Made by a program: the position numbers and the translations under genes
Notes under the pieces: model-generated
Seen by the model: only the letters and a program-made list of their open reading frames with translations
Database searches by the model: none
What the model was told of the DNA's origin: nothing
Source of the DNA: Vicinamibacteria bacterium
GTDB lineage: Bacteria; Acidobacteriota; Vicinamibacteria; Marinacidobacterales; Marinacidobacteraceae
Length of the DNA: 64,000 bases
Reading direction: 5' to 3'
NCBI GenBank assembly: GCA_964291235.2
Contig: OZ219816.1
Coordinates: 1,728,001-1,792,000, forward strand
Shown: positions 1 to 64,000 of the stretch, piece by piece
How the letters are laid out: each line of letters begins with the position of its first letter
How positions within the stretch are numbered: the first letter of the stretch is position 1

Positions 1-672
1 GCCGGAATCCACCGGGTGGCGTGGGATCTGCGGTATCCGGACCCCGAGCGGGGCCCCATCGGCCCCTGGTCGCAGCGCGCCGGGCCACTCGCGATGCCGG
101 CGACCTACACCGCGGAACTCGTCCGGCGCGACGAAAACGGCGCGACCCGTCTCGGCGAGCCGCAGGCCTTCACCCCCAAGGTGCTCGCGGCAGCCGGCGT
201 ACCGCCGGTGGACGTGGAGGCCCGCCACGCCTTCCAGCGCGAGGTGGCGGATCTCCAGCGCCGGGTCTTCGGGGCGGTGTCGGCGCTCCGCGCGTCCATC
301 GAGCGGGTGGAAGCGCTGGCCGAGGCGATCGACGAGTCCGGCGCCGAGGGCGACCTGCGCTCCCAGGCGTCGGCCATCCGAACCGGACTGCTGGAGCTGC
401 GGGTCCGGTTCCTGGGCGATGACACGGTACGGTCCCGCCGGGAGGCGGTCCTTCCGGGGATCCGCGACCGCATCCAGCGGGTGGTGGGCGCCTTCTGGTC
501 CACCGCGGACCCGACCACGACCCACCGCCGCCAGGTAGAGATCGTCCAGGAACAGTTCGGCCCGGCGAACGCCGCACTGGTGGACCTGGTCGAAGTACAG
601 CTCGCGGGTCTCGAGGCCCAGGCCGACGCGGCAGGAGTTCCGTGGACGCCGGGCCGACGCATCCCACAGTAG
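1..672 (+). CDS. C-terminal part of a BNR/VPS10 glycosyl hydrolase-like protein (starts before the window), paralog of 1586..4825
   Basis: Frame open from base 1 (AGIHRVAWDLRY...WTPGRRIPQ*); colinear with the C-terminus of 1586..4825. Confidence 0.85.
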   Translation, partial: AGIHRVAWDLRYPDPERGPIGPWSQRAGPLAMPATYTAELVRRDENGATRLGEPQAFTPKVLAAAGVPPVDVEARHAFQREVADLQRRVFGAVSALRASIERVEALAEAIDESGAEGDLRSQASAIRTGLLELRVRFLGDDTVRSRREAVLPGIRDRIQRVVGAFWSTADPTTTHRRQVEIVQEQFGPANAALVDLVEVQLAGLEAQADAAGVPWTPGRRIPQ

Positions 673-788
673 GGGAGCAATCGGAAGCCCGCGAAAGGCG
701 AGTGGTCGGCCGCGATTGAGCGGGCGATGGACGCCTTCAACCGCCTGGCCGCGCGCTAACGAAGGAGACGCACCGGCAGCGATTCCGT

Positions 789-1226
789 TCAGTCAGCCCG
801 CAGCGGATTGCGCATCCGGATTCCCGGAAATCGGGCGAAGTCACGGTCCGCCGTCCAGAGTTCGCTCACTCCGTGCTCGTGAGCGAGCGCGGCAATGTGG
901 GCGTCGTGGACCAGGTTCCCGGTCGCGCGCCCACCATGCACCATGGAACGGAGATGCCGCGTGTGCGCCGTTCCCTCGCCCAACAGAACCAGCGAGGGCG
1001 AAGCGAGAAGCGATTCGACATCCGCGAGTGCCTTTTCCAGGTCGGTTGGGGGATCGAAGACGCGGTGGTGGGTAACCACTCGAAGGAATTCGTACACGCA
1101 GGGCCACGGCAGCGCCCAGGGCTCGTCACCGTTGGCGAGCCGGCTCAGAAGCCGGTGCGCGCGGGCGTGGTCCGGGAGTTCCTTGCGGTACGCATAGATC
1201 AACAGGTTGGTGTCCAGCGCGATCAA
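789..1226 (-). CDS. vapC: VapC PIN-domain toxin
   Basis: MIALDTNLLIYA start, YEFLRVVT, HDAHIAAL, TADRDF PIN motifs; overlaps the antitoxin stop. Confidence 0.92.
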   Translation of the reverse strand: MIALDTNLLIYAYRKELPDHARAHRLLSRLANGDEPWALPWPCVYEFLRVVTHHRVFDPPTDLEKALADVESLLASPSLVLLGEGTAHTRHLRSMVHGGRATGNLVHDAHIAALAHEHGVSELWTADRDFARFPGIRMRNPLRAD

Positions 1227-1459
1227 TCCCGTCCCTCCATCAGGTCGAAGAGAGCGTCACGATCGTCCAGCCGGACGCCCGGCCGCAACCGGCCGTGTTC
1301 GGGCCGCCACCGGAGGCGGTAGCCGGATCTCCGAGTGCCTCCCTCCAGATGGGAGCGAAGCGCCCGCTCCACCACCGCGCGCAGAGTCGTGCCCTCGCTA
1401 GCCGCGCGTTGCTTGGCGCTGCGAAGGAGTTCGTCGTTCAGGTCCATGGTAGTCCGCAT
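1223..1459 (-). CDS. vapB: VapB-type RHH antitoxin
   Basis: MRTTMDLNDELLRSAKQRAASEGTTLRAVVERALR; directly upstream of vapC; ATG at 1459 preferred to 1513. Confidence 0.88.
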   Translation of the reverse strand: MRTTMDLNDELLRSAKQRAASEGTTLRAVVERALRSHLEGGTRRSGYRLRWRPEHGRLRPGVRLDDRDALFDLMEGRD

Positions 1460-1460
1460 T

Positions 1461-1494
1461 GCATAAGAGCATATCAAATGATGCATAAATATGC
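1461..1494 (-). promoter_or_regulatory. Putative vapBC promoter/operator
   Basis: AT-rich patch with repeated GCATA and palindrome GCATA-AA-TATGC (1483-1494) just upstream of vapB. Confidence 0.45.
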
Positions 1495-1585
1495 CAATCC
1501 ATGATCCCCTCACCGAGACTTCGCAGCCAGCGGTACCCTAGAACCCGGTAACCGGATTCGACCTCCGGACACCCGGAGGCCCCCC

Positions 1586-4500
1586 ATGAACCGATCCCTT
1601 CGAACGACTCCCGTTCTCGTCGCGGCCGTCCTAATCGCGGCTGTCGCGACTCCCCAGGACGCCGAGACCCCGGCCATCACCGAGGACACCCTCTCCGGTC
1701 TGAAGCTGCGCGGCATCGGGCCCGCGTCACGGTCCGGCCGGATCGCCGACGTGACGATCGACCCGAACGACAAATCCACTTGGTACATGGCGGTCGCGTC
1801 CGGGAACGCCTTCAAGACCACGAACCGCGGCACCACCTGGGAGCCGATCTTCGACAACTACCCGGTCTATTCGACCTCAACGGTGGTCGTGGATCCCACG
1901 AATTCGAACGTCGTCTGGCTCGGGACGGGCGAGAACAACGGCCAGCGATCGGTGCCCTGGGGGAACGGCGTCTGGCGGAGCCGCGATGCGGGCGGCTCGT
2001 TCGAGCACCTGGGGCTCGACGAGTCGGAGCACATCGGGAAGATCGTGCTGGATCCCCGGGACACCGACACCGTGTACGTCGCCGCGCAGGGCCCGCTCTG
2101 GCGGTCCGGCGGTGACCGGGGCCTCTACAAGACCACCGACGGCGGGGAAAGCTGGGAGCGCGTCCTCTACATCTCGGAAGACACCGGGGTCAGCGACGTC
2201 GTCATCGACCCGAGGCATCCCGACACCGTCTATGCATCGGCCTGGCAGCGGCGGCGGCACACGGGCGTCCAGATCGCGGGCGGCCCCGAGGGAGGCATCC
2301 ACAAGTCCGAGGACGGCGGCGCCACCTGGCGGCAGCTCACCAAGGGGCTTCCCTCGGCGAGCCGCCACGACATCGGCCGCATCGGGCTCGGAATCTCGCC
2401 GCACAACCCCGACGTGGTCTACGCGCAGGTCGCGGCCACCGACGGTCAGCGCGGGTTCTACGCCTCGACCGACCGCGGCGAGAGCTGGGAAAAGCGAAGC
2501 GAATACTTCCCGACGGACCCGCAGTACTACATGGAGTTCTTCCCGGATCCGCACCGCCCGGGCCGGCTCTACTCCATGGACACCTTCTCGCGCGTTTCCG
2601 ACGACGACGGCAGGACCTGGCGGCGGATCGAGATGGAGTGGATCCACGTGGACCACCACGACCTCGAGTTCGACCCCGACGACCCGGACTACCTGATGAT
2701 CAGCACCGACGGCGGTCTCTACGAGAGCTGGGACCTCGGCAAGAACTGGAAGTACCACGCCAACCAGGCGATCACCCAGTTCTACCGCGTCGGCATCGAC
2801 AACGCCTTCCCGTTCTACCGGGTCTATGGCGGGACCCAGGACAACGCCACCATGGCGGGTCCCTCGCGCACCGTCAACGTGCACGGCATCATGAACAGCG
2901 ACTGGGTGGACGTGCTGGGCGGCGACGGTTTCCAGGCCCGGGTGGATCCCGAGGACCCCAACATCGTCTATGCGCAGTACCAGTACGCCGGGATCGTCCG
3001 CTTCGATCATCGGACCGGGGAACGGACAGAAATCCAGCCGCAGCCGGAACCCGACGACCCGCCGCTGAAGTGGAACTGGGACTCGCCGCTGATCATTTCC
3101 CCGCACGACAACAAGCGGCTCTACTTCGGCGCCAACCGGCTCTACCGGAGCAACGACGGGGCGAACACCTGGACTCCGGTGAGTGACGACCTCACCCGCG
3201 GGATCGACCGCAACCAGCGTCTGGTCATGGGCCGGACCTGGAGCGTGGACGCCATCTGGCGCAACCGCGCCACCTCGACCTACGGCAACATGGTGGCGCT
3301 CGACGAATCACGCTTCGCCGAGGGCCTGCTCTACACCGGGATGGACGACGGGCGCATCCAGATTACCGGCGACGGCGGACTCGAGTGGCGGACCGTGGAC
3401 GTGGTCCCCGGCGTGCCCGAATTCACCTACGTGGCGGACCTCCACACCTCGCGCCACCGCGAGAACACCGTGTTCGCGGTCTTCAACAACCACAAGCAGG
3501 GGGACTTCAAGCCCTACGTGGTCCGAAGCGACGACCGGGGCGTGACCTGGCAGGACATCACCGGCGACCTTCCCGAGGACCAGCTCGCCTGGACCATCGT
3601 GGAGGACCACGAGCGGCAGGGGCTGCTCTTCCTCGGCACCGAGTTCGGCCTCTACGTCAGCCTCGACGACGGCGAACACTGGGTCCGGCTCAAGGGCGGC
3701 CTGCCGACCATCGCGATCCGGGACCTCGAGGTGCAGGAGCGCGAGAACGACCTCGTCCTGGCGTCGTTCGGGAGGAGCTTTTTCATCCTCGACGACTACA
3801 CCCCGCTGCGGCACCTCTCGGCCGAGATGCTGGCCGCGGAAGGCGCGGTGTTCCCGGTGAAGGACCCCTGGATGTACATCGAGGCGAACCCGCTCGGCGG
3901 CCGGGGGAAATCCCAGCGCGGGGCCGCTTTCTACACCGCGCCGAACCCACCGTTCGGAGCGGTGGTGACCTACCATCTGAAGGAGAGCGTTCTGAGCCTG
4001 AGGGACCAGCGGCGGGAGCGCGAGCGAGCCCAGGCGGCCGCCGGCGAACCGCTCCCCTACCCTGGCTGGGACGAACTGCGGGCGGAGGACCGCACCGAGG
4101 ATCCCGCGGTCTTCGTGTTGATCCGGAATGCGGAGGGCGAGGTGGTCCGCCGCCTCGAGGCGCCGAAGACCAAGGGAATCCACCGGGTGGCCTGGGACCT
4201 CCGGTATCCCGACGCGGCCGGCGGAGGGCGCGGGGGCCCGCTCGCGATGCCGGCGACCTACACCGCGGAACTGGTGCGGCGGGACGAGAACGGGACCACC
4301 CGGCTCGGCGAGCCGCAGTCCTTCACCCCGAAAGTGCTGGCCCGGGCGGGCGTCCCCGAGGGAGACGCCGAGGCGCGCCACGCCTTCCAACGGGAGGTCG
4401 CGTCGCTCCAGCGGCAGGTATTCGGCGCGGTGTCGGCGCTCCAGGCGTCCATCGAGCGGGTGGAAGCGCTGGCCGAGGCGATCGATGAATCCGGAGCGAG

Positions 4501-4825
4501 CGACGAGCTGCGGTCCCAGGCGTCGGCGATCCGGGCCGGGCTTCTCGACCTCAGGGTCCGCTTCCTCGCCGATGACACCGTCCGCGCCCGCAGCGAAGCC
4601 ACCCTCCCCGGCATCCGCCAGCGCATCCAGCGAGTGGTCGGGGCGTTCTGGTCCATGGCCGACCCGACGAACACTCACCGGCGTCAAGCCGAAATCGTGC
4701 GGGAGGAGTTCGCGACCGCCAACGCGGAACTGGTCAACCTCGTGGAGGTCCAACTCGCCGGCCTCGAGGCCGAAGCGGACGCCGCGGGTGTCCCCTGGAC
4801 CCCGGGACGCAGGATCCCGCGCTGA
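1586..4825 (+). CDS. Secreted BNR/VPS10-repeat glycosyl hydrolase-like protein
   Basis: Signal peptide; many Asp-box repeats (KTTDGGESW, SEDGGATW, SDDRGVTW); GGTQDN motif. Confidence 0.9.
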   Translation: MNRSLRTTPVLVAAVLIAAVATPQDAETPAITEDTLSGLKLRGIGPASRSGRIADVTIDPNDKSTWYMAVASGNAFKTTNRGTTWEPIFDNYPVYSTSTVVVDPTNSNVVWLGTGENNGQRSVPWGNGVWRSRDAGGSFEHLGLDESEHIGKIVLDPRDTDTVYVAAQGPLWRSGGDRGLYKTTDGGESWERVLYISEDTGVSDVVIDPRHPDTVYASAWQRRRHTGVQIAGGPEGGIHKSEDGGATWRQLTKGLPSASRHDIGRIGLGISPHNPDVVYAQVAATDGQRGFYASTDRGESWEKRSEYFPTDPQYYMEFFPDPHRPGRLYSMDTFSRVSDDDGRTWRRIEMEWIHVDHHDLEFDPDDPDYLMISTDGGLYESWDLGKNWKYHANQAITQFYRVGIDNAFPFYRVYGGTQDNATMAGPSRTVNVHGIMNSDWVDVLGGDGFQARVDPEDPNIVYAQYQYAGIVRFDHRTGERTEIQPQPEPDDPPLKWNWDSPLIISPHDNKRLYFGANRLYRSNDGANTWTPVSDDLTRGIDRNQRLVMGRTWSVDAIWRNRATSTYGNMVALDESRFAEGLLYTGMDDGRIQITGDGGLEWRTVDVVPGVPEFTYVADLHTSRHRENTVFAVFNNHKQGDFKPYVVRSDDRGVTWQDITGDLPEDQLAWTIVEDHERQGLLFLGTEFGLYVSLDDGEHWVRLKGGLPTIAIRDLEVQERENDLVLASFGRSFFILDDYTPLRHLSAEMLAAEGAVFPVKDPWMYIEANPLGGRGKSQRGAAFYTAPNPPFGAVVTYHLKESVLSLRDQRRERERAQAAAGEPLPYPGWDELRAEDRTEDPAVFVLIRNAEGEVVRRLEAPKTKGIHRVAWDLRYPDAAGGGRGGPLAMPATYTAELVRRDENGTTRLGEPQSFTPKVLARAGVPEGDAEARHAFQREVASLQRQVFGAVSALQASIERVEALAEAIDESGASDELRSQASAIRAGLLDLRVRFLADDTVRARSEATLPGIRQRIQRVVGAFWSMADPTNTHRRQAEIVREEFATANAELVNLVEVQLAGLEAEADAAGVPWTPGRRIPR

Positions 4826-4934
4826 ACGAAGCGCACCGAATCGCAAGCCGGGCGGGGACGAACCGGATGGAAGAGATCGACCGCCGGGCGCTCGGTGAGG
4901 CGATGTGCCCGCCCGCTACCGCGCGCCTCGTCGG

Positions 4935-5159
4935 CTATTGCGCGTCATGCAGAACAAGGCCCGGAACACGATCGAAATCCCTCCGGTTTCGGGTCGCCAG
5001 CACCATCGAACGAGTCATGGCGGTCGCGCCGATCAGCGTGTCCGGAAGGCGGAGTCCGGTCTCCCGGCGAATCCGCCCCGCACGCTCGGCGATCTCTCGA
5101 TCCACGGTTAGTTCACCCAGCGGAGCCAGCAAGGGCTCGCCGGGTGGGTCGGCAGCCTC
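4935..5159 (-). pseudogene. vapC: C-terminal half of a split vapC
   Basis: LLAPLGELTVDREIAERAGRIRRETGLRLPDTLIGATA...ATRNRRDF; lacks N-terminal VDTD motif; upstream in-frame stop at 5172-5174. Confidence 0.8.
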
Positions 5160-5192
5160 GTTCGGGCGTGCTCAGCGAGCGGGCGGTTGATA

Positions 5193-6305
5193 TCAGACGG
5201 CTCCGGACAGCACCAGGAACACGTAGCCCTTCGCCTGCCGGAGTTGGTTGCCGGAAATGACCAGCTTGATGTGGTGAATGCCGCGTAGCAGCACGTAGCG
5301 GCCGGACTTCGCAAAGAGGGTTGTCGGTTTCGAAACCCAGTCGGCCAGCGCTGTCAGCTTCTCCGAGACTACGAGATCCTCATGGCTCAGGGCTTTCAGG
5401 AACGGTTCCCAATCGGTGAGGCCGTCGAGCCAATAGCGTGAACTCTTGGTGTATCGCTGCTTGACGATGAGCGTCAGGCCGAGTGTCGGACCGACGCCCT
5501 CTTCCTGCAAGTCAATGTTCACCCCGGTTCGGACCACGTTCGCGCGTTCCTCGAAGCGCTGAATCACCGCTTCGACGGCCGCGAGCTGGCCTGGCCAGCC
5601 CGTGCTTTCGAGGTACGACCCTACTTCCCGCTGCGATTGGAAGCCCATGACCGCCAAGCGGATCGCCCGTGAGCGGGACGGGAATACGCCGAACGAGTCC
5701 ATGCGAGTGTCTTCCGGCTGCGCCAGGTAAACGCGTTCGACGTTCGCCCGTTCGGCGTCACGCAGCTCCCAGCCGACGCCGGAGACGAGCGCGCCAACCA
5801 CGGTAACGGCGTCGTGTCCCTGACCGCGGGCGCCCATTATGGGTCGTTCGCCGGGCCGCAGGAATATTCCTGGAAGCGAGCCCTGACCGTCCCGAGCGGA
5901 GCCGATGTCATGTTCCAGCATCAGCTTGCGGCCCACGATCGCACGCAGGGGGGAGTCTTCCGCATCCATCCGGCGGAACAATCGCCCGATCACTCTTGCG
6001 GTCTCATCGGCAGGATCGGTCCGTTCGCGCTCCCGGAAAAACGCCGCCGTCCTGGTTCCGCTCGCGAGGGAGACGCCGAGATCCGCTCTTGGCTCCGGCG
6101 CATGCAGCGGCAGCTCGAAGCCGAACGGCAAGGCGCCCATCGTGATCGGAAGTTCCCGGGCGCGCTCGAGCACGAGGCCCCATTCCGGATCGCCGATAAG
6201 AACCGGCGAGATCCTGTTTCGGAAATGCCCGAGCAGTTCGCACATGGTGCCGCCTTCCTCGGCGAGACGATCCTCGGTGAGGGTGACTGCCTGGTCAAGT
6301 TTCAT
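5193..6305 (-). CDS. Cluster-associated protein, putative ABBA/PT-barrel prenyltransferase-like
   Basis: Last gene of operon; paralog of 23865..25001 (PFGFELPL, RKLMLE, RGIHHIK, KxY). Fold is inferred from five beta-hairpin-like motif pairs. Confidence 0.55.
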   Translation of the reverse strand: MKLDQAVTLTEDRLAEEGGTMCELLGHFRNRISPVLIGDPEWGLVLERARELPITMGALPFGFELPLHAPEPRADLGVSLASGTRTAAFFRERERTDPADETARVIGRLFRRMDAEDSPLRAIVGRKLMLEHDIGSARDGQGSLPGIFLRPGERPIMGARGQGHDAVTVVGALVSGVGWELRDAERANVERVYLAQPEDTRMDSFGVFPSRSRAIRLAVMGFQSQREVGSYLESTGWPGQLAAVEAVIQRFEERANVVRTGVNIDLQEEGVGPTLGLTLIVKQRYTKSSRYWLDGLTDWEPFLKALSHEDLVVSEKLTALADWVSKPTTLFAKSGRYVLLRGIHHIKLVISGNQLRQAKGYVFLVLSGAV

Positions 6306-6314
6306 GTTGCGTCC

Positions 6315-8657
6315 TCACGCGATCACGGGTGCGGGATTCAGATCGGCTTCGGCGAGAGGGTGGTTGCGATGGCCCATCCTGACGGGCACGTCGTAGAGAC
6401 GGCCGGGGGCGAATCGTGCCCAGAAGTGCCGCATTCCGGGCACGATGACCCGCGCCACGGGCATACCGATGTCGGGCCGGGTCTGATCCAGCACCAGCAA
6501 CTCCATGCCCTTCGCTTCGACGAGCGCACGGCAGTTCTCCACATCGTCGCGCGTGTCTGCCGTTTCGATCGCCGCATACCGCGAAGCCTTGCACTGCGGT
6601 GCGTCAGCCGGCGCCAGCCAGGAACAATCGGCGAGACGAGCGGTTTTCCACCACCAAAGCGCCAGTGGGTCATCAATCGCGGGCCGGCCGTCTCTGCTCC
6701 CCGGCCGTGGCAGCCAGGTAAGGCATTGGTTCAGTTCGCACATCGCCCGCAGCGCCGCGATGCGCGGGTCGGCGTGGGCGCCGGCGCCGTAGATGATGTC
6801 CTCGGTCTGGCCCTCCGGCCTGCGCGAGAGCGCGACGAAGGTGGGAATGCCTATATCGGAGGTGACGTCGAGCATCCACACGTCCCGCTCGTAGCGGGCG
6901 TAGTGCTCTGGGGCCGATGCGAGGTAATCGTCGTCGAAGGTGGCGAGATCGACCGCCGGGGCCCGCAGCCGGTTGTACCACCAGATTGCGAACGCATCGC
7001 GCTCTACCAGTTCATAAAAGCCCTGCAGGACGGCTTCTTCCAGGGTATTGCCGGCAGCGCAGCCGTTCGAATCGGCGATCAGGTCCGCAGGGCCGCGCCG
7101 TTCGGCGGGCATGCTGTAGAGCATGGACGTCGGCAGATAGCGATGCCGCTGCTGCGTCAGCGACCACGCCGGTGTCCAGTCGATTTCGGCGTCGGGATCG
7201 AGACGCTGCGGGACGATGTTGTACGGATGACCCTTCGCGTTGATGCTTGCGGCATTGTCGAACTGATGGTCGCTGAACAATTGCGCGTCGTTGGGATGGA
7301 TGGCCTCGCCGCCCGCGAACTCCCTGAACCGCCTCCGCAGGCGGATCTCATCTCCACTGCACGCGCCCGAATGGCGTTCGACCGCTTCGCAGAGCGCGCT
7401 GACCCTGGATTGCTCCCGAGTGGCGCCCTTGCCGGCGCTCTTGCTCCGGAGGCTGCGCCGGAGCGAACTCAGGGTTCGGCTTCTCACGCCGAGATTGCTG
7501 CCGGCCCAATAGACGTGCAGCCACGAATCGTTCTCATCGGTGGTGCGCGACAGCCAGGTCACGACCCCACTGATCGGGCTCACCAGGTGGCGGTATTTCG
7601 CCAGCGTGACTTCCGGCGACACGGTGCGTGCGCCGCCGCTGTTGCGGTGAGCCTTGGGACTCGCTTTGAGAGACAGCGGCACCGGAAGCCGGTCCGGCCG
7701 ATGGAGCGCTTCGTCGCCACAGGCCGGGCACTGCGGCCGGCGCACTACGGGGTGTTGCGAACTCGTGAAGGTGCCGACGTTCATGGCAATCGCGTGTTCG
7801 TGAATCGGGGCCGCGTCCTCCAGCACGAGCCACTTGACGATTTCGGCCGCGATCAGCCGGTAGAGCGCCTCCAGAACCGCGGGCTGGGCCGCGAACGGCT
7901 TGAAGGCCGCCTGGTCGCCGGCAATGTTGCGCAGAAAACCGTGGACCTCCTGATGGCTTCCCAGCCGGTACGCCAGACAGTCCCAGCAGGGTCCTTGTTC
8001 GCCCGCGTGAAAGACGGGGCCGAACAGCGCCTCCATGCCACGCGGCCGCACCAGCGTCCACGCCGCTTTCGCCTCGAGCTGGCGCCGATTCACTGCTGCA
8101 AGGTGCGTCTCGAGGTAGTCCTCGCAAACGATGACGGTGAGCGTGGGATCGGTAGTCCCCACGACGGCGCCGCCCTCCTCGAGATGCCGAATGAACTGGC
8201 TCTCGTCACCGTTGACCGCGATGCGCGATTCCGCCAGCCGCCTTTCGACCCAGCGCGGGGATGCGCCGAGCGACGACCAATAGGCGGCCCGGCGGCGGTC
8301 CATGCCGTGATCGGCAGAAACGACATAACCCTTGGCCGAAAGCGACCCAAGGGCCGAGAAGACCTCGGAGGCGGCATGGACGCCCTCCACGGCGGCGACG
8401 ATCGCATCCAGCGGGTGCTGACCATCGAGGAGCGGTAGCAGGTTGCAATACAGCTTGCCGTGCAGCAGGGTGTTGAAGGTTTCGGAAACCAGCAGCGTCT
8501 GCTGGTCGCCAATCTGGTGAAACCGGAGGTGCGGTGCGAGAGCAGGAAGCTTGACCAGTCCCCGGTCCGCGGAGGTTCTTCGCGGCAGGATTCCGGGCCG
8601 GGAATTCGTGTCCGTATGCCTTGCCAGCGGGGACTTCCGCGCCGAATCAGCCGGCAT
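6315..8657 (-). CDS. srpC: Fused RRE/E1-like-YcaO cyclodehydratase (TOMM C-D fusion)
   Basis: PCWDCL and PQCPACG; SAGKG, ALCEAVER, SNGCAAG, ELVERDA; Pro-rich end LNPAPVIA. Start ATG 8657 just after upstream stop. Symbol by analogy to the srp cluster. Confidence 0.92.
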   Translation of the reverse strand: MPADSARKSPLARHTDTNSRPGILPRRTSADRGLVKLPALAPHLRFHQIGDQQTLLVSETFNTLLHGKLYCNLLPLLDGQHPLDAIVAAVEGVHAASEVFSALGSLSAKGYVVSADHGMDRRRAAYWSSLGASPRWVERRLAESRIAVNGDESQFIRHLEEGGAVVGTTDPTLTVIVCEDYLETHLAAVNRRQLEAKAAWTLVRPRGMEALFGPVFHAGEQGPCWDCLAYRLGSHQEVHGFLRNIAGDQAAFKPFAAQPAVLEALYRLIAAEIVKWLVLEDAAPIHEHAIAMNVGTFTSSQHPVVRRPQCPACGDEALHRPDRLPVPLSLKASPKAHRNSGGARTVSPEVTLAKYRHLVSPISGVVTWLSRTTDENDSWLHVYWAGSNLGVRSRTLSSLRRSLRSKSAGKGATREQSRVSALCEAVERHSGACSGDEIRLRRRFREFAGGEAIHPNDAQLFSDHQFDNAASINAKGHPYNIVPQRLDPDAEIDWTPAWSLTQQRHRYLPTSMLYSMPAERRGPADLIADSNGCAAGNTLEEAVLQGFYELVERDAFAIWWYNRLRAPAVDLATFDDDYLASAPEHYARYERDVWMLDVTSDIGIPTFVALSRRPEGQTEDIIYGAGAHADPRIAALRAMCELNQCLTWLPRPGSRDGRPAIDDPLALWWWKTARLADCSWLAPADAPQCKASRYAAIETADTRDDVENCRALVEAKGMELLVLDQTRPDIGMPVARVIVPGMRHFWARFAPGRLYDVPVRMGHRNHPLAEADLNPAPVIA

Positions 8658-8659
8658 TC

Positions 8660-9970
8660 TCAGGCGGTCAGGACTCCGACAAGGCGCTCCAGAGCTTCCA
8701 CACAAAACGCGGAGGTCACGGCTTCGGAGCCGTGTCCGATCTGCCCGACGGCGCCCCATTTCAGCGTCTGGTCGCCGAACGCCAGAAACTCCGGCCAACT
8801 GCCGTCCTCGCGTTGTGAACTCAGGAGCCGCTCCACCTGGCGTTTCACGCCAATGCTCTTGAGGCTTCCGACGCCATCGAGCGCCGACACTGCCTGGGCG
8901 GTCTGAAGGATGTTGCCGAATTCCCCGTTCTCGTCGCGCAACGCCAGAATGCGGTCCGCGAGTATCGGCCGTAGTCGAGCCAGAGCAGGCCGCGCGCGAA
9001 CCATGGCGCGGACGGTCGCATAGTAGATCGCGACCGTGTCGGGATACCACTTGGATGAGCCCTCGACCTTGCCTTCGGTGATCAGAGCCTCCAGCCACCT
9101 TTGGGCGTCCCTGGTTTCGGGGCAGGCGCCAAGATAGGCGATGACATTCGCATTGACTACGGGATCCGCTTCTATCCGGAACGGCGAAACGACATCGGGT
9201 TCGTCCTCGGCCAGGACCCAGGTCAGGAAACGGCCCCGCTCATCGCGATTCGCCAGCAGTGCCGGAATGTTCCTCCCCAAGAGGATCCAGGGATGCGTCC
9301 CCAAGACCTGTGAGCAGAGGGTGGTGCTGTCGAGATCCTGGGGAAGGTGGCGGTAATACCGCCACAAACCGGGATACTCGATGGTGTTCGTAAGGTGCGC
9401 CCTGGTAGCGTCGCACATGGCCCTGGCCCGCGCTTCGTGGCAACTCTCCAGAGCCAGTACGCAAAGAGCCGAAATGAACGGCGGCCTTTCGAAGTGCCGT
9501 GGAATGTTGGGGTCGGCGACGTTGAACCGGATGCAGTGCCAAGCGCCATTTTCGTCGAGGGTGGATTCCAGAAACGCGAGACCGCGGCGGATGCTCTTCC
9601 GAGCCGATCGGGCGAGGGTTGCGGAAGTGGCGCCGCTCTTCCCGGCGCGCGGGCGCTCGGGGGTCGGCGGTCGAAGGGGCGGTGCGGGGTCGTAGAGCGT
9701 CTTCTTGAGAAACGCGAGTGATGCGGCGCCGGTCCGCGCCTCCTTTCGTTCGGACTGGCTGAGTGTGGCACGCGGCGGAAGCACCAGGTGGGTCGTGGAA
9801 TAGGTCTCTTCGTGCACGTGAATCTGGTGGCCTTCGGCCAGCTTCACGCCGAGTTCCTCTTCGATCGTGGCTTTGGGTTTCGCGAGCAGGCGTTCGCGAA
9901 AGTCGTTGTCCTCGCCGGCTCGCGATACGAGGGAGTCGGCGACGGCATTGAGTCCCTTCCTTGATGTCAC
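8660..9970 (-). CDS. NHLP-leader-like domain fused to a prenyltransferase/squalene-cyclase-repeat domain
   Basis: N-terminus RAGEDNDFRERLLAKPK...VHEE...HLVLPP mirrors precursor leaders; C-domain has LDENGAW, PQDLDST, DPVVNANV, SQREDGSW. Confidence 0.8.
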   Translation of the reverse strand: MTSRKGLNAVADSLVSRAGEDNDFRERLLAKPKATIEEELGVKLAEGHQIHVHEETYSTTHLVLPPRATLSQSERKEARTGAASLAFLKKTLYDPAPPLRPPTPERPRAGKSGATSATLARSARKSIRRGLAFLESTLDENGAWHCIRFNVADPNIPRHFERPPFISALCVLALESCHEARARAMCDATRAHLTNTIEYPGLWRYYRHLPQDLDSTTLCSQVLGTHPWILLGRNIPALLANRDERGRFLTWVLAEDEPDVVSPFRIEADPVVNANVIAYLGACPETRDAQRWLEALITEGKVEGSSKWYPDTVAIYYATVRAMVRARPALARLRPILADRILALRDENGEFGNILQTAQAVSALDGVGSLKSIGVKRQVERLLSSQREDGSWPEFLAFGDQTLKWGAVGQIGHGSEAVTSAFCVEALERLVGVLTA

Positions 9971-12906
9971 GCGATCTGCCTCCTGATCAATTCCTTGAAC
10001 ACGCCGTCGGTTTCCATGAGTTCGCTGAAGGATCCGCTCTGTACCACTTTGCCGGCCTGCAGGACATAGATGCGGTCCGCCTGTTCCAGCGTGGACAGGC
10101 GGTGGGCGATGACGAGGCGGGTGGAGGTCAGGGCGGCGAGGTTCTTCATTACCCTGGCCTGGTTTTCGTTGTCCAGCCAGTTGGTTGCCTCATCGAACAG
10201 CATGATCCGCGGACTGCCGATCACCGAGCGGGCGATCGTCACCCGCTGACTTTCGCCGCCCGACAGGACAGCCCCGCTGGTCCCCACCATGGTCATCAGG
10301 CCCATGGGCATTCCCTTGATTTCGCTTTCGACCTCGGCGGTGCGGACGGCCGTCCAGACCTCCTTGCTCGTCACTCCGTCGTGGTGGCTGACCAGGTTGT
10401 CCCACAGATCCAGGGGATGAAGCCGGACGGACTGCGGCACCGCGCCGACCTGCCGGCGCACCTGCTTCAGGTTCAAGTGCCTCAGGTCGCGCCCGTCGTA
10501 GTACACGGCGCCGGCACTCGGCCGGTCGACTCCGAGTGCGAGCCGGAACAGGGTGCTCTTGCCAGCGCCGGACTCCCCGGCGATCGCCACGAATTCGCCA
10601 GGACGGGCGCGAAGGGTGACATCGTCCAGAATCAAAGGGCCGTCGGGGTCGTAACGGAAGGAAACACGGTCGAAGAGAAGCTCGCCGCCCAGCGAGTCGA
10701 CCGGTTCTCCTTCGAGTTCGGTCTCGGGAACCGCGGCGAGCAGGGGGCGCATCTGATCGAACGCCGGGACCATGGAGGCAACGGCGCCGAAGGACTCGCC
10801 GAGCCGGGCGACTGCGGACTGGAAGGCGATGAAGACGGTGTAAACGACGAGAAAATCGCCAACCGGAACGTTCCGGTCGCCCACTGCCACGGCCAGGAGC
10901 AGTACCCCACCGGCAAGAAAGGGAAGTGCGGCGCCGAAGGCCCGCGAGTGCCCCTCGAGTGCGCCCAGTTCGAGTTCCGCGCGTTTCTGCTCGCGATAGT
11001 CCCGCGCCCAGATGGCGAAAGCCGATCCTTCGGCGTTTTCCACCCGCAGCTTGGTGATTCCGCCCACGATCTGGAACAGCCGGCCGGCTACGCGACGGGC
11101 CGCGCCGATCATCTGCCCATGAGGGGATACCTGGCGTAAACCGAGCGCCACGGTGATCAGGACCGAAGCCAGGCTGAAGATCAGGGCGACGGTCCCAAGG
11201 CCGGTGTCATAGAAGAAGATGACGGCCAACACCGGAAGCAGGAAAACGACCGACAGCAGGCTGTCGGCGACGACTCCCTGCAAGCCGTCGCGAAGACTCT
11301 GGAACGTCATTCCCGACATGGCCAGATCGCCGGCCGGACGGCGGCGGAGAACGCTGGGCGGAAGCCGCATGAGGCGGTCCCAGAAGGCGGCTTCGACCCG
11401 CGACGCCGAGCGTCCCTCGAGCCGCATCATCGCGGTGCTCTGCAGCAGGTGCAACAGTGCGCCGAGCAGGCCGAACGCGGCCACCGTCACGGCCACGGCA
11501 TAAAGCGCTGAGGTGCTTCCGCCGTCCGTCAGGTGGTGGGCAACGAATCCGAGCGCGAGGGCCGGCACCAGCTTGACCAGGCCGCCCGGAAGCCCGGCAA
11601 CCACCAGCCGCGCCAGGTCCGGGCCCGATCCATGGAGGGCCGTTCCGAGGAGCTCTGCCGGTTTCACGCTGCCGGGCGGCAAGGGCCGATAGAACATCCA
11701 GGCTTCCTCGCCCAGCGTGCGGGCGCGATCCGGCGTGATCCGGACACCGCGCTTGCTGACCGGGTCCACCTCCCGGTAGCGCCCGAAGATTCCCGGCAGG
11801 AGCGCTACGGGCCGGCCGTCCTCCGCGCGGAATGCCAGCAGCGCGTTGCTGTCGCCGTGCCACCAGTCGCCCTCGGCCTTGAACCGCACCCGCCGGGCGC
11901 GTACGCCGGACGCATCGAGCACGTCAACCAGGCCGACTCGAGCATCAGATGCACCCGAACGCGCCGGAATCCTGAAATCGATTCCTTCACGGCGGCCGAT
12001 GATCCGGAGGGCGTCCGCCAGAGCCGCGTCATCGACTCTCGCACCTCGATCGGTCGGAAGGTCGTAGATATTGAAGAGCCGCTGCCGCGCCGCCTTTGCG
12101 GCCCGGCGGCGGCTGGTGGTCCGTGCGCGTTCGAGATTGGCATCGTCAACCGTGGCGAGTCGGCGGTTGTGGCGCTCGAGGGCGAACGCGGCCGTGTGGA
12201 AGGAGGCGAGCGCCCGCGGCAGCATGCCGCGTTCCGCCAGGGTCTTTGTTGATTCGCCGGAAAGGGTGACCTTGTCGAACAGGCTGAGCCAGCTCGTTCG
12301 CGTCAGCGGTACCGGAGTCCGACTGGCGCCGCTCGTCCCGGCGAGTTCCGCCGGGTCCACGATCCCCATGAACAGGCTTGCGCCGCGCGGCGGTTCGGAT
12401 ACCCAGACCACCCCGCGCCGCACGGACAGCGTACAAGGGGCCAGGGTCTGGGTGACACCGGGTTCGGCCAGGGCGGTTGCACGCGGAAGGCGGCTTGCAA
12501 AACGCGAAAGCGTGTCCGTTATGGCGGTCAACCAGGTATCCGTCTGTTCCCCCAGTTCCGACGGATCGACCTCTGACAGCAATGACGCCGACAGGCGCTT
12601 CAGAATGGTGCCGGGCAATCCCTTGGCAATCAGGCTGAGCGTCGCGCCTTCGTCGCTCTCCCGTTCGTCCGGTGCGACACCCGGAAGCAGACAGCCCGAT
12701 TCGCGCCGCAACAGGTGCTGCGGCGCCGCTCGTTCCACCCGGTCCTTGAGTTCGACCAGAAACAGATTGACCGAACCCCGATCAATGAACCAGACAGTGT
12801 CTGGGTCATCGAGTTCCACCGGCAGGTTGCCGGCGCAGGGCACAGACGTCCCGGAGCGGGCCGCGAGTTCGGCCAACGATGTGTATCGCGGTCTCGTGTC
12901 GTGCAT
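9967..12906 (-). CDS. NHLP export ABC transporter permease/ATPase
   Basis: Walker A GESGAGKST, LSGGESQR, MLFDEAT; TM block; TGATG coupling at 12906. Confidence 0.92.
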   Translation of the reverse strand: MHDTRPRYTSLAELAARSGTSVPCAGNLPVELDDPDTVWFIDRGSVNLFLVELKDRVERAAPQHLLRRESGCLLPGVAPDERESDEGATLSLIAKGLPGTILKRLSASLLSEVDPSELGEQTDTWLTAITDTLSRFASRLPRATALAEPGVTQTLAPCTLSVRRGVVWVSEPPRGASLFMGIVDPAELAGTSGASRTPVPLTRTSWLSLFDKVTLSGESTKTLAERGMLPRALASFHTAAFALERHNRRLATVDDANLERARTTSRRRAAKAARQRLFNIYDLPTDRGARVDDAALADALRIIGRREGIDFRIPARSGASDARVGLVDVLDASGVRARRVRFKAEGDWWHGDSNALLAFRAEDGRPVALLPGIFGRYREVDPVSKRGVRITPDRARTLGEEAWMFYRPLPPGSVKPAELLGTALHGSGPDLARLVVAGLPGGLVKLVPALALGFVAHHLTDGGSTSALYAVAVTVAAFGLLGALLHLLQSTAMMRLEGRSASRVEAAFWDRLMRLPPSVLRRRPAGDLAMSGMTFQSLRDGLQGVVADSLLSVVFLLPVLAVIFFYDTGLGTVALIFSLASVLITVALGLRQVSPHGQMIGAARRVAGRLFQIVGGITKLRVENAEGSAFAIWARDYREQKRAELELGALEGHSRAFGAALPFLAGGVLLLAVAVGDRNVPVGDFLVVYTVFIAFQSAVARLGESFGAVASMVPAFDQMRPLLAAVPETELEGEPVDSLGGELLFDRVSFRYDPDGPLILDDVTLRARPGEFVAIAGESGAGKSTLFRLALGVDRPSAGAVYYDGRDLRHLNLKQVRRQVGAVPQSVRLHPLDLWDNLVSHHDGVTSKEVWTAVRTAEVESEIKGMPMGLMTMVGTSGAVLSGGESQRVTIARSVIGSPRIMLFDEATNWLDNENQARVMKNLAALTSTRLVIAHRLSTLEQADRIYVLQAGKVVQSGSFSELMETDGVFKELIRRQIA

Positions 12907-15116
12907 CAGCCTGACCTGATCAGCTTGTAATACGACCCATCCCGGTCCGCCATCAGTTCGTCGTGCGTGCCGCGTTGCGCTTCCGCGCCCTTGTTGAGCA
13001 CGATGATCTCGTCGCAGTCCCGCACGGTGCTGAGCCGGTGCGCCACGATCAGGCAAGTGACGCCGCGTCGCCGCAAGGCGTCGTCCACGTATTCCTCGGT
13101 TGCTGCATCGAGGGCGCTCGTTGCCTCGTCCAGAACGAGCACTGTCGGATGGCCCACGAGCGCGCGGGCGATTTCGAGTCTTTGGCGCTGGCCGCCGCTG
13201 AAGTTCGCCCCGCCTTCTTCGACGATGGTCGAGTACCCGTCCGGTCTCACCAGGATTTCGTCATGGATCCATGCATCCCGGGTGGCGGCGAAGATGGCTT
13301 CATCCGGAATCGCCGGGTTCCAAAGGGTGATGTTGTCGCGTAGAGATGCGGAAAACAGCACGACATCCTGATCCACCATGGAGATGGACTGCTGGAGAAC
13401 TTCCTCGGGTATCTCGTCCCGCAAGTGGCCGTCGAACAGGATCTCGCCCGACCAGGGCTGATAGACACCGGAAACGAGCCGAGCCAGCGTCGACTTGCCA
13501 GAACCGCTGGGACCGACCACGGCAACCCGCTGGCCGGGCTTGAGTACCAGGTTGAAGTTCTCGATCAGCGGCGCCCGACTCTTGTTGAACCCGAAGGTGA
13601 TGTTCCGCAGTTCGAGGCGGCCGGTAAGCTGGAGCCGGCCGTTGAATGTGGGGATGGATTCTGATTCCGGGCTCCGCCGGCTGAAAACGGGATCTTCGGT
13701 GGCGGCGGATATGTCGTCCAGGCGTTGCAGATCCGTTTCGAGCGCCTGGCGTTTGTCGGCGAACTCCAGGAAACGGTCCACCGGCGCCAGGAACATTTCC
13801 GCGAGGACGAAGAACGCCACCAGCGTTCCCAGGGTCATTTCGCCATTCAGGACCAGGCTCCCTCCGATACCCAGGACCGCCGCACTGCGGACTGCGGCGA
13901 TGAGGCCCGGAAGCGCGGAACTAATGGAGCCCAGTTCGGAATAGAGCTGACGCGCATGGAGTTCGCGCGCCTGCTGGCCGCTCCAGCGCGAAAAGAACCG
14001 GTCATCCGATCCCGTCATGCGCAGGTTTTCCGCATGACTCAACATCTGCATGCCGACGCCGATCAGCAGCCCCTGTTCGCGCCGCATCGCCCGGCTGCGA
14101 ACGGCCTGGGGTCCGTTGACCAGGTGGGCCACCGCTCCGTGGAGAACCGCCAGGAGCACCACGACCAGGGCAAGCAGGGCATCGTAGGCCACCATGGCGA
14201 CGAGCAACACCACGCTCATCGCCATGTCGATGATGAGCACGAGGAACTGGTCGGTCAGGTTCTTCGCGATCCTGTCGATAGACGAGACCCGATCGGTCAG
14301 GTCGCCCACCAGCCGGTGCGCGAAGAACTCGACCGGCAACCGCAGCAGGCGTGTCACGCCCCGGTTGTATCCGGTCACCGAGATCCGGACTGCGAGCCGT
14401 TTCAGGAATCGGTGCTTGAGCAACGACAGTATGTAGACCAGGACGCCGCCGCCCAACAGGGCCACCACCACACCGATCCACGGCCCATGGTTCTCCAGGA
14501 CGTCGTCCACGAAAACACCGATCGTCGCCGGCACGATGAGCGCCAGCAAGGTCAACATGAGCGCGCAGGCGGTTACTCCGGCAAGCACGCTCCATGATCC
14601 GGCGAGCAACGAGCCCAACTCCGCGAAGAGGCTGCGCTGTTCGCCTCCCGTGCTGAAGTCGGCGCCACGTTTGAATCGCAGGGCGATTCCACTGAAGCCC
14701 TCGCAAAACTCCTCGACGGAAAGCTTGCGTCGCCCCGTGGAGGGGTCGTTGAGGTAGTAACTGGTGCCATCGAATCCTTCGAGGACCACGAAATGGCTGA
14801 ATTGCCAGAACAGAATCAGCGGTAGTTCCAGGTGTCTCAGTTGATCGGCGCGTACGCTGAGTCCTTTGCACTCGAGACCGTAGTGTCTGGAGGCGCGCCG
14901 GATGCTGGCGGCACTACTCCCGTCCCGACTCACCTCGCATCTTTCGCGCAGTTCGGTGAGTGGCACAAAGCGCCCGAAGTAGGCCAGGATGCTGCCGAGG
15001 CATGCGGCGCCACATTCCGACGCGTGCATCTGCAACACAATGGGCGTGGTGATCCTTCGCTTCGAGGACTCCGATGCGGCCCTGCCGCGAGTCCTTCCGG
15101 AAGCGCGTGGCGCCAT
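12906..15116 (-). CDS. NHLP export ABC transporter with C39 peptidase domain
   Basis: QMHASECGAACL, SHFVV, LNDP triad; GPSGSGKST, FSGGQRQR. Confidence 0.94.
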   Translation of the reverse strand: MAPRASGRTRGRAASESSKRRITTPIVLQMHASECGAACLGSILAYFGRFVPLTELRERCEVSRDGSSAASIRRASRHYGLECKGLSVRADQLRHLELPLILFWQFSHFVVLEGFDGTSYYLNDPSTGRRKLSVEEFCEGFSGIALRFKRGADFSTGGEQRSLFAELGSLLAGSWSVLAGVTACALMLTLLALIVPATIGVFVDDVLENHGPWIGVVVALLGGGVLVYILSLLKHRFLKRLAVRISVTGYNRGVTRLLRLPVEFFAHRLVGDLTDRVSSIDRIAKNLTDQFLVLIIDMAMSVVLLVAMVAYDALLALVVVLLAVLHGAVAHLVNGPQAVRSRAMRREQGLLIGVGMQMLSHAENLRMTGSDDRFFSRWSGQQARELHARQLYSELGSISSALPGLIAAVRSAAVLGIGGSLVLNGEMTLGTLVAFFVLAEMFLAPVDRFLEFADKRQALETDLQRLDDISAATEDPVFSRRSPESESIPTFNGRLQLTGRLELRNITFGFNKSRAPLIENFNLVLKPGQRVAVVGPSGSGKSTLARLVSGVYQPWSGEILFDGHLRDEIPEEVLQQSISMVDQDVVLFSASLRDNITLWNPAIPDEAIFAATRDAWIHDEILVRPDGYSTIVEEGGANFSGGQRQRLEIARALVGHPTVLVLDEATSALDAATEEYVDDALRRRGVTCLIVAHRLSTVRDCDEIIVLNKGAEAQRGTHDELMADRDGSYYKLIRSG

Positions 15117-15117
15117 C

Positions 15118-15660
15118 CTAGGATCGCCCCATCCGCAAGAGTTGGACGGGAGACTGCCTGCCCAGTTCGATGACAATCCGGCACTCCCGATCCGTCAGGG
15201 AAGCAAGGTCAACGCTTTCTTCGAGCGCGATGTCGACGCGATACACCGCGACTGCGGATCCGAACGCCGCCAGTCCCTCGGAAAGGGGTACGGCGGAAAT
15301 CGCCGTCACCTTTCCGTCCAGCGTATCTGCCCCATCTTCGGTGGTCAGCACCAGGACCGCCGGCATCCCGGACCTGATCTGCGGCGCGAGGTCGCGCTCG
15401 ACCTGGACAAGCGCCTGGACGGACGTGCTGCCCTCGGTCAGGATTCCGCCAGGGTCGGCCAGTACTCCGTTCACCGCCCGGCGGTGGGCCACGTCACCAA
15501 ATAAGAGCCACCCGGTGAGGGCGAACAACAAAAGACCAATCGCGGCGACGAGCAGCCGCTCCCGGGGTGTCGAAATCGTCAACAACCGGTCGAGTTGTTC
15601 GCGTTCTTCCTTTGCCTCCGCAACAGTGTTGTGAAATGAGCCAAATGGATTGTTGAACAC
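15118..15660 (-). CDS. Short (internally deleted) HlyD-like NHLP secretion protein
   Basis: EQLDRLLTISTPRERLL + one TM; aligns to 36210..37097 at both ends but lacks its centre; GTG start 15660 after GGAGG. Confidence 0.8.
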   Translation of the reverse strand: MFNNPFGSFHNTVAEAKEEREQLDRLLTISTPRERLLVAAIGLLLFALTGWLLFGDVAHRRAVNGVLADPGGILTEGSTSVQALVQVERDLAPQIRSGMPAVLVLTTEDGADTLDGKVTAISAVPLSEGLAAFGSAVAVYRVDIALEESVDLASLTDRECRIVIELGRQSPVQLLRMGRS

Positions 15661-15700
15661 GACCGTGCATTGCCTCCGTTGAAGTGTTCCAGGACCGGCA

Positions 15701-16975
15701 CTAACGCCCAAGGCCCTCGGACATCTGGGCGTAACTGGTGAGCGGGACCGCGCACATCCGACTCAAGTCTGCCTGTTCGACGACGGGCTGGTTCAGTAGT
15801 TCGATCATTGCGTCGAACTTGTGGAGTGCGCCGCAACCAGTCACGTCGGGGTCCGCTGCCTTGCGGTATTGCGGCCATGCGGCGTCGCGGGCGTGGCGCC
15901 AGAACGCGCTGTCGTACCCGGAGCCACAGGAATAGTGCCAACCGACGAACAGGCCGTAGCAGAGCATGTTGCTGACAAGAAACCGATTGACGACAAGCGC
16001 ATCTTGCTCAAGGTTCTCTACCGGGCGGTTGAGACGAATCTGGAGCACCATCCCGATTTGAAACTGGGCGGATACGATTGCCGTTGCTTCGAGCGGCTCC
16101 ATGAACGCCGCTGCGTTGCCTATCCGGGCTACCGCGCCATCGTACATCTTGCGGTGGACAAAATTGGGAAACGAAATGACGGCGCGCTGCTCGAACTCCG
16201 TTACGCCGTCGGTCTGGAGGAACGCGTCGAAATCCGACTCGACGTCAGCGAGGCCGGATACCTCGCGGTTGAAGATGTACCCGTAGGACGTGTGTACGGT
16301 AAGAGGAATAACGAAGATCCAACCGTGTGGACGCGCAACCGCACGGGTATAGGTGTGCTCCAGAACGGGCACATCCTGCTCGGCGTTGACAACTGCCGGA
16401 CCGCGGCGGATAACGGCGGTATCGGTGGGGATGAAAGGAATGTGGATGTGCCGGTCGGGATCGAGTTCCCCAGGAAACCCGCGGGCATCGAAGACCAGGT
16501 CGTAACGTTCAGGCGCCCGATCCTCGAATTCCACGTGCGCCCCGCCGTCAACGCTGGAGATGTTGAGCACTTTCGCGTCGATGTGGCGTGCGCGCGTGTT
16601 TTCCTGCAGCAGCTCCGACATGACGTCGGCGGATAGATGGTAGGCGTAGGACACCTGTTGCGGGGTGAAGTGGTGGATGAAATCCCGACCGCGCCGACCC
16701 CATCCCTCGAATGCAACACCGTACTTGCGAGTACCTTTCAGACGTATCTGGACGGTCTCCTGGGGCAGATCCGTCAATTGCTGCAGATGCTGAACGAGGC
16801 TCGGCCAACTGCCTTCACCCACTCCGATGACCGGGATGCGCGAGTCATAGATGTGGTGTAGCTCGTGGTCTTTGTCGGGGTGGAGACGCGTTACGGTTGC
16901 GGCCGCCAAAGACCCTGCGGTTCCTCGCCCGACGACCGCGATCTTCCGGAGAGATTCGCTGCCTGCTTGTACCAC
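15701..16975 (-). CDS. srpI: Flavin-dependent tryptophan (peptidyl) halogenase
   Basis: VVGRGTAG, GVGEGS, TRKYG (catalytic Lys), GWIFVIP, FMEPLEAT; near a Trp-terminated precursor. Confidence 0.88.
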   Translation of the reverse strand: MVQAGSESLRKIAVVGRGTAGSLAAATVTRLHPDKDHELHHIYDSRIPVIGVGEGSWPSLVQHLQQLTDLPQETVQIRLKGTRKYGVAFEGWGRRGRDFIHHFTPQQVSYAYHLSADVMSELLQENTRARHIDAKVLNISSVDGGAHVEFEDRAPERYDLVFDARGFPGELDPDRHIHIPFIPTDTAVIRRGPAVVNAEQDVPVLEHTYTRAVARPHGWIFVIPLTVHTSYGYIFNREVSGLADVESDFDAFLQTDGVTEFEQRAVISFPNFVHRKMYDGAVARIGNAAAFMEPLEATAIVSAQFQIGMVLQIRLNRPVENLEQDALVVNRFLVSNMLCYGLFVGWHYSCGSGYDSAFWRHARDAAWPQYRKAADPDVTGCGALHKFDAMIELLNQPVVEQADLSRMCAVPLTSYAQMSEGLGR

Positions 16976-17124
16976 CCTATGTGACTTCCACAGATACCGG
17001 CCGATTATCCCTACTCCCAGGCTGGAACCCGCTCTTCCCGCGGGTCGCGGCGGCCGGGGGAGCCAGGCAACGCCCAGTCCGTCTGCCTCTCCATCCCTCC
17101 GCTTCCGATAGCGAATGCTGTATA

Positions 17125-17340
17125 TCGAGCACCAGAACCTAGGTTTACCTGACTGAGGAACAGCGCCGGCGGATTGACACCCTGACGGAGGCGGAGGGAA
17201 TCACCTTGGCCGAGGTCGTCCGCGGAGCGCTTGACGACTACTTCAAGCGGCAGTCCGCCGACGTGGAGGCGGCGCTTTCCGCGACCTTCGGAGCGGCGCC
17301 GGATGCATCGGTGCCCGGTCGGGAGGAGTGCGATCGTGGC
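17125..17340 (+). pseudogene. vapB: Decayed CopG/RHH antitoxin
   Basis: STRT*VYLTEEQRRRIDTLTEAEGITLAEVVRGALDDY...; TAG at 17140-17142; no stop at the expected toxin overlap. Confidence 0.75.
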
Positions 17341-17480
17341 GGACGTGCTGGTGGACACCGACGTCTTCCTCGATCACCTGCGCGGAGCCCGGCCACTGCG
17401 GACGGAGGGCCGCCGGTTGCACTACTCCGTCATCACTCGCCCTGAGCTGTTCTCTGGAACTCGCGGGGTTCCGGAGGCTG
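17336..17480 (+). pseudogene. vapC: N-terminal half of a split vapC
   Basis: GTG start, MADVLVDTDVFLDHLRG...YSVITRPELFSG, then PIN similarity is lost. Confidence 0.8.
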
Positions 17481-17532
17481 AGGCCTTACCCAGCACTCGG
17501 ACAGAAGAAGTCCGCAAGAACAGCGACCCTAA

Positions 17533-17556
17533 GACCCCCGGTCAGAAGCCGGGGTC
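17533..17556. terminator. Hairpin downstream of precursor 1
   Basis: GACCCCCGG-TCAGAAG-CCGGGGTC inverted repeat; no long U tract. Confidence 0.45.
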
Positions 17557-17625
17557 ATTCCAAGCGCTGTGAGTGCGGTTCGGATCGCTCCGCATCTTCC
17601 CCGGCCAGTCGCCAGCTACCGAGGT

Positions 17626-17877
17626 TTACCAGCAGCAGCAAAGGCCAGCCGAAATCGCTTCGAGTTGCTCCTCAGTGATGTTCGGGTCCGGCGGCAACGC
17701 GAGATGCACCGTCTGCATGTCGCTCTCGTGGACCTTGATGGTCATCGAATCGGGAATCGAAATGCCCAATTCCCCACTAATCGCGGCCTTTGGGTCAGCG
17801 AGCAGTTGACGCCTGAAGTTCGCGTCCACCGCAGATTTCCCAACGACATGCTGCAACATCTCATTGCCGTTTCTCAT
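17626..17877 (-). CDS. srpE: NHLP-leader RiPP precursor 1, core LCCCW
   Basis: RBS AAGGAGG; leader DANFRRQLLADPKAAI...VHES...HLALPP...EEQLEAISAG; core LCCCW*. Confidence 0.95.
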   Translation of the reverse strand: MRNGNEMLQHVVGKSAVDANFRRQLLADPKAAISGELGISIPDSMTIKVHESDMQTVHLALPPDPNITEEQLEAISAGLCCCW

Positions 17878-17927
17878 GGCAATTCCTCCTTGGTGATGGC
17901 TGGCTACCCGGCCAGCAATGCCACAGG

Positions 17928-17956
17928 ACTGTAACGTGGACATTGGGCAGGGTCAA
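17928..17956 (-). promoter_or_regulatory. Sigma70-like promoter of precursor 1
   Basis: TTGACC (17956-17951)-N17-TACAGT (17933-17928). Confidence 0.7.
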
Positions 17957-17973
17957 GTCATTGGGGTCCGAGA

Positions 17974-18005
17974 TGTTGCGGTGTTGCGGTGTTTTGGTGT
18001 TGCGG
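17974..18005. repeat. 4 x 8-bp tandem repeat
   Basis: TGTTGCGG TGTTGCGG TGTTTTGG TGTTGCGG. Confidence 0.85.
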
Positions 18006-18073
18006 TACTGGGGATTGGACCTTCCCCGGCTCCGGGCGAGCGGTGGCGCGCCTCGGAAATCGCGCGATGGCCG

Positions 18074-18290
18074 CTATTCGCCGGCGGCGCGCCGGGCGGC
18101 GATAGCTTCGAGCGACTTCGCGATGTCCCCGGCGCCGAGGTAGCGCCGGCCTCGTTCAGCAGACCCAGGATCTGGCGGCGGAGCGCCGCGATCCGGGCGG
18201 TGTTCTCGGCGCCGTAGCGCTCCAGCCCGGAATCCACCGCCTCGGTCCAGCGGGCCACCGTTTCCGCCGGCATGTAGCGGATTTCCGGAC
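18074..18290 (-). pseudogene. Remnant 3' end of an amidohydrolase paralog with internal deletion
   Basis: PEIRYMPAETVARWTEAVDSGLERYGAENT...LNEAG joined out of frame to RYLGAGDIAKSLEAIAARRAAGE*; both match 20728..22140. Confidence 0.88.
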
Positions 18291-18492
18291 AATCGGCAAG
18301 TTGCCTGGTAGGCACTCTGCCGCTATCGCATGCGCATCCTGTGGCCCCTCATCCCACCGCGCGTTGGCCTGGGGCCGCGTGCCGACGTGCAGGCCGGCGC
18401 CCTCCTTGCTCTGCTGGCCTCGTTCCAAGTTGCGACATCCCCCCGTTCGCCCCAGGCGTTCCAGACCGGAGGTCCTGCGCCACGCCACCCGG

Positions 18493-19362
18493 CTACCCCG
18501 GCCGGGTGCCGGAAAGGAAGTGGTAGGTGAAGAGACCCTCCTTCAGACCCCGGTCGTAGGCGACGGTCGCCTCCATGAACTCCCGGGACGCCTGGTTCGG
18601 CAGACTATCGGGGTCGATCACGAGTGTGAGCATCAGCCAGTTCTTCCGGAGGGTGTCCGTGTGCCGCGCCACCTCGGTGGAGAGGTCGCGGCCCGTCACC
18701 GCTGCGAACCCCGCTTCCTCGAGAGTTGCGAGCACTTCCCGCCACGGCTCCAGGGGGGGCATACGCCAGCCGCGCCGCGCAATGGCGTGAATCGCTTCCT
18801 GGGATTCGGAGACCGGCGCACCGCTCCGGAGTCCTTCGAGGGCCTGCCATTTTCCCCCCGGCTTCAGCACCCGGTAGATGCCCTGGAGGTAGGCGAGCTT
18901 GTCCGGCGCATAGCAGAAGGACTCATGGTTCAACACCGCATCGAACGTCCCGTCCAAGAACGGCAGATCCATGAAGTCGCCGGAGCGGAAATCGACCAGG
19001 TGGCCGACCCCGCGCTCCTCGGCGTGTTTCGTGGCCACTTCGATGTGGGGCTCGCAGATGGTCAGTCCGGTGACGTGGACGCCGTGCGCCTCCGCGAGCG
19101 TGATTGCCGTCCCGCCGACCCCGCAGCCGGCATCCAGCACCCGCCGCCCCGGGCAGAGGTCGCATCCGTCCACGAGCGTGCGGTTGGCGCGGACCAGCGC
19201 CTCGCGATCGTTCGTCGTCTCCGGTCCCCAAAGGCCGAAGTGGGTCGCCAGCAGGTCTCCGCCGAAGTCCTCCATCTGTTTTGTCAACGCGGCATAGTGC
19301 TCGGAAACCGAGCTGCCCCATTCCGGATTGCGCTGCGGCGGGCGTGGGTCGCGGTCCATCAC
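18493..19362 (-). CDS. Class I SAM-dependent methyltransferase (sterol/tocopherol-MT-like)
   Basis: HFGLW, VLDAGCGVGG, RVLKPGG. Confidence 0.9.
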   Translation of the reverse strand: MMDRDPRPPQRNPEWGSSVSEHYAALTKQMEDFGGDLLATHFGLWGPETTNDREALVRANRTLVDGCDLCPGRRVLDAGCGVGGTAITLAEAHGVHVTGLTICEPHIEVATKHAEERGVGHLVDFRSGDFMDLPFLDGTFDAVLNHESFCYAPDKLAYLQGIYRVLKPGGKWQALEGLRSGAPVSESQEAIHAIARRGWRMPPLEPWREVLATLEEAGFAAVTGRDLSTEVARHTDTLRKNWLMLTLVIDPDSLPNQASREFMEATVAYDRGLKEGLFTYHFLSGTRPG

Positions 19363-20690
19363 CCCAGCGACCTCAGCGACGAATCCGGGTTGTCAGCGAA
19401 CGGCAGGTCGTTCCCGCGGAAGACCCGTTTCGGATCGAACTCGCGCTTCCACTGCCGCCCCCGTTCGAAGTTCTCGCCATAGTGCTCCTTCCATTCGGCG
19501 CGTCCGTAGCCCACCCGGCCGGACAGATAGCTCTTTCCTCCGAGTTCGACGAGAGCCCGATCGACCTCCCGCAGCCTTTCCACCAACCCGGTTGCCTCCT
19601 CGTAGGTTCGCGCCACGCAGAGGACCGAGTACGAGGTCATCCGTTCCACGTCCGGACGCATGAAGAGTGGGGCGTCGTCCCTCTTCATTCTGATCGGGTA
19701 CATCCCGATCCAGTTCCAGGGAGATGGCGGCACCCACTCCGGATCCAGCCACGGCTGGGCAATCAGCTTGGGAAGGGTCTCCCAGGGCAGGAACCAGTCG
19801 CGCCACGGGTGGTAGTTGGTCCGGCTGAACCCCCACTTCGGATACATCCCGGCGCGTCCCACCTCGTCGGTGTCTCTGGCCCAGATGATCTTGTCGTGCC
19901 CCAACCCGTCGAGGGCCTTCCCATCGTACTGCTCCCCGTCGTACTCGGAGCCCACGGTCAGGATGATCTCCCGTTCCCGGACCCGGGTTTGCGCCCGCAC
20001 GTGATGAAACCGGTCCTCGGCGACCAGCCGCCGGAAGTCGCTCTCGAAGCGTCCGAAATCACGGTAGAGAAGCTCGTGCAGACGGATCCGCTTGCCGGCC
20101 CGGCGCAGCCGGATCCAGGCTTCGGTGATCACTCCAAACTGCCCCTGGCCACCCCGGACGGCATCGAACAGATCCGCGTTGTCGGTGCGTGAGCACCGCA
20201 GCCGTTCGCCGGTTCCGGTCACCACCTCGAGCTGCTCGACCTGGCCGGCCTGCACTCCGTGGCGGTGCGAGGTGGTCCCGAATCCCCCCGCGGCCAACGT
20301 TCCTCCCACGGTGGCCTCGGCGATGTCCACCAGTACCCGGGGCAGCCGCCCGGTTCCTTCCAGCGCGTCCACGACATCGTCCCACAGTGCGCCGCCCTGG
20401 GCTCGGATCAGCTCCTTCCCCAGCGGTTCGACGCGTTTGAGCCCGGTCGCGTCGAGGACCAGACCTCCCTCCGTGAGGCTCCCGCCACTTTGGGAATGGC
20501 CCGCTCCCCGAACGGCCACCGGGACTCCGTCCCGCCCGGCCCGGCGGACGACGCTCGCTACTTCCGCCGCGCTTTCCGGGGTCGCCACCGCCGCCGGCAT
20601 CCGCCGGATGATTCCCCCGAAGTCGGACGCCCGCGCCTCCCGTTCCTTCGCATTCACGCTCAGGCCGGGGAAGCCATCCGGTTCCAACAT
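19359..20690 (-). CDS. FAD-binding oxidoreductase (VAO/PCMH fold, cytokinin-dehydrogenase-like)
   Basis: VRGAGHSQSG, TVGGTL, GGQGQFGVIT, KREFDP; 4-bp overlap with the methyltransferase. Confidence 0.88.
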   Translation of the reverse strand: MLEPDGFPGLSVNAKEREARASDFGGIIRRMPAAVATPESAAEVASVVRRAGRDGVPVAVRGAGHSQSGGSLTEGGLVLDATGLKRVEPLGKELIRAQGGALWDDVVDALEGTGRLPRVLVDIAEATVGGTLAAGGFGTTSHRHGVQAGQVEQLEVVTGTGERLRCSRTDNADLFDAVRGGQGQFGVITEAWIRLRRAGKRIRLHELLYRDFGRFESDFRRLVAEDRFHHVRAQTRVREREIILTVGSEYDGEQYDGKALDGLGHDKIIWARDTDEVGRAGMYPKWGFSRTNYHPWRDWFLPWETLPKLIAQPWLDPEWVPPSPWNWIGMYPIRMKRDDAPLFMRPDVERMTSYSVLCVARTYEEATGLVERLREVDRALVELGGKSYLSGRVGYGRAEWKEHYGENFERGRQWKREFDPKRVFRGNDLPFADNPDSSLRSLG

Positions 20691-20727
20691 CCTCGATCCG
20701 GAGGCCAGGCGACGATGCGGGCCGGAC

Positions 20728-22140
20728 CTATTCTCCGGCGGCGCGCCGGGCGGCTATGGCTTCAAGTGCGTCAGCGATGTCCGCGGCGGTCAGGTAGCGG
20801 CCGCCGGCGATCACCGCCGCGATTTCACGGGTGGCTCCGATGTTGTCGAGCGGATTCGATTCGAGGAGAACCAGGTCGGCCCGGTTCCCCGCCGCGATCA
20901 CCCCGAAGTCCGCGGCGATGCGGCCGCCGCGGGCGAGGTGTTCGGCGACGACCCGGGTGCCGGACTCCAGCACCTCGTACGGGGTCATTCCGGCCTCGAC
21001 GTAGGACAGCGCCTCGCGGTGGATCGAGAAACCGGGAACGCTGAAGATCTGCGGCGAGTCGGTGCCGAGCAGGATGAGCGCGTCCGCCTCGTTCAGCGCC
21101 GCCAGAATCTCGCGGCGGAGCGCCGCGATCCGCTCCGTGTTTTCCGCGCCGTAGCGTTCAAGGCCAGCATCCACCGCCTCGGTCCAGCGTGACACGGTCT
21201 CCGACGGCATATACCGGATCTCCGGGCGCTCGGTCCTGAGATCGGAGGACGGCCGGGTGGGGAGGATGCCCGATTCCCAGAGAACGATGGTGGGCACCAC
21301 TCCCGCTCCGCTTGCGCGAAACGCATCGATCACCCCGGGCAACCGGTCCCGGTCCACGAGTTCCGAGAGCCCGGCGATCCCGCGCAGCGCCTCCATTTCT
21401 CCCCGGTCTTCCTCCGGAATCAGCGCCTCCACGAAGTTGTCGAGGTGATCCACGGTGTCCTGCCCGGCTTCAAGGGCGGCAAGGAGACCGACCTCGTCCG
21501 CGACGTGCCCCGCAAACGGAATCCCGAGCTCCCGCGCCGTCGCCGCCAGCGCCGCGTAGGTCTCGGGCGCGAACCCCTCGTGCACCTTGAGCAGATCGAA
21601 GCCGGCGTCCGCGTACTCCCGGACCAGACGCACGGCCTCGTCCCCTGTCTCGATGCGTCCGCTCATCGAGGGACTGCCCACGATGAGGCGGGGCCCGATC
21701 AACTCTCCCGCCGCGATCCGGTCGCGAAGCGCGAGCTGGGTTGCATGTCCCTGCATGCCGCGCACGGTGGTGACGCCGTTTGCGACGTAGAGCATCAGCA
21801 CGTCCTCGATGAGCACGGAAGGGCTGTTCGCGCCGGGCAGGTGGCCGTGCATTTCGGCGAGCCCGGGGATCAGAAACCGTCCCTCCCCGGAAATGGCCAC
21901 CGTCTCCGCTCCCAGGGTCACCTCGGCCGCGGGCAACACCGCGGCGATGCGGCCGTCCTCGACGATCACGGTGTGGTCGGGCAGAACGCGGTCACTGTCC
22001 ATCGGAAGCACGGTGGCCGAGACGATGGCGAGGTCCGCACCGGGTACCGTCGGCTCGGGAGCGCAGGCCAGGCTCCCAAACAGCAGCAGCACCGCGCCCG
22101 GAAGGCGCCGGAACCTGGAATGAGGTCTGTCTTGCATCAT
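20728..22140 (-). CDS. Amidohydrolase family lipoprotein
   Basis: PGLAEMHGH, GVTTVR, LLGTDSP, RADLVLL; lipobox-like SLAC; ATG 22140 after GGAGAGG. Confidence 0.9.
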   Translation of the reverse strand: MMQDRPHSRFRRLPGAVLLLFGSLACAPEPTVPGADLAIVSATVLPMDSDRVLPDHTVIVEDGRIAAVLPAAEVTLGAETVAISGEGRFLIPGLAEMHGHLPGANSPSVLIEDVLMLYVANGVTTVRGMQGHATQLALRDRIAAGELIGPRLIVGSPSMSGRIETGDEAVRLVREYADAGFDLLKVHEGFAPETYAALAATARELGIPFAGHVADEVGLLAALEAGQDTVDHLDNFVEALIPEEDRGEMEALRGIAGLSELVDRDRLPGVIDAFRASGAGVVPTIVLWESGILPTRPSSDLRTERPEIRYMPSETVSRWTEAVDAGLERYGAENTERIAALRREILAALNEADALILLGTDSPQIFSVPGFSIHREALSYVEAGMTPYEVLESGTRVVAEHLARGGRIAADFGVIAAGNRADLVLLESNPLDNIGATREIAAVIAGGRYLTAADIADALEAIAARRAAGE

Positions 22141-22218
22141 TGGCGCCTCTCCCGGGGAAGATCCGCGGGGATTATGTGGGCGGGGCGGGTGGGAAACTAG
22201 GCGGACACCAGACACCCC

Positions 22219-23274
22219 ATGGCACTCAAGATCGAGATCTGGGGCCCGCCGCTCGGACCGCTGACCGGCGGGAACCTCTACGACCGAATCCTGGCCGAGA
22301 CCCTCCGGGGCCAGGGCCACGAGGTGAGGGTGCGTGAGTTCGCCGGGGACGGGCAGGAGGCCCGAAAGGATGGAAGCTGGGCCGACGTGGTCCTGCAGGA
22401 CGAACTCCTGCACCGGGAGTTTCTTCACCGAAACACCGCCTGGAGGGGCCGCCGGCCGCGGATCATCGCGCTCGTCCACCACCCGATGAGTTCCGAGCCC
22501 GAGCGGGGCGAGGCGGAGCGCCGCCGGCTTCGGAAGGAGGAGCGCGCCTATCTGCGGACGGTGGACGCGGTGCTCGCCCCGAGCCGGGCCAGCGCCACGG
22601 CGGCGCGGCGGCTCGCCGGCAGACCGGTACCGTTCGCCGTCGCGCCGCCGGGACGGGACCGGCTGGCGGGGGCGGAACTGCCTCCCCTGCCCGGCCCCGA
22701 CGAGGTTCGCGCCCGGGCCGTCGGACCGCTCCGCGCCGCTTTCGTCGGGAACCTGATTCCCCGGAAGCGCCTTCTCGAACTCCTCGAGGCGGTCGCCGCC
22801 GTTCCCGAATGGACACTGGCGGTCGCCGGCCGGGAGGACATCGACCGGGAATACGCCACCCGCGCGCACCACCGGGCCAGCGCTTCCGATCTCCGGGGTC
22901 GGGTAACGTTCCACGGGGCGCTCGGCCCGGACCGTTTGGCGACGCTGCTTCGGGCAAGCTGCCTGCTCGCGGTGCCCTCGACCCACGAGGGGTTCGGCAT
23001 CGTCTATCTCGAGGGTTTTGCGTTTGGGTTGCCCGCTCTCGCCGCCGCCTCCGGGGGCGCGACGGAAATCGTGTCTGACGGAGAGACCGGCTGGCTGATC
23101 CGGGCGTCGGATTTCATCCGCGCCACCGAGCGGATCGCCGACTGCCTGCGACTCCTCGCCGCCGATCGCGACCAACTGACCACCATGGCGCTCCGGGCCG
23201 CAGACCGTCACCGCCGCCATCCCACCTGGCGGGAGAGCGCAACCGCGGCGGACCGGCTCCTCACGTTGCCGTAG
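22219..23274 (+). CDS. Glycosyltransferase family 4
   Basis: TGGNLYD, LVHHP, PRKR, PSTHEGFGIVYLEG. Confidence 0.9.
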   Translation: MALKIEIWGPPLGPLTGGNLYDRILAETLRGQGHEVRVREFAGDGQEARKDGSWADVVLQDELLHREFLHRNTAWRGRRPRIIALVHHPMSSEPERGEAERRRLRKEERAYLRTVDAVLAPSRASATAARRLAGRPVPFAVAPPGRDRLAGAELPPLPGPDEVRARAVGPLRAAFVGNLIPRKRLLELLEAVAAVPEWTLAVAGREDIDREYATRAHHRASASDLRGRVTFHGALGPDRLATLLRASCLLAVPSTHEGFGIVYLEGFAFGLPALAAASGGATEIVSDGETGWLIRASDFIRATERIADCLRLLAADRDQLTTMALRAADRHRRHPTWRESATAADRLLTLP

Positions 23275-23348
23275 TCCTCCCCCGTCGCCGAGCCGCGAAT
23301 CGGGCCACCTTTGGCGGACAGGGGCCCCAAGACATCACTCAAGCGGAA

Positions 23349-23387
23349 GTCAAACTCTTTGACAGTGATTACAGCTCATGCTACAAA
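23349..23387 (+). promoter_or_regulatory. Sigma70-like promoter of precursor 2 with overlapping palindrome
   Basis: TTGACA (23359-64)-N17-TACAAA (23382-87) preceded by TGn; GTCAAA-CTC-TTTGAC at 23349-23363. Confidence 0.7.
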
Positions 23388-23441
23388 TCGCACAACTGAA
23401 TGAGCTGTCCGTTGCAGGGCACAAGAAACAAGGAGGAAACC

Positions 23442-23714
23442 ATGAATCCCGAAACGATCATGCAGAGTGCTGAGGACATGCGCCGGCGTCTCACCGAGAA
23501 GGCCGTGCAGGATCCCGAGTTCCGCGCGAGTCTCGTATCCGATCCGAAGGGCGTCCTTCAGGCCGAGTACGGCATCCAGTTGCCGGACGAGGTCAGCATC
23601 GAGGTACACGAATCCGACGACAACACCGTCCATTGGGCGCTGCCGTCTTCGGCGACACTGAGCGAGAAGCAGCTCGACCAGATCGCCGCCGGCCTCTGCT
23701 GCTGCGGAATCTGA
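23442..23714 (+). CDS. NHLP-leader RiPP precursor 2, core LCCCGI
   Basis: RBS AAGGAGG; KAVQDPEFRASLVSDPK...VHES...HWALP...EKQLDQIAAG; core LCCCGI*. Confidence 0.95.
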   Translation: MNPETIMQSAEDMRRRLTEKAVQDPEFRASLVSDPKGVLQAEYGIQLPDEVSIEVHESDDNTVHWALPSSATLSEKQLDQIAAGLCCCGI

Positions 23715-23864
23715 AGCAACCGGCCCCCAGGGCCGCTTCCGTCCTCGCGTCCGCAGACCGCTGACCTGAGTTCGGAGCGCCAGCGCGGCCCCTTGCGCCG
23801 CGTTCCGGCGGGCGCTCTGTAAGCACGGAGCGTCCGCTTTGGCGTTTCCCCCGCGTCGCCTTAT

Positions 23865-25001
23865 TCAGACAGGCTGCTGGCCGGGGGCGACCCCGCCCGC
23901 CGGCTGGGCGTAGCGAATCAGCCAGAAGACGTACGCCTTGACCTGCTCGACCCGCTCCGGGGTCAGCGCCACCTTGATGTGGTGGATACCTCGGATCAGC
24001 ACGTACATACCGGCCTTGCCGAACAGCGGTTCCAGACCACACGACGTTTCCTCGAGCGCCGACAGCTTCTCCGGAATGCCCAGGCCGTCCTGCCCGAGCC
24101 CGTCCAGCAGGGCCTTCCAGGGTTCGATGTCCTTCACCCACTCACCCTGACTGGGGAAAAAACTCAACCCGAGCGTTCGTCCCAGGCCGTCCGCCCGGAC
24201 GTCCAGATGCACGCCCAGAGTGCCGAACGCCTCGCGCCGCTCCATGCGACTCGCGACCGAAGCGACCAGATCCCGATTGCCAGCCCAGTCCGCACGTTCC
24301 AGGAACGCGAGGAGTTGGGAGGCGTTCGAGAACCCCGTTACGGCAAGGCGAACCGCCCGCGTGCGTGAAAGGAAGGCCCCGGCGCCCCGAATCGCGGCCT
24401 CCGGCGCCATCGCGGCGTACACCCGTTCGGCTTCGCGCCGTTCCGTCTCGTCGGGCTCCCAACCCAGCGCCGCGACCAGGGCGTCCATCACGACGCCGAG
24501 GTCTCGGCGCGCCGCTTCGGAACCGCCGCCGGCCAGGACGCCCTCCGCCGGATACAGGAAGACACCCGGGGCCGGCGCCACCTCCCCTGGCGTCCGGGGC
24601 ACGTCGTACTCGAGCAGCATCTTCCTGCCGATGATCCGCCGGAGCGCGGAGTCCGCCGGCCTCGTTCCGTCGAGCAGCCGGGCGATGGCCCGCGTGATCG
24701 GATCGGCGCCCGCGCGCCGCGCCTCGGCCGTGTAGTACTCCTCGGAAAGGCTGTCGCCGAGGAGCGACAGGCCGAGATCCGCCACTGGCCGGGGTTCGAG
24801 AAGCGGCAACTCGAACCCGAACGGAAAGGCGGCCAGCGTGACGGGGAGGCCCCGCACCCGTTCCCACGCCCGCCGCCACTCGGCCTCGCCGATCAGCAGC
24901 GGCGACAGCCGCCGCCCGAACGGCGCCAGCAGCGCTTCAAGGGAGGCAGCCTCGCGCGGCAACACCCTCTCGGTCGGGGGCCAGTCCTCCAGGAAACTCA
25001 T
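23865..25001 (-). CDS. Cluster-associated protein, putative ABBA/PT-barrel prenyltransferase-like
   Basis: Paralog of 5193..6305 (FPFGFELPL, RKMLLEYDV, RGIHHIK, VKAY), same position after YcaO. Confidence 0.55.
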   Translation of the reverse strand: MSFLEDWPPTERVLPREAASLEALLAPFGRRLSPLLIGEAEWRRAWERVRGLPVTLAAFPFGFELPLLEPRPVADLGLSLLGDSLSEEYYTAEARRAGADPITRAIARLLDGTRPADSALRRIIGRKMLLEYDVPRTPGEVAPAPGVFLYPAEGVLAGGGSEAARRDLGVVMDALVAALGWEPDETERREAERVYAAMAPEAAIRGAGAFLSRTRAVRLAVTGFSNASQLLAFLERADWAGNRDLVASVASRMERREAFGTLGVHLDVRADGLGRTLGLSFFPSQGEWVKDIEPWKALLDGLGQDGLGIPEKLSALEETSCGLEPLFGKAGMYVLIRGIHHIKVALTPERVEQVKAYVFWLIRYAQPAGGVAPGQQPV

Positions 25002-25019
25002 GAATTCGACCCCAACAGC

Positions 25020-27356
25020 CTAGGCAATCACGGGGGCCGGGTTGAGTTCGGATTCGGAGAGCGGGCTCGGGAGCCGCCCCATCGCGACCGGCACATCGAA
25101 CAGCCGGCCGGGCGCGAAACGTTCCCAGAAGTGCCGCATTCCCGGCACGATCACCCTTGCCACCGGCATTCCGATGTCGGGGCGGGTCTGGTCGAGGACC
25201 AGGAACTCCATCCCGCGGGTCTCCACCAGCGCCCGGCAGCGCTCGACGTCTTCGCGCACGTCCGTCGTGTCCGGGACGGGATAGTCGTCCCTGCCGCAGA
25301 GAGACGATTCCGGCGCCGGCGCCAGGTAGGGGTTTTCTTCCACCGTGGCCTCCTCCCACCAGCGAAGCGACATCGGATCCATGAGGTCGCGCCCAGCGCC
25401 GCCCCCCTCCACCGCCTGGATCCAGCTCAGGCACTGGTTCAACTCACACACCGCGCGGAGCACCGCCACCTGCGGATCGGGATGCGCCCCCGCACCGTAG
25501 AGGATGGTTTCCGCGTCCCCGCCGGTGCGCCGCGAAACCGCGACGAAGACCGGAATTCCCAGGTCGCTCGTAACGTCAAGCACCCACATTTCGCGTCCCC
25601 GCCGCCGGTAATAGTCGGGCGCGGAAACCAGGTACTCGTCGTCGAAGCTCCCCAGGTCCACGCCGGGCGCCGGGAGCCGGTTGTACCACCAGATCGCGAA
25701 GGCGTCGCGTTCGACCAGCTCCAGGAACCCCTGCAGGATGGCCTCCTCCAGGGTGTTCCCGGCGGCGCAGCCATTGGAATCGGCGACGGGTTCCCAAGCC
25801 TCGCGTTCCTCGGACGGCAGGCCGTACAACATGGACGTCGGCAGGTACCGGTGGCGGCTCTGGGTGAGCGACCACACCGGCGACCAGCTCGCTTCCCGCT
25901 CCGGATCGAAGCGGGGCGGGATCACGTTGTAGGGATGGCCCTGGGCGTTGATCCGATCTCGCTCGTCCAACTGCCGGTCGCTGAAGAGTTGGACGTCGTT
26001 CGGGTGGATCGCCTCGCCGCCGCCCGCCCGTTCGAAGTCGCGGTAACACTTCCGGACCCGGATCTCGTCCCCGTGGAACGCGCCCGAATACCGTTCGAGC
26101 GCTTCACAAAGCGCGCTCGCCTCGGACTGCGCGCGCGTCTCGCCCTTGCCCGCGCTCTTGCTGCGCAGGCTGCGGGTCAGCGAACTCAGCGTTTTCGTGC
26201 GGAGGGCCTGATTGCTGCCGGCCCAGTACACGTGAAGCCACGGGTCCGCTTCCTCCGACGTGCGTTTGACCCAGGTCACGACCCCGCTGACCGGGCTCAC
26301 CAGGTGACGGTAGCGGGCGAGGGTCGCCTCCGGGGCGACACCGCGCACCCCGCCGCTGTTGCGAATCCGCTTCGGGCTGGAAGCGAGCCGGACCGGGACG
26401 GCCGGCCGGTCGGTGCGATAGAGCGCCTCATCGCCGCAGGCAGCGCACTGGGGCCGGCGCCTGACCGGGTGACGCTCATTCTTCAAATGGGTGAGGTCCA
26501 GAGAAAACGCGTACTCGTGGAGCGGCGCCAGCTCCCCGAACACCAGCCACTTGGCTATTTCCGCCGCGGCGAAGCCCAGGACCGAATCCCGGACTCCGGG
26601 TTCCGCTGCGGCCGGGTGGAAGACGGAGTCCGCGTTGCGATTGCGCAGGAAATTGTGGACTTCCTGGTGCCCGCGCAGGCGGTGGGCGAGACAGCGCCAA
26701 CAGGGTCCCTGATCCGCCGGCCGGAAAATCGGCCCGAACAGCGGAGACATTCCGCGGGGGCGGAGCAGCATCCACGGAGTTCCCGACTCGAGCTGCCGCC
26801 GATTGAGGTCGGCGTGCTGCTCATCAAGATAGTCGGCGCAGACGACCACCGTAAGAACAACGCCGGCGGTGCCTGACGGGACGCCCATCCGCTCCAGGCG
26901 CCTCGCGAGTCCGCCTTCGTCACCGTGCACCCGGACCCCGGCGGCGCCGAGTCGCTGCTCCGCCCACCGGGGGGAGGCTCCCAGTGAGGACCAGTAGGCG
27001 GCGCGCTCCCGGGCCATGGCGTGTTCGCCCGAAACCACGTATCCCCTGGAGGCAAGCGCGACGAGCGCCTCGAAGACGTCGGAAGCCGCATGGACGCCGG
27101 CGAGCGCGGCGGCCAGTTCCTCACGCGAGCGGCGTCCGTCGAGCAACGGCAGGAGGTCGGCGTAGAGGGCGCCCCCGAGCAAGGTGTTGAAGGTTTCGGA
27201 AACCAGCAGCAGCTGTCCGCCCCCAACGGGACGGAACTCCAGGTGGGGCGCCAGCGCCGGCCTGTCCACGACGCCGGCGTCGGCAGCGGTGATCCTCTTC
27301 AGGATGCCGCGGCCCGGATTCGCCCGTGGGGCACCCTCCCGGTCCCAGTCCGACAT
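25020..27356 (-). CDS. Fused RRE/E1-like-YcaO cyclodehydratase, paralog 2
   Basis: PCWRCL, PQCAACG, SAGKG, SNGCAAG, ELVERDA, LNPAPVIA*. Confidence 0.93.
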   Translation of the reverse strand: MSDWDREGAPRANPGRGILKRITAADAGVVDRPALAPHLEFRPVGGGQLLLVSETFNTLLGGALYADLLPLLDGRRSREELAAALAGVHAASDVFEALVALASRGYVVSGEHAMARERAAYWSSLGASPRWAEQRLGAAGVRVHGDEGGLARRLERMGVPSGTAGVVLTVVVCADYLDEQHADLNRRQLESGTPWMLLRPRGMSPLFGPIFRPADQGPCWRCLAHRLRGHQEVHNFLRNRNADSVFHPAAAEPGVRDSVLGFAAAEIAKWLVFGELAPLHEYAFSLDLTHLKNERHPVRRRPQCAACGDEALYRTDRPAVPVRLASSPKRIRNSGGVRGVAPEATLARYRHLVSPVSGVVTWVKRTSEEADPWLHVYWAGSNQALRTKTLSSLTRSLRSKSAGKGETRAQSEASALCEALERYSGAFHGDEIRVRKCYRDFERAGGGEAIHPNDVQLFSDRQLDERDRINAQGHPYNVIPPRFDPEREASWSPVWSLTQSRHRYLPTSMLYGLPSEEREAWEPVADSNGCAAGNTLEEAILQGFLELVERDAFAIWWYNRLPAPGVDLGSFDDEYLVSAPDYYRRRGREMWVLDVTSDLGIPVFVAVSRRTGGDAETILYGAGAHPDPQVAVLRAVCELNQCLSWIQAVEGGGAGRDLMDPMSLRWWEEATVEENPYLAPAPESSLCGRDDYPVPDTTDVREDVERCRALVETRGMEFLVLDQTRPDIGMPVARVIVPGMRHFWERFAPGRLFDVPVAMGRLPSPLSESELNPAPVIA

Positions 27357-27378
27357 CCGAACGGCCTCCGGGTTGCGG

Positions 27379-28257
27379 TCAGCCGTCTTCCGGCTTCTTC
27401 GCACAGTAGCGCCGAAGCTCGAAGAAGCCCTTGGACCACACTTCGTGAAGCAGGCGCATGCGCTGGATCAGCCGGCCCAGCTCCGGGGTGTTCACGCCGG
27501 ACAGCCAGTACAGCGAGAGTTGCCGGTGCCGGTGCCCGATGAGCCGGATGTTCTCCGCATCCTTGCCGCCAAACCCCTCGAACTCGACCAGTTCGAAGCC
27601 GGCCCCGGCCAGCAGGCGGGTGTAGGTGGACTGGCGCTCAAGCGGAGACACCATCCACGGCTCGCAGAGCGGCAGGATGTGCTGCTCGTACTCCTCGCCG
27701 CTCAAATCGTCGCGAGCCATCCAGTCCATGGCCGCGATCCGGCCTCCCGGGGAGAGGATCCGGAACACCTCGCGAAGAAACGTTCCCCGGTCGCCGTAGT
27801 GGCAGGCGCTTTCGATATTCACTACGGCATCAATGGAGCCGTCGTCGAACGGAAGGTGTTCCGAGCAGTCGGCGTATCCAAAGCGCACCCGGTCTTCCAC
27901 GCCGGCATCCGCCGCCTTGCGGTTGGCGATCTCGAGTTGCTTCCGGTTCACGTTGACACCGGTAACGGCGCAGCCGTGTTTGTTCGCCAGGTAGATCGCG
28001 GTGCCCCCGACTCCACAGCCGGCGTCCACGACATGGTGGTCGGCTCCGATCCCGGCGGGGGCGGCAATCACATCCACCATCCGTTCCACCGCCCGCTGCA
28101 AACCGGCGGACTCGGCCAGCCGGTTCAGGTCCTCGGGAACGTCCTCCGGCTCGAAGAGCCCGAGATGAATGTGGTCGGGATTCCAGCTCGCGGCGTAACC
28201 CGCGGTGAGTTCGTCGTAGTGGAGCTCGACGAGGCGTGAGTGTTCCGAGAGCGCCAA
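27379..28257 (-). CDS. Class I SAM-dependent methyltransferase
   Basis: HLGLF, VVDAGCGVGG, IESACHY, RILSPGG; within the cluster 2 operon. Confidence 0.9.
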   Translation of the reverse strand: MALSEHSRLVELHYDELTAGYAASWNPDHIHLGLFEPEDVPEDLNRLAESAGLQRAVERMVDVIAAPAGIGADHHVVDAGCGVGGTAIYLANKHGCAVTGVNVNRKQLEIANRKAADAGVEDRVRFGYADCSEHLPFDDGSIDAVVNIESACHYGDRGTFLREVFRILSPGGRIAAMDWMARDDLSGEEYEQHILPLCEPWMVSPLERQSTYTRLLAGAGFELVEFEGFGGKDAENIRLIGHRHRQLSLYWLSGVNTPELGRLIQRMRLLHEVWSKGFFELRRYCAKKPEDG

Positions 28258-28328
28258 CTACCGGACTCCTCGTTTCCGGGCGGGGCGGCTGCGCGGCAAC
28301 GGGTCCGACCACTCCGGGGCGCGCACGA

Positions 28329-30821
28329 TTACGCGTGGCGATCCGTAGCAGCCGCCGCCCGGCTCCGTGACGCTTCACCAAGAGGGAAGGGTCCCGGCGC
28401 GGTCATGCCCTCGATCCCCCCGATGTCAGCCGCCACTCGCGCCGCCGTTTCACCAATGTGCCCGGTCAGCGCTTCGAAGTCCTTCGCCCCGCCGGCTTCC
28501 GCGACGACGGACCTGACCTCGGGCCTGACCTCGGGACGGGCCGATTCGGCCCCGAAGCCCTCGTCCGCGACCAGACGCAGGATGCCGCGCAGGTTGCGCA
28601 ACTGCGTCGCCGCTTCGGCCAGGCGCCCCGCGGCGGCCTCCGCGATCAGCCCGCGGGCGCCCGCGGCTTCGAAGACGGCCCCCGCGTCGAGGGACAGGAC
28701 CTCCGGCATTTTCCCGGCGCACTTCAGTTGCAGGAAGCGGGCGGCGCGCTCGACGTCGTGAAGACCGCCCGGCATGGCGTCGAGGGACGCCAGACCCGGT
28801 TCCGCCGCGCCATATGCGGCATGCGCCAACTGTGACATCAGGGTGTTGCGCGCGGGGCTGCGGGCCGCGATGTCCCGCCGCGCCGCTTCAAACCGCGCCG
28901 CAAGATCCGACCCGTCCGACTGGAAGACGCAGCGAGCGCGTATCAGTTCCAGGAGTTCGCCTTCCGGGCCGACATCCCGGTGGTAATCGAGGAAATCGGC
29001 GAACGACCTCACGGAGTGCGGCGTGGCTCCACGCGGAACCGGGGCGATCAGCAGGTTGTCGCGGGAGAGGCTGCGCAGCACTTTCCGGAAGCGGCGGCAG
29101 AGAGAGTCGTAGTACTCCGGAGGCCCGCCCTCGTACAGGAAAAGGAGGTCCAGTTCCGAGCCCAGGATCCTCTCCCGGCCGGCCACGTCTCCGAACGCGA
29201 CCACACAGATCCCGCTCCCGGGATCCGGAGAACTACTTTCCGCAAAGTCCTCGCAGACGGCGGACAACACGGCCGAGATCGACGCTTCGGCCACCCGGGA
29301 GGCCACCGCCCCCGCCTCGCTCGGGGTCAGGTTGCCGCGCATGGTGTGCACGCCGACCTGGAACGCCTTCGTGTTCGACCACTCGCGCGCCAGTCCCACC
29401 GCTTCCCCGGCGTTCTGAGCGGGGGTTTCCGCGATCTGTTCCTTCATCTCCTCCGCACCGAGTTCGCGCGTCCAGTAGAGGCGCACGAGTCCGCGGCGGG
29501 CGATCCTTTCGAATTCGGGATCAGGCCCGAACCCGCCCGGCAGGTCCAGATCGGTGAACTCCCTGGTGTCGAGGCTGTCCAGCAACTCCGGCGTCCGGTT
29601 TATCCAGGCGGCGAGCGGGGGCGAACCGCCGAGGATTTCCTGGATGGCGTCGAAGGCTGCCGGGCGGGCGGCGAACGCGTCGCTGTCGTACGCGCGCCAG
29701 TCCTTGACCTCGGGGTAGAAGTAGGCCCGCTGCTGATCCAGCAGGGGATCCATGAGCTTGAACCAGCGGCTCGGGAAGAGCGCCAGGTTGTTCATCTGCG
29801 AGTACCGGGCCGGTAGTTGCGGCGACTCTTCTCCGCCGTAGTGCTGCAGCACCGGGTAGCGCCGGTTGGACGCCGCATGGTGGTCGGCGTGCCGCTGCAT
29901 GTTGTAGTAGAGCCAGTTGGTGAACTTGTAGTCAGCGCTCCAGGCGTGCCGCGGGAGGACGCGCTCGAAGCGGCCGCTCGGCATCCGGATGCGCCTCAAT
30001 CCGTAGTGCTGGACGTAGTTGCTGACCTTCATCGAGAAGACCACGCTGAAGCACAAGACCGCGTAGATGAGAACGGCCCACGGCCCACCCAGAACGAAAA
30101 CCAGCGCATACCAGGCGCCGGTTTCCAGCACGTAGAGCCAGAAGGGATTGGAGTAGTGCCAGACCGGCAATCGGCTGCGCGCCAGTCGCTTTTTCTCGAA
30201 ACGCCAGGCCCCGGTCAGGTTACTCGCGATCTCCCGGGGCAGATACCGCCAAAAGCTCGTGCCCTTGGGGGCCGACCCGGGGTCCGCCGGAGTGCAGACC
30301 AGCGGATGATGGATGTAAACGTGCTCCGTCGCGTAGTGCGGATAGGACGCGGACGCCAGCACGAATTCCCCGAGCCGACGCTCCCACGTGGCGCGCCGGT
30401 GGACCAATTCGTGACCGACCACGAAAACCGTCTGGCCCACAAGGACCAGCACGAACGCCATCACCCCAATTTCCCATCCGGCGAGATGTCCGGACACCAG
30501 CATCTGCCAGAGTGAGAAGACGAAGGTCAGCGGCCAGATCATGGCCCACAGCCAGGCGGACAGCTTGTACACGAACAGGCGGCTCTCCGGAGTCCGGTCC
30601 GGGTCCATGTTCCGCTCCTGCTTGCCGAGCACCTGGTCGAACTGGTCGGCGATCGTGAGAAACAGGAAGGGACCCGCGAGCCACCAGCCGCCGTTCATCC
30701 CGGCAGCGATTACCAGCGGAAACACCAGCAGGGGCGCGAAATAGGGGAAGGCGTTCCCGAGGGAGGGTTCCACCCAGGCTGCACCGGCAGCCGCAACGGT
30801 GTTCGAACCTCCCGACGCCAT
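28329..30821 (-). CDS. AlkB/desaturase-type membrane di-iron oxygenase fused to a GlnE-like nucleotidyltransferase domain
   Basis: His boxes HELVH, EHVYIHH, NYVQHYG, QRHADHH; C-half FGDVAGRE...SELDLLFLY and PGGLHDVE; RBS AAGGAGG. Confidence 0.85.
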   Translation of the reverse strand: MASGGSNTVAAAGAAWVEPSLGNAFPYFAPLLVFPLVIAAGMNGGWWLAGPFLFLTIADQFDQVLGKQERNMDPDRTPESRLFVYKLSAWLWAMIWPLTFVFSLWQMLVSGHLAGWEIGVMAFVLVLVGQTVFVVGHELVHRRATWERRLGEFVLASASYPHYATEHVYIHHPLVCTPADPGSAPKGTSFWRYLPREIASNLTGAWRFEKKRLARSRLPVWHYSNPFWLYVLETGAWYALVFVLGGPWAVLIYAVLCFSVVFSMKVSNYVQHYGLRRIRMPSGRFERVLPRHAWSADYKFTNWLYYNMQRHADHHAASNRRYPVLQHYGGEESPQLPARYSQMNNLALFPSRWFKLMDPLLDQQRAYFYPEVKDWRAYDSDAFAARPAAFDAIQEILGGSPPLAAWINRTPELLDSLDTREFTDLDLPGGFGPDPEFERIARRGLVRLYWTRELGAEEMKEQIAETPAQNAGEAVGLAREWSNTKAFQVGVHTMRGNLTPSEAGAVASRVAEASISAVLSAVCEDFAESSSPDPGSGICVVAFGDVAGRERILGSELDLLFLYEGGPPEYYDSLCRRFRKVLRSLSRDNLLIAPVPRGATPHSVRSFADFLDYHRDVGPEGELLELIRARCVFQSDGSDLAARFEAARRDIAARSPARNTLMSQLAHAAYGAAEPGLASLDAMPGGLHDVERAARFLQLKCAGKMPEVLSLDAGAVFEAAGARGLIAEAAAGRLAEAATQLRNLRGILRLVADEGFGAESARPEVRPEVRSVVAEAGGAKDFEALTGHIGETAARVAADIGGIEGMTAPGPFPLGEASRSRAAAATDRHA

Positions 30822-30888
30822 CGTTACCTCCTTAAGGTCGCCTGATTCGGATCAGTCTGATCGTAGCACTTCGCCGGCCGCCGAACTT

Positions 30889-33813
30889 TCACGCCAACTG
30901 CCGGCGAACCAGGTCCTGGAACGGCCCCTCGGTTGCCACGAGGACCGCATAGGACCCCTCCTGAACGACCTTCCCGGCGCGCATCACGTAGATGCGGTCC
31001 GCTTCGCGGAGGGTGGACAGCCGGTGGGCGATGACGATCCGCGTCGAGGTGAGACGCGCGAGGTTGTCCATGACCGTCGCCTGCGAGTCGTTGTCGAGCC
31101 AGTTGGTTGCTTCGTCGAGAAGGAGGATTCGCGGATTGCCGATCAGCGCGTGCGCGATCGTGATGCGCTGGCTTTCGCCGCCGGAGGTGACGCTCCCGCC
31201 GGCCCCGACGGGGGTCAGCATCCCCATGGGCATCGCCGCGATCTCGCGGTCCACCGCCGCGATCCGGGCGGCCCGCCAGGCATCCTCGGCGGTGGCTTCT
31301 TCGTGGTCTCCCGCGATGTTGTCCCAAAGGTCCTGCGGATGGAGTTGGACCTGCTGGGGAACGGTGCCGAGCTTCCGGCGCACCTGCTTGACGTTGAGAT
31401 GCCGGAGATCGCGTCCGTCGTAGTACACCGCTCCCGACGACGGCTGGTCCAGGCCGAGCGCCAGGCGAAAGAGCGTGCTCTTGCCGGCGCCGGACTCGCC
31501 GGCGATCGCCACGAACTCGCCGGCGCGAGCGCGAATGGATACATCGTCCAGAATCGCCGGGCCGTCCTCGTCGTAACGGAAACTCACGTGGTCGAACGCG
31601 ATCTCGCCGCCCAGAACTTCTACGGCTTCCCCACCCGCGCTCATCTCCGGGGGCTCGGCCAGGAACGGCTCGACACGCTGGAGCGCCGGCAAGATGCCGG
31701 CAAGCGCGCTGAATGATGTCCCGAGACGCACTACCGACATCTGGAACAGCAGGAGCAGGGTGTAAACGACGAGAAAATCTCCCACCGCGATCGGCCCGCG
31801 GTCCGGGAGAGTCGCGCCGAGCAGGAGGAGCGCCGCCGCGAGCAGCGGCAGCGCGGCGCAGAACGCCTTCAGATGGGCCTCGAGGGAGCCGAGTTCCAGT
31901 TCGGCCTTCTTCTGGTCCCGGTAGTCGCGAGCCCACATCGCGAACGCCGACCCCTCGGCGCCGTCCACCCGCAGCTTCGAGATGCCTCCCACCAGTTGGA
32001 ACAAACGGCCGGCCAGCCGGCCGATCGCATCCGTCACCCGGCGCTGGGGCGACATCTGGCCGAGGCCGAGGGCCACCGTAGCCCCGAGCGAGACGAGGGC
32101 AAAGACAGCCGCCAGGCCGCCCAGCACCGCGTCATAAACGACAATGAGGAGGAGCGCCGGGGCCAGGAACACCAGCGACAGGACAGCGCCCCCGACCACC
32201 CCCTGGACGGCGTCGCGGAGAAGCTGGAACGTTGTCCCGCGCATCGCGAGATCCCCGGCCGAGTAGCGATGCAGGACGCTCGGGGGCAGGCGCAGCAACC
32301 GGTCCCAGAAGGCGGCTTCGATCCGTGAGGCCGCGCGGCCCTCCAGACGCATCAAGGCCATTCCCCGAAGGACATAGAGGAGGGACCCGACCAGGCCGAC
32401 TGCCGCGAGCGCCGCGGTGGCGAGATACAACAAGCCGACCTCGCCCGCCGGAATCACCGCATCCGCGATGAACCCGAGGACCACCGCCGGCAGCAGCATG
32501 ACCAGCCCGCCGAGGAGCCCGGCGAACAGGAAGCGCAGGAAATCGGCCCTCAGCCCGCTCCGGGCGAGGCGGAACAGATCCTTGAGGCCCACGCTGTCCG
32601 AAGTCAGGGGCTGATAGAAGAGCCAGGCCCGGTCGCGGAGCGATTGCGCGGTCTCCGCGGTGACCCGGATGGTGCGCCCGGAGACGGGGTCCACCTGGCG
32701 ATACGGGCCGTAGACGCCCGGCAACAACACGACGGGCCTCCCGTCCTCCTTGCGAAAGGCCAGCAGCGCGCCGCTGTCACCGAACCACCATCGGTCTTCG
32801 GAAGCGAGCCGTATACGCCGGCTGCGGACGCCCGATGCATCAAGGACCTGACCCAGGAGCGTGGCGGGGTCCCCTTCCTCCCGCTCCACGGGGAACCGGA
32901 ACGGGATTCCCGTTTGCCGGCCGATGACCCGGAGCGCCTCGAAAAGTTCCGTCGCCTGGGCTTCCTGGCCCTTTTCGGATTCCGGGCGGTACAGATCGAA
33001 GAGTTCGCGCCGGGCGCGCTCCTCGTCGATGCGGCGGTTCGTTGCCCGCACGCGCTCCAGATTGGCCTGGTCCACAACCGCCAGGCTGCGGTTGAGCCGT
33101 TCCACCGCGAAGGCCACGGCCTGGAAGCGCGCCAGTGCGGGCCACAGCAGCCCCTCGCTGGCGAGCGCCCAGGAGGAGCGGCCGGTGACCTCCACCGCGT
33201 CCAGCAGCGTGAGCCAGCTGTCGGGCGTTAGTGGGATCGCGGTGGGTGTTTCTCCGGTTTCCCGACCCGCGGCGGGATCGACCAGGCTCAGGAAAAGCGT
33301 CGCGCCCGGCGGCGGCGCGGAGACCCACACGGGCCCCCGCCGGCTCGACAAGGTGCCGCTCTGCGCCGGCGCGGTCCGTCCGGGTTCGACGAGGACGTCC
33401 GGACGCGGCCGCCCGATGACGTCGCGGGACAGCATGGCCGAAATCTCCTGGAGCCAGGCGTCGGCCTGCTCCGCCAGTTCCGCGGGGCGGACGGACGACA
33501 GGCTGGCGACCGGAAGACGTCGCACCAGCGTTCCCTGCACGCCCTTCGCAACCAGCGCGAGGGTCGTTTCGCCGGCGTCGGACAAAACCCCGGGAAGCAA
33601 CCGGCCGGCGTCCGCCCGCAGCAGGTGCTGCGGCGCCGACTGCTCCTCGCCGTCCTTCCTTTCGACCAGGAACACGTCCACGGCGCCGCTCTCGATGAAC
33701 CAGGCGGATTCGGGATCGGCCATGTCGAGCGGCAGGTTGCCCGCAGAGGCGATCTCCACCCCGAACTCCCCCGCCACTTCGGCGAGCGGGCGTCGCTTCG
33801 GCTTCACGGTCAA
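30889..33813 (-). CDS. NHLP export ABC transporter permease/ATPase, paralog 2
   Basis: GESGAGKST, SGGESQR, LLDEATNWLD; colinear with 9967..12906. Confidence 0.92.
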   Translation of the reverse strand: MTVKPKRRPLAEVAGEFGVEIASAGNLPLDMADPESAWFIESGAVDVFLVERKDGEEQSAPQHLLRADAGRLLPGVLSDAGETTLALVAKGVQGTLVRRLPVASLSSVRPAELAEQADAWLQEISAMLSRDVIGRPRPDVLVEPGRTAPAQSGTLSSRRGPVWVSAPPPGATLFLSLVDPAAGRETGETPTAIPLTPDSWLTLLDAVEVTGRSSWALASEGLLWPALARFQAVAFAVERLNRSLAVVDQANLERVRATNRRIDEERARRELFDLYRPESEKGQEAQATELFEALRVIGRQTGIPFRFPVEREEGDPATLLGQVLDASGVRSRRIRLASEDRWWFGDSGALLAFRKEDGRPVVLLPGVYGPYRQVDPVSGRTIRVTAETAQSLRDRAWLFYQPLTSDSVGLKDLFRLARSGLRADFLRFLFAGLLGGLVMLLPAVVLGFIADAVIPAGEVGLLYLATAALAAVGLVGSLLYVLRGMALMRLEGRAASRIEAAFWDRLLRLPPSVLHRYSAGDLAMRGTTFQLLRDAVQGVVGGAVLSLVFLAPALLLIVVYDAVLGGLAAVFALVSLGATVALGLGQMSPQRRVTDAIGRLAGRLFQLVGGISKLRVDGAEGSAFAMWARDYRDQKKAELELGSLEAHLKAFCAALPLLAAALLLLGATLPDRGPIAVGDFLVVYTLLLLFQMSVVRLGTSFSALAGILPALQRVEPFLAEPPEMSAGGEAVEVLGGEIAFDHVSFRYDEDGPAILDDVSIRARAGEFVAIAGESGAGKSTLFRLALGLDQPSSGAVYYDGRDLRHLNVKQVRRKLGTVPQQVQLHPQDLWDNIAGDHEEATAEDAWRAARIAAVDREIAAMPMGMLTPVGAGGSVTSGGESQRITIAHALIGNPRILLLDEATNWLDNDSQATVMDNLARLTSTRIVIAHRLSTLREADRIYVMRAGKVVQEGSYAVLVATEGPFQDLVRRQLA

Positions 33814-33824
33814 AACCCCTGCCG

Positions 33825-36047
33825 CTACCCGGCGCGGACGAGCCTGGCGTAGGCCCCTTGCTCGTCCGCCATCAGATCGTCATGGGTGCCCCGCTGCAGT
33901 TCCACACCCTTCTCCAGCACGATGATCTCGTCGCAATCGCGCACCGTGCTCAGTCGGTGAGCCACGATCAGGCAACTGATTCCCCGGCGCCTCAGCGCGT
34001 CATCCACGTACTCCTCGGTGGCGGCGTCAAGAGCGCTCGTCGCTTCGTCCAGAATGAGGATCGTCGGGTTGCCGACCAACGCGCGGGCGATTTCCAGGCG
34101 CTGCCGCTGGCCACCACTGAAATTGCCGCCGTTTTCGTCAACGGCGGTCCCGTAGCCGAGCGGCCGGCTGAGGATCTCGTCGTGGATGAAAGCGTCCCGG
34201 GCCGCGGCCACCACGTCGTCATCAGGAACGGCGGCGCTCCAGAGCGTGAGGTTTTCGCGCACGGTCGCGGAGAAGAGCACGACTTCCTGGTCCACCATCG
34301 AAAGGGACCGGGACAGCACCCCTTCGGGAATCTCGTGGCGGGGACGGCCATCGAAGAGGATCTCGCCGGACCAGGGCTGGTAAATGCCCGCGACCAGGCG
34401 CGACACCGTGGACTTGCCGGACCCGCTGTGTCCAACCACGGCAACGCGCTGTCCCGGCTTGATGACCAGGTTGAGGTCCTTGATCAGCGGCGGCCGGCCC
34501 TGGGTGTAGCCGAACGTCACTCCGCGCAGTTCCACCTCGCCGGCCAGCCGGAGCCGCCCGTTGAGGGTGGCGATGCCCCCGGACTCCTCGCCCCGCCGGG
34601 TCAGGACCGGGTCTTCCGGGGCTTCGGCGATGTCGTCCAACCGGCGCATGTCCGTCTCCAGCGCCTGACGCTCGTGAGCGAGCTCGATGAAGCGCCCGAC
34701 CGGATCGAGGAAAAGAGCCGCGAGGAGATAGAACGCCACCAATGCTCCGAGCGTCATCTCGCCGGCCATGACCCGGGTGGCGCCCACGGTCAGTACCGCG
34801 GCGTTACTCAGGACCAGGAACAGGCCCGGAAGGGCGGCGCCGAGATGACTGATCTCGGCAAACCGCTGTCGGGCCACCAGTTCCCGGGCCTGATGACCGC
34901 TCCAGCGGGCGAACGCGCTGTCCTCCGCCGCGGTCATCCGCAGGGTGTCCATCTGATTCAGCATCAGCGTGCCGACCCCGAGCAACAGCCCCTGCTCCCG
35001 GCGCATCGAGTGACTCTCGTCGGTCCGCAGCCGGGTAATCAGATGCACGATCGCCCCGTTGAGCACCCCGAGGCCGAACACGATGAGCGCCAGCACGGGA
35101 TCGAAAACGAGCATCAGAACGAGCGCCGCCCCGCTCATCGCGATTTCGATCAGCACGCCGACCAGGTGGTCCGATACGCCTCGGGCGATCTTGTCGATGG
35201 AGAAAATGCGGGCCGTCAGATCGCCGACCAGGCGGTGAGCGAAGAACTGCACGGGCAGCCGCAGCAGCCGGGAGACCAGGCGATTGCCGGCGACGACGGA
35301 AACACGGACGGCGAGCCGCCGCAGCCAACGCTCCTTCAGCCAGGTCAGTCCGTAAACCAGGGCGGCAGCTCCCGCCAGCGCTCCGGCCAGAATGGCGCCC
35401 CACGGCTCCTGCTGTCCGAGCACCCGGTCCACGAAGACGCCCAGGGCGACCGGCGCCACGAGAGCCAGCACGGCCAGAATCAGCCCGCTGGCAACGGCAT
35501 AGCCCAGGCCGCTTCCCGCGCCGCGCAACCACGCCGGGAGGCGGTCGCGGAGACCGAGCCGGCCTCCCCCGGGCCGGAAATCGGGGCCGGGCTTGAACTG
35601 CAGGACGATCCCCGAAAATCCCTCCTTGAACTCTCGGATGGTCAGTTTCCGCCGGCCGGTGGCCGGGTCGTTGAGGAAAAAATGGCCGGAGTCAAACCCC
35701 TCGAGGATCAGGAAGTGATTGAACTCCCAAAAGAGGATCAGGGGCAGCCGCAGCTTCCTGAGTTGCGCCGTGCTGACCTGCAGACCGGTGCACTCGAGGC
35801 CATAGTGCCGGGCGGCCCGGGAGATGCCCCCGGCCGTTGAACCGTCCCGACTGACCCCGCATCGCTGCCGCAACTCGATGAAAGGCACCCAGCGCCCGAA
35901 ATGGCCGAGCACGCTGCCGAGGCAGGCGGCGCCACACTCCGTCGCGTGCATCTGCAGCAGCAGCGGCGTGGTGACCCGCTGCCGGTCGCGGGAACCGGAG
36001 TTCTCGCTGCCTCTCTTCGCTCGGGCGTTCGGCGGAGACGCGGACAT
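33825..36047 (-). CDS. NHLP export ABC transporter with C39 peptidase, paralog 2
   Basis: QMHATECGAACL, NHFL, LNDP; GHSGSGKST, FSGGQRQR. Confidence 0.94.
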   Translation of the reverse strand: MSASPPNARAKRGSENSGSRDRQRVTTPLLLQMHATECGAACLGSVLGHFGRWVPFIELRQRCGVSRDGSTAGGISRAARHYGLECTGLQVSTAQLRKLRLPLILFWEFNHFLILEGFDSGHFFLNDPATGRRKLTIREFKEGFSGIVLQFKPGPDFRPGGGRLGLRDRLPAWLRGAGSGLGYAVASGLILAVLALVAPVALGVFVDRVLGQQEPWGAILAGALAGAAALVYGLTWLKERWLRRLAVRVSVVAGNRLVSRLLRLPVQFFAHRLVGDLTARIFSIDKIARGVSDHLVGVLIEIAMSGAALVLMLVFDPVLALIVFGLGVLNGAIVHLITRLRTDESHSMRREQGLLLGVGTLMLNQMDTLRMTAAEDSAFARWSGHQARELVARQRFAEISHLGAALPGLFLVLSNAAVLTVGATRVMAGEMTLGALVAFYLLAALFLDPVGRFIELAHERQALETDMRRLDDIAEAPEDPVLTRRGEESGGIATLNGRLRLAGEVELRGVTFGYTQGRPPLIKDLNLVIKPGQRVAVVGHSGSGKSTVSRLVAGIYQPWSGEILFDGRPRHEIPEGVLSRSLSMVDQEVVLFSATVRENLTLWSAAVPDDDVVAAARDAFIHDEILSRPLGYGTAVDENGGNFSGGQRQRLEIARALVGNPTILILDEATSALDAATEEYVDDALRRRGISCLIVAHRLSTVRDCDEIIVLEKGVELQRGTHDDLMADEQGAYARLVRAG

Positions 36048-36117
36048 CGGGGGTCGGTGGCGGACTTTGGACTACGCCAACTGGCGGCGCACCAAGTCTC
36101 CCGCTGGAGGGCCGCCG

Positions 36118-36202
36118 CCGTGGAGAAAGCGCCCCGCATTTGGAAACCCGTCGAGCGCGCTCGTTCGGGCGGCAAACAGAATGCGGGGCGCCTTCTCCAC
36201 GG
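36118..36202. repeat. 23-bp inverted repeat with 39-nt spacer
   Basis: CCGTGGAGAAAGCGCCCCGCATT (36118-36140) / AATGCGGGGCGCCTTCTCCACGG (36180-36202), one mismatch. Confidence 0.85.
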
Positions 36203-36209
36203 GATGAGA

Positions 36210-37097
36210 TCAGTAGCGTCCGAGACCCAGGACCGCGACGGGAGGCTCGCGGCCCAGCAGGATACGGACGCGGCATGGCGTCCCGTCCGGGACGGAGAGA
36301 TCCGCAGCGTCCTCCAGGTCCACGTCCACCCGATACCGGGACTCGGAGACCGCGGGCGGGAACTCCGCCAGCCACTCCGGCAGCGGTCCGGGAGTCACCG
36401 AAGCCACCTCTCCATCCCACACCCGTGTCGTCCCGTCGGGCATTTCGATGTCAACCGAGGCGCGCATTCCGGACCGAATGCGTTCCGCGGTCTGCGAAGC
36501 GACGCGCAGGACCGCCCGCAGGGGTCCATCTTCCGCGGCGCGAAGCTGCGCAACGGCAACTCCCACCGGCAGGTAGTCGCCCGCCGCGGACCGGAGCGCC
36601 ATCACGTCGCCGCCCATTTGGGCGACGATGACCGCTCTCGCGGAACGCCGAGCCTCCATCTCGAGGAGCGCCGTGCTGGCCGTATCGAGGACGGAGCGGA
36701 CCCCGGCGCCGCCTCCCGCGCGTTGGATTTCGGTCTGGAGCAACTCGACCCGTTCACGCAGCGCCTCGGTTTCACGGTCCAGCTCCGGTGTCGTCTGGCG
36801 GGCAATGGGGTCTCCGGCCTCGACCCGGGCCCCCGGATCCACCAACACCTCCACCAAGTGGCCTGGTTCGGTCGCCATCACCTCGTGGCGATCTCCGGGC
36901 TCGATCAAAACCCCGTCCAGCGTCAGACCGAGGGTGATGTTCCCGAAGAACCCCCAGACCGCGAGCCCCACCAGGACCAGGCCGATTCCCGCAAGCAGCA
37001 GGCGCTCGTGCGGCGCCGTGACCCGAAGGAGGTGGTCGAGTTGCTGGCGCTGGTCTTTGCTGGCGAGGGCCTTCTCGATAAAACCTTTCCTGAACAC
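36210..37097 (-). CDS. HlyD-family NHLP secretion protein
   Basis: QLDHLLRVTAPHE + TM, lipoyl half motifs (GARVEAGDPIA), helical hairpin. Confidence 0.9.
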   Translation of the reverse strand: MFRKGFIEKALASKDQRQQLDHLLRVTAPHERLLLAGIGLVLVGLAVWGFFGNITLGLTLDGVLIEPGDRHEVMATEPGHLVEVLVDPGARVEAGDPIARQTTPELDRETEALRERVELLQTEIQRAGGGAGVRSVLDTASTALLEMEARRSARAVIVAQMGGDVMALRSAAGDYLPVGVAVAQLRAAEDGPLRAVLRVASQTAERIRSGMRASVDIEMPDGTTRVWDGEVASVTPGPLPEWLAEFPPAVSESRYRVDVDLEDAADLSVPDGTPCRVRILLGREPPVAVLGLGRY

Positions 37098-37159
37098 CGA
37101 CTGAGAGTTCCCGGCCTTGCCGAGAGCGGTCGGCAGAATACCAGAGCGAATTCAGTTCC

Positions 37160-38125
37160 TTACGCCCTGGCGCCAGCCGGAACGCGCCGCCCGGGGAACA
37201 TCAGCCAGGCGAAGAAGACAGCCGCGAGAGCTTCCGAACCCGTAGCCAGGCCCGCCAGTTTCGCCGCCACGAGCGCGGCGGTGAGCACCGCGGCGACCGC
37301 GCTCGCGGGAGCCCGAAGACGCTGGAGCGCGGAGACGAACTGCTGCGATTTCGGGCGCTCGGGATCGAGCCGCCGCGAGGCGATGAGGTAGTCGCGACCG
37401 AAGCCGATCAGGAAGGGGATTCCGAGGGCCGCCGTCGCGGGCGGCGCCCACTCGGGCTCGATGAAGGGCGCGAGACAGACCGCGACCAGGCCCATCTGGA
37501 AGCCGGCGAGGCGGCGCCGAAACGGGCTCGGGGGCAGCTTGCCCATCCGGCGGCCGAACCGTTCCTCCACAAACAAGGCGGCGCCGAACAGGTACCGCCC
37601 AAACCCGGCGAGGAGGTACCAGGCGGGCAATGTTCCGGTGGCGAACACCGCGATGCCACTCGCCGCCGCCAGGCCCAGGGCGTCGGCCTCAGCGTCGAGC
37701 CGGGCTCCGAACGCGCTTTCAGAACCGGTGCGGCGGGCGACGGCCCCATCGGCATAGTCGCAAAGAGCCGCCACGGCATAGAGGAGGCACGGGAGCCACC
37801 CGGCGAGCAACAGCCGGGCTTCGAGGGAGTTCGTCGCCGCAAATCCGGTCCCCGCGAGGACCGCCAGTACTGCGAGACGGAGGAGAGTCAGCCGGTTCGC
37901 CGGCCCCAGGGGACTTGGGGGGGATTCCCGGGCCGCGTAGCGCACCACGGCGAAAAAGGCAGCGAGCCCGACCAACCCTCCGGCGAGCGGGAGGCCGGTA
38001 AGCAGGACCGCAAGACCGAACACCGCTCCCCCGGCGAGGGCCGAGAACCGTCCCAGTTCGCGTCCGCTGGCGTTGGCGGAGGGAGACCTCGAGTCGTTCA
38101 GGTCAGGAACCGAAGGCGCAATCAA
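37160..38125 (-). CDS. CDP-alcohol phosphatidyltransferase family protein
   Basis: ANRLTLLR and DYADGAVARR...FGARLDAEAD signature; start uncertain. Confidence 0.9.
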   Translation of the reverse strand: MIAPSVPDLNDSRSPSANASGRELGRFSALAGGAVFGLAVLLTGLPLAGGLVGLAAFFAVVRYAARESPPSPLGPANRLTLLRLAVLAVLAGTGFAATNSLEARLLLAGWLPCLLYAVAALCDYADGAVARRTGSESAFGARLDAEADALGLAAASGIAVFATGTLPAWYLLAGFGRYLFGAALFVEERFGRRMGKLPPSPFRRRLAGFQMGLVAVCLAPFIEPEWAPPATAALGIPFLIGFGRDYLIASRRLDPERPKSQQFVSALQRLRAPASAVAAVLTAALVAAKLAGLATGSEALAAVFFAWLMFPGRRVPAGARA

Positions 38126-38383
38126 CAGCCTGTGGAAGAAGTCACGCGTAGTCCAGCCCGGTGTTCACTACCGGCCGTAAGCCGTCACCCGCCGGCCACC
38201 GCTCGCGATTCGTCCGTCCCAAGCGCATTCGCATACCCCCAAGTAGCGCTGTCCAGACAACCGCTCCTACCTTACACCGCCCGCGAGGCGCCGTGCCGAA
38301 GCCGACACGGCCGGAAGCAGCGGAGCCCCGTTTCGGACATACTCTGGCGAGCTAGCGCTGTTGCAAGGGGAGGTGACCGCGTC

Positions 38384-41300
38384 ATGAAGTTGACTGTCTT
38401 GGCTCTGGGGTTCTCGTTGGCGTCCGGGGTCGCCGCCGCACAGGACGGCGGGATATTGGGCACGGTAACCGACTTCGGCGGCGGAGCGCTGCCCGGGGTC
38501 ACCGTCGAAGTTTCGGGCTCGGCGCTCGCCAGCCCGCAGGTGGCGGTGACCGACCGCCGCGGGGAGTTCGCGTTCGCCGAGCTGGCCCCCGGCGACTACG
38601 TCGTCACCTTCAGCCTGGCCGGATTCGAGCAACTCGAGCGAGAGGTGGAGCTGACCGCGGGCGACACGCTCACGGTGGACGCGGAACTCCAGTTGGGAGG
38701 ACTCTTCGAGGAAGTGACCGTGTCGGTCACGGGGACCGCCATCGAGGCGCCCGCGATCAACATGCCGCACGCGGTGACCGTGGTCAGCCGCGAGACGCTG
38801 GAGCAACAGGGCAGCACCCAGCTCGTTGATCTCTTCCGCAGCCTGACGGTCAGCCACGGCGTGGTCGGCGAACGGAACAGTTGGTACAACTCGAACCAGC
38901 CGGCGACCCTCACCGAGAATGTCGCCAACGTCAACTTGCGCGGGCTGGGCGCCTCGCGGACGCTCGTGCTCATCAACGGCCGGCGCCAGGTGCCGGTCCC
39001 GGCGCGCCTGATCGGCGGGCGCTTCGTGGATGTGAACACGATCCCCTCGATCGCCGTCGGCCGGCTGGAGGTGCTGAAAGAGGGCGCCTCGGCGACCTAT
39101 GGCTCGGACGCGGTCGGCGGCGTCGCCAACTTCGTCACCCGCAGCGACTTCCGGGGCTTCGAGATCAACGTTGGGCACGACTACTACGACGGCGGGGGCG
39201 ACACCTCCGTCGCCGGGATCTGGGGCCTCGACATCGGTTCCTCGAGCGCCGTCTTCTCCATGGAGCGCGTCGGCCGCCAGGAGCTGCAGATGTCGGAGCG
39301 GCCCTGGACGCTCGACCGCCTCAGCGAGTACCCCCCGGGGACCCGCGGGGGCTGGTCGAGCCTGGGCAACCCCGGGACCTTCGCGGTGGGCGCGCCGGCG
39401 CCGTGGACCGCCGATGTCTTCGATCCCCGCTGCACCGATTTCGGCGGTATCGACGAAGGCTGGACCTGCCGGTTCCGCTACGCCCCGTACGACAACCTGA
39501 TTGACGAGCAACAACAGACCCGCGCGTTCGCCGAGATCAACGGTCCCCTGGGCGAAGGGATCGAGTACCACATCGAGGGACTGTGGGCCGACGCCGTCAT
39601 CCCGAACTGGTACACGACTCCGTCGTATCCACCGTTCCCGCTAACCAGCACGACGGTCATGGAGGTCGGGGCCGACCATCCGGGCCGCCAGGCGTTTTGC
39701 GGCGTTTACGGCGGGGACCCGAAGGCCGACCCGAACGGCGCCTGCCTGGACGGCTCCCCCTGGTACCTCAACGGCCGCCCGTACGGGAACTCGGGGCCCG
39801 GGCGCCGGCTGCGCCGCGAGTCGCGCACCCAGCGCGTGGCGGGTTCGCTGCACGGCGAGTTCATGGCGGGCGAACGGGACCTCCACTGGGACGCCGGCGT
39901 CAGCTATTCGCGGGCGCAGGGCAACCTGAACCTGCCGGCGGTCTATACGGACCGGATGTTCCGCGCCTTCCGCGGCTTCGGCGGCCCCAACTGCGGGGTC
40001 GGGGTGCAGGCGGACCACACGTCACCGGCGGGCATGGTGCTCGGGCCGCTGAACGGCGCGGTGGCGGGTCAGGGTCCCTGCATGTACTACAACCCGTTCA
40101 GCAACGCCGTCCAGTTCTCCGACCAGCCGGGATCGGCGCTCCAGAACACCGCCAACCCGGACTACATCGCCGAACTGGCCAACTCCGAGGACCTGCGGAC
40201 GTGGCTCAACGAGGAAGTGGACCTGTTCAGCACCTCGGACATGTTCGTGGCCGATCTCACGTTCAGCGGCAATGTCGTCGAGGATGTGGCCGACTTCGCC
40301 ATCGGCTACCAGTACCGCCGCATGGAGGCCAATGGCAACCCGAATGACCCCGGGGATGTCACCGTCAACCCCTGTCAGGTGGCGGGCGACACGACCTGCG
40401 CGCCGGGGCGGCGGTTCGGCCCCTACCTGTTCACGAACGTCCACCGCCCCTACGACGCGAGCCAGCAGGTGCAGCGGCTGTTCGGTGAGCTGGCCCTCAA
40501 GATCGGGTCCCGTATCGACACTCAGATGGCCGCCAACTACGAGTTCTACAACGTTGCCGGCCGCCGGGTGGACAGCTTCGATCCGAAGTTCGGCTGGCGC
40601 CTGCAGGCGGCCGAGAACGAGGACTTTTCTCTCTCCTTCCGTGGCTCGGCGCAGACCACCTTCCGGACTCCCTCGCTGGACGACCTGAACACCAGTCCGC
40701 TGACGACCCTCGAGTGGATCTCGGAGACCGGCGCCTACCAGGCCGTGGACCGCTTCGGGCGCACCGACCTGCTCCCGGAGCGGGCGTTCACCTACAACGC
40801 CGGCGTCGTCCTGTTCCTCGCCGGGGGCGTGGAAGCAACGGTGGACTACTGGACCTATGACTTCGACAACGTGATCGGGTCCATGCCCTACGACTCGATC
40901 TCGAGCCTGTACGCCAACGGCGATGACGCGACCCGGAACGCGGTGGCGCCGTTCATCATCTGTCCCGGCGGCCGGGCCTCGGAACTGGCGATGGCGGACC
41001 GCTGCGACGCGCAGAACCTCCAGCGCATCCAGATCGACCTGGTGAACTGGCCGGGACTCACCACCTCGGGGATCGACACCCACCTGGCGGCTCGCACCGA
41101 CGCCGGGTCGGGGCAGCTCTCGCTTAGTTGGGATTCCACCTACACCCTCCGCTACGACACGAAGGAACTGCTGCTCGAGGGCACCGATCTGGTGCTCCGG
41201 GAGGAAGAGGAGGCCGCCGGTTTCCTGAACTTCGCGCACCCGATCGCGGTGCCGCTTCCCCGCTGGAAGAGCCGCTGGTCGGCGTCTTACGCCTGGGACG

Positions 41301-41569
41301 CATTCCGGGCGGCGAGCTACGTGAACTACATCTCTTCCTACGAGGATCAGGGGGACGATGAGATCGTGCCTCTGATCGAGCCGTTCCTCACCTGGGACCT
41401 GAGCCTCCTGTGGCGCGGTCCTGCCGGGGTAAACCTCACGGTCTACGGCATGAACCTGACCGGGCGGGTTCCCCCGTGGGTCAACATCGAACAGGCGTTC
41501 GACGGCTTCACCCACGACGCGAAGGGACGCCGGATCAAGGCGGCGCTGAGCTGGCGGTTCGGGAGCTGA
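38384..41569 (+). CDS. TonB-dependent receptor with N-terminal carboxypeptidase-regulatory-like domain
   Basis: Signal peptide after GGAGG; plug motifs NLRGLGASRTLVLINGRR, EVLKEGASATYGSDAVGGV; terminal WRF. Confidence 0.93.
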   Translation: MKLTVLALGFSLASGVAAAQDGGILGTVTDFGGGALPGVTVEVSGSALASPQVAVTDRRGEFAFAELAPGDYVVTFSLAGFEQLEREVELTAGDTLTVDAELQLGGLFEEVTVSVTGTAIEAPAINMPHAVTVVSRETLEQQGSTQLVDLFRSLTVSHGVVGERNSWYNSNQPATLTENVANVNLRGLGASRTLVLINGRRQVPVPARLIGGRFVDVNTIPSIAVGRLEVLKEGASATYGSDAVGGVANFVTRSDFRGFEINVGHDYYDGGGDTSVAGIWGLDIGSSSAVFSMERVGRQELQMSERPWTLDRLSEYPPGTRGGWSSLGNPGTFAVGAPAPWTADVFDPRCTDFGGIDEGWTCRFRYAPYDNLIDEQQQTRAFAEINGPLGEGIEYHIEGLWADAVIPNWYTTPSYPPFPLTSTTVMEVGADHPGRQAFCGVYGGDPKADPNGACLDGSPWYLNGRPYGNSGPGRRLRRESRTQRVAGSLHGEFMAGERDLHWDAGVSYSRAQGNLNLPAVYTDRMFRAFRGFGGPNCGVGVQADHTSPAGMVLGPLNGAVAGQGPCMYYNPFSNAVQFSDQPGSALQNTANPDYIAELANSEDLRTWLNEEVDLFSTSDMFVADLTFSGNVVEDVADFAIGYQYRRMEANGNPNDPGDVTVNPCQVAGDTTCAPGRRFGPYLFTNVHRPYDASQQVQRLFGELALKIGSRIDTQMAANYEFYNVAGRRVDSFDPKFGWRLQAAENEDFSLSFRGSAQTTFRTPSLDDLNTSPLTTLEWISETGAYQAVDRFGRTDLLPERAFTYNAGVVLFLAGGVEATVDYWTYDFDNVIGSMPYDSISSLYANGDDATRNAVAPFIICPGGRASELAMADRCDAQNLQRIQIDLVNWPGLTTSGIDTHLAARTDAGSGQLSLSWDSTYTLRYDTKELLLEGTDLVLREEEEAAGFLNFAHPIAVPLPRWKSRWSASYAWDAFRAASYVNYISSYEDQGDDEIVPLIEPFLTWDLSLLWRGPAGVNLTVYGMNLTGRVPPWVNIEQAFDGFTHDAKGRRIKAALSWRFGS

Positions 41570-41591
41570 GCGGCGGCTGGCGGCCTGGCTG

Positions 41592-42611
41592 CTAACAGCC
41601 GGCGGCGGCGGAACCGGCCGCCGAACTCGTCAGCGCCGCCAGCGCGGCCGGGAGCCGAACGCCCGGGGTGCATTCGACGGCCTCGAGCGTCGGGCTGGCG
41701 GTGAGGGCGTCGTTCCCGACGGCGGCGGCCTGGAGTTTCAGGTGGGCGAACAGCGGCCGGGTGGGAACGAGGCGACCGCCCTGAAGGGCGGCGGGCATCA
41801 GCTTGAGGCCGACCGTGCCCCGCACGTTGCCGCCGATGGTCAGGATGCGTTCCCGCTCCGGCTCCAGCCGGACGACGATGTCGCAGTGCATGCGGGCGCC
41901 GACGCCGAGGTGCCGCCGCCGCTGGGCAATGGACGTGTAGGCGTTCCGCCGGCTGCTGCACAGCAGGTCGCCCGGCTCCACCGCGTTGTCCCCCACATCG
42001 TGGGCAATGAAGGCTGCCGGTGAGGAATCCGCGTCACGGGCGCGAATGGCCTGATCGACGTAGGAATGGTGCGCGATCGAGCGCTGAAACTGATCCGGGC
42101 TACCGAGGCCGCCCTCGCACATCACCCAGGAGATGAACGCGGCGGACCAGGGATCGCGCCAGCGGGAGGTCAGGCCGCCCGGCCCGTTCCACCTGCCGTT
42201 CTGGCGGTCGATCATCCACGACCCGCGCGGCGTCGCCGCCCAGTACCCGGCGATGGTCGGCGCGATGCGCGCGCCCTCCGCCGCATTGGCGGGCCGCCAC
42301 CACCAGCGCCGCGTTCCCGGAGTCCGGGGAGCGCGGGGGACCGTCTGGTCGACGACGTAGAACCCGAAAAAACCCCATTCCTGGACCGCGATGTCCACGA
42401 TGCGCCGCCGGGTTTCCCCGGTCGGCAGGTCGCGGCAGGCGCTGGACCCGACGCGCATGCGTCCCGGCGAACCCTCGACCAGCGCCGACGGCGGCGCGAC
42501 GTCGAACTGTTCCGCGGGGAGGCGGTCCAGCGGTGTTGTCTGGGCAACCCCGTCGGCGGTTGGCGCGAGCGTCGTCAGCGCGCCCAGCAGGGTGACGAAG
42601 ACCGACTTCAT
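41592..42611 (-). CDS. Secreted DUF2272 / CHAP-like protein
   Basis: Signal peptide; PWSAAFISWVM, PGDLLC, HCDIVV, IGGNV. Confidence 0.75.
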   Translation of the reverse strand: MKSVFVTLLGALTTLAPTADGVAQTTPLDRLPAEQFDVAPPSALVEGSPGRMRVGSSACRDLPTGETRRRIVDIAVQEWGFFGFYVVDQTVPRAPRTPGTRRWWWRPANAAEGARIAPTIAGYWAATPRGSWMIDRQNGRWNGPGGLTSRWRDPWSAAFISWVMCEGGLGSPDQFQRSIAHHSYVDQAIRARDADSSPAAFIAHDVGDNAVEPGDLLCSSRRNAYTSIAQRRRHLGVGARMHCDIVVRLEPERERILTIGGNVRGTVGLKLMPAALQGGRLVPTRPLFAHLKLQAAAVGNDALTASPTLEAVECTPGVRLPAALAALTSSAAGSAAAGC

Positions 42612-42665
42612 CCAGGTTCCCTCCAATTCAGATCGCGCCACCCAGGGGCTTGGCGGCACAAATTA

Positions 42666-44258
42666 TCAGGGTGGCGCGTCCCAGGCAGTCCGGTCAGGGA
42701 AGAACTCCGCCAGATTGCGGGGGAAATCGCTCATGCGCCACGCGGTGCCCGCCTCCGGAATCAGGGTGCGGGTGAAGCCGAGGGTCTCGAAGGGCGCCAG
42801 GAGCGAGGGGTCCTGGGAGAAGAGGTGGATGGGGGTCGCCCAGGTGTCGCTGTCGTGGAGGGACAGTTTCGGCGGCTGGTGGTCCCCGATGACGGCCACC
42901 AGCGCTCGGCGCGGGGCGAACTCCCGGAGGAAGCCACCCAGGATCCGGAACTGGTACTCCAGGCTGGTCACGTACCGATCGGAAAGTTCCGCAAGGTCCC
43001 GGTAGTCGTCGTGGGCCACGGAGCGGAGGGGGCCCTCATACGCGGTCCCGGCATCGAATCGACTCCAGGGAGTGACGTAGGGGGGCACCGGCCAGTAGGG
43101 AATGTGGCTCATGATCAGCGAGACCTTCGCGAACAGCGGCCGGGTCGCGTTTGCGATCTCCCGCCCGTGGAGCGCGTAGAGGGTGAACTGGTCCGGCACT
43201 TCCCACCAGCCCATCGCCGGGCCGCGGTAGCCGATACCCTGGCGGTCGTAGATTCGGTCGAAGCCGTACCAGTCGCCCTCGGGCCACGCTCCCTGGATGC
43301 CCGGCTCGAACGCCACCGTCCGGTACCCCGCCTCGTTGAAGAGACGCACCAGGCTGATCCGCTCGGATGCGAGCAGCGCCCGGTAGCGCGCCTCACGCTC
43401 GATCCAAACCCCGGAGAGCAGCGACGCGTGGGCGCGCCAGGACCCACCCCCGAAGGTGGGGCTCTGGATCTCGGCCGAGCGGTAGTCGAACCCCCCGGCC
43501 TCGGCATCCCCGGCCCATTGCGCGGCGGCGGCCTCGAGACGCGGCCGCCGGTCGGAATCCTCGAAGGCCGCCACCCCGTAGGACTCCACGAAGATCACGT
43601 AGAGGTCCGCACCGCCGAGATCGGGAACGCCAGGAAGCGGCGGCGTCGTGAGCGCGGCGGGAGGGTCCGCGAGCGGCGCGACCGCGAGGTCCCAGGCGGA
43701 ACGGAAAGCGGACCCGCCCGGCGGGGATAGCGGCGGGAGCAGAAAGAGGACGGCCGCGGCGCCCGCGGTCGCGAGGCGGCCGCGTCTTCCCAGGCGGACG
43801 CCAGCGCCAGCCAGGACTCCGAGGGACCAGGCGAAAAAGGCGGCCATCCCGCCGAGCACCACTCCGCCGGCGGGAATGACAACGCCGAGGGTCAGAGCCG
43901 GATGCACCGTTCCGAGCATCTCGGTCACGTTCCCCAGATGCGGAAGGTCTCCCGCCGGGTCCAGTGGTCGGCCAAGGAGTTCGGTGGCGATGAGACCGGC
44001 GATCCGGGCGGACGCGGCGAGCAGCAGGCCCACCCCCAACACGGCTCGCAGCCACCGGGGCCAGTGCAGCAGGCGGTCCGGCAACAGGGAGGCGAACCCC
44101 ACGAGCAGGAGGAGGTCCGGAGCGATGGCGATTCCCGGGCGCAGCCACGGCGCCCCGGAGGTGACGGCAACCGTGAGCAGCAGGTTCAGGCCGACGAGCG
44201 CCAGCAGGACCCGCGGCCAGCCACCTTTGTTCGTTTCCGTAGCCGTGCGGTCGTTCAC
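42666..44258 (-). CDS. Membrane protein with sulfatase/alkaline-phosphatase-like domain
   Basis: N-terminal TMs; IFVESYG, SPTFGGGSWRAH, SHIPY, GDHQP. Confidence 0.8.
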   Translation of the reverse strand: MNDRTATETNKGGWPRVLLALVGLNLLLTVAVTSGAPWLRPGIAIAPDLLLLVGFASLLPDRLLHWPRWLRAVLGVGLLLAASARIAGLIATELLGRPLDPAGDLPHLGNVTEMLGTVHPALTLGVVIPAGGVVLGGMAAFFAWSLGVLAGAGVRLGRRGRLATAGAAAVLFLLPPLSPPGGSAFRSAWDLAVAPLADPPAALTTPPLPGVPDLGGADLYVIFVESYGVAAFEDSDRRPRLEAAAAQWAGDAEAGGFDYRSAEIQSPTFGGGSWRAHASLLSGVWIEREARYRALLASERISLVRLFNEAGYRTVAFEPGIQGAWPEGDWYGFDRIYDRQGIGYRGPAMGWWEVPDQFTLYALHGREIANATRPLFAKVSLIMSHIPYWPVPPYVTPWSRFDAGTAYEGPLRSVAHDDYRDLAELSDRYVTSLEYQFRILGGFLREFAPRRALVAVIGDHQPPKLSLHDSDTWATPIHLFSQDPSLLAPFETLGFTRTLIPEAGTAWRMSDFPRNLAEFFPDRTAWDAPP

Positions 44259-45400
44259 GAGAAATTCGGGAGGGGCCGCTCCAGGCCGAAATGCCCCATG
44301 CGGAAATGGCGGTCCAGTGCCTCGAGGCCGAGCAGGAGATGGGCGCCGACATACAAGAACGCGTCCCCCGGAATGCGGCCGGTGGCGGCGTTCGAAACCA
44401 GGAACGGCGAAAACGCGCGAAGCCCGGTGTCGTCCTGCCGCCGGACGCTCATCTCGGTCAGGGTCCCCCAGATTTCGATCCCGGGACGCTTCTGCCGCGC
44501 CGGCTCGCCCGTACGGCCGTAGTACGCGAGCCGGAGACCGGGCATCCGCTCCCGGCAGAAGCCGAGGATCCGGGCGGCAACCTCCGGTGCGCCCTCGAGC
44601 GCGGTGGACGCGATCGCCGCGGCGTTCGAGGTCTGGACGATGTCGTTCGGCGAATACAGAAGCGTTCGCCGATCGTCAAAGAGGGTGGCCATCTCCGGCT
44701 GGAACACGTCATAGACGAGTCCGGCCGGGCTGCGCGCCGCCCGGAGGACCTCGTAGCTCCGCGCCGCCAGGTCCGCCAGATCCTGCCGACCGGTATCCCG
44801 GGCCACCTCCGCCAGGTAGTCCGGGGCGTAGTCCACGAGGAAGGAGTTCGTCGCGAAGTCCCGGCTCCCGAAGTTGAAGTAATTCCGGATGAGCAAGAGG
44901 CCCGCGGCCTCGCTCGCGTGCCGCGCATAGCCATCCAGGATCGCGAGCGCCAACTCCCGGTCCCGGGGGTCCCCGAACACCCGCGCTCCCTCCCAGAGCC
45001 CCTGGGAGACCCGGAGCGCTTCGGTGGTCCCGGAAGCGTCGGGGGCGTCTTGATCGTCCACCGGCGCCGGCGTCCGGCGCCACAGCACGAAACCCCGGGT
45101 GTACGGATCGTCGGGATCGTCCACGATGAGGCGGCGGACCGCGAAGTCCCGCAGCGCCCGGTACATCTCCCGGTCTTCGAGCCGGGCGGCGACCCGCAGG
45201 AGTTCTCCAACATCCACGGCGTAGGCGAAGCCGTTCGCCCGCGCGAAGTCGCCCGCCAGCACCCTGCCCCGCACCTCGCCGTGGAGCGCGATCAGCGCTT
45301 CCCGCGTCGCCGCCGCACCCGGCCAGGGGGCGCTCCGACAGGAGCCGCCCACGAGGATCGCGACGAGTCCCACCATCACCGGGACCCGGTTCCGCCGCAT
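44255..45400 (-). CDS. Hypothetical lipoprotein, possibly six-hairpin glycosidase-like
   Basis: Lipobox-like GGSC; 4-bp overlap with the next gene; function uncertain. Confidence 0.6.
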   Translation of the reverse strand: MRRNRVPVMVGLVAILVGGSCRSAPWPGAAATREALIALHGEVRGRVLAGDFARANGFAYAVDVGELLRVAARLEDREMYRALRDFAVRRLIVDDPDDPYTRGFVLWRRTPAPVDDQDAPDASGTTEALRVSQGLWEGARVFGDPRDRELALAILDGYARHASEAAGLLLIRNYFNFGSRDFATNSFLVDYAPDYLAEVARDTGRQDLADLAARSYEVLRAARSPAGLVYDVFQPEMATLFDDRRTLLYSPNDIVQTSNAAAIASTALEGAPEVAARILGFCRERMPGLRLAYYGRTGEPARQKRPGIEIWGTLTEMSVRRQDDTGLRAFSPFLVSNAATGRIPGDAFLYVGAHLLLGLEALDRHFRMGHFGLERPLPNFS

Positions 45401-45613
45401 CCGTCCGAGGATAGCCGGAAGGCGGACCGGCAGTCCGACTCCCAATCCGAGGAGCGCTGGCCTCCGGCCGGCATCGTTCCCCGCAGGGGAGCGAAACTCC
45501 GGTCGTCAATCTTCCTCACGTTCCCGCCACCGATCACGTCGGCGAAGGCACACGGGCGCTGCGCCGCCCCCGTTTGGGTGGGTGCTGTGCGGCGGATGCA
45601 ATTCGTGCGTCTC

Positions 45614-45654
45614 GCGGCCTCCGGCCGCGATGCCGGTCTGGAGACCGGCGCTCC
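45614..45654. repeat. REP-like double hairpin
   Basis: GCGGCCTCCGGCCGC followed by GCCGGTCTGGAGACCGGCGCTCC; second hairpin related to GCCGATCTGGAGATCGGCGTTCC in the 54-55 kb repeats. Confidence 0.6.
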
Positions 45655-45733
45655 TGGCCTCGCTCCCCGGTCCGCGAGCCAGCCCCTACAATGGGCAATT
45701 CCCCGGTTCTCCGTTTGGGAAGGAGGCTGTGAA

Positions 45734-48700
45734 GTGCGTACTTCTGCCCTTGTTCTGAGTCTTGTCGTTCTTTTGGGAGCCGCCGGTCCGGCGGTGGCGC
45801 AGCCGGAATCGCTGGCCGCGCTCTACGAGTTGGGCGGGGCCGTCTCCGACCCGAACGGCGACGGCGTCGCCGACCGGCTGAACGCCCGGGTCGTGCTGTC
45901 TGGCTCGCCCTCGGCAGCGGAGGTCGCGATCGCCGCTGATCTGGCTGCCCGGCTCGGATTCGAAACCATGGCCCTCAACCTTCCGATGCCCACCGACGCG
46001 GAAATGGAGATCGCCGTGGGTGACGAAGCGCTGTCCCGACTCGGGATGAGCGGGATGGGTGACCTCGCCGCCGGGTGGGGGGCCGTGGAGCTGCACACCG
46101 CCGGAGACTCGGTGATCGTCGCGGTCCGCGGCGGTGACGATGCCGGCCTCGCGGCCGCGGCCGCATGGCTCGCTTCGCGGGCGCCCCACGTCTTCCGCAC
46201 TGACGGCGAATCCCTCTCGGATGTCGAAGCGGCCGTGTTGAGCGCTGCCGGAGACGCGGCCATGGACGCCCACACGATACGGGTCGAGGTGGAGGCCGGC
46301 GCCCACGCGCTCGCCGCCGCTGAAGTGCGGGTGGGCGCGGCCGACGGCGCCGCCGCCGGCGCCATCGCTTCCGCGGTGGAATCCGCCGGGGACGAGCTCC
46401 GCTTCGACAGTCTGGCGACCCTCCGGGTAGTGGCCGCCCATTCCGGCGGGGAATCGGCCGCTTCGGTCAGCCACGACCCGCCCGCCCCGGATGCGGGCCC
46501 CGTCCCCGGGCGGCCGGGGTCCGGCTCCAAGAACGATCTGGGACTCGCCGTGCTCTACGAGCCGAGCGGGCTGCTCGGCGATTCCAACGGGGACCGCATC
46601 CCGGATCGGCTCGATTCGCGGCTGGCGGTGACCGCCGAGGATCCCGGCGGGACCGTCGCGCTCGCGGCGCGCCTGGGACTCGAGTCCTCGGGAATGGACT
46701 TCCCGGTGGCGACCGCGGCCGGCGACGTGGACGAACCGGGTGGGCAGCCGACCCTGGTGGTCGTCGGCACCGCCGGTGAGAATCCGCTGCTCGCGGATCT
46801 CGCGGTTCCCGATCTGGGGGCCGGCGAGGGCTTCGTCGGCGTGGTTCCGGAGGCGTTCGGCAAGAAGCACGCGCTGGCAATCACCGGCGGCGACCAGGCG
46901 GGACTCTCGCGGGCGCTCTACCAGACCGCGGTGGGCCTGCCCCACCTCGACGCCGCGAATCGCCGGAAGGACCATCCGACGGTGGACGGGGTTGAGTTCG
47001 CGGCCTGGAAGTTTCTCTCCCAGCGAAGCCCCGGGGGCCAGGCGGCGGCCGCGCTTTACAAGCTGGAACGGATCGCCGCCGAGGTCTCCCACCTGGGCAT
47101 CGGAAGCTCGAAGATCCTGGTGTCGGTGAAGGACCCGGCCCCGGGGCTCGACGACTTCGTCGCCGCGGCGGCGGAGCGGCTCGGACTCGGCGAAGCGAGC
47201 GTCGAACTGGACGACCGGAACGTGGACAACGCGGCGGTCATCCACGAAGAGGAGTTCGCGGTGCCGTCCGAGGTCGAGGAGTTCCGGGGGCTCGTGCAGG
47301 AGCGGTTGCTGCCGGCGGTCGGCCGGGGTGACCGGGTCCGGGTCATGGTCCACCTGAGCGAACCCGCCGCCGTGCGCCACTCGCTCCGGGATGAATTGGT
47401 GACCGACCTCCGGGGCCGCGGCGCCACGGTGTCGGACGGCGACGTGGTGGTGCTGTCGGCCTACCGGCAGGGCTACAGCTGGATCGAGGAAGTGGTGCTG
47501 CCGCGGCTGCTGGCGCTCCGCGAAGGCGGGACGCCGACGGCGCGTGTCCGGCTGCTCTTCCGGGAGCACCGCCCACCGGAGGATTGGCCCCAGCAGGCCA
47601 TGCACACCCCGCTGCGCTGGCAACACGCCATGTTCCCCGCCGACGAAATCATGGCCGAGGCGCTGTTGCTCGACCTGGGCGACGTGGGATACGAGCTGCG
47701 CGCCGAGCAGGACGCGCCCGCCTACCAGGTGGTGGCGGAGGACGCGAACGGAGAAGTTCTCCTCAACGAGACGTTCGAGCCGCGGCTGGTCTCCCGGCCC
47801 TTCATGGACCGGTATCCGGATTACGAGTGGATCCAGGTGACCACCGGCGGCATCACCGCGCAGGTGGACGGCGCAACGGTGGTGGACGAGCGGATCCGGA
47901 TGGACGCCGAGGCGTTTTGGGACCACTACCAGTCGGACACCCTGGCGAGGGTTTACGACTACATCATGGAACTCCACGAGGGGAAGCCGCGGGGGCCGGC
48001 GGACGCGCCCTACTTCGGCCAGTTGAAGGTCGTGCTGTCGCTTTCGGAGCCGGAGCGTCGGCTCGGAGTCGAACAGGAGATCGAGTCCACCCACGACGCC
48101 CTCCACGAGGACATCTATTTCGTCACCCACAGCTTCCTGCGGCACATCGGGCGCAACTCGCTGGGGACCGAACTCACCTACGGCGGACGGGTCATCCCCG
48201 AGATGCGCGGGAAGACGGACGGGACGCCGGGGACCGCGCACATCCTCTTCACCGGGTTCAAGACGAGTCGTCCGGCGATCGTCGTGGACTACACGACGAC
48301 GGACGGGACGATGGGAACCGTGCGGCGGAACATCCCCAAGGTAGAGGTGGGCCGGCCGCGCGCGATGACGGCGCGGGTGAGCGCCGGGAATTCCGGGCTG
48401 GATGCTCTTCGGCTGCGCGTCAAGGTGGACACCGACGCGGATGAGCGCGACTACTACGTGGAGCGGCACGGCGAGGACGCCGCCGACGAACGGATCATGT
48501 CCGCCGCGCAGACGACCCGGGTGGTGGAACTGCTCGGCGAACTGCGGGCGGCCGGTCTCTATTCCGACGAACTCGCGTTCGCCGGTCTCGGGGAGCTGGA
48601 AGTCGCCGCGTCCTGGACGTGGGACTACGAGGCGGACACCGAGCGGACGGTCACGCTGGCGGCGAACGGCGCGCCACCCCCCTTCCCCGACATCATGACC

Positions 48701-49876
48701 TTCCGGGGCGAGACCGGCAGCGACGACCAGCTCGTCCAGTGGGACTCCCCGATCTCGCCGCCGGAGGCCTACGGGATGCTGGCGCGGATGTCCGAGTTCC
48801 CCGAAGCCACGGTTTACAAGATCGGCGAGAGCTACCTGGGCCAGTCCACCTGGGCGATGGATCTGATGCCGCCTATGGAGGCAACGCACTGGTCGCAGCG
48901 GAAGGCGAGCCTGCTGAAGCCGACGATCGTCTATAGCGCCCGGCAGCACGCGAACGAGGTTTCCTCCACGTCGCACGTGCTGCGGCTCGCCGAGATGATC
49001 CTGACCGACGAAGAGCACGGGAAGAAGCTGGACACGGTGAACGTGATCGTCCATCCGATCCAGAATCCGGACGGCGCCCAGCTCGCCTGGGACATGCACC
49101 AGTACAACCCCGAGCACATCCTCCATGCGGGATATTGGGGGTCGCTCGGCATCGACTCCACGACCGACAGCGACGAACCGATGCCGATCTATCCGGAGGC
49201 CGAGGTGCGCCCGCGGATCTGGCGGATGTGGCTACCCGACATCTTCCTGAACCCGCACGGCTACCCCGCGCACCAGCTCGTGCAGCTCTTCAGCGAGTTC
49301 AGCGGCCTCGTCCGGGCCGGGCGCCGCACCGAGCGCAACTGGGGCTTCAACAAGGGCTGGTTCATGCCCGGCTTCGACGTGGTGGACGACCCCGAGTTCC
49401 CGCGCCACAAGGCGGCGGCGCTCAAAATCCGCGGCTACATCACGAACGCGATCCAGGCGACCGGACCGGTGGCGGCGATGAACCAGCGCAACTACGACCG
49501 CTACCGCCGCTACGGGATGCAATTCGAACCCGAGGTCTTCCGGATGGACCTCCACAACGGAGTCAACATCGGGATGCCCATCAAGGGCCGCCTCGCGAGC
49601 GCCGCCGGACGTGGCGGCCGCGGCTACGACCCCAAGATCACCATCTGGGCGGCGGGCACCGAGGCCCCGGACGAGCCGGCCCGCGGCGACTGGATGAAGA
49701 TCGTGGCGTCAGCGGGACTCGCCTGGGACACCGCGGTCCTGCAGTACCTGCTGGACGGAGACCACAAGGTCAACCGGAACACCAGCGAGTTCTTCGGCGG
49801 CGTCTCGATCCGGCTGGATCGGCCGCGCCCGCCGGAGGACCCGGAGGAGGAAGAAGAAACCGAAGAAGGTCAGTAG
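45734..49876 (+). CDS. Large secreted M14 zinc carboxypeptidase
   Basis: GTG after AAGGAGG, signal peptide; RQHANE, NPDG, NPHG motifs in the C-terminal domain. Confidence 0.88.
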   Translation: MRTSALVLSLVVLLGAAGPAVAQPESLAALYELGGAVSDPNGDGVADRLNARVVLSGSPSAAEVAIAADLAARLGFETMALNLPMPTDAEMEIAVGDEALSRLGMSGMGDLAAGWGAVELHTAGDSVIVAVRGGDDAGLAAAAAWLASRAPHVFRTDGESLSDVEAAVLSAAGDAAMDAHTIRVEVEAGAHALAAAEVRVGAADGAAAGAIASAVESAGDELRFDSLATLRVVAAHSGGESAASVSHDPPAPDAGPVPGRPGSGSKNDLGLAVLYEPSGLLGDSNGDRIPDRLDSRLAVTAEDPGGTVALAARLGLESSGMDFPVATAAGDVDEPGGQPTLVVVGTAGENPLLADLAVPDLGAGEGFVGVVPEAFGKKHALAITGGDQAGLSRALYQTAVGLPHLDAANRRKDHPTVDGVEFAAWKFLSQRSPGGQAAAALYKLERIAAEVSHLGIGSSKILVSVKDPAPGLDDFVAAAAERLGLGEASVELDDRNVDNAAVIHEEEFAVPSEVEEFRGLVQERLLPAVGRGDRVRVMVHLSEPAAVRHSLRDELVTDLRGRGATVSDGDVVVLSAYRQGYSWIEEVVLPRLLALREGGTPTARVRLLFREHRPPEDWPQQAMHTPLRWQHAMFPADEIMAEALLLDLGDVGYELRAEQDAPAYQVVAEDANGEVLLNETFEPRLVSRPFMDRYPDYEWIQVTTGGITAQVDGATVVDERIRMDAEAFWDHYQSDTLARVYDYIMELHEGKPRGPADAPYFGQLKVVLSLSEPERRLGVEQEIESTHDALHEDIYFVTHSFLRHIGRNSLGTELTYGGRVIPEMRGKTDGTPGTAHILFTGFKTSRPAIVVDYTTTDGTMGTVRRNIPKVEVGRPRAMTARVSAGNSGLDALRLRVKVDTDADERDYYVERHGEDAADERIMSAAQTTRVVELLGELRAAGLYSDELAFAGLGELEVAASWTWDYEADTERTVTLAANGAPPPFPDIMTFRGETGSDDQLVQWDSPISPPEAYGMLARMSEFPEATVYKIGESYLGQSTWAMDLMPPMEATHWSQRKASLLKPTIVYSARQHANEVSSTSHVLRLAEMILTDEEHGKKLDTVNVIVHPIQNPDGAQLAWDMHQYNPEHILHAGYWGSLGIDSTTDSDEPMPIYPEAEVRPRIWRMWLPDIFLNPHGYPAHQLVQLFSEFSGLVRAGRRTERNWGFNKGWFMPGFDVVDDPEFPRHKAAALKIRGYITNAIQATGPVAAMNQRNYDRYRRYGMQFEPEVFRMDLHNGVNIGMPIKGRLASAAGRGGRGYDPKITIWAAGTEAPDEPARGDWMKIVASAGLAWDTAVLQYLLDGDHKVNRNTSEFFGGVSIRLDRPRPPEDPEEEEETEEGQ

Positions 49877-49884
49877 CCTGACCC

Positions 49885-49912
49885 GGCTTCGCCCGCCCAC
49901 GCGGGCGAAGCC
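49885..49912 (+). terminator. Perfect 12-bp hairpin after the M14 gene
   Basis: GGCTTCGCCCGC-CCAC-GCGGGCGAAGCC; no U tract. Confidence 0.55.
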
Positions 49913-49934
49913 AAGAGCTGCTGCGGGACCGGCT

Positions 49935-49966
49935 GGCACAGCCCGCCGCAGCCGGGCGGCGGGACG
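49935..49966 (-). repeat. Inverted copy of the 54-55.7 kb repeat core
   Basis: Reverse complement CGTCCCGCCGCCCGGCTGCGGCGGGCTGTGCC matches 55694-55725 with one mismatch. Confidence 0.85.
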
Positions 49967-50025
49967 TATCGCCGCTAGCGCGGAAGCGCGGGCGACCGCA
50001 AGGGAGCCCCCTATAGGATCGGCGA

Positions 50026-50240
50026 CGTCCTGCGGGAGCTGAGATTCAGCTGCCGTTGTATCAACTCAGGTTGGCCAATCCGCCGGGAGTACTAACTGAG
50101 CCCCGGTGCTGCGAGCACCTACGGTGGACACGTACCCCGACGGATGGCCGTGATGGACGACCAGTGGAGAGTCGGTTCCAATCGAGAACCAGTATAGGGG
50201 CTGGACAGCATCGCGGCGCGGCGGACCTCCGACGGAGCGC
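50026..50240 (+). ncRNA. IS110 bridge RNA (ends approximate)
   Basis: Target loop guides GAGCCCC (50098-104) and CGGTGG (50122-127); donor loop guides TGGAGAGTC (50165-173) and TATAGG (50193-198); each pair flanks an inner hairpin within an outer stem. Confidence 0.85.
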
Positions 50241-50260
50241 AAGCTCGAAGGAAGACAGCG

Positions 50261-51523
50261 ATGAAGCAGAAGCTGAGCTGGTTCGTGGGCATCGACTGGG
50301 GCGAGCAGAGCCACCAGGTGTGCCTGTGCGACAGGCGCGGGAAGGTGCGCGGGGAGCGCGCCTTCGCGCACAAGGGATCGGGGCTGGCGGCCCTGGTGAA
50401 GTGGCTTAGGAAGCAGACGGGTGTGCCGCCGGCGCGGGTGGCGGTCGCGATCGAGCGGCCGGATGGGGCGGTGGTGGCGACGCTGCTGGAGGCGGGGTTT
50501 GCGGTCTATGCGGTGAACCCGCGGCAGACGAGCCACCTGCGGAAGTTCATCTCCCACCCGGGGCACAAGAACGACCGGCGGGACGCCCGGATGTTGGCCA
50601 CCACGCTGCAGGCGAGCCTGGCGGGGTTCCGGCTGCTGGTGCCGCTACCGGGGTTGGTGCTGCGGCTGCGGGAGCGGACCCGGACGGCGGACCGTCTGCT
50701 CCAGGAGCAGGTCCGGCAGTGCCTGCGGATCCGGAGTGCGCTGGTGGACTACTTCCCGCAACTGCTGGAGGTAGCCGGCGAGGCGAAGAACCTGGGGACT
50801 CCGTTCTTCCGGGAGTTGTGGGCTCGGGCTTCTACGCCGGCGAAAGCGCGGAAGGTGTGGTTGTCCACGTTGGAGAAGCTGGTTCGGCGGTATGGAGTGA
50901 CCCGGATCAGCGCCGCGCGGATCCAGGCGTTGTTCCGGGAGCCGGCGTTGGTGATGGCGCCGGGGGCGACCGAGGCGTCGGTGGAGACGATCCGCACGGC
51001 GCTCGCGCAGTTGGAGGTCGTGCGAGCGGAACTCGTCCGGGCGGAGGGCCAGATGACCCAGCTGCTGGACGAGTTCTCGGAGACGGCGGAGGCCGGGGGT
51101 GGTTCGGATGCCACGGGCCTGGATCTGGTGAGCGCGTTGCGCTCACGCCCGGGCGCGGGGGACAAGGCGCTGGCCCGGTTGTTCGCCTGGGGCTTCGAAG
51201 CGCTCTCGGAGGGGAACTACCGCCGTCTGCGCGCCTACTGTGGAGTAGCCCCGATCGAGGACCAGTCCGGCAAGTCCGCACAGCTCCGGCAACGGCGCGC
51301 CGTTCCCAGTTCGCTGCAACACGCCACCTACATCCTGGCGCGGGGGGTCGTCCGCTGGGACGAGAAGGTGGCGGCCTACAACCGGAAGTTGAAGGCGGAA
51401 GGGAAGCACACGGCCCGGCGCCACCGGAGCATCGCGGATCAACAACTCCGGGTGCTGTGCGCGATGGCCCGGAACCGAACCCTCTTTGATCCCAACTTCT
51501 CCCAGAAGCGGAGGGCCGCCTAA
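50261..51523 (+). CDS. IS110 DEDD recombinase/transposase
   Basis: VGIDWG, AIE, KNDRRDA, GVAP...QSGK. Confidence 0.95.
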   Translation: MKQKLSWFVGIDWGEQSHQVCLCDRRGKVRGERAFAHKGSGLAALVKWLRKQTGVPPARVAVAIERPDGAVVATLLEAGFAVYAVNPRQTSHLRKFISHPGHKNDRRDARMLATTLQASLAGFRLLVPLPGLVLRLRERTRTADRLLQEQVRQCLRIRSALVDYFPQLLEVAGEAKNLGTPFFRELWARASTPAKARKVWLSTLEKLVRRYGVTRISAARIQALFREPALVMAPGATEASVETIRTALAQLEVVRAELVRAEGQMTQLLDEFSETAEAGGGSDATGLDLVSALRSRPGAGDKALARLFAWGFEALSEGNYRRLRAYCGVAPIEDQSGKSAQLRQRRAVPSSLQHATYILARGVVRWDEKVAAYNRKLKAEGKHTARRHRSIADQQLRVLCAMARNRTLFDPNFSQKRRAA

Positions 51524-51675
51524 CGCTCTTGCGTTCTCGTGGAAAGTCCACCGGGAGAACTGGGCCGGACTCCAGGCCTGCACAGCCCCCGCCCGAGGCG
51601 TGCGACGGCGCTATTTCCTGGGCCCTGAGCAACGATGGATGCAACATCGCGATGGGGCCGGGGCCGACGTCCAGA

Positions 51676-52608
51676 CTATCCCCCGAGATACATGTTGTCG
51701 TTGTGCCAACGGAGGAAATCCTCCCCTGGTCGATACTTGGGATCGTCAGGAACTGCGATGCCTCGGCCGTGGTGCGGGTAGTAACTGCGACCGTTCTCGT
51801 AGTCGTCACGCAGTCGGTCACTTACCTCAAGTCTTAGCTCAGGCGTAACGGTCAGATACCCCTTGTCGAATAGGCGGTGGAGGTCCGCGCGCAACAGCAG
51901 TCCGTTCGAGATCTCGTGCGGGCCGGCATCAGCATACGGCCTGATGTGCGCCGCTTCGAGGGCAGGCAGGGAGTGCTCTTCGGTGACAGCACAGGCACCG
52001 CCGTACGCGTCCGCGACCGCGATACGGAAGGTCCCCTGACCCAGCCGCGGCGTCACAAGCTGCCCCTTGCCATAGCGCACGAGAGCCTCGCCGGAAGCTT
52101 CCGCCGGCCAATATCCCATGTCACCGAGTTCCGTGACATGTCCCATGCACGCCATCCAGATGCGCCGTCCCTCGTCCCGCGAAAGGTCGTACCGCTTGCT
52201 CGTCAGGTTGTTGGCAGACCAGTCCGCAGGCTGCGGGATCCAGAACTCGCGCGGAAAGAAGACTGCATTGCTCAGCACGATGCAGCCGATCCCGCCGGTG
52301 TCGCTGGAACTCCTTCGGGCTCGGATTTTCTGCAACCGGGCCTTCATGGCTCCGTAGGAAGGCGCTCCGTTCCCTTCCCCGAAGCACTCCCACGCCAGCC
52401 ACTCCGGAAGTGGCACGTATCGGTTGACTTGGCCGAAACCGCACACCGCGTTGTGCGGGTGCTTGAGCTTGAAGAAAAAGGGAGTGCCCGCTGCGCCCCG
52501 AAACCCGGCCCGCGCGGAAGGACGCCAGAAGTTGACCTCGCTCCAGAAGCCCCGCCGCGACAGATGCTCATACCAGCCGTCGTCGGTAACCGCGACATAT
52601 CCCTGCAT
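51676..52608 (-). CDS. HNH endonuclease (putative restriction/defence)
   Basis: RLGQGTFR, CAVT, LEAAHIRPY, NGLLLRADLHRLFD. Confidence 0.9.
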   Translation of the reverse strand: MQGYVAVTDDGWYEHLSRRGFWSEVNFWRPSARAGFRGAAGTPFFFKLKHPHNAVCGFGQVNRYVPLPEWLAWECFGEGNGAPSYGAMKARLQKIRARRSSSDTGGIGCIVLSNAVFFPREFWIPQPADWSANNLTSKRYDLSRDEGRRIWMACMGHVTELGDMGYWPAEASGEALVRYGKGQLVTPRLGQGTFRIAVADAYGGACAVTEEHSLPALEAAHIRPYADAGPHEISNGLLLRADLHRLFDKGYLTVTPELRLEVSDRLRDDYENGRSYYPHHGRGIAVPDDPKYRPGEDFLRWHNDNMYLGG

Positions 52609-53031
52609 GGTCAAGATTCGCTGTTCGGCACCTCGGAGGTGCGCAAATCAGCGTAACCAAGCGTACGTTACGCGGTTCCGATCGCTTGTTTTCGCGCTCT
52701 GGAGGTCCCTGGGTGGCTCCCGGCATCAGGACACGCCAAACAACCCGACCAACGCAAGCGGCTTGGAGCCCCCACTGGGAGAAACGCCCGAGTGCCCGTC
52801 TTCTGCACACCCCGCCGGGCGCGACGATCCGATATCGGACTCCGCGTCCCTCGAAAGAAACGGGCGCTATGCCGTTCGCGGCCTCTGGCCGCGGTGTCCA
52901 CCCGGAGGCAAGTTCTCCCGGTGGGGGCCAGCGTCCCAAGGCGTTTCGGCGTTCTCGCTCGGTCAGAGATGCACTACCTAGGCCTGACCGCATCTTCACG
53001 GCACTGGGCCGGCTTCCGGCCAGCCCGAATC

Positions 53032-53505
53032 TCAGCGGGAGAACAGGAGGGTGAACACCAAGCCCAGAACGGTCACCAGGGCACCGAGCGCACCCCACAT
53101 CAGCCGCATTTCCGTCTTCAGCCCGTCCATCCGGACGGCGAGGACATCGAGTTTCGCGCCGTGGTGGGTCAGTGTCTCGCCCTGCTCGGCAATCAGGTTC
53201 TTGAGTTCCCTCAGCTCGCCGCGAACCTGCGCTGCCAGTTGGTTGAAATCCGTCAACTGCCCCTCGATCCGAGCCGTCACATTCTCACCGGCCATCGATC
53301 GTGCCTCTTCCAATGCAGTATAGGCGACCTCCGCGTCACAGCCTGCCTTGAGCAACGCCCGGAACAAGGCCCCCTTCTTCGATAGCCCGACGGATTTGTC
53401 AGGAGGGTCTACGGGGTTCGGGTCAGCTGGTATGGCAAGCCTCTCCTGCTCGTCGTGCGCCTCGCGGGTTGCAGCCTTCGGCGTGTTCTCTGAGATCTCC
53501 GGCAT
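53032..53505 (-). CDS. Coiled-coil protein with C-terminal TM (DUF1640-like)
   Basis: Heptad-like region then RLMWGALGALVTVLGLVF; RBS GGAGG. Confidence 0.65.
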   Translation of the reverse strand: MPEISENTPKAATREAHDEQERLAIPADPNPVDPPDKSVGLSKKGALFRALLKAGCDAEVAYTALEEARSMAGENVTARIEGQLTDFNQLAAQVRGELRELKNLIAEQGETLTHHGAKLDVLAVRMDGLKTEMRLMWGALGALVTVLGLVFTLLFSR

Positions 53506-53692
53506 CGTTCTTCCTCCGTGGACGACGGCATACGCGGAAGTGCGGTGCCACCTAGAAAACAAAGACGGGGTCCGGGAGCATTTCTTCCTGATTCCGCGGC
53601 CGTTGTGGAAAAGTCGGTGCGAAGTCTGCCCGCAAATCCGCGTGGGATCACGAGCCTAACCCACCGATCTATCGTGGCTTTATCATTCCGGT

Positions 53693-54079
53693 GTGAAGGA
53701 CTCGGCTCCATCGGCCGGGGTCGTGCTGCGGGTCTGGGTGAGCCCTCGCTCCTCTCCCGAACGGATCGGACGGCTGGCAGACGGGCGGGTTCGCGCCTAC
53801 GTGTCGCCGCCTCCGGAGCGGGGAAGGGCAAACGCCCGATTCATCGCGCTGCTTGCGAACGTTTTGCGGGTGCCGCGGGATTCCATCGAGATCTTGTCCG
53901 GAACCTCGCACCCCAAGAAGCTGATTCGGGTGGCGGGCTGTAGCGAGGCCGATGTCGCTGAGCGACTTCCGCAATTGCGGCCCGGGCACTACGCCCCTGG
54001 CGAGAGTGTGCGGAGGCGGATCCGGAGCCGGACGGCGAAGAAGCGAGCGCGGGGCGCGGGGACCGGCACGGGCACGTAA
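53693..54079 (+). CDS. DUF167 (YggU-like) protein
   Basis: VWVSPRSS, PPERGRAN, ILSGTSHPKK. Confidence 0.8.
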   Translation: MKDSAPSAGVVLRVWVSPRSSPERIGRLADGRVRAYVSPPPERGRANARFIALLANVLRVPRDSIEILSGTSHPKKLIRVAGCSEADVAERLPQLRPGHYAPGESVRRRIRSRTAKKRARGAGTGTGT

Positions 54080-54419
54080 CGAGGTTCGGCCGCGTGCGTA
54101 CGCGACCCGCGGGGGTGCCGGTGCATCCGATCACTGTTTGTTCGTATGTTCGTGAGGGCTGGAGGCAGAGAGCGGAACCATCGTGGCGCTGGGGGGTCCA
54201 TCCCGCCGCCCGCCTCCGGCGGGCTGTGCCGATCTGGAGATCGGCGTTCCCGTGCCTTTGCACCACGGGGGCTGGTGGGGTTCCCGCCGAGAGGGGCACC
54301 ATCCTGGGGTTGGGGGGTCCGTCCCGCCGCCCGCCTCCGGCGGGCTGTGCCGATCTGGAGTGGAGTTGCCCCGGGAAAACGGACCACTCATAGTGCCAGT
54401 GGCACAAAGGAGGTCTGAG

Positions 54420-54722
54420 ATGGGCAGTCCTGGCCGCCGATATACGGCGGAGTATCGAAAGCGGGTGGTTGCGCTGGTTCGCTCGGGACGTAGCGCCGAG
54501 GAAGTCGCGGAGGAGTATGAGGCGAGTCCGCGAGCGATCCGGCGTTGGGTGATGGACGCGGATGCGGCGGAGGGCCGCGGGGGCGACGGCTGGACGAAAG
54601 AGGAGCGGGAGGAGTTGAAGCGGCTGGAACGTGAGAACCGGCGGCTGCAGCGGGAGAACGCCTTCCTAAAAAAAGCGGCGGCCTGGTTCGCGCGGGAGAC
54701 ATCGTCGGGAGGTACCGACTGA
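54420..54722 (+). CDS. IS3 transposase OrfA
   Basis: RRYTAEYRK HTH, LERENRRLQRENAFLKKAAAWFA; A7G -1 frameshift site 54668-54675. Confidence 0.92.
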   Translation: MGSPGRRYTAEYRKRVVALVRSGRSAEEVAEEYEASPRAIRRWVMDADAAEGRGGDGWTKEEREELKRLERENRRLQRENAFLKKAAAWFARETSSGGTD

Positions 54723-55570
54723 TGGATGCGAGCCAGGCCGTGATGAGCGTGCGGGAGATGGGGCGCCTGCTGGGAGTGTCCCGCAGTGGGTACTACGCCT
54801 GGCGTGGCCGCGGGGCCAGTGCACGGGTTCAGGCGGACGAGCGCCTGAAGGTGGAGATCGCGGCGGCCCATGCGGCGAGTCGCGGCACCTACGGGGCGCC
54901 GCGGATCCGGGCGGAGTTGGCAGCGCGGGGGAACCAGACGAGCCGGAAGCGGGTTGCGCGGCTGATGCGGGCGTTGGGGATCTGTGGGGTAAGCCGCCGG
55001 CGCCGCGTCCGCACCACGATCCGGGACGGCGAGGCGCGGCCGGCGCCGGATCTGGTGGACCGGAACTTCGAGGCCACGGCTCTGGACCAGCTCTGGGTGG
55101 CCGACATCACCTACATCCCGACGCTGACGCGAATGTTGCACCTGGCGGTGGTTGTGGACGCCTGCAGCCGGCGGGTGGTGGGCTGGGCAATGGCGCTGCA
55201 TGCGCGGGCCACCCTGGTCCTGAAAGCCTTGGACATGGCGCTCGAGCAGCGGCGGCCCCAGGGAGTGATCCACCACTCGGACCAGGGGTGCCAATACACC
55301 TCGGTGGCGTTCGGGCGCCGCTGCCGGGCCACCGGGGTCCGGCCTTCCATGGGTTCGGTGGGGGACTGCTACGACAACGCGATGGCGGAGTCCTTCTTCG
55401 CCACCCTCGAGTGCGAGGTGCTCGACCGGACCCAGTTCCCCAACCCCAAAGCTGCCGGCGAAGCGGTCTTCGAGTTCATCGAGGCTTGGTACAACCCTTA
55501 CCGGCGGCACTCCGCCCTCGGCTACCTGTCGCCCGTAGACTTCGAACAACAACTCCGGGGGCCGCTATGA
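54722..55570 (+). CDS. IS3 transposase OrfB (DDE)
   Basis: WVADITY, HHSDQG, DNAMAESFF. Confidence 0.94.
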   Translation: MDASQAVMSVREMGRLLGVSRSGYYAWRGRGASARVQADERLKVEIAAAHAASRGTYGAPRIRAELAARGNQTSRKRVARLMRALGICGVSRRRRVRTTIRDGEARPAPDLVDRNFEATALDQLWVADITYIPTLTRMLHLAVVVDACSRRVVGWAMALHARATLVLKALDMALEQRRPQGVIHHSDQGCQYTSVAFGRRCRATGVRPSMGSVGDCYDNAMAESFFATLECEVLDRTQFPNPKAAGEAVFEFIEAWYNPYRRHSALGYLSPVDFEQQLRGPL

Positions 55571-55804
55571 ACCGGCGCTCCCACTGGTCCGAGAAACTGG
55601 GGCAAGCTCAGAGATCGGCGTTCCCGTGCCTTTGCACCGCGGGGGCTGGTGGGGTTCCCGCCGAGAGGGGCACCATCCTGGGGTTGGGGGGTCCGTCCCG
55701 CCGCCCGCCTGCGGCGGGCTGTGCCGGCCCCCACCCGGAGAACTGGCCTGGAGATCGGCGTTCCCGTGCCGGGGTGACGTGGGGGCTGGGGGGAGGCCGT
55801 CTCT

Positions 55805-57133
55805 TTAGGGGAGGTGTTCGCGGGTGAGGTTGCGGGGGCCGGAGTCGGTGACCACGACGTTGTCCTCGATGCGGACGCCGCCGTAGGGCGCGAGGATGTC
55901 CACCGCTTCCCAGTTGATGGCGCTCCGCCTCCGTTCACCGCCGTTCCGCCACCGGTCGAGCAGCATTTCGATGAAATAGACCCCGGGCTCCACCGTCAGG
56001 ACGTGGCCCGGTTCCAGAGTGCGGGTGCTGCGGAGCATGGGGTGCGCTTTCGGCGGCGGCGCCCGGCGGCCGTCCGGGTCGGCCAGATGGCCCCCCACGT
56101 CGTGCACCTGGATTCCCAGGAAGTGCCCGAGCCCATGGGGAAAGAAAACGCGGCTGAGGCCGCTAGCGACTGCGTCCTCGGGCGACAGATGGATGACGTT
56201 CTCGTCCTTCAGCACCCCCGACAGGGCGAGGTGCGCCTCGTGGTGCAGTTCCGACCACGGATGACCGGCCCGCACCTCTTCGCATAGCGCCTGCTGGGCG
56301 CCCTCCATCGCGGTGATCAGCGAGCGGAAGCGCCCGTCCGCCGCAGCGCCGGCATAGGTTCTCGTGATGTCCGAGGCGTACCCGCGAACCCGGGCGCCCG
56401 CGTCGATGAGCAGGCTCTTTCCGTTCCGGACATCGGGGCGCTTGCCCTCGTAGTGGAGAACGGCGCCCTTTTCGTTCAGGCCGACGATGGTGGGGTACGG
56501 AAGATCGGCCTCGAGACCGCCAACCGCGGCGAGGAAGGCCCGGTGGACCTCGACTTCGCTGCCCCCCGCCCGGAAGGCGGCTTCCGCCGCCAGATGGCCT
56601 TCGGCGCCCACCCGGTTTGCTTCCAGGATGCACTCCACCTCGTAGCCGGTCTTGATGGCCCGGCGCCAATCGAGCCGGGTGAGGAGCGCCGGCGGGTTGT
56701 GGGCCAACCCGAGCGTTTCCGGGACCCCGGCGCTCTCGGCGACCGCGGCCGCGCGCCCCTTCGGAAGCCGTTTGGCGATTTCGGCGATCTGGCGCTTGCG
56801 GCTCCCGCATTCGGCGATCTTGAAACCTCCCGCCCAGAAAGCGTCGCCGATCCGCTGGGGCTCGTACCAGAAGTCAGCGGGCGAATACGTGGCCAGAAAC
56901 GGCTTCTTCCCCGGGCGGAGCAGGAGCAGGTGGTCCGGTCCCTCCAGCGGGCAGAAGTGGAGAAAGTGAGCGTTCGCCCGGTAGGGGGCGGGCTGGTCGT
57001 CGCGGAAGTAGAAGTACTGCCCGCCGGAAACCAGGACCAGAGCCGAGTAGCCGGTCTTTTGGAGATCCTCGGCGATGCCCTCCAGCCGCTGTTCAAGATG
57101 GTCGCTAAAGGAACCAGCGAGCTCGTCAGTCAT
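55805..57133 (-). CDS. pepQ: Xaa-Pro dipeptidase (M24B)
   Basis: LIDAGA, ASDITRT, PHGLGH...QVHD, TVEPG, GVRIED. Confidence 0.92.
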   Translation of the reverse strand: MTDELAGSFSDHLEQRLEGIAEDLQKTGYSALVLVSGGQYFYFRDDQPAPYRANAHFLHFCPLEGPDHLLLLRPGKKPFLATYSPADFWYEPQRIGDAFWAGGFKIAECGSRKRQIAEIAKRLPKGRAAAVAESAGVPETLGLAHNPPALLTRLDWRRAIKTGYEVECILEANRVGAEGHLAAEAAFRAGGSEVEVHRAFLAAVGGLEADLPYPTIVGLNEKGAVLHYEGKRPDVRNGKSLLIDAGARVRGYASDITRTYAGAAADGRFRSLITAMEGAQQALCEEVRAGHPWSELHHEAHLALSGVLKDENVIHLSPEDAVASGLSRVFFPHGLGHFLGIQVHDVGGHLADPDGRRAPPPKAHPMLRSTRTLEPGHVLTVEPGVYFIEMLLDRWRNGGERRRSAINWEAVDILAPYGGVRIEDNVVVTDSGPRNLTREHLP

Positions 57134-57197
57134 GGTGCGCGGAGGATACGCGCCCGGGGGCCGCCAAATCATCAATGGTCATGCCATGATTCGCCTC

Positions 57198-58061
57198 ATG
57201 GCGCATCAAGGCCGCGCGGCCGGCCCGCTGCTTTGGCCTCTCCTCCTGTTGCTCGCCGCCTGCGGGGGATCCGGGGGGAGCCCGGCGTCAGCCGCCGAAC
57301 CGGTTCCGGCGCCCGAACCGGCGCCTCCACGCGAACCCCCTCCCCCGCCGGAACCCACTCCCCCCGAAGTGTTCGGGTACCGGGTGGTCGAGGAGTTCCC
57401 GCACGACCCGCGGGCGTTCACCCAGGGCCTTTTCTTCCACGACGGATTCCTCTACGAGAGCACGGGTCTCCGGGGCGAATCCACGCTCCGGCGCGTGGAT
57501 CTCGAATCCGGCGAGGTGCTGGAAGAGCGGGAACTGCTGCCCCAGTTCTTCGCCGAGGGGGCGGCGCTCGCGGGCGACTTCATCTTCCAACTGACGTGGG
57601 AGTCCGGCATCGGATTCGTGTACACGCGGGAGTTCCGCCTGGTTCGCGAGTTCCGCTACTCAGGGGAGGGTTGGGGACTCACCTTCGACGGCGAGCATCT
57701 GGTGATGAGCGACGGGAGCGACGAGCTGCGCTTTCTGGACCCGAGCACCCTGCGCCAGGTGCGGACCCTCAAGGTGACTGCCGAGGGCGAGCCACTCCCG
57801 CAACTGAACGAGCTTGAATGGATCGAGGGGGAGATCTGGGCCAACATCTGGACCGAGGACCGGATCGCCCGAATCCGTCCGGACACCGGCGAGGTGACCG
57901 CCTTCGTGGACCTGACGGACATCCTTCCGGCCTTCTGGCGGCTGCGATATCCGGAAATGGACGTGCTGAACGGCATCGCCTGGGACCCCGAGACCGACCG
58001 GATCTTCGTCACCGGCAAGAAGTGGCCGAAGCTCTTCGAGATCGAGCTGGTGGAGCGGTGA
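57198..58061 (+). CDS. Glutaminyl-peptide cyclotransferase lipoprotein
   Basis: LAAC lipobox; AFTQGL, YESTG, EGWGLT, LNELE, VLNGIA, TGKKWP; start may be 57186. Confidence 0.92.
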   Translation: MAHQGRAAGPLLWPLLLLLAACGGSGGSPASAAEPVPAPEPAPPREPPPPPEPTPPEVFGYRVVEEFPHDPRAFTQGLFFHDGFLYESTGLRGESTLRRVDLESGEVLEERELLPQFFAEGAALAGDFIFQLTWESGIGFVYTREFRLVREFRYSGEGWGLTFDGEHLVMSDGSDELRFLDPSTLRQVRTLKVTAEGEPLPQLNELEWIEGEIWANIWTEDRIARIRPDTGEVTAFVDLTDILPAFWRLRYPEMDVLNGIAWDPETDRIFVTGKKWPKLFEIELVER

Positions 58062-58303
58062 TCCCCCGAATGGGTCTTCGAAAGCGGCACCGGATCGGCT
58101 TCTGGATCGGCTTCGCAGTCCTTTTGCTGAGCATCTGGCCGCTCTACCCCTGGATCGCGGGTATCCGGCCCCTCGTCTTCGGGATGCCGTTTTCCATGTT
58201 CTGGCTGGTGCTGATGATCGCGACGGTTTTCTTCACCTTCCTCGCGATCTTCACCAAGGACCGCGAGGACGACGAATCGCTGGACCGGGAGTACCAGGAA
58301 TAG
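58058..58303 (+). CDS. Small membrane partner of SSS transporter (DUF3311-like)
   Basis: Two TMs, PLVFGMPF, directly upstream of a symporter. Confidence 0.75.
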   Translation: MIPRMGLRKRHRIGFWIGFAVLLLSIWPLYPWIAGIRPLVFGMPFSMFWLVLMIATVFFTFLAIFTKDREDDESLDREYQE

Positions 58304-58312
58304 GCCGCAACC

Positions 58313-59791
58313 ATGGACGCCTGGGTCATCGTCTTCCTGACGACCATCGCCTACCTGCTCATCACCCTGGCGATCGGCGTGTTCTCCGGCCGGAACATGT
58401 CCAACACCCCCGAGGGGTATGTGGCCGGCGACCGCAGCCTCGGGTTCCTCGTCCTCTACTTCATCATGGGGGCGTCCATCTACAGCGCCTTTGCGTTCCT
58501 GGGGGCGCCGGGCTGGGCCTACTCCCGCGGAGCGGCCGCGTTCTACATCGTTTCCTACGGGACGGTGGGGCTGCTGCCCTGGTACTTCCTCGGGCCGCGC
58601 ATCGCGATGCTCGGCCGCCGGTTCGGGTTCGTCACCCAGGCGGAGTTCTTCGCGCACCGGTTCGAGAGTCCCAAGGCGATCCCGGCCATCATGGCGATCA
58701 TGAGCGCCGCGGCGCTCATCCCCTATCTGGTCATCCAGATGAAGGGAGCGGGTTACGTCTTCTCGGTGGTCACCGAGGGACGGATGCCGGAGTGGGCGGG
58801 CGCCGCGCTCGCCTACGGGGTGGTGCTCATCTACGTGGCCCGGAGCGGGGTCATGGGGGTGGGCTGGACCAACACCTTCCAGGGAATCCTGATGCTCGGC
58901 CTGGCGTGGGGACTCGGCATCTACCTCCCGTGGAAGCTTCACGGCGGTATCGGACCCATGTTCGAGGAGTTGGCCGCCACCGCGCCCGAACTGCTGGTCG
59001 CACCGGGACTCGACGCGGCCGGCGAACCATGGAGTTTCGGGGCCTACTCGAGCGCCGTACTCATCTCGGTGCTCGGTTTTTCGGTGTGGCCGCACTACTT
59101 CATGAAGATCTACGCGGCCAAGAGCGTCCGCACCCTGAAGCGGATGGTGGTCTTCTACCCGACCTTCCAGATCTTCCTGATTCCGGTGCTCTTCATCGGC
59201 TTCGCCGGCGTGATGACCTATCCCGGCGTGGCGCCGGCCGACACCATCCTGCCCACGATCCTCATGGACCTGGATCTCTCCGCCCTTACGGTGGGCCTCT
59301 TCTGCGCCGGGGCGCTCGCGGCCTCCATGAGTTCGGGAGACGCGATCCTGCACGCCGGGGCTTCGGTGCTGGTCAAGGATCTGGAAATGCCGCTCCGCGG
59401 CGTCCGCCGGGCGCCCGCCGCCGAGACCCGGCTCATCCGCTGGACCGCCCTCGGTATGGGCTCGTTCGCCTACTACCTCGCGGTGGGATCGGAGGCGTCG
59501 CTCGTCAGCCTCCTCCTCATGTCCTACGGGGCGATCGCCCAGTTCTTCCCGCTGATGATCGCCGCCATGTTCTGGCGGCGGGCCAGCCGCGAGGGCGCCA
59601 TCTACGGCCTGCTCGCGGGATGTGCGGTGACCCTGGCGCTGAACGTGTGGCCCGAGTTCCAGTTCCTGGGGATCCACCCCGGGATCTACGGCGCGGTGGC
59701 GAACGTGGCGGTGATGGTCGTGGTTTCGCTCCGGACCGCGCCGCCGCCCGCGGAGCGCATCGAGCCGTACCTGATGCGAGCCGCGGACTGA
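58313..59791 (+). CDS. Sodium:solute symporter
   Basis: YSAFAFLG, AASMSS, many TM segments. Confidence 0.92.
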   Translation: MDAWVIVFLTTIAYLLITLAIGVFSGRNMSNTPEGYVAGDRSLGFLVLYFIMGASIYSAFAFLGAPGWAYSRGAAAFYIVSYGTVGLLPWYFLGPRIAMLGRRFGFVTQAEFFAHRFESPKAIPAIMAIMSAAALIPYLVIQMKGAGYVFSVVTEGRMPEWAGAALAYGVVLIYVARSGVMGVGWTNTFQGILMLGLAWGLGIYLPWKLHGGIGPMFEELAATAPELLVAPGLDAAGEPWSFGAYSSAVLISVLGFSVWPHYFMKIYAAKSVRTLKRMVVFYPTFQIFLIPVLFIGFAGVMTYPGVAPADTILPTILMDLDLSALTVGLFCAGALAASMSSGDAILHAGASVLVKDLEMPLRGVRRAPAAETRLIRWTALGMGSFAYYLAVGSEASLVSLLLMSYGAIAQFFPLMIAAMFWRRASREGAIYGLLAGCAVTLALNVWPEFQFLGIHPGIYGAVANVAVMVVVSLRTAPPPAERIEPYLMRAAD

Positions 59792-59824
59792 GCCGGCCGG
59801 CGGTCGGATAGCGGACGGCGCCGG

Positions 59825-60439
59825 GTGGTGAAACCCTGGCGCCGGGATCTCCGCCGCCTCCTCGCGATCTTCCACAGTCCGAAGCGGACCTTCGCCGAAA
59901 TCGGCGAAACACCGAGCGTCGCGGTGGCCGTCCTCCCGATGCTCCTCATCTTTTCGGTTGCTTCGGCCGCCGATGTCATCGCTACCGGGAGTTCGGACCC
60001 CGGGAGCGGGGAAACGTGGGCCCTCCTGCTGCTGCCGCTGGTGGCGGTCGGATGGCCGTTTGTGGCGTCCGCGCTCTATCTATTCGTGTTCGATCTCTTC
60101 GGCGCCGAAGTCCGATACCGGGTGATCCTCTCGGTGACCCTGCACGCGATGTGGGCGTTTCTGGCGCTCGGCACGCTCGTGGAACTGGCGGGCTGGCTCG
60201 TCGCGGGCGGGGCCTCGTTCGGAGTCAGGGAGTTTCTGATTTCCTCCGCCGGAGTGGAAGAGCGCCTCGCCCAGGATCTGGCCCGGGTGCTCAACCCGCT
60301 GGAGATCGGGAGGCTGGTGTTGACCGCGCTGGGCTTCGCCATCGCCCAGCGGATCGCGCGCTGGATGTCCTTCGCCGTCGTCTTCGCGGGTTGGTTGGGC
60401 TTCCACGCGCTGCCCCTGCTCCAATTCCTGCTCTTTTGA
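59825..60439 (+). CDS. YIP1-family membrane protein
   Basis: IFHSPKRTF motif plus about five TMs. Confidence 0.7.
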   Translation: MVKPWRRDLRRLLAIFHSPKRTFAEIGETPSVAVAVLPMLLIFSVASAADVIATGSSDPGSGETWALLLLPLVAVGWPFVASALYLFVFDLFGAEVRYRVILSVTLHAMWAFLALGTLVELAGWLVAGGASFGVREFLISSAGVEERLAQDLARVLNPLEIGRLVLTALGFAIAQRIARWMSFAVVFAGWLGFHALPLLQFLLF

Positions 60440-60498
60440 GCGCCCCGTGGGACCGCCGGCCCTTTCGGCATCCCCGTATTGAGACAATCGCCAGGCCA

Positions 60499-62649
60499 AT
60501 GCACTCGCCAGCTCGCGGCTTGCTCCGCAGGACACTCCTTCCCCTGTTGCTCGCGGCCTTCGTCTTCCGGGCGGAGACGGTGCCCGGCCAAGCCGTCACC
60601 ACCTCCGACCTCGAGACCGCCGCCGGGAACACCTCCGAGTGGCTCATGTACGGCCGCGATTACCACGCCCACCGCTACGTGGAGCTGGACCAGATCACGC
60701 CCGACAACGTGGACCGGCTCGATCCGGTTTGGGTCTTCGCCACCGGCGGCGCGAACCGGGGCCTCGAGGCCACCCCGCTGCTCCACGACGGGGTGATCTA
60801 CCTGTCGGCCGACGAATCCCGCGTTTTCGCGGTCGACGCGCGCACCGGGGGAAAGCTGTGGAGCTACGACCCGGAGATCGGGGTGGAGGTGGAGCGCGTC
60901 TTCTGCTGCGGTTCCATCAACCGCGGGGTGGCGCTCTTCGGCGACCTGGTTTATGTCGGCACCATGGACGCCCGCCTGGTGGCGCTCGACAAAAACACCG
61001 GCGAGGTGTCCTGGGAGGTCGAAGTCGCGGACTGGGAGCACGGCTACAGCATCACCGGCGCGCCGCTGGTCGTGAACGGACTGGTCCTCACCGGGATGGC
61101 CGGCGGGGAATACGGGGTCCGGGGCTTCGTGAAGGCCTACGACGCCGCGACCGGGGAACACCGCTGGACGACCTACACGATCCCCGGCCCCGGCGAGCCG
61201 GGGAACGAGACCTGGCCGGGGGACACCTGGAAGAACGGCGGCGGCCCCACCTGGACCACCGGAGTCTTCGACCCGGAACTGAACCTCGTTTACTGGAACA
61301 CCGGGAATGCCGCGCCCTGGAATTGCCACGTCCGGAAGGGCGACAACCAGTGGACCGCCGCCACCATCGCCATCGACCCGGGCGACGGCAGTATCCGCTG
61401 GGGCTTTCAGTACACGCCCTGGGACTGCTGGGACTACGACGCGGTCAGCACCCCCGTCCTCGCCGACGTGACGCTCCCCGGTCACGGCCCCGTGAAGGCG
61501 CTCTTCCACCACGACAAGAACGGCTTCTTCTACGCGCTCGACCGCACGGACGGCCGTTTCCTCTACGGCGAGGCCATCGTCCCGGGCATCAATTGGGCCT
61601 TCGGCCTCGACCCCGAAACAGGACGACCGGACGTCAACCCGGACATGGTGGCCGAGTCCGGCGGCCCCGAAGTGGGGCCCATCATCCCGAGCCTCGAGGG
61701 CGCCATCGACTGGCAGCCGCTGGCCTACAACCCCGAGCGCCAGGCGCTCTACTTCATGTCGAACCAGTGGGCGATGGGCTACCGGTTCTGGGCAGAGGAC
61801 GAATTCGAACCGCCGACCCTGGGTGAGTGGTACCTGGGGGCCGACTACCAGCAGTACCTGACGAGCGACAACCCCGGCAACTTCGTCGGTTTCGACGTGG
61901 TCAACGGGGAGGTGCTGTGGCGGGTGGTGAGTCCCGCGCCCTTCTGGGCGGGCGCGGTGGCGACCTCCAGCGGGCTCGTGTTCACCGGCGACATGCGCGG
62001 CTATTTCATGGCGATCGACGCGGACGACGGCGAGGTCCTCTGGCAGTTCCAGACCGGCTCCGGAATCATCGGGAGCCCCATCACCTACGAGCTTGACGGC
62101 GTCCAGTACGTCGCGGTCCCCTCCGGCGGGATCGGCGGCGACATGACCTTCTACTACACCGAGCCGAAGGCCGGGAACCTCTGGGTCTTCGCCCTCGACG
62201 GCGCCCGCCCGGTGCGCGAACAGGCGGGCACGAACCTCGTCACCCTGCCGGGCGGCCTGCCGCGGGTGGGCGAACCGGGAGCGACGCTCGGGGGCCGCGT
62301 GTTGCCGGGATATGGATTCCCGGCCACGGAAGGCGCACGGCCGCTACCGGCCGCAACTCCCACGGCTCCGGTGGAGGCGCCGTCCGGCGAGGCCGCCAAC
62401 CCCCTCCTGGGAGAGGAAGGGGCGATCGAGGCCGGCCTCGGCATCTACCGGTCCAGCTGCGTGGGATGCCACCTGGCCGGGGCGGGTGCGGGGGAGAACG
62501 TGTTCCGGAGCCGGCTGACCCACCGCCGGTTCTTCGAGGTCGTGGCGGAGGGCGTCGAGGAGAACAACATGCCCCCCTTCGGGGAATTGCTATCCGCGGA
62601 GGAGATCTGGCAGGTCCACGCCTACCTGATGTCGCGAGACCGGCCCTGA
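60499..62649 (+). CDS. PQQ-dependent alcohol dehydrogenase with C-terminal cytochrome c
   Basis: Signal peptide; WLMYG, vicinal CC, YWNTGN, WDYD, CVGCH. Confidence 0.92.
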   Translation: MHSPARGLLRRTLLPLLLAAFVFRAETVPGQAVTTSDLETAAGNTSEWLMYGRDYHAHRYVELDQITPDNVDRLDPVWVFATGGANRGLEATPLLHDGVIYLSADESRVFAVDARTGGKLWSYDPEIGVEVERVFCCGSINRGVALFGDLVYVGTMDARLVALDKNTGEVSWEVEVADWEHGYSITGAPLVVNGLVLTGMAGGEYGVRGFVKAYDAATGEHRWTTYTIPGPGEPGNETWPGDTWKNGGGPTWTTGVFDPELNLVYWNTGNAAPWNCHVRKGDNQWTAATIAIDPGDGSIRWGFQYTPWDCWDYDAVSTPVLADVTLPGHGPVKALFHHDKNGFFYALDRTDGRFLYGEAIVPGINWAFGLDPETGRPDVNPDMVAESGGPEVGPIIPSLEGAIDWQPLAYNPERQALYFMSNQWAMGYRFWAEDEFEPPTLGEWYLGADYQQYLTSDNPGNFVGFDVVNGEVLWRVVSPAPFWAGAVATSSGLVFTGDMRGYFMAIDADDGEVLWQFQTGSGIIGSPITYELDGVQYVAVPSGGIGGDMTFYYTEPKAGNLWVFALDGARPVREQAGTNLVTLPGGLPRVGEPGATLGGRVLPGYGFPATEGARPLPAATPTAPVEAPSGEAANPLLGEEGAIEAGLGIYRSSCVGCHLAGAGAGENVFRSRLTHRRFFEVVAEGVEENNMPPFGELLSAEEIWQVHAYLMSRDRP

Positions 62650-62721
62650 GGCGGTTTTGTCCGCTTGCTCGGCAAGCTGGATACCCGGGACTCCGCCTGC
62701 CGTGCCGTGTATGGTCGGGGC

Positions 62722-62931
62722 ATGCCGCACACCACGGTGGAAATTGACGACGAGGCCTGCGCTACCGTCATGCGCCGCTATCGGCTGAGTTCGAAGCGGG
62801 AAGCGGTAAACCTGGCGCTGCGCCTGCTTGCCGCCGAACCTATGCGCCCCGACGAGCCCCGGCGTCTTCGCGGTGCGGACTGGGTCGGCGATCTGGACGA
62901 GATGCGCCGTCGTCGTGTGACGTGCTCCTGA
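62722..62931 (+). CDS. vapB: VapB antitoxin
   Basis: TTVEIDDEACATVMRRYRLSSKREAVNLALR...WVGDLDEMR. Confidence 0.8.
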   Translation: MPHTTVEIDDEACATVMRRYRLSSKREAVNLALRLLAAEPMRPDEPRRLRGADWVGDLDEMRRRRVTCS

Positions 62932-62990
62932 TCGACTCCTCCGCGTGGGTCGAGTGCCTGGGTGACACCGGATCGAGCGAGTGCGAGCAT
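62922..62990 (+). pseudogene. vapC: Truncated vapC (first ~20 codons)
   Basis: GTG-LLIDSSAWVECLGDTGSSEC overlapping the vapB end, then unrelated sequence. Confidence 0.7.
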
Positions 62991-63058
62991 AGAAGTCGAG
63001 ACATTGGGGCGGCTCTTCCGGCGACACGCCCGCGGTCGCTCCTGCCGTCCAATTCCGG

Positions 63059-63778
63059 ATGACGGATTCCACCGGCTTCTCAACCTTCGCCGCGCCGCAT
63101 CTGGTGGCGTTGGCGCTGACAGTGGCCCTGCCCCTCGGACTCGCCGGGCTCGCCCGGCGGCTCGGCGGCGGAGCCCCGAACGTCATCGCCCGGCTCCTCG
63201 CCGGGATGCTGCTCGCGAACGAGTTCACCTACTGGGCGATCCGGATCAGCCAGATCGGCCTCGACGGCTGGATCCGGAATCACATGCCCCTGCACGTCTG
63301 CGGAGTGGCGGTGTTGCTGACCACCTGGACTCTGCTCTACCGCAGTGAGAAGACGTTCCAAATCGTCTATTTCTGGGGCCTTGCCGGCGCCGCGAATGCC
63401 GTACTCACGCCGGGTGGCCTCGCGGTGGACTTTCCTCAGTACCGCTTCTTCCAGTACTTCATCGCCCATTCGGGCATCGTGACGGGGGTGCTCTTCGCCA
63501 CCTGGGGACTCGGGATGCGGCCGACGCTGCGGGGGATGTTCCGCGCTTTCGCCTACCTGGCCGTCTTCGCGGGGTTGGTCGCCATCGTCAATCTGTTGCT
63601 GGGCTCGAACTTCATGTGGCTTTCCGGACCGCCTCCCGGCACCGTGTCTCCGTTCTTCGCAGCTCCCTGGCCCTGGTACCTCCCGATCCTGGCGGCGGTC
63701 GGCCTCGCGATGTTCTTCGTGGTGCTGTCGCCGTTCCTGGTGACGGAGTGGTGGGGGCGAAGAGCTGGTCGAACCTGA
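63059..63778 (+). CDS. TIGR02206/YwaF-family membrane protein
   Basis: PLHVC, LTP, FIAH, GSNFMWL, PWPWY. Confidence 0.85.
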   Translation: MTDSTGFSTFAAPHLVALALTVALPLGLAGLARRLGGGAPNVIARLLAGMLLANEFTYWAIRISQIGLDGWIRNHMPLHVCGVAVLLTTWTLLYRSEKTFQIVYFWGLAGAANAVLTPGGLAVDFPQYRFFQYFIAHSGIVTGVLFATWGLGMRPTLRGMFRAFAYLAVFAGLVAIVNLLLGSNFMWLSGPPPGTVSPFFAAPWPWYLPILAAVGLAMFFVVLSPFLVTEWWGRRAGRT

Positions 63779-63792
63779 CCCGGCGCGCTTGA

Positions 63793-64000
63793 TCAGGCGG
63801 CGGCGATGCCGGTCCGGGAGGGATCTTCGCCCTGAGGAGGGGCTCCCGGAGGACATCGGCCAGCGCGTAGGCGAAGCAGTCTCCGAAGTTGAGGACGGCG
63901 TGTTTTCCCTTGCCGAAGCGTCGCCACGCCTCCCGCGCCACCTCCAGGTGCTCAACGGTCAACGGCTCCAACCGGATGCCCGTCTTCTCGGTGATGCGGC
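63793..64000 (-). pseudogene. vapC: vapC 3' part with frameshift (starts beyond the window)
   Basis: AWRRFGKG...LNFGDCFAYALA...EPLL, with the expected tail GEDPSRTGIAAA* in a shifted frame. Confidence 0.75.

Follow-up and report, generated by a model that had tools for sequence, protein, structure and literature searches.

A class II terpene cyclase fused to a copy of the precursor leader suggests a cyclised terpene on the srp peptide of sponge symbionts

Results

Organisation of the locus

The gene under study lies at positions 8660..9970 on the minus strand of the window, the stretch of 64,000 nucleotides from a Vicinamibacteria bacterium that was analysed, and its reading frame (stop codon at 8660-8662) is located exactly where the first-pass annotation had placed it. 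It encodes a protein of 436 aa, composed of a leader-like domain, a linker and a class II terpene cyclase domain. Its GTG start codon shares 4 nt (GTGA) with the stop of the upstream ABC-transporter gene, and 2 nt separate its own stop from the ATG of the YcaO gene.

This locus is srp, a RiPP cluster already published from sponge symbionts and common to many marine-sponge bacteria. These clusters of sponge microbiomes were reportedly discovered by Nguyen et al. in JACS in 2021. Their described features include an LCCCW core, an ITEEQL motif, a 252-nt precursor gene, a YcaO enzyme and a Trp brominase, with a distribution over multiple phyla (10.1101/2023.06.09.544420, PMC10286304), and of the biosynthetic genes of sponge symbionts, that of the SrpE precursor is one of those with the highest transcription (10.1101/2023.06.09.544420). 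The hallmarks are all found here, namely an NHLP precursor with an LCCCW core, a fused YcaO cyclodehydratase, a flavin Trp halogenase and NHLP-type exporters, each encoded on the minus strand. The precursor SrpE (17626..17877) has 83 aa and the gene length of 252 nt, LCCCW core and ITEEQL motif as published. The fused cyclodehydratase of the SrpC type (6315..8657, start codon checked), composed of an E1-like/RRE part and YcaO, matches TIGR03882 with an E value of 5e-41 and TIGR03604 with 1.8e-83. Two transporters are encoded, with uncertain starts: an NHLP export ABC transporter without peptidase domain (9967..13056; TIGR03797, E 9e-200) and a C39-peptidase ABC transporter (12906..15176; TIGR03796, E 1e-254; Peptidase_C39, 1e-33). 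The flavin-dependent Trp halogenase of the SrpI type lies at 15701..16975 (Trp_halogenase, E 1.3e-44).

Among the 49 loci with a minimum flank of 6 kb on the upstream side and 8 kb on the downstream side, SrpE was found in 46 and the halogenase in 39. The core reads LCCCW in 53 of the 55 intact SrpE genes recovered from 68 loci, and in 55 of 63 loci the cyclase gene is immediately preceded by the peptidase-less NHLP ABC gene. A second cluster in the window, with the core LCCCGI, contains neither cyclase nor halogenase. The published srp descriptions, taken at the level of the main-text portions consulted and with supplementary gene tables outside this scope, deal with SrpE, SrpC and SrpI only and mention no leader-fused cyclase gene, prenyltransferase or terpene cyclase; the chemistry covered in these portions is limited to cyclodehydration and bromination. 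They also report that SrpC alone performed poorly on SrpE in E. coli. In the part consulted of a 2025 review, srp is presented as exceptionally abundant in sponge microbiomes and yet cryptic, with an ecological role that is still unknown.

The architecture of leader and cyclase is retained in 66 full-length orthologues of the leader-fused clade, to which all orthologue counts given below refer, and the best 120 database relatives listed all have lengths of 429-466 aa. Because of this retention and the uniform lengths, the architecture is not due to chance. When residues 1-100 were searched among longer proteins, the best 120 matches listed were all orthologues of the same gene or fragments. 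Within its own genome, the 436-aa protein matches only two other genes, both of which are NHLP precursors of the window: its residues 8-78 are 37% identical to SrpE, and its residues 13-118 are 28% identical to the other precursor. The AF2 model of the whole protein has a pLDDT of 87.9. Its two domains are joined by a Pro-rich variable linker (aa 93-117; 9620..9694, minus strand), which has a mean pairwise identity of 0.46, versus 0.75 for the cyclase domain and 0.73 for the leader tail, and neither helix nor strand is predicted between aa 92 and 115.

The leader-like domain

The folded nucleus of the leader-like domain covers aa 11-71 (9758..9940, minus strand), as supported by the TIGR03793 and 8tb1 matches, the identity to SrpE and the AF2 helices (4-20, 22-30 and 32-40; pLDDT 83-91). 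TIGR03793, the model of the NHLP leader, matches residues 11-71 with an E value of 2e-12, its 46.8 bits remaining under the curated cut-off of 50.9, and Pfam NHase_alpha matches the same residues with an E value of 5.1e-5 and 23.2 bits, under its cut-off of 27.2; a representative relative (P0122) passes the latter cut-off (28.9 vs 27.2). The best match of residues 1-100 to the sequence of a solved structure is the NMR entry of an NHLP leader, 8tb1 (E 1.5e-5), with alpha chains of nitrile hydratase ranking next. It had been proposed from the letters alone that the N-terminus mirrors an NHLP leader, a proposal staked on a match to NHLP or nitrile-hydratase models. Such matches were found, both below the curated cut-offs, and together with the position of 8tb1 as best structure match and the identity to SrpE they identify the N-terminus as a true NHLP-leader homologue.

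The alignment with SrpE spans the entire leader, nucleus and tail. The tail (aa 70-92; 9695..9763, minus strand) reads LSQSERKEARTG then AASLAFLKKTL. Its counterpart in the alignment is the part of SrpE that serves for recognition and cleavage, which reads ITEEQLEAISAG then LCCCW. The ARTG that had been noticed at the cleavage position, A78-R79-T80-G81, falls column for column on I-S-A-G of SrpE, right before the LCCCW core. Where a precursor would have its short modified core, immediately behind the cleavage motif, the protein continues for 355 residues beyond G81 with a helix, the linker and the enzyme domain.

Double-glycine peptidases require hydrophobic residues at positions -4 and -7 and a small residue at -2. 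SrpE has Leu, Ile and Ala at -7, -4 and -2, respectively. In the leader copy these positions are occupied by Arg (66/66), Ala (66/66) and Thr (57/66). The I/L(X)4L motif, I-T-E-E-Q-L in SrpE, is thereby turned into L/F(X)4R, with Arg at its second position in all 66 orthologues, so that it does not have the two hydrophobic residues by which such a motif is recognized. For true NHLP leaders, the source portions consulted describe both the YcaO RRE and SrpI as dependent on the leucines of the L(X)4L motif, which are likened there to C39 binding. With Arg at -7, Ala at -4 and Thr at -2, the sequence speaks against an ordinary cleavable tag as well as against a known RRE, C39 or brominase binding mode for the leader copy. 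The changes at -7 and -4 make it less likely, too, that the copy docks through one of the known leader-binding modes. Complex prediction of the full YcaO protein with residues 1-118 gave a score of 0.00 and a mark of 0.32, with controls not folded, which weighs neither for nor against docking on YcaO. A search of the N-terminal 480 aa of the transporter at 9967..13056 for a peptidase-like docking domain returned no Pfam family up to an E value of 1. We consider a docking module, rather than a cleaved tag, the most likely role of the leader copy.

The cyclase domain

VIA-align, Foldseek and a family profile identify the C-terminal domain (aa 118-436; 8663..9619, minus strand) as a class II terpene cyclase domain with a single barrel (TC-beta). 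With VIA-align, it matched the cyclase domain of the drimenol synthase AsDMS with a Z score of 31.8 (rmsd 2.3, 282 aligned residues) and MstE with a Z score of 28.5 over 306 residues, the background of unrelated alpha/alpha barrels being at Z 18-19. The Foldseek E value was about 1e-11, and the family profile aligned with AsDMS over positions 23-317 of 327 with an E value of 1.5e-29. The Z score and the profile match to AsDMS confirm the class II terpene-cyclase fold that had been read from the motifs of the long domain. SQHop_cyclase_C yielded 24.4 bits, under its curated cut-off of 26.1; the Pfam set searched apparently did not contain the newer AstC-like_C family, which the Atlas lists for relatives. 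LanC-like cyclases and protein prenyltransferase beta-subunits were considered as identities of the barrel and rejected; GGTase-II beta reached an E value of only 0.35 in the family-profile search, in which the class II cyclases scored far above it.

Both motifs that had drawn attention to this domain are present. PQDLDST occupies residues 210-216, and the QW motifs consist of a strict one, QREDGSW (aa 386-392; 8795..8815, minus strand), in which Q386, G390 and W392 are each conserved in 66/66 orthologues, and of three degenerate ones at 137, 241 and 344. The acid motif, D212-L-D214-S-T216 (9323..9337, minus strand), lies on D331-L-D333-T-T of AsDMS in the profile alignment. D212, L213, D214 and S215 are each found in all 66 orthologues, and the last position of DLDS[TSA] is T in 60, S in 4 and A in 2. 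The same alignment places Y309 (9044..9046, minus strand; 66/66) as the counterpart of AsDMS Y427. According to the AsDMS work, in the portions consulted, the enzyme cannot do without D331, D333 and Y427; its DxDTT motif is an active variant in which the middle Asp acts as the acid, and Y427 activates this Asp as its hydrogen-bond partner. The consensus of the wider stand-alone cyclase family is LPPDLDDT. The change of the last Asp to Ser had been taken as a sign that the enzyme might be altered or inactive, which is not upheld by the alignment of DLDST on an active DLDTT nor by the invariance of its residues and of Y309; judged by these residues, the cyclase does not look dead. The counterparts of the aromatic pocket, read off the profile alignment with AsDMS, are also retained (F165, Y205, Y206 and F398).

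The neighbouring gene of predicted ABBA fold and its relatives fused to cyclases

A 370-aa protein is encoded at 5193..6305 on the minus strand, and we propose it as the prenyltransferase-like partner (P) of the cyclase (C), based on its AF2 model (pLDDT 89), VIA-align, Foldseek and its homology to the database protein P0184. All 50 of the 50 VIA-align rows listed for this model are aromatic or indole prenyltransferases (Z 13-17.1), among them MpnD with a Z score of 17.1 and 304 aligned residues. The putative prenyltransferase of the first-pass annotation therefore corresponds to an ORF with a predicted ABBA prenyltransferase fold. The ABBA assignment is qualified by its basis, a fold prediction whose matches share 6-13% identity with the protein; the protein gave no match to Pfam and NCBIfam models. 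A common fold by itself shows no function. The gene is present in 49/49 loci with enough flank.

In P0184, the N-terminal half is homologous to the 370-aa ORF (25% over 331 aa, E 1e-4) and the C-terminal half is the same cyclase domain, which makes it a P-C fusion relative; P0219 and P0251 apparently represent the same fusion. In another genome, a separate P-like gene (27% over 347 aa, E 0.002) immediately precedes a cyclase gene that has no leader domain. In the present cluster, the YcaO gene comes between the individual genes for P and C, and P and C are likewise unfused in the 68 loci. Two other candidates for such fusions were discarded. P0182 has a weak Trp_DMAT match and an N-terminus without similarity to the 370-aa ORF, and the 647-aa frame around the cyclase match in the G110 locus, also without similarity to this ORF, appears to be a spurious upstream extension and was not counted.

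Discussion

The closest layout among known systems is that of NctPC and ChrPC, maturases that combine prenyltransferase and cyclase and act on ribosomal peptides (Hubrich et al., Chem 2024; PMC13290415). NctPC, as presented in the portions consulted, comprises an ABBA-fold P domain and an MstE-like C domain, and it geranylgeranylates a Trp of a ribosomal peptide before cyclising the chain (PMC13290415). Compared by description, these systems share with srp an ABBA prenyltransferase, an MstE-like single-barrel class II cyclase and a Trp-bearing ribosomal peptide, and the database relatives in which the srp cyclase domain is fused to a homologue of the 370-aa ORF reproduce their layout. Unlike in NctPC and ChrPC, P and C are encoded by separate genes in srp, the cyclase begins with a duplicate of the NHLP leader found on its substrate and has DLDS[TSA] as acid motif, and the pair resides in a YcaO/halogenase cluster whose core has only five residues. 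The best structural and sequence match of the cyclase is the C-terminal TC-beta domain of AsDMS (PDB 9mhs, 9m7d), alongside AstC-like cyclases. There too the last Asp of the acid motif is replaced by a hydroxyl residue (Thr there, Ser here) and the catalytic Asp/Asp/Tyr are kept, whereas the srp cyclase has no HAD phosphatase domain and its presumed substrate is a prenylated peptide rather than FPP. MstE, a monodomain class II cyclase of Scytonema (PDB 6sbb-6sbg), is likewise a single barrel of about 350 aa and is described as cyclising a prenyl chain already joined to an aromatic head group. It differs by the low identity of 17-19% in structural alignments, by the absence of a leader domain and by its non-peptide substrate. 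The leader-like domain, finally, is homologous over its whole length to SrpE and the NHLP (proteusin) leaders, from which it departs by its score below the curated cut-off, by its altered recognition residues and by the enzyme that follows instead of a short core.

On balance, we regard the gene as encoding the cyclase of a peptide prenyltransferase/cyclase pair that is split over two genes in the srp cluster, with the leader copy serving as a docking module. We infer the following chemistry, site of prenylation and docking role. The ABBA-fold protein of 5193..6305 would attach an oligoprenyl chain to the SrpE core, most likely to the C-terminal Trp, which is also the target of bromination by the halogenase of the cluster. 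The class II cyclase domain would then protonate the chain via D214, held by D212 and Y309, and cyclise it. The N-terminal domain would be a duplicated SrpE leader which has ceased to act as the leader of a substrate, Arg and Ala at -7 and -4 having displaced the hydrophobic residues read in true leaders by the YcaO RRE, the brominase and C39 peptidases. It may instead constitute a built-in docking module, holding the cyclase within the leader-dependent maturation and export machinery and standing in for the covalent link of the fused P-C enzymes.

The leader copy could also be an export tag, which sends the cyclase to the C39/ABC exporter and is either cut after T80-G81 or left uncut, so that the enzyme acts outside the cytoplasm. 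Both the frequent position of the cyclase gene next to the second ABC gene and the start/stop overlap of the two genes would fit this, as would the fact that class II cyclisation is cofactor-free, the cyclase step of AsDMS being described as Mg-independent. Several tail positions, moreover, resemble SrpE: G81 (-1) and E74 (-8) in 66/66, S or T at -11 in 64/66 and L, F or Y at -12 in 56/66. The residues at -7, -4 and -2 are not those that the peptidase requires, however, and the alpha/alpha barrel of 320 aa would need to cross the exporter unfolded. Conservation in the tail continues beyond the cleavage position, with E74, R75, A78, G81, S84, L88 and T91 each at 66/66 and F87 at 65/66; the residues after G81 (SLEFL..T) are thus conserved like those of the enzyme, which would be odd for a discarded junction. 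We therefore judge export unlikely.

The altered recognition residues of this leader paralogue, and the reported poor activity of SrpC alone on SrpE, which hints at missing partners, may also be accommodated by a decoy or regulator or by a non-catalytic binder. The leader copy could compete with SrpE for the leader readers, thereby setting the order or flux of modification, or the barrel could bind the lipidated product for immunity or as a chaperone. Against this, the aromatic pocket is kept and D212, D214 and Y309 are invariant in all 66 orthologues, as would be expected of an active enzyme, and the changes at -7 and -4 should lessen rather than raise competition for the known readers. We hold this to be improbable, and activation in cis slightly more so. 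In the latter case, the cyclase would be active only with a leader bound, and the fused copy would keep it switched on to process the pentapeptide once cleavage has removed its leader. Lanthipeptide synthetases engineered as fusions with a leader do work in this way, and the linker between leader-like domain and enzyme is flexible; yet there are relatives of the cyclase that stand alone, since in a family alignment of 88 rows only 22 have an N-terminus of leader length and the remaining 66 consist of the domain by itself, with some 280-430 aa, and no leader-binding element was seen in the barrel. That the 436-aa protein, which does start like a precursor, is a giant precursor with a 'core' modified by the cluster enzymes is very improbable, given the separate and highly conserved true precursor in 46/49 loci and a long domain with a conserved enzyme fold and intact catalytic residues.

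With the cyclase as one half of a split prenyltransferase/cyclase pair, a product that is brominated, thiazoline-bearing and terpenylated, as predicted in the first-pass annotation, is a reasonable expectation because of the leader homologue, the class II cyclase fold and the ABBA fold of the neighbour. The leader-fused cyclase thus suggests that the srp product carries a cyclised terpene. More tentatively, one may picture a tailoring enzyme that captured the leader of its own substrate as a docking domain and reshaped it so that peptidase, brominase and RRE ignore it. The RiPP cluster most widely distributed in sponge microbiomes would then yield a brominated thiazoline peptide of five residues whose C-terminal Trp bears a cyclised terpene.

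If the P and C genes do add and cyclise a prenyl chain, the true srp product would be lipidated and far more hydrophobic than the brominated thiazoline peptide obtained to date with three genes, which would explain why it has not been found, and a prenylated or cyclised product would predict masses to search for. The terpene half of srp chemistry would then be absent from the srp work published so far, at the level of the texts consulted, and the poor activity of SrpC alone in E. coli, as reported there, could reflect absent partners such as the leader-fused cyclase. An enzyme bearing a re-tuned copy of the leader of its substrate would represent a new way of assembling a RiPP pathway, and would offer a ready-made design for leader-guided enzyme recruitment.

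Two observations bear on the substrate and on the site of prenylation. The second cluster of the window retains an ABBA-like paralogue, 38% identical to the 370-aa protein, next to a core without Trp and with no cyclase, so that the prenylation site may not be Trp. In the cyclase, the diphosphate-binding residues R378, R380 and R425 of AsDMS correspond in the profile alignment to R265, E267 and K307, the counterpart of R513 being uncertain in a loop with indels near D400-T402. As R265 and K307 are basic, a free prenyl diphosphate is also possible as substrate.

The srp operon and its linkage

By its sequence features the operon in the window is the srp (sponge-derived RiPP proteusin) cluster, as these features match those described in the accessible parts of bioRxiv 10.1101/2023.06.09.544420 and PMC10286304. 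In order of transcription, all on the minus strand, it encodes a methyltransferase, the precursor SrpE (17626..17877, a 252-nt gene for 83 aa, reading ...ITEEQLEAISAG and then LCCCW), a Trp halogenase, a short HlyD-like protein, a C39-peptidase ABC transporter (TIGR03796), a second ABC transporter (TIGR03797), a cyclase (8660..9970), an E1-like/RRE-YcaO fusion (6315..8657) and, last, a 370-aa protein without family match (5193..6305). The cyclase gene is a real ORF of 436 aa. Its GTG start and the stop of the ABC-transporter gene upstream of it share 4 nt, and 2 nt separate its stop from the ATG of the fused YcaO cyclodehydratase gene.

In a database search with the cyclase protein, 8000 candidates were scored and 1097 of them had E up to 0.001; the best 120 of the 1097 share 74-95% identity with it, measure 429-466 aa and, where their source is named, belong to MAGs under several phylum labels. 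When one genome per species was scanned, 68 loci with the cyclase gene were obtained, every one titled MAG. Mapped on a quick maximum-likelihood tree of 66 orthologues, the 8 phylum labels require 15 changes where 7 is the minimum, and clades that mix phyla are well supported; binning errors could contribute to this pattern. More than half of the sampled words of the stretch occur in each of four DNA runs, which come from four studies and carry the label sponge metagenome.

Linkage was counted in those 49 loci whose flanks reach at least 6 kb upstream and at least 8 kb downstream of the cyclase gene. The 370-aa ORF is present in 49/49, SrpE in 46, the three transport genes in 43, a YcaO of the first type in 42 and of the second type in 5, and the halogenase in 39. 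The second ABC gene is the upstream neighbour of the cyclase gene in 55/63 loci. The 68 loci gave 55 intact SrpE genes, 53 with the core LCCCW, one with LCCSW and one with LTCCW. In the majority of loci (36/68) a gene for an 800-aa AlkB-type desaturase/GlnE-like protein lies between the cyclase and YcaO genes.

Some features of the operon are recorded here as side observations. In the NHLP exporter, the HlyD-type secretion protein (15118..15711, minus strand) has just 197 aa and covers only positions 6-75 of the 421-position TIGR03794, with similar short matches in related loci. Directly upstream of the precursor gene (18493..20690, minus strand) lie genes for a SAM methyltransferase, found again in only 3/49 well-flanked loci, and an FAD-linked oxidase (FAD_binding_4, cytokinin-dehydrogenase-like C-terminus). 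Two small overlapping ORFs on the plus strand between the halogenase and precursor genes (17206..17572) appear by eye to be an antitoxin-like and a truncated PIN-like ORF; neither had an NCBIfam match at E up to 0.01.

The leader-like N-terminal domain

The first-pass annotation had likened the N-terminus of the cyclase protein to an NHLP leader, and the searches bear this out. Residues 11-71 match TIGR03793 (NHLP leader) at E 2e-12 (46.8 bits, curated cut-off 50.9) and, more weakly, Pfam NHase_alpha. For residues 1-100, the solved-structure sequence matches are headed by 8tb1, an NMR entry of an NHLP leader (E 1.5e-5), with nitrile hydratase alpha chains next. Apart from itself, the protein matches nothing in its own genome (3.45 Mb, 2 contigs) but the window's two NHLP precursor genes, one at 37% identity (residues 8-78) and one at 28% (residues 13-118). 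ARTG (78-81), previously placed at the cleavage position, indeed pairs in the alignment with ISAG, which directly precedes the LCCCW core. In public records the family is called 'hypothetical protein' or 'nitrile hydratase subunit alpha'; its ESM Atlas cluster bears the automatic name 'nitrile hydratase subunit alpha family protein', as does one NCBI record. The nitrile hydratase naming looks like a misannotation arising from the leader-like domain.

The leader copy aligns with SrpE across nucleus and tail. Numbered backwards from the aligned Gly over 66 orthologues, position -12 is I in SrpE and L, F or Y in the copy (56/66), -11 is T and becomes S or T (64/66), and -2 is A and becomes T (57/66). 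The remaining positions are uniform (66/66 each): Q to E at -8, L to R at -7, I to A at -4, and G retained at -1. The stretch after the aligned Gly, A-x-S-L-E-F-L-x-x-T, is almost invariant. Residues 71-92 have a mean pairwise identity of 0.73 among the 66, close to that of the cyclase domain (0.75) and above those of residues 12-70 (0.64) and the linker (0.46); on these values the tail is under its own selection rather than being a relic.

In true NHLP leaders the YcaO RRE needs both hydrophobic residues of L(X)4L, plus helix alpha1, and the same residues are the main contact of SrpI, the Trp halogenase type (PMC12455567); they are compared to C39 binding in the accessible part of PMC12715784. 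The second L(X)4L residue is Arg in every orthologue, which argues that the leader copy would not be taken as substrate by the YcaO RRE, SrpI or C39. Service as an export signal for the cyclase is rather unlikely: the place of the gene after an ABC gene and the kept residues at -1, -8 and -12 speak for it, but the changes at -2, -4 and -7 and the large cargo speak against it.

The cyclase domain

PQDLDST, noted earlier together with QW-type repeats, was located at residues 210-216; one QW motif is strict and three are degenerate. An exhaustive profile-free search of cluster representatives gave 1703 relatives at E up to 0.001. The best 150 consist almost entirely of stand-alone proteins, about 300-340 aa in length, that match residues 120-433; a few are joined to P450, sulfotransferase or other domains, and only a handful carry the leader. 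Within the window's phylum, a stand-alone relative of the cyclase domain was matched in 4 of 401 sampled genomes (E up to 1e-10). The consensus motif of the relatives is LPPDLDDT, i.e. the classical DxDD, and DLDS is found in all 21 full-length leader-fused rows of their alignment. In a 22nd row with a leader-like N-terminus (P0126, 401 aa) the motif is absent and the sequence appears incomplete.

The AF2 model of the protein (pLDDT 87.9) superimposes on the C-terminal cyclase domain of the drimenol synthase AsDMS with Z 31.8 (rmsd 2.3, 282 aligned) and on MstE with Z 28.5, against Z 22-28 for other cyclases and 18-19 for unrelated alpha/alpha barrels. The family profile finds AsDMS at E 1.5e-29, DLD[DS]T falling on D331-L-D333-T-T. 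According to the accessible parts of PMC9128629 and PMC12365925, DxDTT is an active variant, D331, D333 and Y427 of AsDMS are essential, and cyclisation is Mg-independent. Counterparts were taken from the profile alignment, with the numbering offset set by D333. The essential residues correspond to D212, D214 and Y309, each invariant in 66/66 orthologues; the pocket aromatics F281, F318, Y319 and F509 correspond to F165, Y205, Y206 and F398, and the diphosphate-binding R378, R380 and R425 to R265, E267 and K307, while R513 lands in an indel-bearing loop. The suggestion that Ser in the acid motif marks an altered or inactive enzyme is thus unsupported, given the active DxDTT variant, the invariant catalytic counterparts and the fold match to AsDMS and MstE. 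A role as decoy, regulator or non-catalytic binder is distinctly unlikely, as the catalytic residues are invariant.

A proposed split prenyltransferase-cyclase pair

The 370-aa ORF matched no Pfam or NCBIfam model. Its AF2 model (pLDDT 89) retrieved only aromatic prenyltransferases with Foldseek (E ~7e-6 to 7e-4), and VIA-align gave the same class in all 50 rows among the matches listed, with indole/Trp enzymes on top (MpnD with Z 17.1 across 304 residues, followed by CymD, DMATS1 and 6-DMATS). The predicted fold thus agrees with the earlier proposal of a putative prenyltransferase. In P0184, a database relative, the N-terminal half is homologous to the 370-aa ORF (25% over 331 aa, E 1e-4) and the C-terminal half is a cyclase domain of the present kind; P0219 and P0251 align likewise. 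As judged from sequence and model, the neighbour resembles prenyltransferases, and relatives of it occur elsewhere in fusion with the cyclase domain. In another genome of the phylum, a similar prenyltransferase-like gene (27% over 347 aa, E 0.002) lies directly upstream of a leaderless cyclase gene, and a sulfotransferase gene adjoins this pair.

The srp cluster and enzymes joining prenyltransferase (P) and cyclase (C) parts are both already published. As described in the accessible part of PMC13290415, NctPC combines an ABBA-fold prenyltransferase domain and an MstE-like cyclase domain in one protein, which geranylgeranylates Trp of a ribosomal peptide, the chain then being cyclised; ChrPC is a second such enzyme with a different P fold. 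P and C are fused there, whereas the srp pair looks like the same kind of system divided over two genes. In the accessible srp literature, with in-text searches of PMC12537861, PMC9426513 and the 2025 review PMC12426817, no mention was found of the cyclase gene, a prenyltransferase or a terpene cyclase, a scope too narrow to prove absence.

We incline slightly to the view that the gene encodes the C member of a P/C pair split over two genes, and that the re-tuned leader copy would tether this cyclase; both the P/C chemistry and the docking role of the copy are put forward as what we infer. Activation in cis by the leader copy is very unlikely, and a giant precursor is hardly credible.

Leaderless cyclase relatives adjoin sulfotransferase-like genes at two loci, L077 (G361:C93, 804..3687) and L078 (G270:C16, 16..3373); a P-like gene is present as well at one of them, and genes for a radical SAM protein and a methyltransferase at the other. 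These may be other peptide-terpene clusters.

A second NHLP cluster in the window

A second NHLP RiPP cluster occupies 23400..36047. It comprises a precursor gene on the plus strand (23400..23714, core LCCCGI) and, on the minus strand, genes for an ABBA-like paralogue of the 370-aa ORF (23865..25001, 38% identical), a second YcaO fusion (25020..27404), a methyltransferase (27379..28257), an AlkB-type desaturase/GlnE-like fusion (28329..30821) and two ABC transporters (30889..33813 and 33825..36047). No cyclase or halogenase was found within it. The cluster keeps an ABBA-like paralogue, yet its core is without Trp, which cuts against Trp as the probable prenylation site. The desaturase/GlnE-like fusions (800-830 aa) combine a membrane fatty-acid-desaturase/AlkB-type domain with a GlnE-like domain, and the copy in a related locus (L012:11348-13744) is 51% identical to that of the window.

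Follow-up and report, generated by a model that had tools for sequence, protein, structure and literature searches.

Two related RiPP gene clusters lie close together in the window, by which is meant the whole 64,000-nucleotide stretch of DNA that was analysed. A canonical srp (sponge-derived RiPP proteusin) cluster with an LCCCW core and a brominase (cluster 1) occupies positions 5193-17877, and 6 kb from it lies a cluster with the core LCCCGI (cluster 2), which is the subject of this report. The gene set is duplicated between them, the YcaO proteins being 61% and the ABBA-fold proteins 38% identical. Seven sequencing runs are listed as holding the stretch, 0/7 being on record as RNA. Between 23442 and 37097 the initial annotation had listed a precursor, a YcaO protein, a methyltransferase, a di-iron fusion, a putative prenyltransferase and an exporter; every one of these genes was found intact where it had been placed, and the inventory is upheld by ORF, Pfam, NCBIfam and fold evidence. 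The extent of the cluster needs amending, since two genes at 18493-20690, a second methyltransferase (MT2) and a FAD-linked oxidase, lie outside that interval and had been missed; they probably belong to cluster 2. The features are as follows.

18493..19362, minus strand: second class I methyltransferase MT2, 289 aa (Pfam Methyltransf_11, E 4.9e-23)
19359..20690, minus strand: 443-aa FAD-linked oxidase (VAO/PCMH type), possible cluster member (FAD_binding_4, E 1.6e-28)
22219..23274, plus strand: GT4 glycosyltransferase of 351 aa, co-directional with the precursor gene and 168 nt 5′ of it (Glycos_transf_1, E 4.3e-27)
23442..23714, plus strand: precursor, 90 aa: NHLP (proteusin-type) leader, cleavage motif ...IAAG, core LCCCGI (ORF, RBS, TIGR03793)
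23865..25001, minus strand: 378-aa sequence-orphan protein with a predicted ABBA (PT-barrel) prenyltransferase fold, directly downstream of the YcaO gene (AF2, Foldseek)
25020..27404, minus strand: fused wHTH/E1-like and YcaO cyclodehydratase, 794 aa, of SrpC-like, PatD-like architecture (Pfam, NCBIfam)
27379..28257, minus strand: class I SAM methyltransferase MT1, 292 aa (Pfam)
28329..30821, minus strand: 830-aa protein joining an AlkB-type membrane di-iron alkane hydroxylase domain (approximately residues 50-370) to a GlnE-like nucleotidyltransferase domain (approximately 460-790) (Pfam, PDB profiles)
30889..33813, minus strand: NHLP-system ABC exporter permease/ATPase subunit (ABC2), 974 aa (TIGR03797)
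33825..36047, minus strand: NHLP-system ABC exporter with N-terminal C39 leader peptidase (ABC1), 740 aa (TIGR03796)
36210..37097, minus strand: short HlyD-type membrane-fusion adaptor, 295 aa (HlyD_3)

All ten cluster 2 genes are open, with GC3 values of 0.80-0.85 and lengths that fit those of their relatives, in agreement with the earlier remark that no frameshifts are visible. MT2 is 32-36% identical to MT1, and the C-terminus of the oxidase is cytokinin-dehydrogenase-like. A plus-strand ORF at 18301-19482 was considered as a gene and rejected as an antisense shadow of MT2 (GC3 0.72 versus 0.85).

The precursor gene is preceded by a ribosome-binding site (AAGGAGG, 6 nt 5′ of the ATG), and its product ends in ...QIAAGLCCCGI, with the junction between A-G and LCCC. 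It matches the NHLP-leader model TIGR03793 with 66.9 bits (cut-off 50.9; E 1e-18) and PF02979 with 34.2 bits (cut-off 27.2), as a proteusin or NHLP-leader peptide does. In an alignment with 39 precursors of the family, C87 and C88 do not vary and at least 90% of the rows have C86. As in srp cores, Leu and a run of three Cys follow the A-G cleavage motif; the end is Gly-Ile where the canonical core has a C-terminal Trp, and an SrpI-type flavin-dependent Trp brominase is absent from cluster 2, the window's sole Trp_halogenase gene (15701-16975) belonging to cluster 1.

The cyclodehydratase matches PF02624 (E 1.4e-98), TIGR03604 (267 bits; cut-off 219) and TIGR03882 (138; cut-off 36.9). Judged from its sequence it is a fused E1-like/YcaO protein of the SrpC type, in a comparison made with TIGR03604, TIGR03882 and the cluster 1 homologue rather than with the published SrpC sequence. 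According to the accessible parts of two srp papers, SrpC converts each Cys of the LCCCW core to a thiazoline and SrpI brominates the Trp (PMC10858898, PMC10286304); in the part available of one of these, the only enzymes shown to form thiazolines are SrpC and MprC/D, acting on LCCCW cores (PMC10286304). By analogy with SrpC, and with a leader ending in the same A-G motif, the Leu-(thiazoline)3-Gly-Ile scaffold put forward by the initial annotation seems a fair proposal. Since the scan of ORFs from 18301 to 38125 found no SagB/McbC-type FMN dehydrogenase, azolines rather than azoles would be expected.

All three parts of an NHLP export system are present. ABC1 scores 864.6 bits against TIGR03796, over the cut-off of 853.3, and contains Peptidase_C39 (E 1.3e-31); ABC2 falls just under the cut-off of TIGR03797 (674.6 versus 709.4 bits; E 1.7e-202), and the adaptor falls under that of TIGR03794 (81.9 versus 156.2). 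The adaptor length of 295 aa is the family norm, 15 relatives aligning over the full length with ORFs of 292-346 aa.

What is the 378-aa protein beside the YcaO gene? It has no Pfam or NCBIfam match, a PDB profile search returned no prenyltransferase among its matches, all of its distant relatives (38/38) are without a Pfam prenyltransferase match (Trp_DMAT, PTase_Orf2), and a language-model lead to a Trp_DMAT cluster was weak (score 0.90). The AF2 model (pLDDT 93.7, pTM 0.90) gave 82 Foldseek matches at E<=1e-3, those listed being aromatic prenyltransferases throughout and including structures of PagF, LimF and KgpF. VIA-align found 133 chains with Z>=8, of which the best 50 listed are all prenyltransferases (50/50), and aligned 305 residues with MpnD (Z 17.3, rmsd 4.4). 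By these matches the model has the ABBA fold, a ten-strand antiparallel barrel of repeated alpha-beta-beta-alpha units, and the earlier guess that this unannotated protein is a prenyltransferase is supported by a predicted structure that matches only aromatic prenyltransferases. In ABBA enzymes, a ring of basic and Tyr residues within the barrel binds diphosphate. In the 378-aa protein, residues E64, D75, E131, D133, R213, R218, K312, H341, K343 and Y357 are near-invariant, most of them on predicted strands of the model, and in a family of 1980 representatives the conservation of acidic, basic and Tyr residues is maintained. Close homologues with 79-85% identity occur in other assemblies.

The 830-aa protein matches FA_desaturase and GlnE in Pfam, and in PDB profiles AlkB (8f6t, E 5.9e-67; 8sbb, 4.6e-55) and GlnE adenylyltransferase (3k7d, 1.2e-20). 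The AlkB-type motifs HExxH, EHxxxHH, NYxxHYG and RHxDHH are all present. AlkB uses nine His ligands, and H137, H141, H167, H171, H172, H272, H311, H314 and H315 are invariant in 21/21 aligned rows; the E/D-x-D pair is retained in 17/21, the protein from the window among them. The fusion is present once in the genome, which has two ABBA/YcaO sets; cluster 1 is without the gene and may therefore borrow the single copy of cluster 2.

To place these genes, 80 loci were fetched from the 414 relatives of the ABBA gene in the genome collection. Together with the duplication in the window, these relatives speak against a chance grouping of the genes. Nearly all are MAGs, of many phyla, and many are named after sponges or sponge symbionts. 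The initial annotation had treated the prenyltransferase and the di-iron fusion as "slot" enzymes of cluster 2; this does not hold, as both are family-wide (the ABBA gene in 80/80 by construction, the fusion in 61/80). YcaO is found in 70/80. In the fetched loci examined, the ABBA gene lies directly downstream of the YcaO gene, and in most of them the fusion lies directly upstream. From the 80 loci 74 precursors were recovered, with cores of the classes LCCCW, RCCC, xCCCGx (15 precursors), LSCCx and LCCC(x); exactly LCCCGI occurs in three loci from three phyla (L015, L022, L039).

[quoted passage not shown] The brominase tracks the C-terminal Trp, halogenase genes occurring in 19/26 xCCCW and 0/12 xCCCGx loci, and the two methyltransferases and the FAD oxidase track xCCCGx. 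MT1-type genes occur in 11/12 xCCCGx and 0/26 xCCCW loci and MT2-type genes in 10/12 and 0/26; homologues of the oxidase occur in 6/12 xCCCGx, 2/7 LCCC(x), 1/8 LSCCx, 0/26 xCCCW and 0/14 RCCC loci. An MMPL-type transporter is present in 11/12 xCCCGx loci and a LolA-like protein in 16/26 LCCCW loci, which would fit a lipid-like product. The GT4 glycosyltransferase is conserved only in L001 (1/80 loci), and its membership of cluster 2 is doubtful.

On sequence grounds, cluster 2 is a paralogous variant of the srp family and not an unknown kind of cluster. The best explanation, to which we give a probability of about 0.72, is that it is an intact, non-halogenating srp-family variant that works as follows. 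The 90-aa precursor would be translated, and its structured NHLP leader would dock on the wHTH/E1-like part of the fused YcaO protein, which would use ATP to cyclodehydrate the three contiguous core Cys to thiazolines, as SrpC does on LCCCW. MT1 and MT2 would methylate the product and the VAO-type oxidase may act on the C-terminal Gly-X extension, with which all three genes co-occur. The ABBA-fold enzyme would transfer an isoprenoid onto the peptide, the AlkB-type domain would hydroxylate an aliphatic carbon of the isoprenoid tail or of a side chain, and the fused GlnE-like domain may nucleotidylylate the new hydroxyl. Finally, the C39 domain of ABC1 would cut after ...AAG, and ABC1, ABC2 and the HlyD-like adaptor would export the product. 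This is likely a leader-cleaved, methylated Leu-(thiazoline)3-Gly-Ile peptide or a C-terminally processed derivative, perhaps lipidated; prenylation, hydroxylation or the desaturation suggested by the initial annotation can only be proposed from the enzymes encoded.

Several observations count against this explanation. ABBA and DMATS-type enzymes usually prenylate an aromatic residue, and LCCCGI has none; since the leader presumably stays on until export, a free N-terminus would not be available in the cytoplasm. AlkB usually receives its electrons from rubredoxin, and a search of the genome (90.3% complete) found no rubredoxin (PF00301); among control genomes 7/14 had matches. The MMPL and LolA-like genes of the relatives are absent from the window. 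An amidohydrolase gene and the GT4 gene, both found in only 1/80 loci, stand between the precursor and the genes for MT2 and the oxidase. Three loci of the WCCCGx type carry the ABBA gene and methyltransferases with no YcaO gene within 10 kb. In a quick ABBA tree, cluster 2 groups with the LCCCL-type locus L001 (support 97) and apart from the other xCCCGx clusters; the Gly-X class therefore does not form a single lineage, and the enzyme associations may not transfer cleanly.

The lack of an aromatic prenyl acceptor invites a different assignment, in which the peptide is only cyclodehydrated, perhaps methylated, and exported, and the ABBA and AlkB-GlnE proteins act on a membrane lipid or isoprenoid for self-protection, as a lipid carrier or as a co-metabolite. 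AlkB enzymes act on alkyl chains, stand-alone AlkB homologues without the fusion occur in 9/400 other genomes sampled in the phylum, and MMPL and LolA-like genes accompany the family. A CDP-alcohol phosphatidyltransferase also lies beside the cluster at 37160-38125, but it is conserved in only 1/80 loci. The tight placing of the ABBA gene and the fusion on either side of the YcaO gene speaks for action on the peptide, as does the tree, in which the ABBA lineages follow core class across phyla (14 label changes versus a mean of 45.9 when shuffled), although whole-cluster relatedness alone could yield the same. We regard this assignment as unlikely, with perhaps one chance in several of being right. 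A redundant or decaying paralogue without a product of its own, kept mainly to supply AlkB-GlnE to cluster 1, would account for the single fusion copy beside two ABBA/YcaO sets, for the long branch of the cluster 2 ABBA protein (0.78) and for the visible degradation of the nearest relative, L001, in which the adaptor is truncated and both the ABC genes and the N-terminal part of AlkB are missing. The open state, lengths and GC3 of the ten genes count against it, as do the close ABBA homologues in other assemblies and the precursor, which retains all 16 invariant family positions in an alignment that includes the precursor itself; such decay is highly improbable.

That the cluster might form a RiPP class of its own, its core and enzyme combination unrelated to anything described, is close to untenable. 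The initial annotation did not recognise the combination, and rightly so in that no paper open to searching prints LCCCGI or describes this enzyme set, and the ABBA-fold protein is without a Pfam or NCBIfam model. The novelty was overstated, as leader, LCCC motif, YcaO, ABBA, AlkB-GlnE and exporter are common to published srp and "LCCC-motif proteusin" clusters and to the LCCCW cluster in the same window, so that both homology and synteny contradict a separate class. The product is uncharacterised, and its peptide end and decorating enzymes differ from those of known srp clusters. An extension of the preferred explanation, speculative and rather improbable, is that the whole srp superfamily, the LCCCGI cluster included, makes small lipidated polythiazolines. 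The ABBA enzyme would prenylate a non-aromatic acceptor, and AlkB-GlnE would hydroxylate and then nucleotidylylate, activating the hydroxyl for elimination or ring closure; the Gly-X methyltransferases and VAO-type oxidase would remodel the thiazolines and Gly-X, possibly by C-methylation and by oxidative cleavage at Gly to an amide. If true, it would provide a ribosomal route to methylated polythiazolines like tantazole and thiangazole, which we take to be their structural analogues.

In the accessible literature, as far as it was available, the srp enzymes studied are the cyclodehydratase and the brominase only, and no final product is described. The present locus brings a canonical cluster and a non-brominated variant together in one small genome. 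It points to two unannotated or mis-annotated genes at the core of the srp family, the prenyltransferase-fold protein and the AlkB-GlnE fusion, and to C-terminal core residues that predict the accompanying tailoring genes. The acceptor chemistry of the ABBA enzyme may be new, as may the pairing of a hydroxylase with a nucleotidyltransferase, and co-expression of the cluster genes could reveal mature srp-family products.

The founding description of srp clusters is reportedly that of Nguyen et al. (JACS 2021). As described in the accessible parts of later reports, these clusters encode the SrpE precursor, the SrpC YcaO protein and the SrpI brominase (PMC10858898, PMC10286304, bioRxiv 10.1101/2023.06.09.544420). 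One of these reports counts them among the RiPP clusters that are most widespread in sponge microbiomes, and their precursor genes among those with the highest transcription there (bioRxiv 10.1101/2023.06.09.544420). Cluster 2 shares with them the NHLP leader, the junction of A-G with LCCC, the fused E1/YcaO protein, the NHLP-type two-ABC exporter, the neighbouring ABBA-fold and AlkB-GlnE genes and a distribution over many phyla of MAGs. In contrast, its core ends in Gly-Ile and not in Trp, its adaptor is of the longer type (295 versus about 185 aa), and instead of the Trp halogenase, the 436-aa protein fused to an NHLP domain and the LolA-like gene it has two methyltransferases and a FAD oxidase. 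It also matches the gene cluster families of "LCCC-motif" proteusins from mesophotic sponge MAGs (PMC11832590) and the srp-like families (PMC9426513); the parts of these papers that are accessible give the unknown genes no function and mention neither the xCCCGx class nor the enzymes associated with it.

Among PT-barrel enzymes, the 378-aa protein is closer in fold to indole prenyltransferases of the DMATS type (Z 15-17) than to the listed Orf2-type chains (Z about 14), in VIA-align rows that include no cyanobactin F-type chain; sequence similarity to either type is not detectable in the PDB profile search. Cyanobactin pathways use PatD/TruD-type heterocyclases and F-family ABBA prenyltransferases (PagF, LimF and AgeMTPT of aeruginosamide). 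Cluster 2 resembles them in its fused E1-YcaO heterocyclase, short core, ABBA-fold gene and methyltransferase, and differs in its NHLP leader and in having neither PatA/PatG proteases nor macrocyclisation. The 830-aa protein is homologous to AlkB (8f6t, 8sbb), whose nine motif His it retains, and to GlnE (3k7d, 1v4a); unlike in these enzymes, the two are here fused in one protein, without a rubredoxin domain, within a RiPP cluster.

The gene cluster under study (cluster 2), whose precursor ends in the core LCCCGI, is real and intact. The coordinates and gene inventory that the initial annotation gave for it were borne out by ORF and domain scans, and are correct on the strength of the genes listed here and of the precursor, which passes the NHLP-leader model, ends in ...QIAAGLCCCGI and has an ATG preceded by a Shine-Dalgarno sequence.

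Genes of cluster 2 and its borders
18493-19362, minus strand: methyltransferase MT2
19359-20690, minus strand: FAD-linked oxidase (VAO-type)
about 20728-22110, minus strand: lipoprotein amidohydrolase
22219-23274, plus strand: GT4 glycosyltransferase, 168 nt upstream of the precursor
23442-23714, plus strand: 90-aa precursor
23865-25001, minus strand: 378-aa ABBA protein, no family match
25020-27404, minus strand: fused E1-like/YcaO cyclodehydratase, 794 aa
27379-28257, minus strand: methyltransferase MT1
28329-30821, minus strand: FA_desaturase and GlnE fusion (AlkB-GlnE), 830 aa
30889-33813, minus strand: ABC2
33825-36047, minus strand: ABC1 with C39 peptidase
36210-37097, minus strand: HlyD-like adaptor, 295 aa
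37160-38125, minus strand: CDP-alcohol phosphatidyltransferase, immediately 5′ of the adaptor gene

The reading frames are open, their lengths are those of their relatives, and GC3 stays at 0.80-0.85 throughout in a window of about 68% G+C. Two gene calls were discarded on the way: the first ~370 residues of an 830-aa "amidohydrolase" ORF (20728-23220, minus strand) are a spurious extension antisense to the GT4 gene, the product of the corrected minus-strand gene being a ~460-aa amidohydrolase whose lipoprotein signal reads …LFGSLAC…, and the ORF at 18301-19482 (plus strand) is an antisense shadow of MT2. The GT4, amidohydrolase and CDP-alcohol transferase genes are kept in only one (L001) of the 80 related loci collected from other genomes, and are probably lineage-specific neighbours of cluster 2. 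Beyond the CDP-alcohol phosphatidyltransferase lies a divergent TonB-dependent receptor with a carboxypeptidase-regulatory domain (38132-41569, plus strand). A promoter and terminator scan around the precursor returned no sites, and Rfam at gathering thresholds gave no matches in 17000-39000. Seven sequencing runs are listed for the stretch, four of them holding at least half of its words; no RNA run is listed as a holder.

A six-frame search for CCC detected a second NHLP precursor in the window, ending in ...SAGLCCCW, and with it a canonical cluster of the srp family, the sponge-derived proteusin RiPPs.

Features of the neighbouring cluster (cluster 1)
5193-17877, minus strand: cluster 1, canonical srp cluster
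6315 to about 8678, minus strand: YcaO, 61% identical to that of cluster 2
8660-9970, minus strand: 436-aa protein with an NHLP-like N-terminus
about 15124-15636, minus strand: short HlyD-like gene
15701-16975, minus strand: Trp halogenase, downstream of the LCCCW precursor
17629-17877, minus strand: LCCCW precursor

Cluster 1 also carries ABC1 and ABC2, downstream of its precursor on the same strand, and a 370-aa paralogue of the ABBA protein (38% identity). The 436-aa protein, encoded by an ORF that runs into the over-called 5′ end of YcaO, matches TIGR03793 at its N-terminus with 46.8 bits, under the cut-off, and its C-terminal part gives a weak squalene-cyclase-repeat match. The window holds two paralogous clusters, one with the core LCCCW and the other with LCCCGI.

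The 378-aa protein of cluster 2 is recognized by its fold. Its AlphaFold2 model (38-sequence alignment; pLDDT 93.7, pTM 0.90) consists of repeated helix-strand-strand-helix units, and Foldseek against the PDB gave 82 matches at E<=1e-3, among the matches listed all aromatic prenyltransferases, including EpzP, NphB/Orf2, TleC, LimF, PagF and DMATS. VIA-align superimposed it on MpnD (Z 17.3, rmsd 4.4, 305 residues) and on CymD, FgaPT2 and FtmPT1 (Z 15-17), 133 chains reaching Z>=8. No prenyltransferase is among the matches of a PDB profile search, Pfam matches none of the 38 distant relatives (38/38), and a language model points, with a score of 0.90 and a low recognition value, to a Trp_DMAT cluster. 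Since it matches by fold and not by sequence, the protein is filed on its model as an ABBA fold, from which we infer prenyl transfer activity. Its family has 1980 representatives at E<=1e-3; E64, D75, E131, D133, R213, R218, K312, H341, K343 and Y357 are kept down to 24% identity, a pattern that would fit a catalytic site in which a diphosphate and a metal or base are bound.

Among 111 word-indexed homologues of this protein, all but one fragment lack a Pfam domain; the few named ones are "hypothetical protein" entries from Acidobacteria or Gammaproteobacteria MAGs, and names are absent from the checked cluster members of 10 distant relatives. With each species represented by a single genome, a scan returned 414 relatives, from which the 80 loci were kept. 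These come almost entirely from MAGs (Pseudomonadota, Nitrospirota, Acidobacteriota, Binatota, Thermodesulfobacteriota and Verrucomicrobiota), several bearing sponge-derived names. A regular-expression search found 74 precursors in 70 of the 80 loci.

Precursors by core class
LCCCW: 28
RCCC: 14
xCCCGx: 15 (LCCCGI 3, LCCCGV 3, LCCCGL 2, LCCCGF 1, MCCCGI 2, WCCCGN/Q/T 4)
LSCCx: 8
LCCCL/V/T or LCCC: 7
other: 1

With three LCCCGI precursors, the core of cluster 2 recurs exactly, in alphaproteobacterial, Nitrospirales and Thermodesulfobacteriota MAGs. Co-occurrence with the core classes was counted by searching the 80 loci in local tblastn with proteins from the window and from the loci themselves, with flanks of up to 10 kb bounded by contig ends; two loci with both LCCCW and xCCCGx precursors and 10 loci in which no precursor was found were set apart from the class counts.

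Loci carrying each gene, by core class
AlkB-type domain: LCCCW 19/26, RCCC 14/14, xCCCGx 9/12, LSCCx 6/8, LCCC(x) 6/7
Halogenase: xCCCW 19/26, xCCCGx 0/12, RCCC 0/14, LSCCx 0/8, LCCC(x) 0/7
NHLP-fused ~430-aa protein: xCCCW 23/26, xCCCGx 0/12
LolA-like protein: xCCCW 16/26
MT1: xCCCW 0/26, xCCCGx 11/12, RCCC 5/14, LSCCx 1/8, LCCC(x) 0/7
MT2: xCCCW 0/26, xCCCGx 10/12, RCCC 6/14, LSCCx 7/8, LCCC(x) 5/7
FAD oxidase: xCCCW 0/26, xCCCGx 6/12, RCCC 0/14, LSCCx 1/8, LCCC(x) 2/7
MMPL-type transporter: xCCCW 6/26, xCCCGx 11/12
Flavin amine oxidase: RCCC 13/14

The prenyltransferase-like protein and the di-iron fusion, which the initial annotation had counted among its "slot" enzymes, turned out to be family-wide: the ABBA-fold gene is present in 80/80 loci by construction and the AlkB-type domain in 61/80, in every core class, beside YcaO in 70/80. 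On the class counts, the enzymes that really distinguish cluster 2 are MT1, MT2 and the oxidase. The RCCC class (L003-L007, L011, L012, L016, L017 and others) has an enzyme set of its own, with an MpaB-like oxygenase in 8/14, and one of its loci, L004, carries a second ABBA paralogue. Three loci with WCCCGN/T cores (L026, L029 and L034) possess ABBA, MT1, MT2, MMPL transporter, precursor and ABC genes, with YcaO and AlkB-GlnE not found within 10 kb. A second cluster, located elsewhere, may serve these loci, as is suggested by another locus, L028, with both LCCCW and WCCCGQ precursors.

In a 21-sequence profile of the AlkB-GlnE fusion, positions 51-369 match alkane 1-monooxygenase 8f6t (E 5.9e-67; 8sbb, 4.6e-55) and positions 462-754 match the GlnE adenylyltransferase domain 3k7d (1.2e-20; 1v4a, 2.5e-7). 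Nine His are invariant, with the motifs HELVHR, EHVYIHH, NYVQHYGL and QRHADHH, and the acidic E/D-x-D pair of nucleotidyltransferases is present in 17 of the 21 rows, including that of the window protein. The family comprises at least 879 clusters, annotated at source as "fatty acid desaturase" or "alkane 1-monooxygenase"; AlphaFold2 modeled the whole fusion with a pLDDT of 68.2. In a sample of 400 other genomes from the phylum, no full-length fusion was found, and the AlkB-like genes seen, in 9 genomes, were all stand-alone. The genome of the window has one copy, in cluster 2, against two ABBA/YcaO sets, so that cluster 1, which has none of its own, may depend on cluster 2 for this enzyme.

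In a quick IQ-TREE phylogeny of 76 ABBA proteins, the core-class label changes 14 times, versus a shuffled mean of 45.9, a strong clustering that can be explained by the relatedness of whole clusters. The cluster-1 protein falls within the LCCCW clade (support 99). That of cluster 2 lies on a long branch (0.78) beside L001, an acidobacterial locus with the core LCCCL (support 97), apart from the other xCCCGx rows, and the leader variant EKQL(E/D)QIA is common to the precursors of these two loci. This position indicates that emergence or exchange of the Gly-X ending happened more than once; inference from the core class is weaker for cluster 2. L001 (Candidatus Marinacidobacterium sp. MAG), its nearest relative, appears to be degraded, with an adaptor shortened to 95 aa, no ABC genes found, and the fusion detectable only in its C-terminal part. 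The amidohydrolase encoded in L001 shares 87% identity with that of the window.

The proposed pathway is as follows: judging from characterised homologues, the three Cys would become thiazolines through leader-guided cyclodehydration, and the leader would be cut after A-G, followed by export through the NHLP-type ABC system. Co-occurrence suggests that MT1 and MT2 methylate the product and that the VAO-type enzyme performs an oxidative step tied to the Gly-X extension. Fold, homology and tight linkage are consistent with prenylation by the ABBA enzyme and with an AlkB domain that hydroxylates an aliphatic carbon, the fused GlnE-like domain possibly nucleotidylylating next. The main difficulties are that the LCCCGI core offers prenylation no aromatic acceptor, that the peptide N-terminus is presumably not free before export and, for the AlkB step, that rubredoxin (PF00301) was not found in this genome (3.45 Mb, 90% complete) despite the encoded AlkB-type hydroxylase.

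Cluster 2 reveals the core gene set of srp-type clusters and the genes that follow the C-terminus of the core peptide. With two precursors, two YcaOs and one shared AlkB-GlnE, a single 20-kb stretch offers a compact test bed for the mature products.

How new is cluster 2? The first idea, a myxobacterial thiangazole-like NRPS-independent pathway, was abandoned: a literature search on thiangazole BGCs yielded nothing relevant, and one combining NHLP, YcaO and myxobacteria found no paper. A literature search for LCCCG, CCCGI and RCCC cores gave unrelated matches only. The founding study of srp reportedly appeared in JACS in 2021. The combination of LCCCW, YcaO and a Trp brominase corresponds to the srp cluster already published from sponge microbiomes, in which the core of the precursor SrpE acquires three thiazolines through SrpC and its C-terminal Trp is brominated by SrpI (PMC10858898, PMC10286304); other srp genes go unmentioned in the supplement text of PMC10858898. 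The srp precursors are reportedly highly transcribed across phyla (bioRxiv 10.1101/2023.06.09.544420), and srp-like families had been reported earlier (PMC9426513). The initial annotation's proposal of an undescribed RiPP holds for the variant, which is new, and not for the class: cluster 2 belongs to a known, though still cryptic, family, that of srp.

Follow-up and report, generated by a model that had tools for sequence, protein, structure and literature searches.

The 64,000-nt window analysed here (GenBank assembly GCA_964291235.2, contig OZ219816.1, positions 1,728,001–1,792,000 of the forward strand, from a Vicinamibacteria bacterium; all coordinates below are window positions) contains a gene for an IS110-family recombinase preceded by a long non-coding stretch, which raises the question of whether this stretch encodes a bridge RNA that directs the recombinase to its target. 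An initial annotation had proposed as much, together with a CC core, four guides and a promoter assembled when the two ends are joined, and each string it quoted was found in its place. Our analysis indicates that 50010–51549 is very probably a complete IS110-group insertion sequence moving by conservative, bridge-RNA-guided recombination of the IS621 type, a reading carried by the anatomy of the element, its ends and core, the complementarity of its guides, covariation within helices and between guides and targets, the near-identity of multiple copies, and the catalytic residues of the protein. Bridge-RNA elements of the IS110 class are already known, and the present one is an ordinary further member, differing mainly by its CC instead of a CT core. 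Its only mildly unusual points are this core, the pairing of the left guides with a single core base, and the location of all five insertions in a hairpin-bearing repeat subtype.

Element, copies and core

The insertion sequence measures 1,538 bp (50010–51547) and is followed by a second CC at 51548–51549. Its ends, core and surroundings comprise the following features:

50004–50009, + strand: left target half GAGCCC, within a REP-like host repeat; identical in 5/5 copies and contiguous with ACCG in 21 unoccupied sites
50010–50011, + strand: core CC, left copy, from occupied vs. empty sites
50012–50017, + strand: TATAGG directly after the left core, as read in the sequence
50012–50260, + strand: left non-coding end of 249 nt, encoding the bridge RNA (sequence, fold and alignment)
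51540–51547, + strand: left donor, the final 8 nt of the right end, TGGAAAGT (sequence; right ends of relatives)
51548–51549, + strand: core CC, right copy, from occupied vs. empty sites
51550–51555, + strand: ACCGGG after the right core, as read in the sequence
51550–51590, + strand: right target half (ACCG...) and the remaining REP-like repeat with a GC-rich hairpin; common to 5/5 insertion sites and many unoccupied repeats

The left non-coding end is far longer than the right one (249 nt at 50012–50260 vs. 24 nt at 51524–51547) and holds the RNA, as is characteristic of the IS110 group rather than the IS1111 group. Of 39 inverted pairs, the 25 longest include no terminal inverted repeat.

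A DNA search of the same genome returned 51 matches, made up of five full-length copies (the window's included) and 46 short flank matches. The five copies are 98–100% identical in DNA, and the 420-aa frame is open in each. When aligned with 120 nt of flank, they differ at 18 columns within the element and fall into two subgroups. The element thus appears intact, as initially proposed, and the prediction that other copies of a genuine element should not show different ends was borne out by the remaining four, which share the ends of the window's copy and, like it, carry CC at both junctions of the occupied site.

Similarity among the copies reaches ~12 nt into the left and >40 nt into the right flank, since every copy occupies the same REP-like repeat. 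As a consequence, divergence alone cannot fix the ends, and unoccupied repeats were used instead. The 12-mer GAGCCC-CC-ACCG, which joins left flank, CC and right flank, occurs at 21 unoccupied sites, compared to 3.7 expected from base composition. Because a T precedes the right CC, the overlap can be no longer than 2 nt, and the shared core is exactly CC. Comparison of five occupied with 21 empty sites therefore proves a 2-nt CC core, the one proposed initially, and a short core common to both junctions and to the empty site is characteristic of IS110-family elements, as is the lack of long terminal inverted repeats. Among the five sites, that at 2.04 Mb of contig 2 has a distal mismatch in its right target half, whose fourth base is A rather than G.

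Given that the target lies within a REP-like repeat, many landing sites exist in this genome. All five insertions fall in the hairpin-bearing repeat subtype, to which 14 of the 26 perfect sites belong. For the biology of the genome the consequences are ordinary: the reading accounts for five insertions in REP-like repeats and predicts 21 further landing sites.

Probable bridge RNA, guides and covariation

Folding of 50020–50262 as a single sequence yielded a 5′ hairpin followed by two stem-loop units, each with an internal loop and a central hairpin, and hence both loops of the IS621-type layout that the initial annotation had described. The elements of this RNA are:

50037–50051, + strand: 5′ hairpin of the RNA (fold; compensatory pair in copies D and E)
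50085–50138, + strand: target-binding loop, consisting of stem, left guide, hairpin, right guide, handshake and stem (fold and alignment)
50098–50104, + strand: left target guide GAGCCCC, the sense of the left target plus the first core C (sequence; loop matches)
50105–50119, + strand: target-loop hairpin (fold)
50122–50129, + strand: right target guide CGGTGG (50122–50127) and handshake AC (50128–50129), together an 8-mer exactly reverse-complementary to the right insertion junction
50161–50204, + strand: donor-binding loop, consisting of stem, left guide, hairpin, right guide, handshake and stem (fold; helices 4 and 5)
50165–50173, + strand: left donor guide TGGAGAGTC, matching the right end at 51540–51548 except for one G·T wobble
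50174–50190, + strand: donor-loop hairpin (fold)
50193–50200, + strand: right donor guide TATAGG (50193–50198) and handshake GG (50199–50200), together an 8-mer reverse-complementary to the left insertion junction

The outer stem of the target loop pairs GGGAGTAC (50085–50092) with GTACCCC (50132–50138), and that of the donor loop CCAG (50161–50164) with CTGG (50201–50204). In the 5′ hairpin, T50040C and A50048G occur together in copies D and E, turning a U-A into a C-G pair, and the same two changes were also seen in contigs of public runs.

Both left guides have the sense of the top strand and both right guides are its reverse complement, which matches the published definition, in the available text of PMC11208160, of left guides pairing with the bottom and right guides with the top strand. 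The left donor guide deviates from the right end at a single position, where the guide has G and the end A, giving the one wobble (G·T with the bottom strand) noted previously. The dinucleotides AC and GG had not been listed in the initial annotation. They lie 3′ of the right guides, as handshake guides of the IS621 type do, and like these would pair with the non-cognate DNA (positions 6–7). AC is complementary to the donor GT and not to the target CC; GG is complementary to the target CC, and its first G could wobble (G·T) with the cognate donor T. For IS621, the accessible part of PMC11208158 describes handshake guides as pairing with non-cognate DNA after the first strand exchange.

With respect to the core, the right guides cover both C, whereas the left target and left donor guides (C followed by G) pair with the first C only. 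This corrects the left guides proposed at the outset, which otherwise hold for their target and donor matches. The rule that all four guides pair with both core bases is broken here and likewise in two relatives, L018 and L024. Because the target holds a run of five C, relatives were used to check the guide register, which L030 and L034 support; L028 and L029 appear shifted by one base.

Several observations on the window's sequence alone would suit a rival view, in which the left end is a mere translational or transcriptional leader, the protein picks the target, and the guide matches are coincidental or a by-product of residence in a repeat. The single-sequence fold is little more stable than that of shuffled sequences (z −1.73; 13 of 200 shuffles fold as well), and short matches are common in GC-rich RNA. 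Yet among 20,000 dinucleotide-preserving shuffles of the leader (50020–50260), which contained the four guide strings singly in 737, 2,500, 336 and 382 cases, not one held all four together. In Rfam 15, searched with 49800–51800 at E up to 1, neither a bridge-RNA family nor any other of relevance was matched. The only hits, two CRISPR-DR28 matches below threshold that lie on a GC hairpin (49885–49912), were taken as chance.

Relatives allowed the structure and the guides to be examined further. A scan of species-representative genomes revealed an 82%-identical element with six copies in one Vicinamibacteria metagenome-assembled genome (MAG), a single element of 63% identity in a Candidatus Marinacidobacterium MAG, and three partial matches (62–67% over ~250–290 of 420 residues) in a second Vicinamibacteria MAG. 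Of 401 genomes searched within the phylum, nine, the window's own among them, contained matches at E up to 1e-40, with 30–40% protein identity. Both ends could be located for 11 distinct elements from 10 Acidobacteriota genomes, and CC was present at both ends in 11/11. All 25 located right ends follow the form TTG-16 nt-CC, with TGGRRAGT before the core (three loci lacked a located right end), and the left ends of relatives begin T[AG]TA after the core. The guide tables exclude L031 and L039, whose right ends lie outside the retrieved DNA, L037, in which no right-end motif was found, and L035 and L042, whose left ends were unrecognisable by motif.

Because an automatic consensus fold placed the core-binding GG opposite a hairpin CC and lacked the inner stem of the donor loop, a manual structure of 34 pairs was tested on an alignment of the 11 RNA cores. 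In this structure, 89% of cells are paired, compared to 32–46% when the 3′ partners were slid by 1–3 columns, and 11 pairs are changed on both sides (1–4 when slid). None of 500 column shuffles reached the observed covariation score. Helix 1 of the target loop is 94.5% paired with compensatory change in five pairs; the weakest helix, the inner donor-loop stem, is 75% paired. The folding and covariance check recommended by the initial annotation thus came out in favour of its layout.

Matrices of the longest match anywhere in the leader proved too noisy, with non-cognate means of 5.3–5.9 nt in this GC-rich RNA, and were replaced by matches restricted to the four loop segments; the frequency of such 5–6-nt matches also lends the mere-leader view some plausibility. 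Restricted to the loops, exact cognate matches of 7–9 nt were found in the same four segments of the 11 elements. Only two guides fall short of this: in L029 the right target guide matches over 5 nt, and in the window's element the left donor guide matches over 4 nt exactly, or 9 nt with the wobble. For a permutation test, left and right target-guide matches were summed with one representative per target class, giving seven classes from the 11 elements. Target guides track their own flanks: the cognate assignment scored 102 vs. a permutation mean of 57, a score reached by one of 5,040 permutations, the cognate one itself. Even within the target family common to the window's element, L018 and L024, two left-target positions are changed in L024 and its guide is changed to match. 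Guides that change with their flanks over seven target classes, and matches that always lie in unpaired loop segments of a covarying structure, argue strongly against a mere leader, which we consider highly improbable. The shuffle test, for its part, shows the four guide matches as first described to be real.

By contrast with the window's left donor guide, those of L018 and L024 each show an exact 8-nt match to the right end of their own element. At the wobble position, guide and end are A and A in L018, G and G in L024, and G and A in the window. In 7/11 elements, the donor-loop handshake is complementary to the target in full or in part (both bases in four, the core-adjacent base only in three). 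Judged by sequence, both the structure and the complementarity of its loops would place the RNA among IS621-type bridge RNAs.

Recombinase and putative junction promoter

Three further features concern the protein and its putative promoter:

50261–51523, + strand: IS110-family recombinase gene, 420 aa (open reading frame, Pfam, catalytic residues)
50014–50019, + strand: −10-like hexamer TAGGAT, with TA...T conserved throughout the 28 left ends listed
51529–51534, + strand: −35-like hexamer TTGCGT in the right end, with TTG at the same distance from the core in 25/25 located right ends

The reading frame corresponds to the 420-aa protein predicted at the outset and contains both IS110 Pfam domains, the RuvC-like DEDD domain PF01548 (DEDD_Tnp_IS110; residues 9–166, E 4.6e-28) and PF02371 (Transposase_20; residues 292–373, E 1.4e-08). 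The only relatives of solved structure detected by sequence were the recombinases of ISCro4 (E 2.6e-07) and IS621 (E 3.3e-06). In an alignment with the latter, whose catalytic residues are named as in the accessible part of PMC11208158, D12, D105 and D108 lie opposite the first, third and fourth acidic residues, and S336-G337 opposite the Ser-Gly pair. E65, D105, D108, S336 and G337 are invariant in 13 related proteins, and G[IV]D is found in the 12 with a correctly called start. As HMMER places the glutamate of IS621 two residues off, the equivalence of E65 with that residue rests on conservation. The protein accordingly combines the two hallmarks of IS110 recombinases, a DEDD domain with four acidic residues and a Tnp domain with Ser-Gly.

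Joining the right and left ends at the core would place the two hexamers 17 nt apart, the spacer consisting of 13 nt of the right end, CC and TA. Measured against the sigma-70 consensus, TTGCGT agrees at 3/6 and TAGGAT at 4/6 positions, 7/12 in all, which is below the threshold of the promoter scan. Of the initial claim that a junction promoter is readable from the sequence, the hexamers and the 17-nt spacer stand, but the claim was overstated for this sequence taken by itself: the putative promoter is credible mainly because TTG and TA...T are conserved in relatives. A promoter scan of the integrated locus found no promoter-like site, and no −35 element lies upstream of TAGGAT there, which fits expression mainly from the circle. 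Weak expression of the IS621 RNA from genomic copies is described in the available portion of a 2026 report (PMC13626964).

Among the public runs listed as containing the sequence, none was an RNA run. Logan contigs of four runs, compared with 49700–51900, contained neither a circle junction nor an empty allele, and break at the ends of the element. Word depth in Logan was 196–376 for contigs of the element and 12–32 for its flanks, contig depth not being equivalent to copy number.

The modest promoter hexamers and the G opposite A in the left donor guide, a position at which L018 and L024 match their own ends exactly, might together indicate a genuine bridge-RNA element that has become immobile in this genome, for instance after a recent burst halted by a weak junction promoter or an imperfect left donor guide. 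We regard such immobility as unlikely, given that G·T is a tolerated wobble, that the TTG / TA...T arrangement is kept in all relatives, that the five copies differ at no more than 18 aligned columns with every frame open, and that 21 perfect targets remain unoccupied. The preferred reading is that of an element moving by bridge-RNA-guided recombination.

Proposed mechanism and comparison with known systems

In this reading, the circle, the activity of the promoter, expression of the RNA, the chemistry of strand exchange and programmability are taken over from published IS621 work. The element would excise as a circle in which its right and left ends are joined at CC, so that a TTG-type −35 would land 17 nt upstream of a TA...T −10, and an RNA of ~190 nt would be transcribed from the left end. 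The first internal loop of this RNA may read the host target GAGCCC-CC-ACCG, the left guide on the bottom and the right guide on the top strand, and the second may read the joined ends of the element itself, TGGAAAGT-CC-TATA. The DEDD/Ser recombinase would then exchange strands at the CC core, and AC and GG, located behind the right guides, would pair with the incoming strands after the first exchange.

Bridge recombinases are under development as programmable tools for the insertion, inversion and excision of DNA. In the element described here, the core, all four guides and both handshake guides are legible directly in the genome, making it a clean natural example accompanied by covarying relatives. 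Its distant phylum, larger protein and CC core together make it a reasonable choice for broadening the range of usable cores. A tentative extension, which we consider possible but doubtful, is that the present element belongs, with its relatives, to a natural Acidobacteriota clade of CC-specific bridge recombinases, in which the left guides read the first core base, the protein enforces the second C, and insertion is possibly gated by a hairpin. If such a clade exists, it would extend usable cores beyond the CT and GT of characterised enzymes, the cores at which, according to the available text of 10.1101/2025.05.14.653916, the characterised tools (IS621, IS622) work. A literature text search for 'IS110' together with 'CC core' retrieved no paper, and CC cores may still be reported, e.g. 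in the supplementary tables of PMC11208160, whose thousands of IS110 targets and donors may already include this clade.

The closest parallels are found in IS621 of Escherichia coli, as described in the accessible parts of PMC11208160 and PMC11208158. Both elements feature a two-domain DEDD/Ser recombinase and a 2-nt core, and in both the long left end holds a bridge RNA composed of a 5′ hairpin, a target-binding loop and a donor-binding loop, whose left guides read the bottom and right guides the top strand, with handshake dinucleotides 3′ of the right guides. A further likeness is insertion into REP-type repeats, and the putative junction promoter here would correspond to the one split across the circle junction of IS621. 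In contrast, the protein described here is ~90 aa larger (420 vs. ~326 aa) and weakly similar (E 3.3e-06), the extra length being held by a longer stretch between the Pfam domains (residues 167–291), and its host belongs to the Acidobacteriota. The core is CC in this and in all 11 related elements, as opposed to the CT of IS621; in IS621 and its close relatives, the second core T is almost invariant and read by the protein backbone, as stated in the available text of PMC11208158. Moreover, the left guides of the present RNA pair with one core base and its right target guide covers the core plus 4 nt, while the guides of IS621, as defined in the accessible part of PMC11208160, all include both core bases.

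ISCro4 (IS622) of Citrobacter rodentium (PDB 9t56) is the best match among solved structures (E 2.6e-07) and shares the bridge-RNA architecture with handshake guides. It differs by its CT core and its membership of the enterobacterial IS621 clade, and is active in human cells according to the available text of 10.1101/2025.05.14.653916, whereas the element reported here is known from sequence alone. Elements of the IS1111 group, with their seekRNAs, likewise have RNA-guided DEDD recombinases and are part of the IS110 family. Their RNA, however, lies in a long right end and they carry sub-terminal inverted repeats, as given in the accessible part of PMC11208160, in contrast to the 249-nt left and 24-nt right ends found here.

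A likeness of another kind is offered by ISPpu10 of Pseudomonas putida, for which the available portion of 10.64898/2026.03.19.712850 describes all insertions in one conserved intergenic repeat and a GC-rich stem-loop adjoining the RNA-matched site. In that element the stem-loop is a 5′ extension demonstrated experimentally to gate insertion, whereas in the Vicinamibacteria element the hairpin lies 3′ of the site, and the sole indication of gating is that 5/5 insertions fall in the hairpin-bearing subtype (14/26 perfect sites). Should hairpin gating hold true, the element would provide a second natural example of structure-gated targeting.

Variable ends of related elements

Comparison of the IS110-family element in the window (50010–51549) with its relatives revealed differences in non-coding sequence at both ends. 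Whereas only 24 bases separate the stop codon from the right end of the window's element, in the 82%-identical element (loci L018–L023, region 2443–2667) and the 63%-identical one (locus L024, region 2455–2790) the conserved right end is preceded by ~210 and ~340 extra non-coding bases, respectively, downstream of the stop codon. At the opposite side, the left ends of two relatives measure 414 nt (L030) and 398 nt (L033); ~190 extra bases here separate the left terminus from the bridge-RNA core, so that the RNA core begins far from the predicted junction promoter.

In some relatives, sequence identity between copies extended well downstream of the recombinase gene: for >1.4 kb, to the end of the retrieved DNA, in genome G332 (L031, L039), and for ~500 bp to >1.5 kb, reaching beyond a recognisable right end, in genome G325 (L032, L040, L047). 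The elements of both genomes are either larger, i.e. carry cargo, or nested within a bigger repeat. Expanded IS110 elements have reportedly been described in a 2026 preprint (10.64898/2026.08.14.744561).

In assembled contigs from four public runs (X1–X4), compared over window positions 49996–51623, element contigs had a word depth of 196–376 vs. 12–32 for unique flanks. The resulting ratio of ~9–12 (vs. five assembled copies) is not a copy number and is uninterpretable from contigs, because other strains or organisms may contribute.

The target-containing motif, REP-like arrays and a hairpin

Outside the window, at C1:44801–45300 and C2:1720151–1720800 (contigs C1 and C2), the same genome harbors tandem arrays of a REP-like 87-bp unit and of a 137-bp version. 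The 87-bp unit lacks the ~20-nt motif containing the insertion target; in the 137-bp version, this motif is present as an insertion that separates GGGA from GCCGG. It thus behaves like a small separate module, found in several repeat contexts. As a 19-mer, it occurs in 75 exact copies in this genome, and it is likewise present in the flanks of the related elements from two other MAGs (L018–L023; L024).

A GC-rich palindromic hairpin (49885–49912) lies directly downstream of a 1,861-aa ORF (44291–49876). Two Rfam matches to CRISPR-DR28 (24.3 and 21.9 bits) fell below the gathering score of 35; the hairpin is probably terminator-like or of the REP type rather than a CRISPR repeat.

Sequence context of insertion

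The genome (C1 and C2) contains 26 perfect copies of the 12-mer target, five occupied and 21 empty, which were sorted by eye from the genome-wide site list into three contexts:

Contexts of the perfect target sites
Context 1 (14/26): REP-type repeat, then a GC hairpin (window example 51550–51590)
Context 2 (11/26): 12-mer central in another repeat, ending in ...CACAGGCTGTTAA
Context 3 (1/26): unique sequence

All five insertions reside in context 1 (hypergeometric chance ~0.03), a weak hint that insertion needs more than the 12 target bases. For ISPpu10 of Pseudomonas putida, a requirement beyond the RNA-matched bases has been reported (10.64898/2026.03.19.712850).
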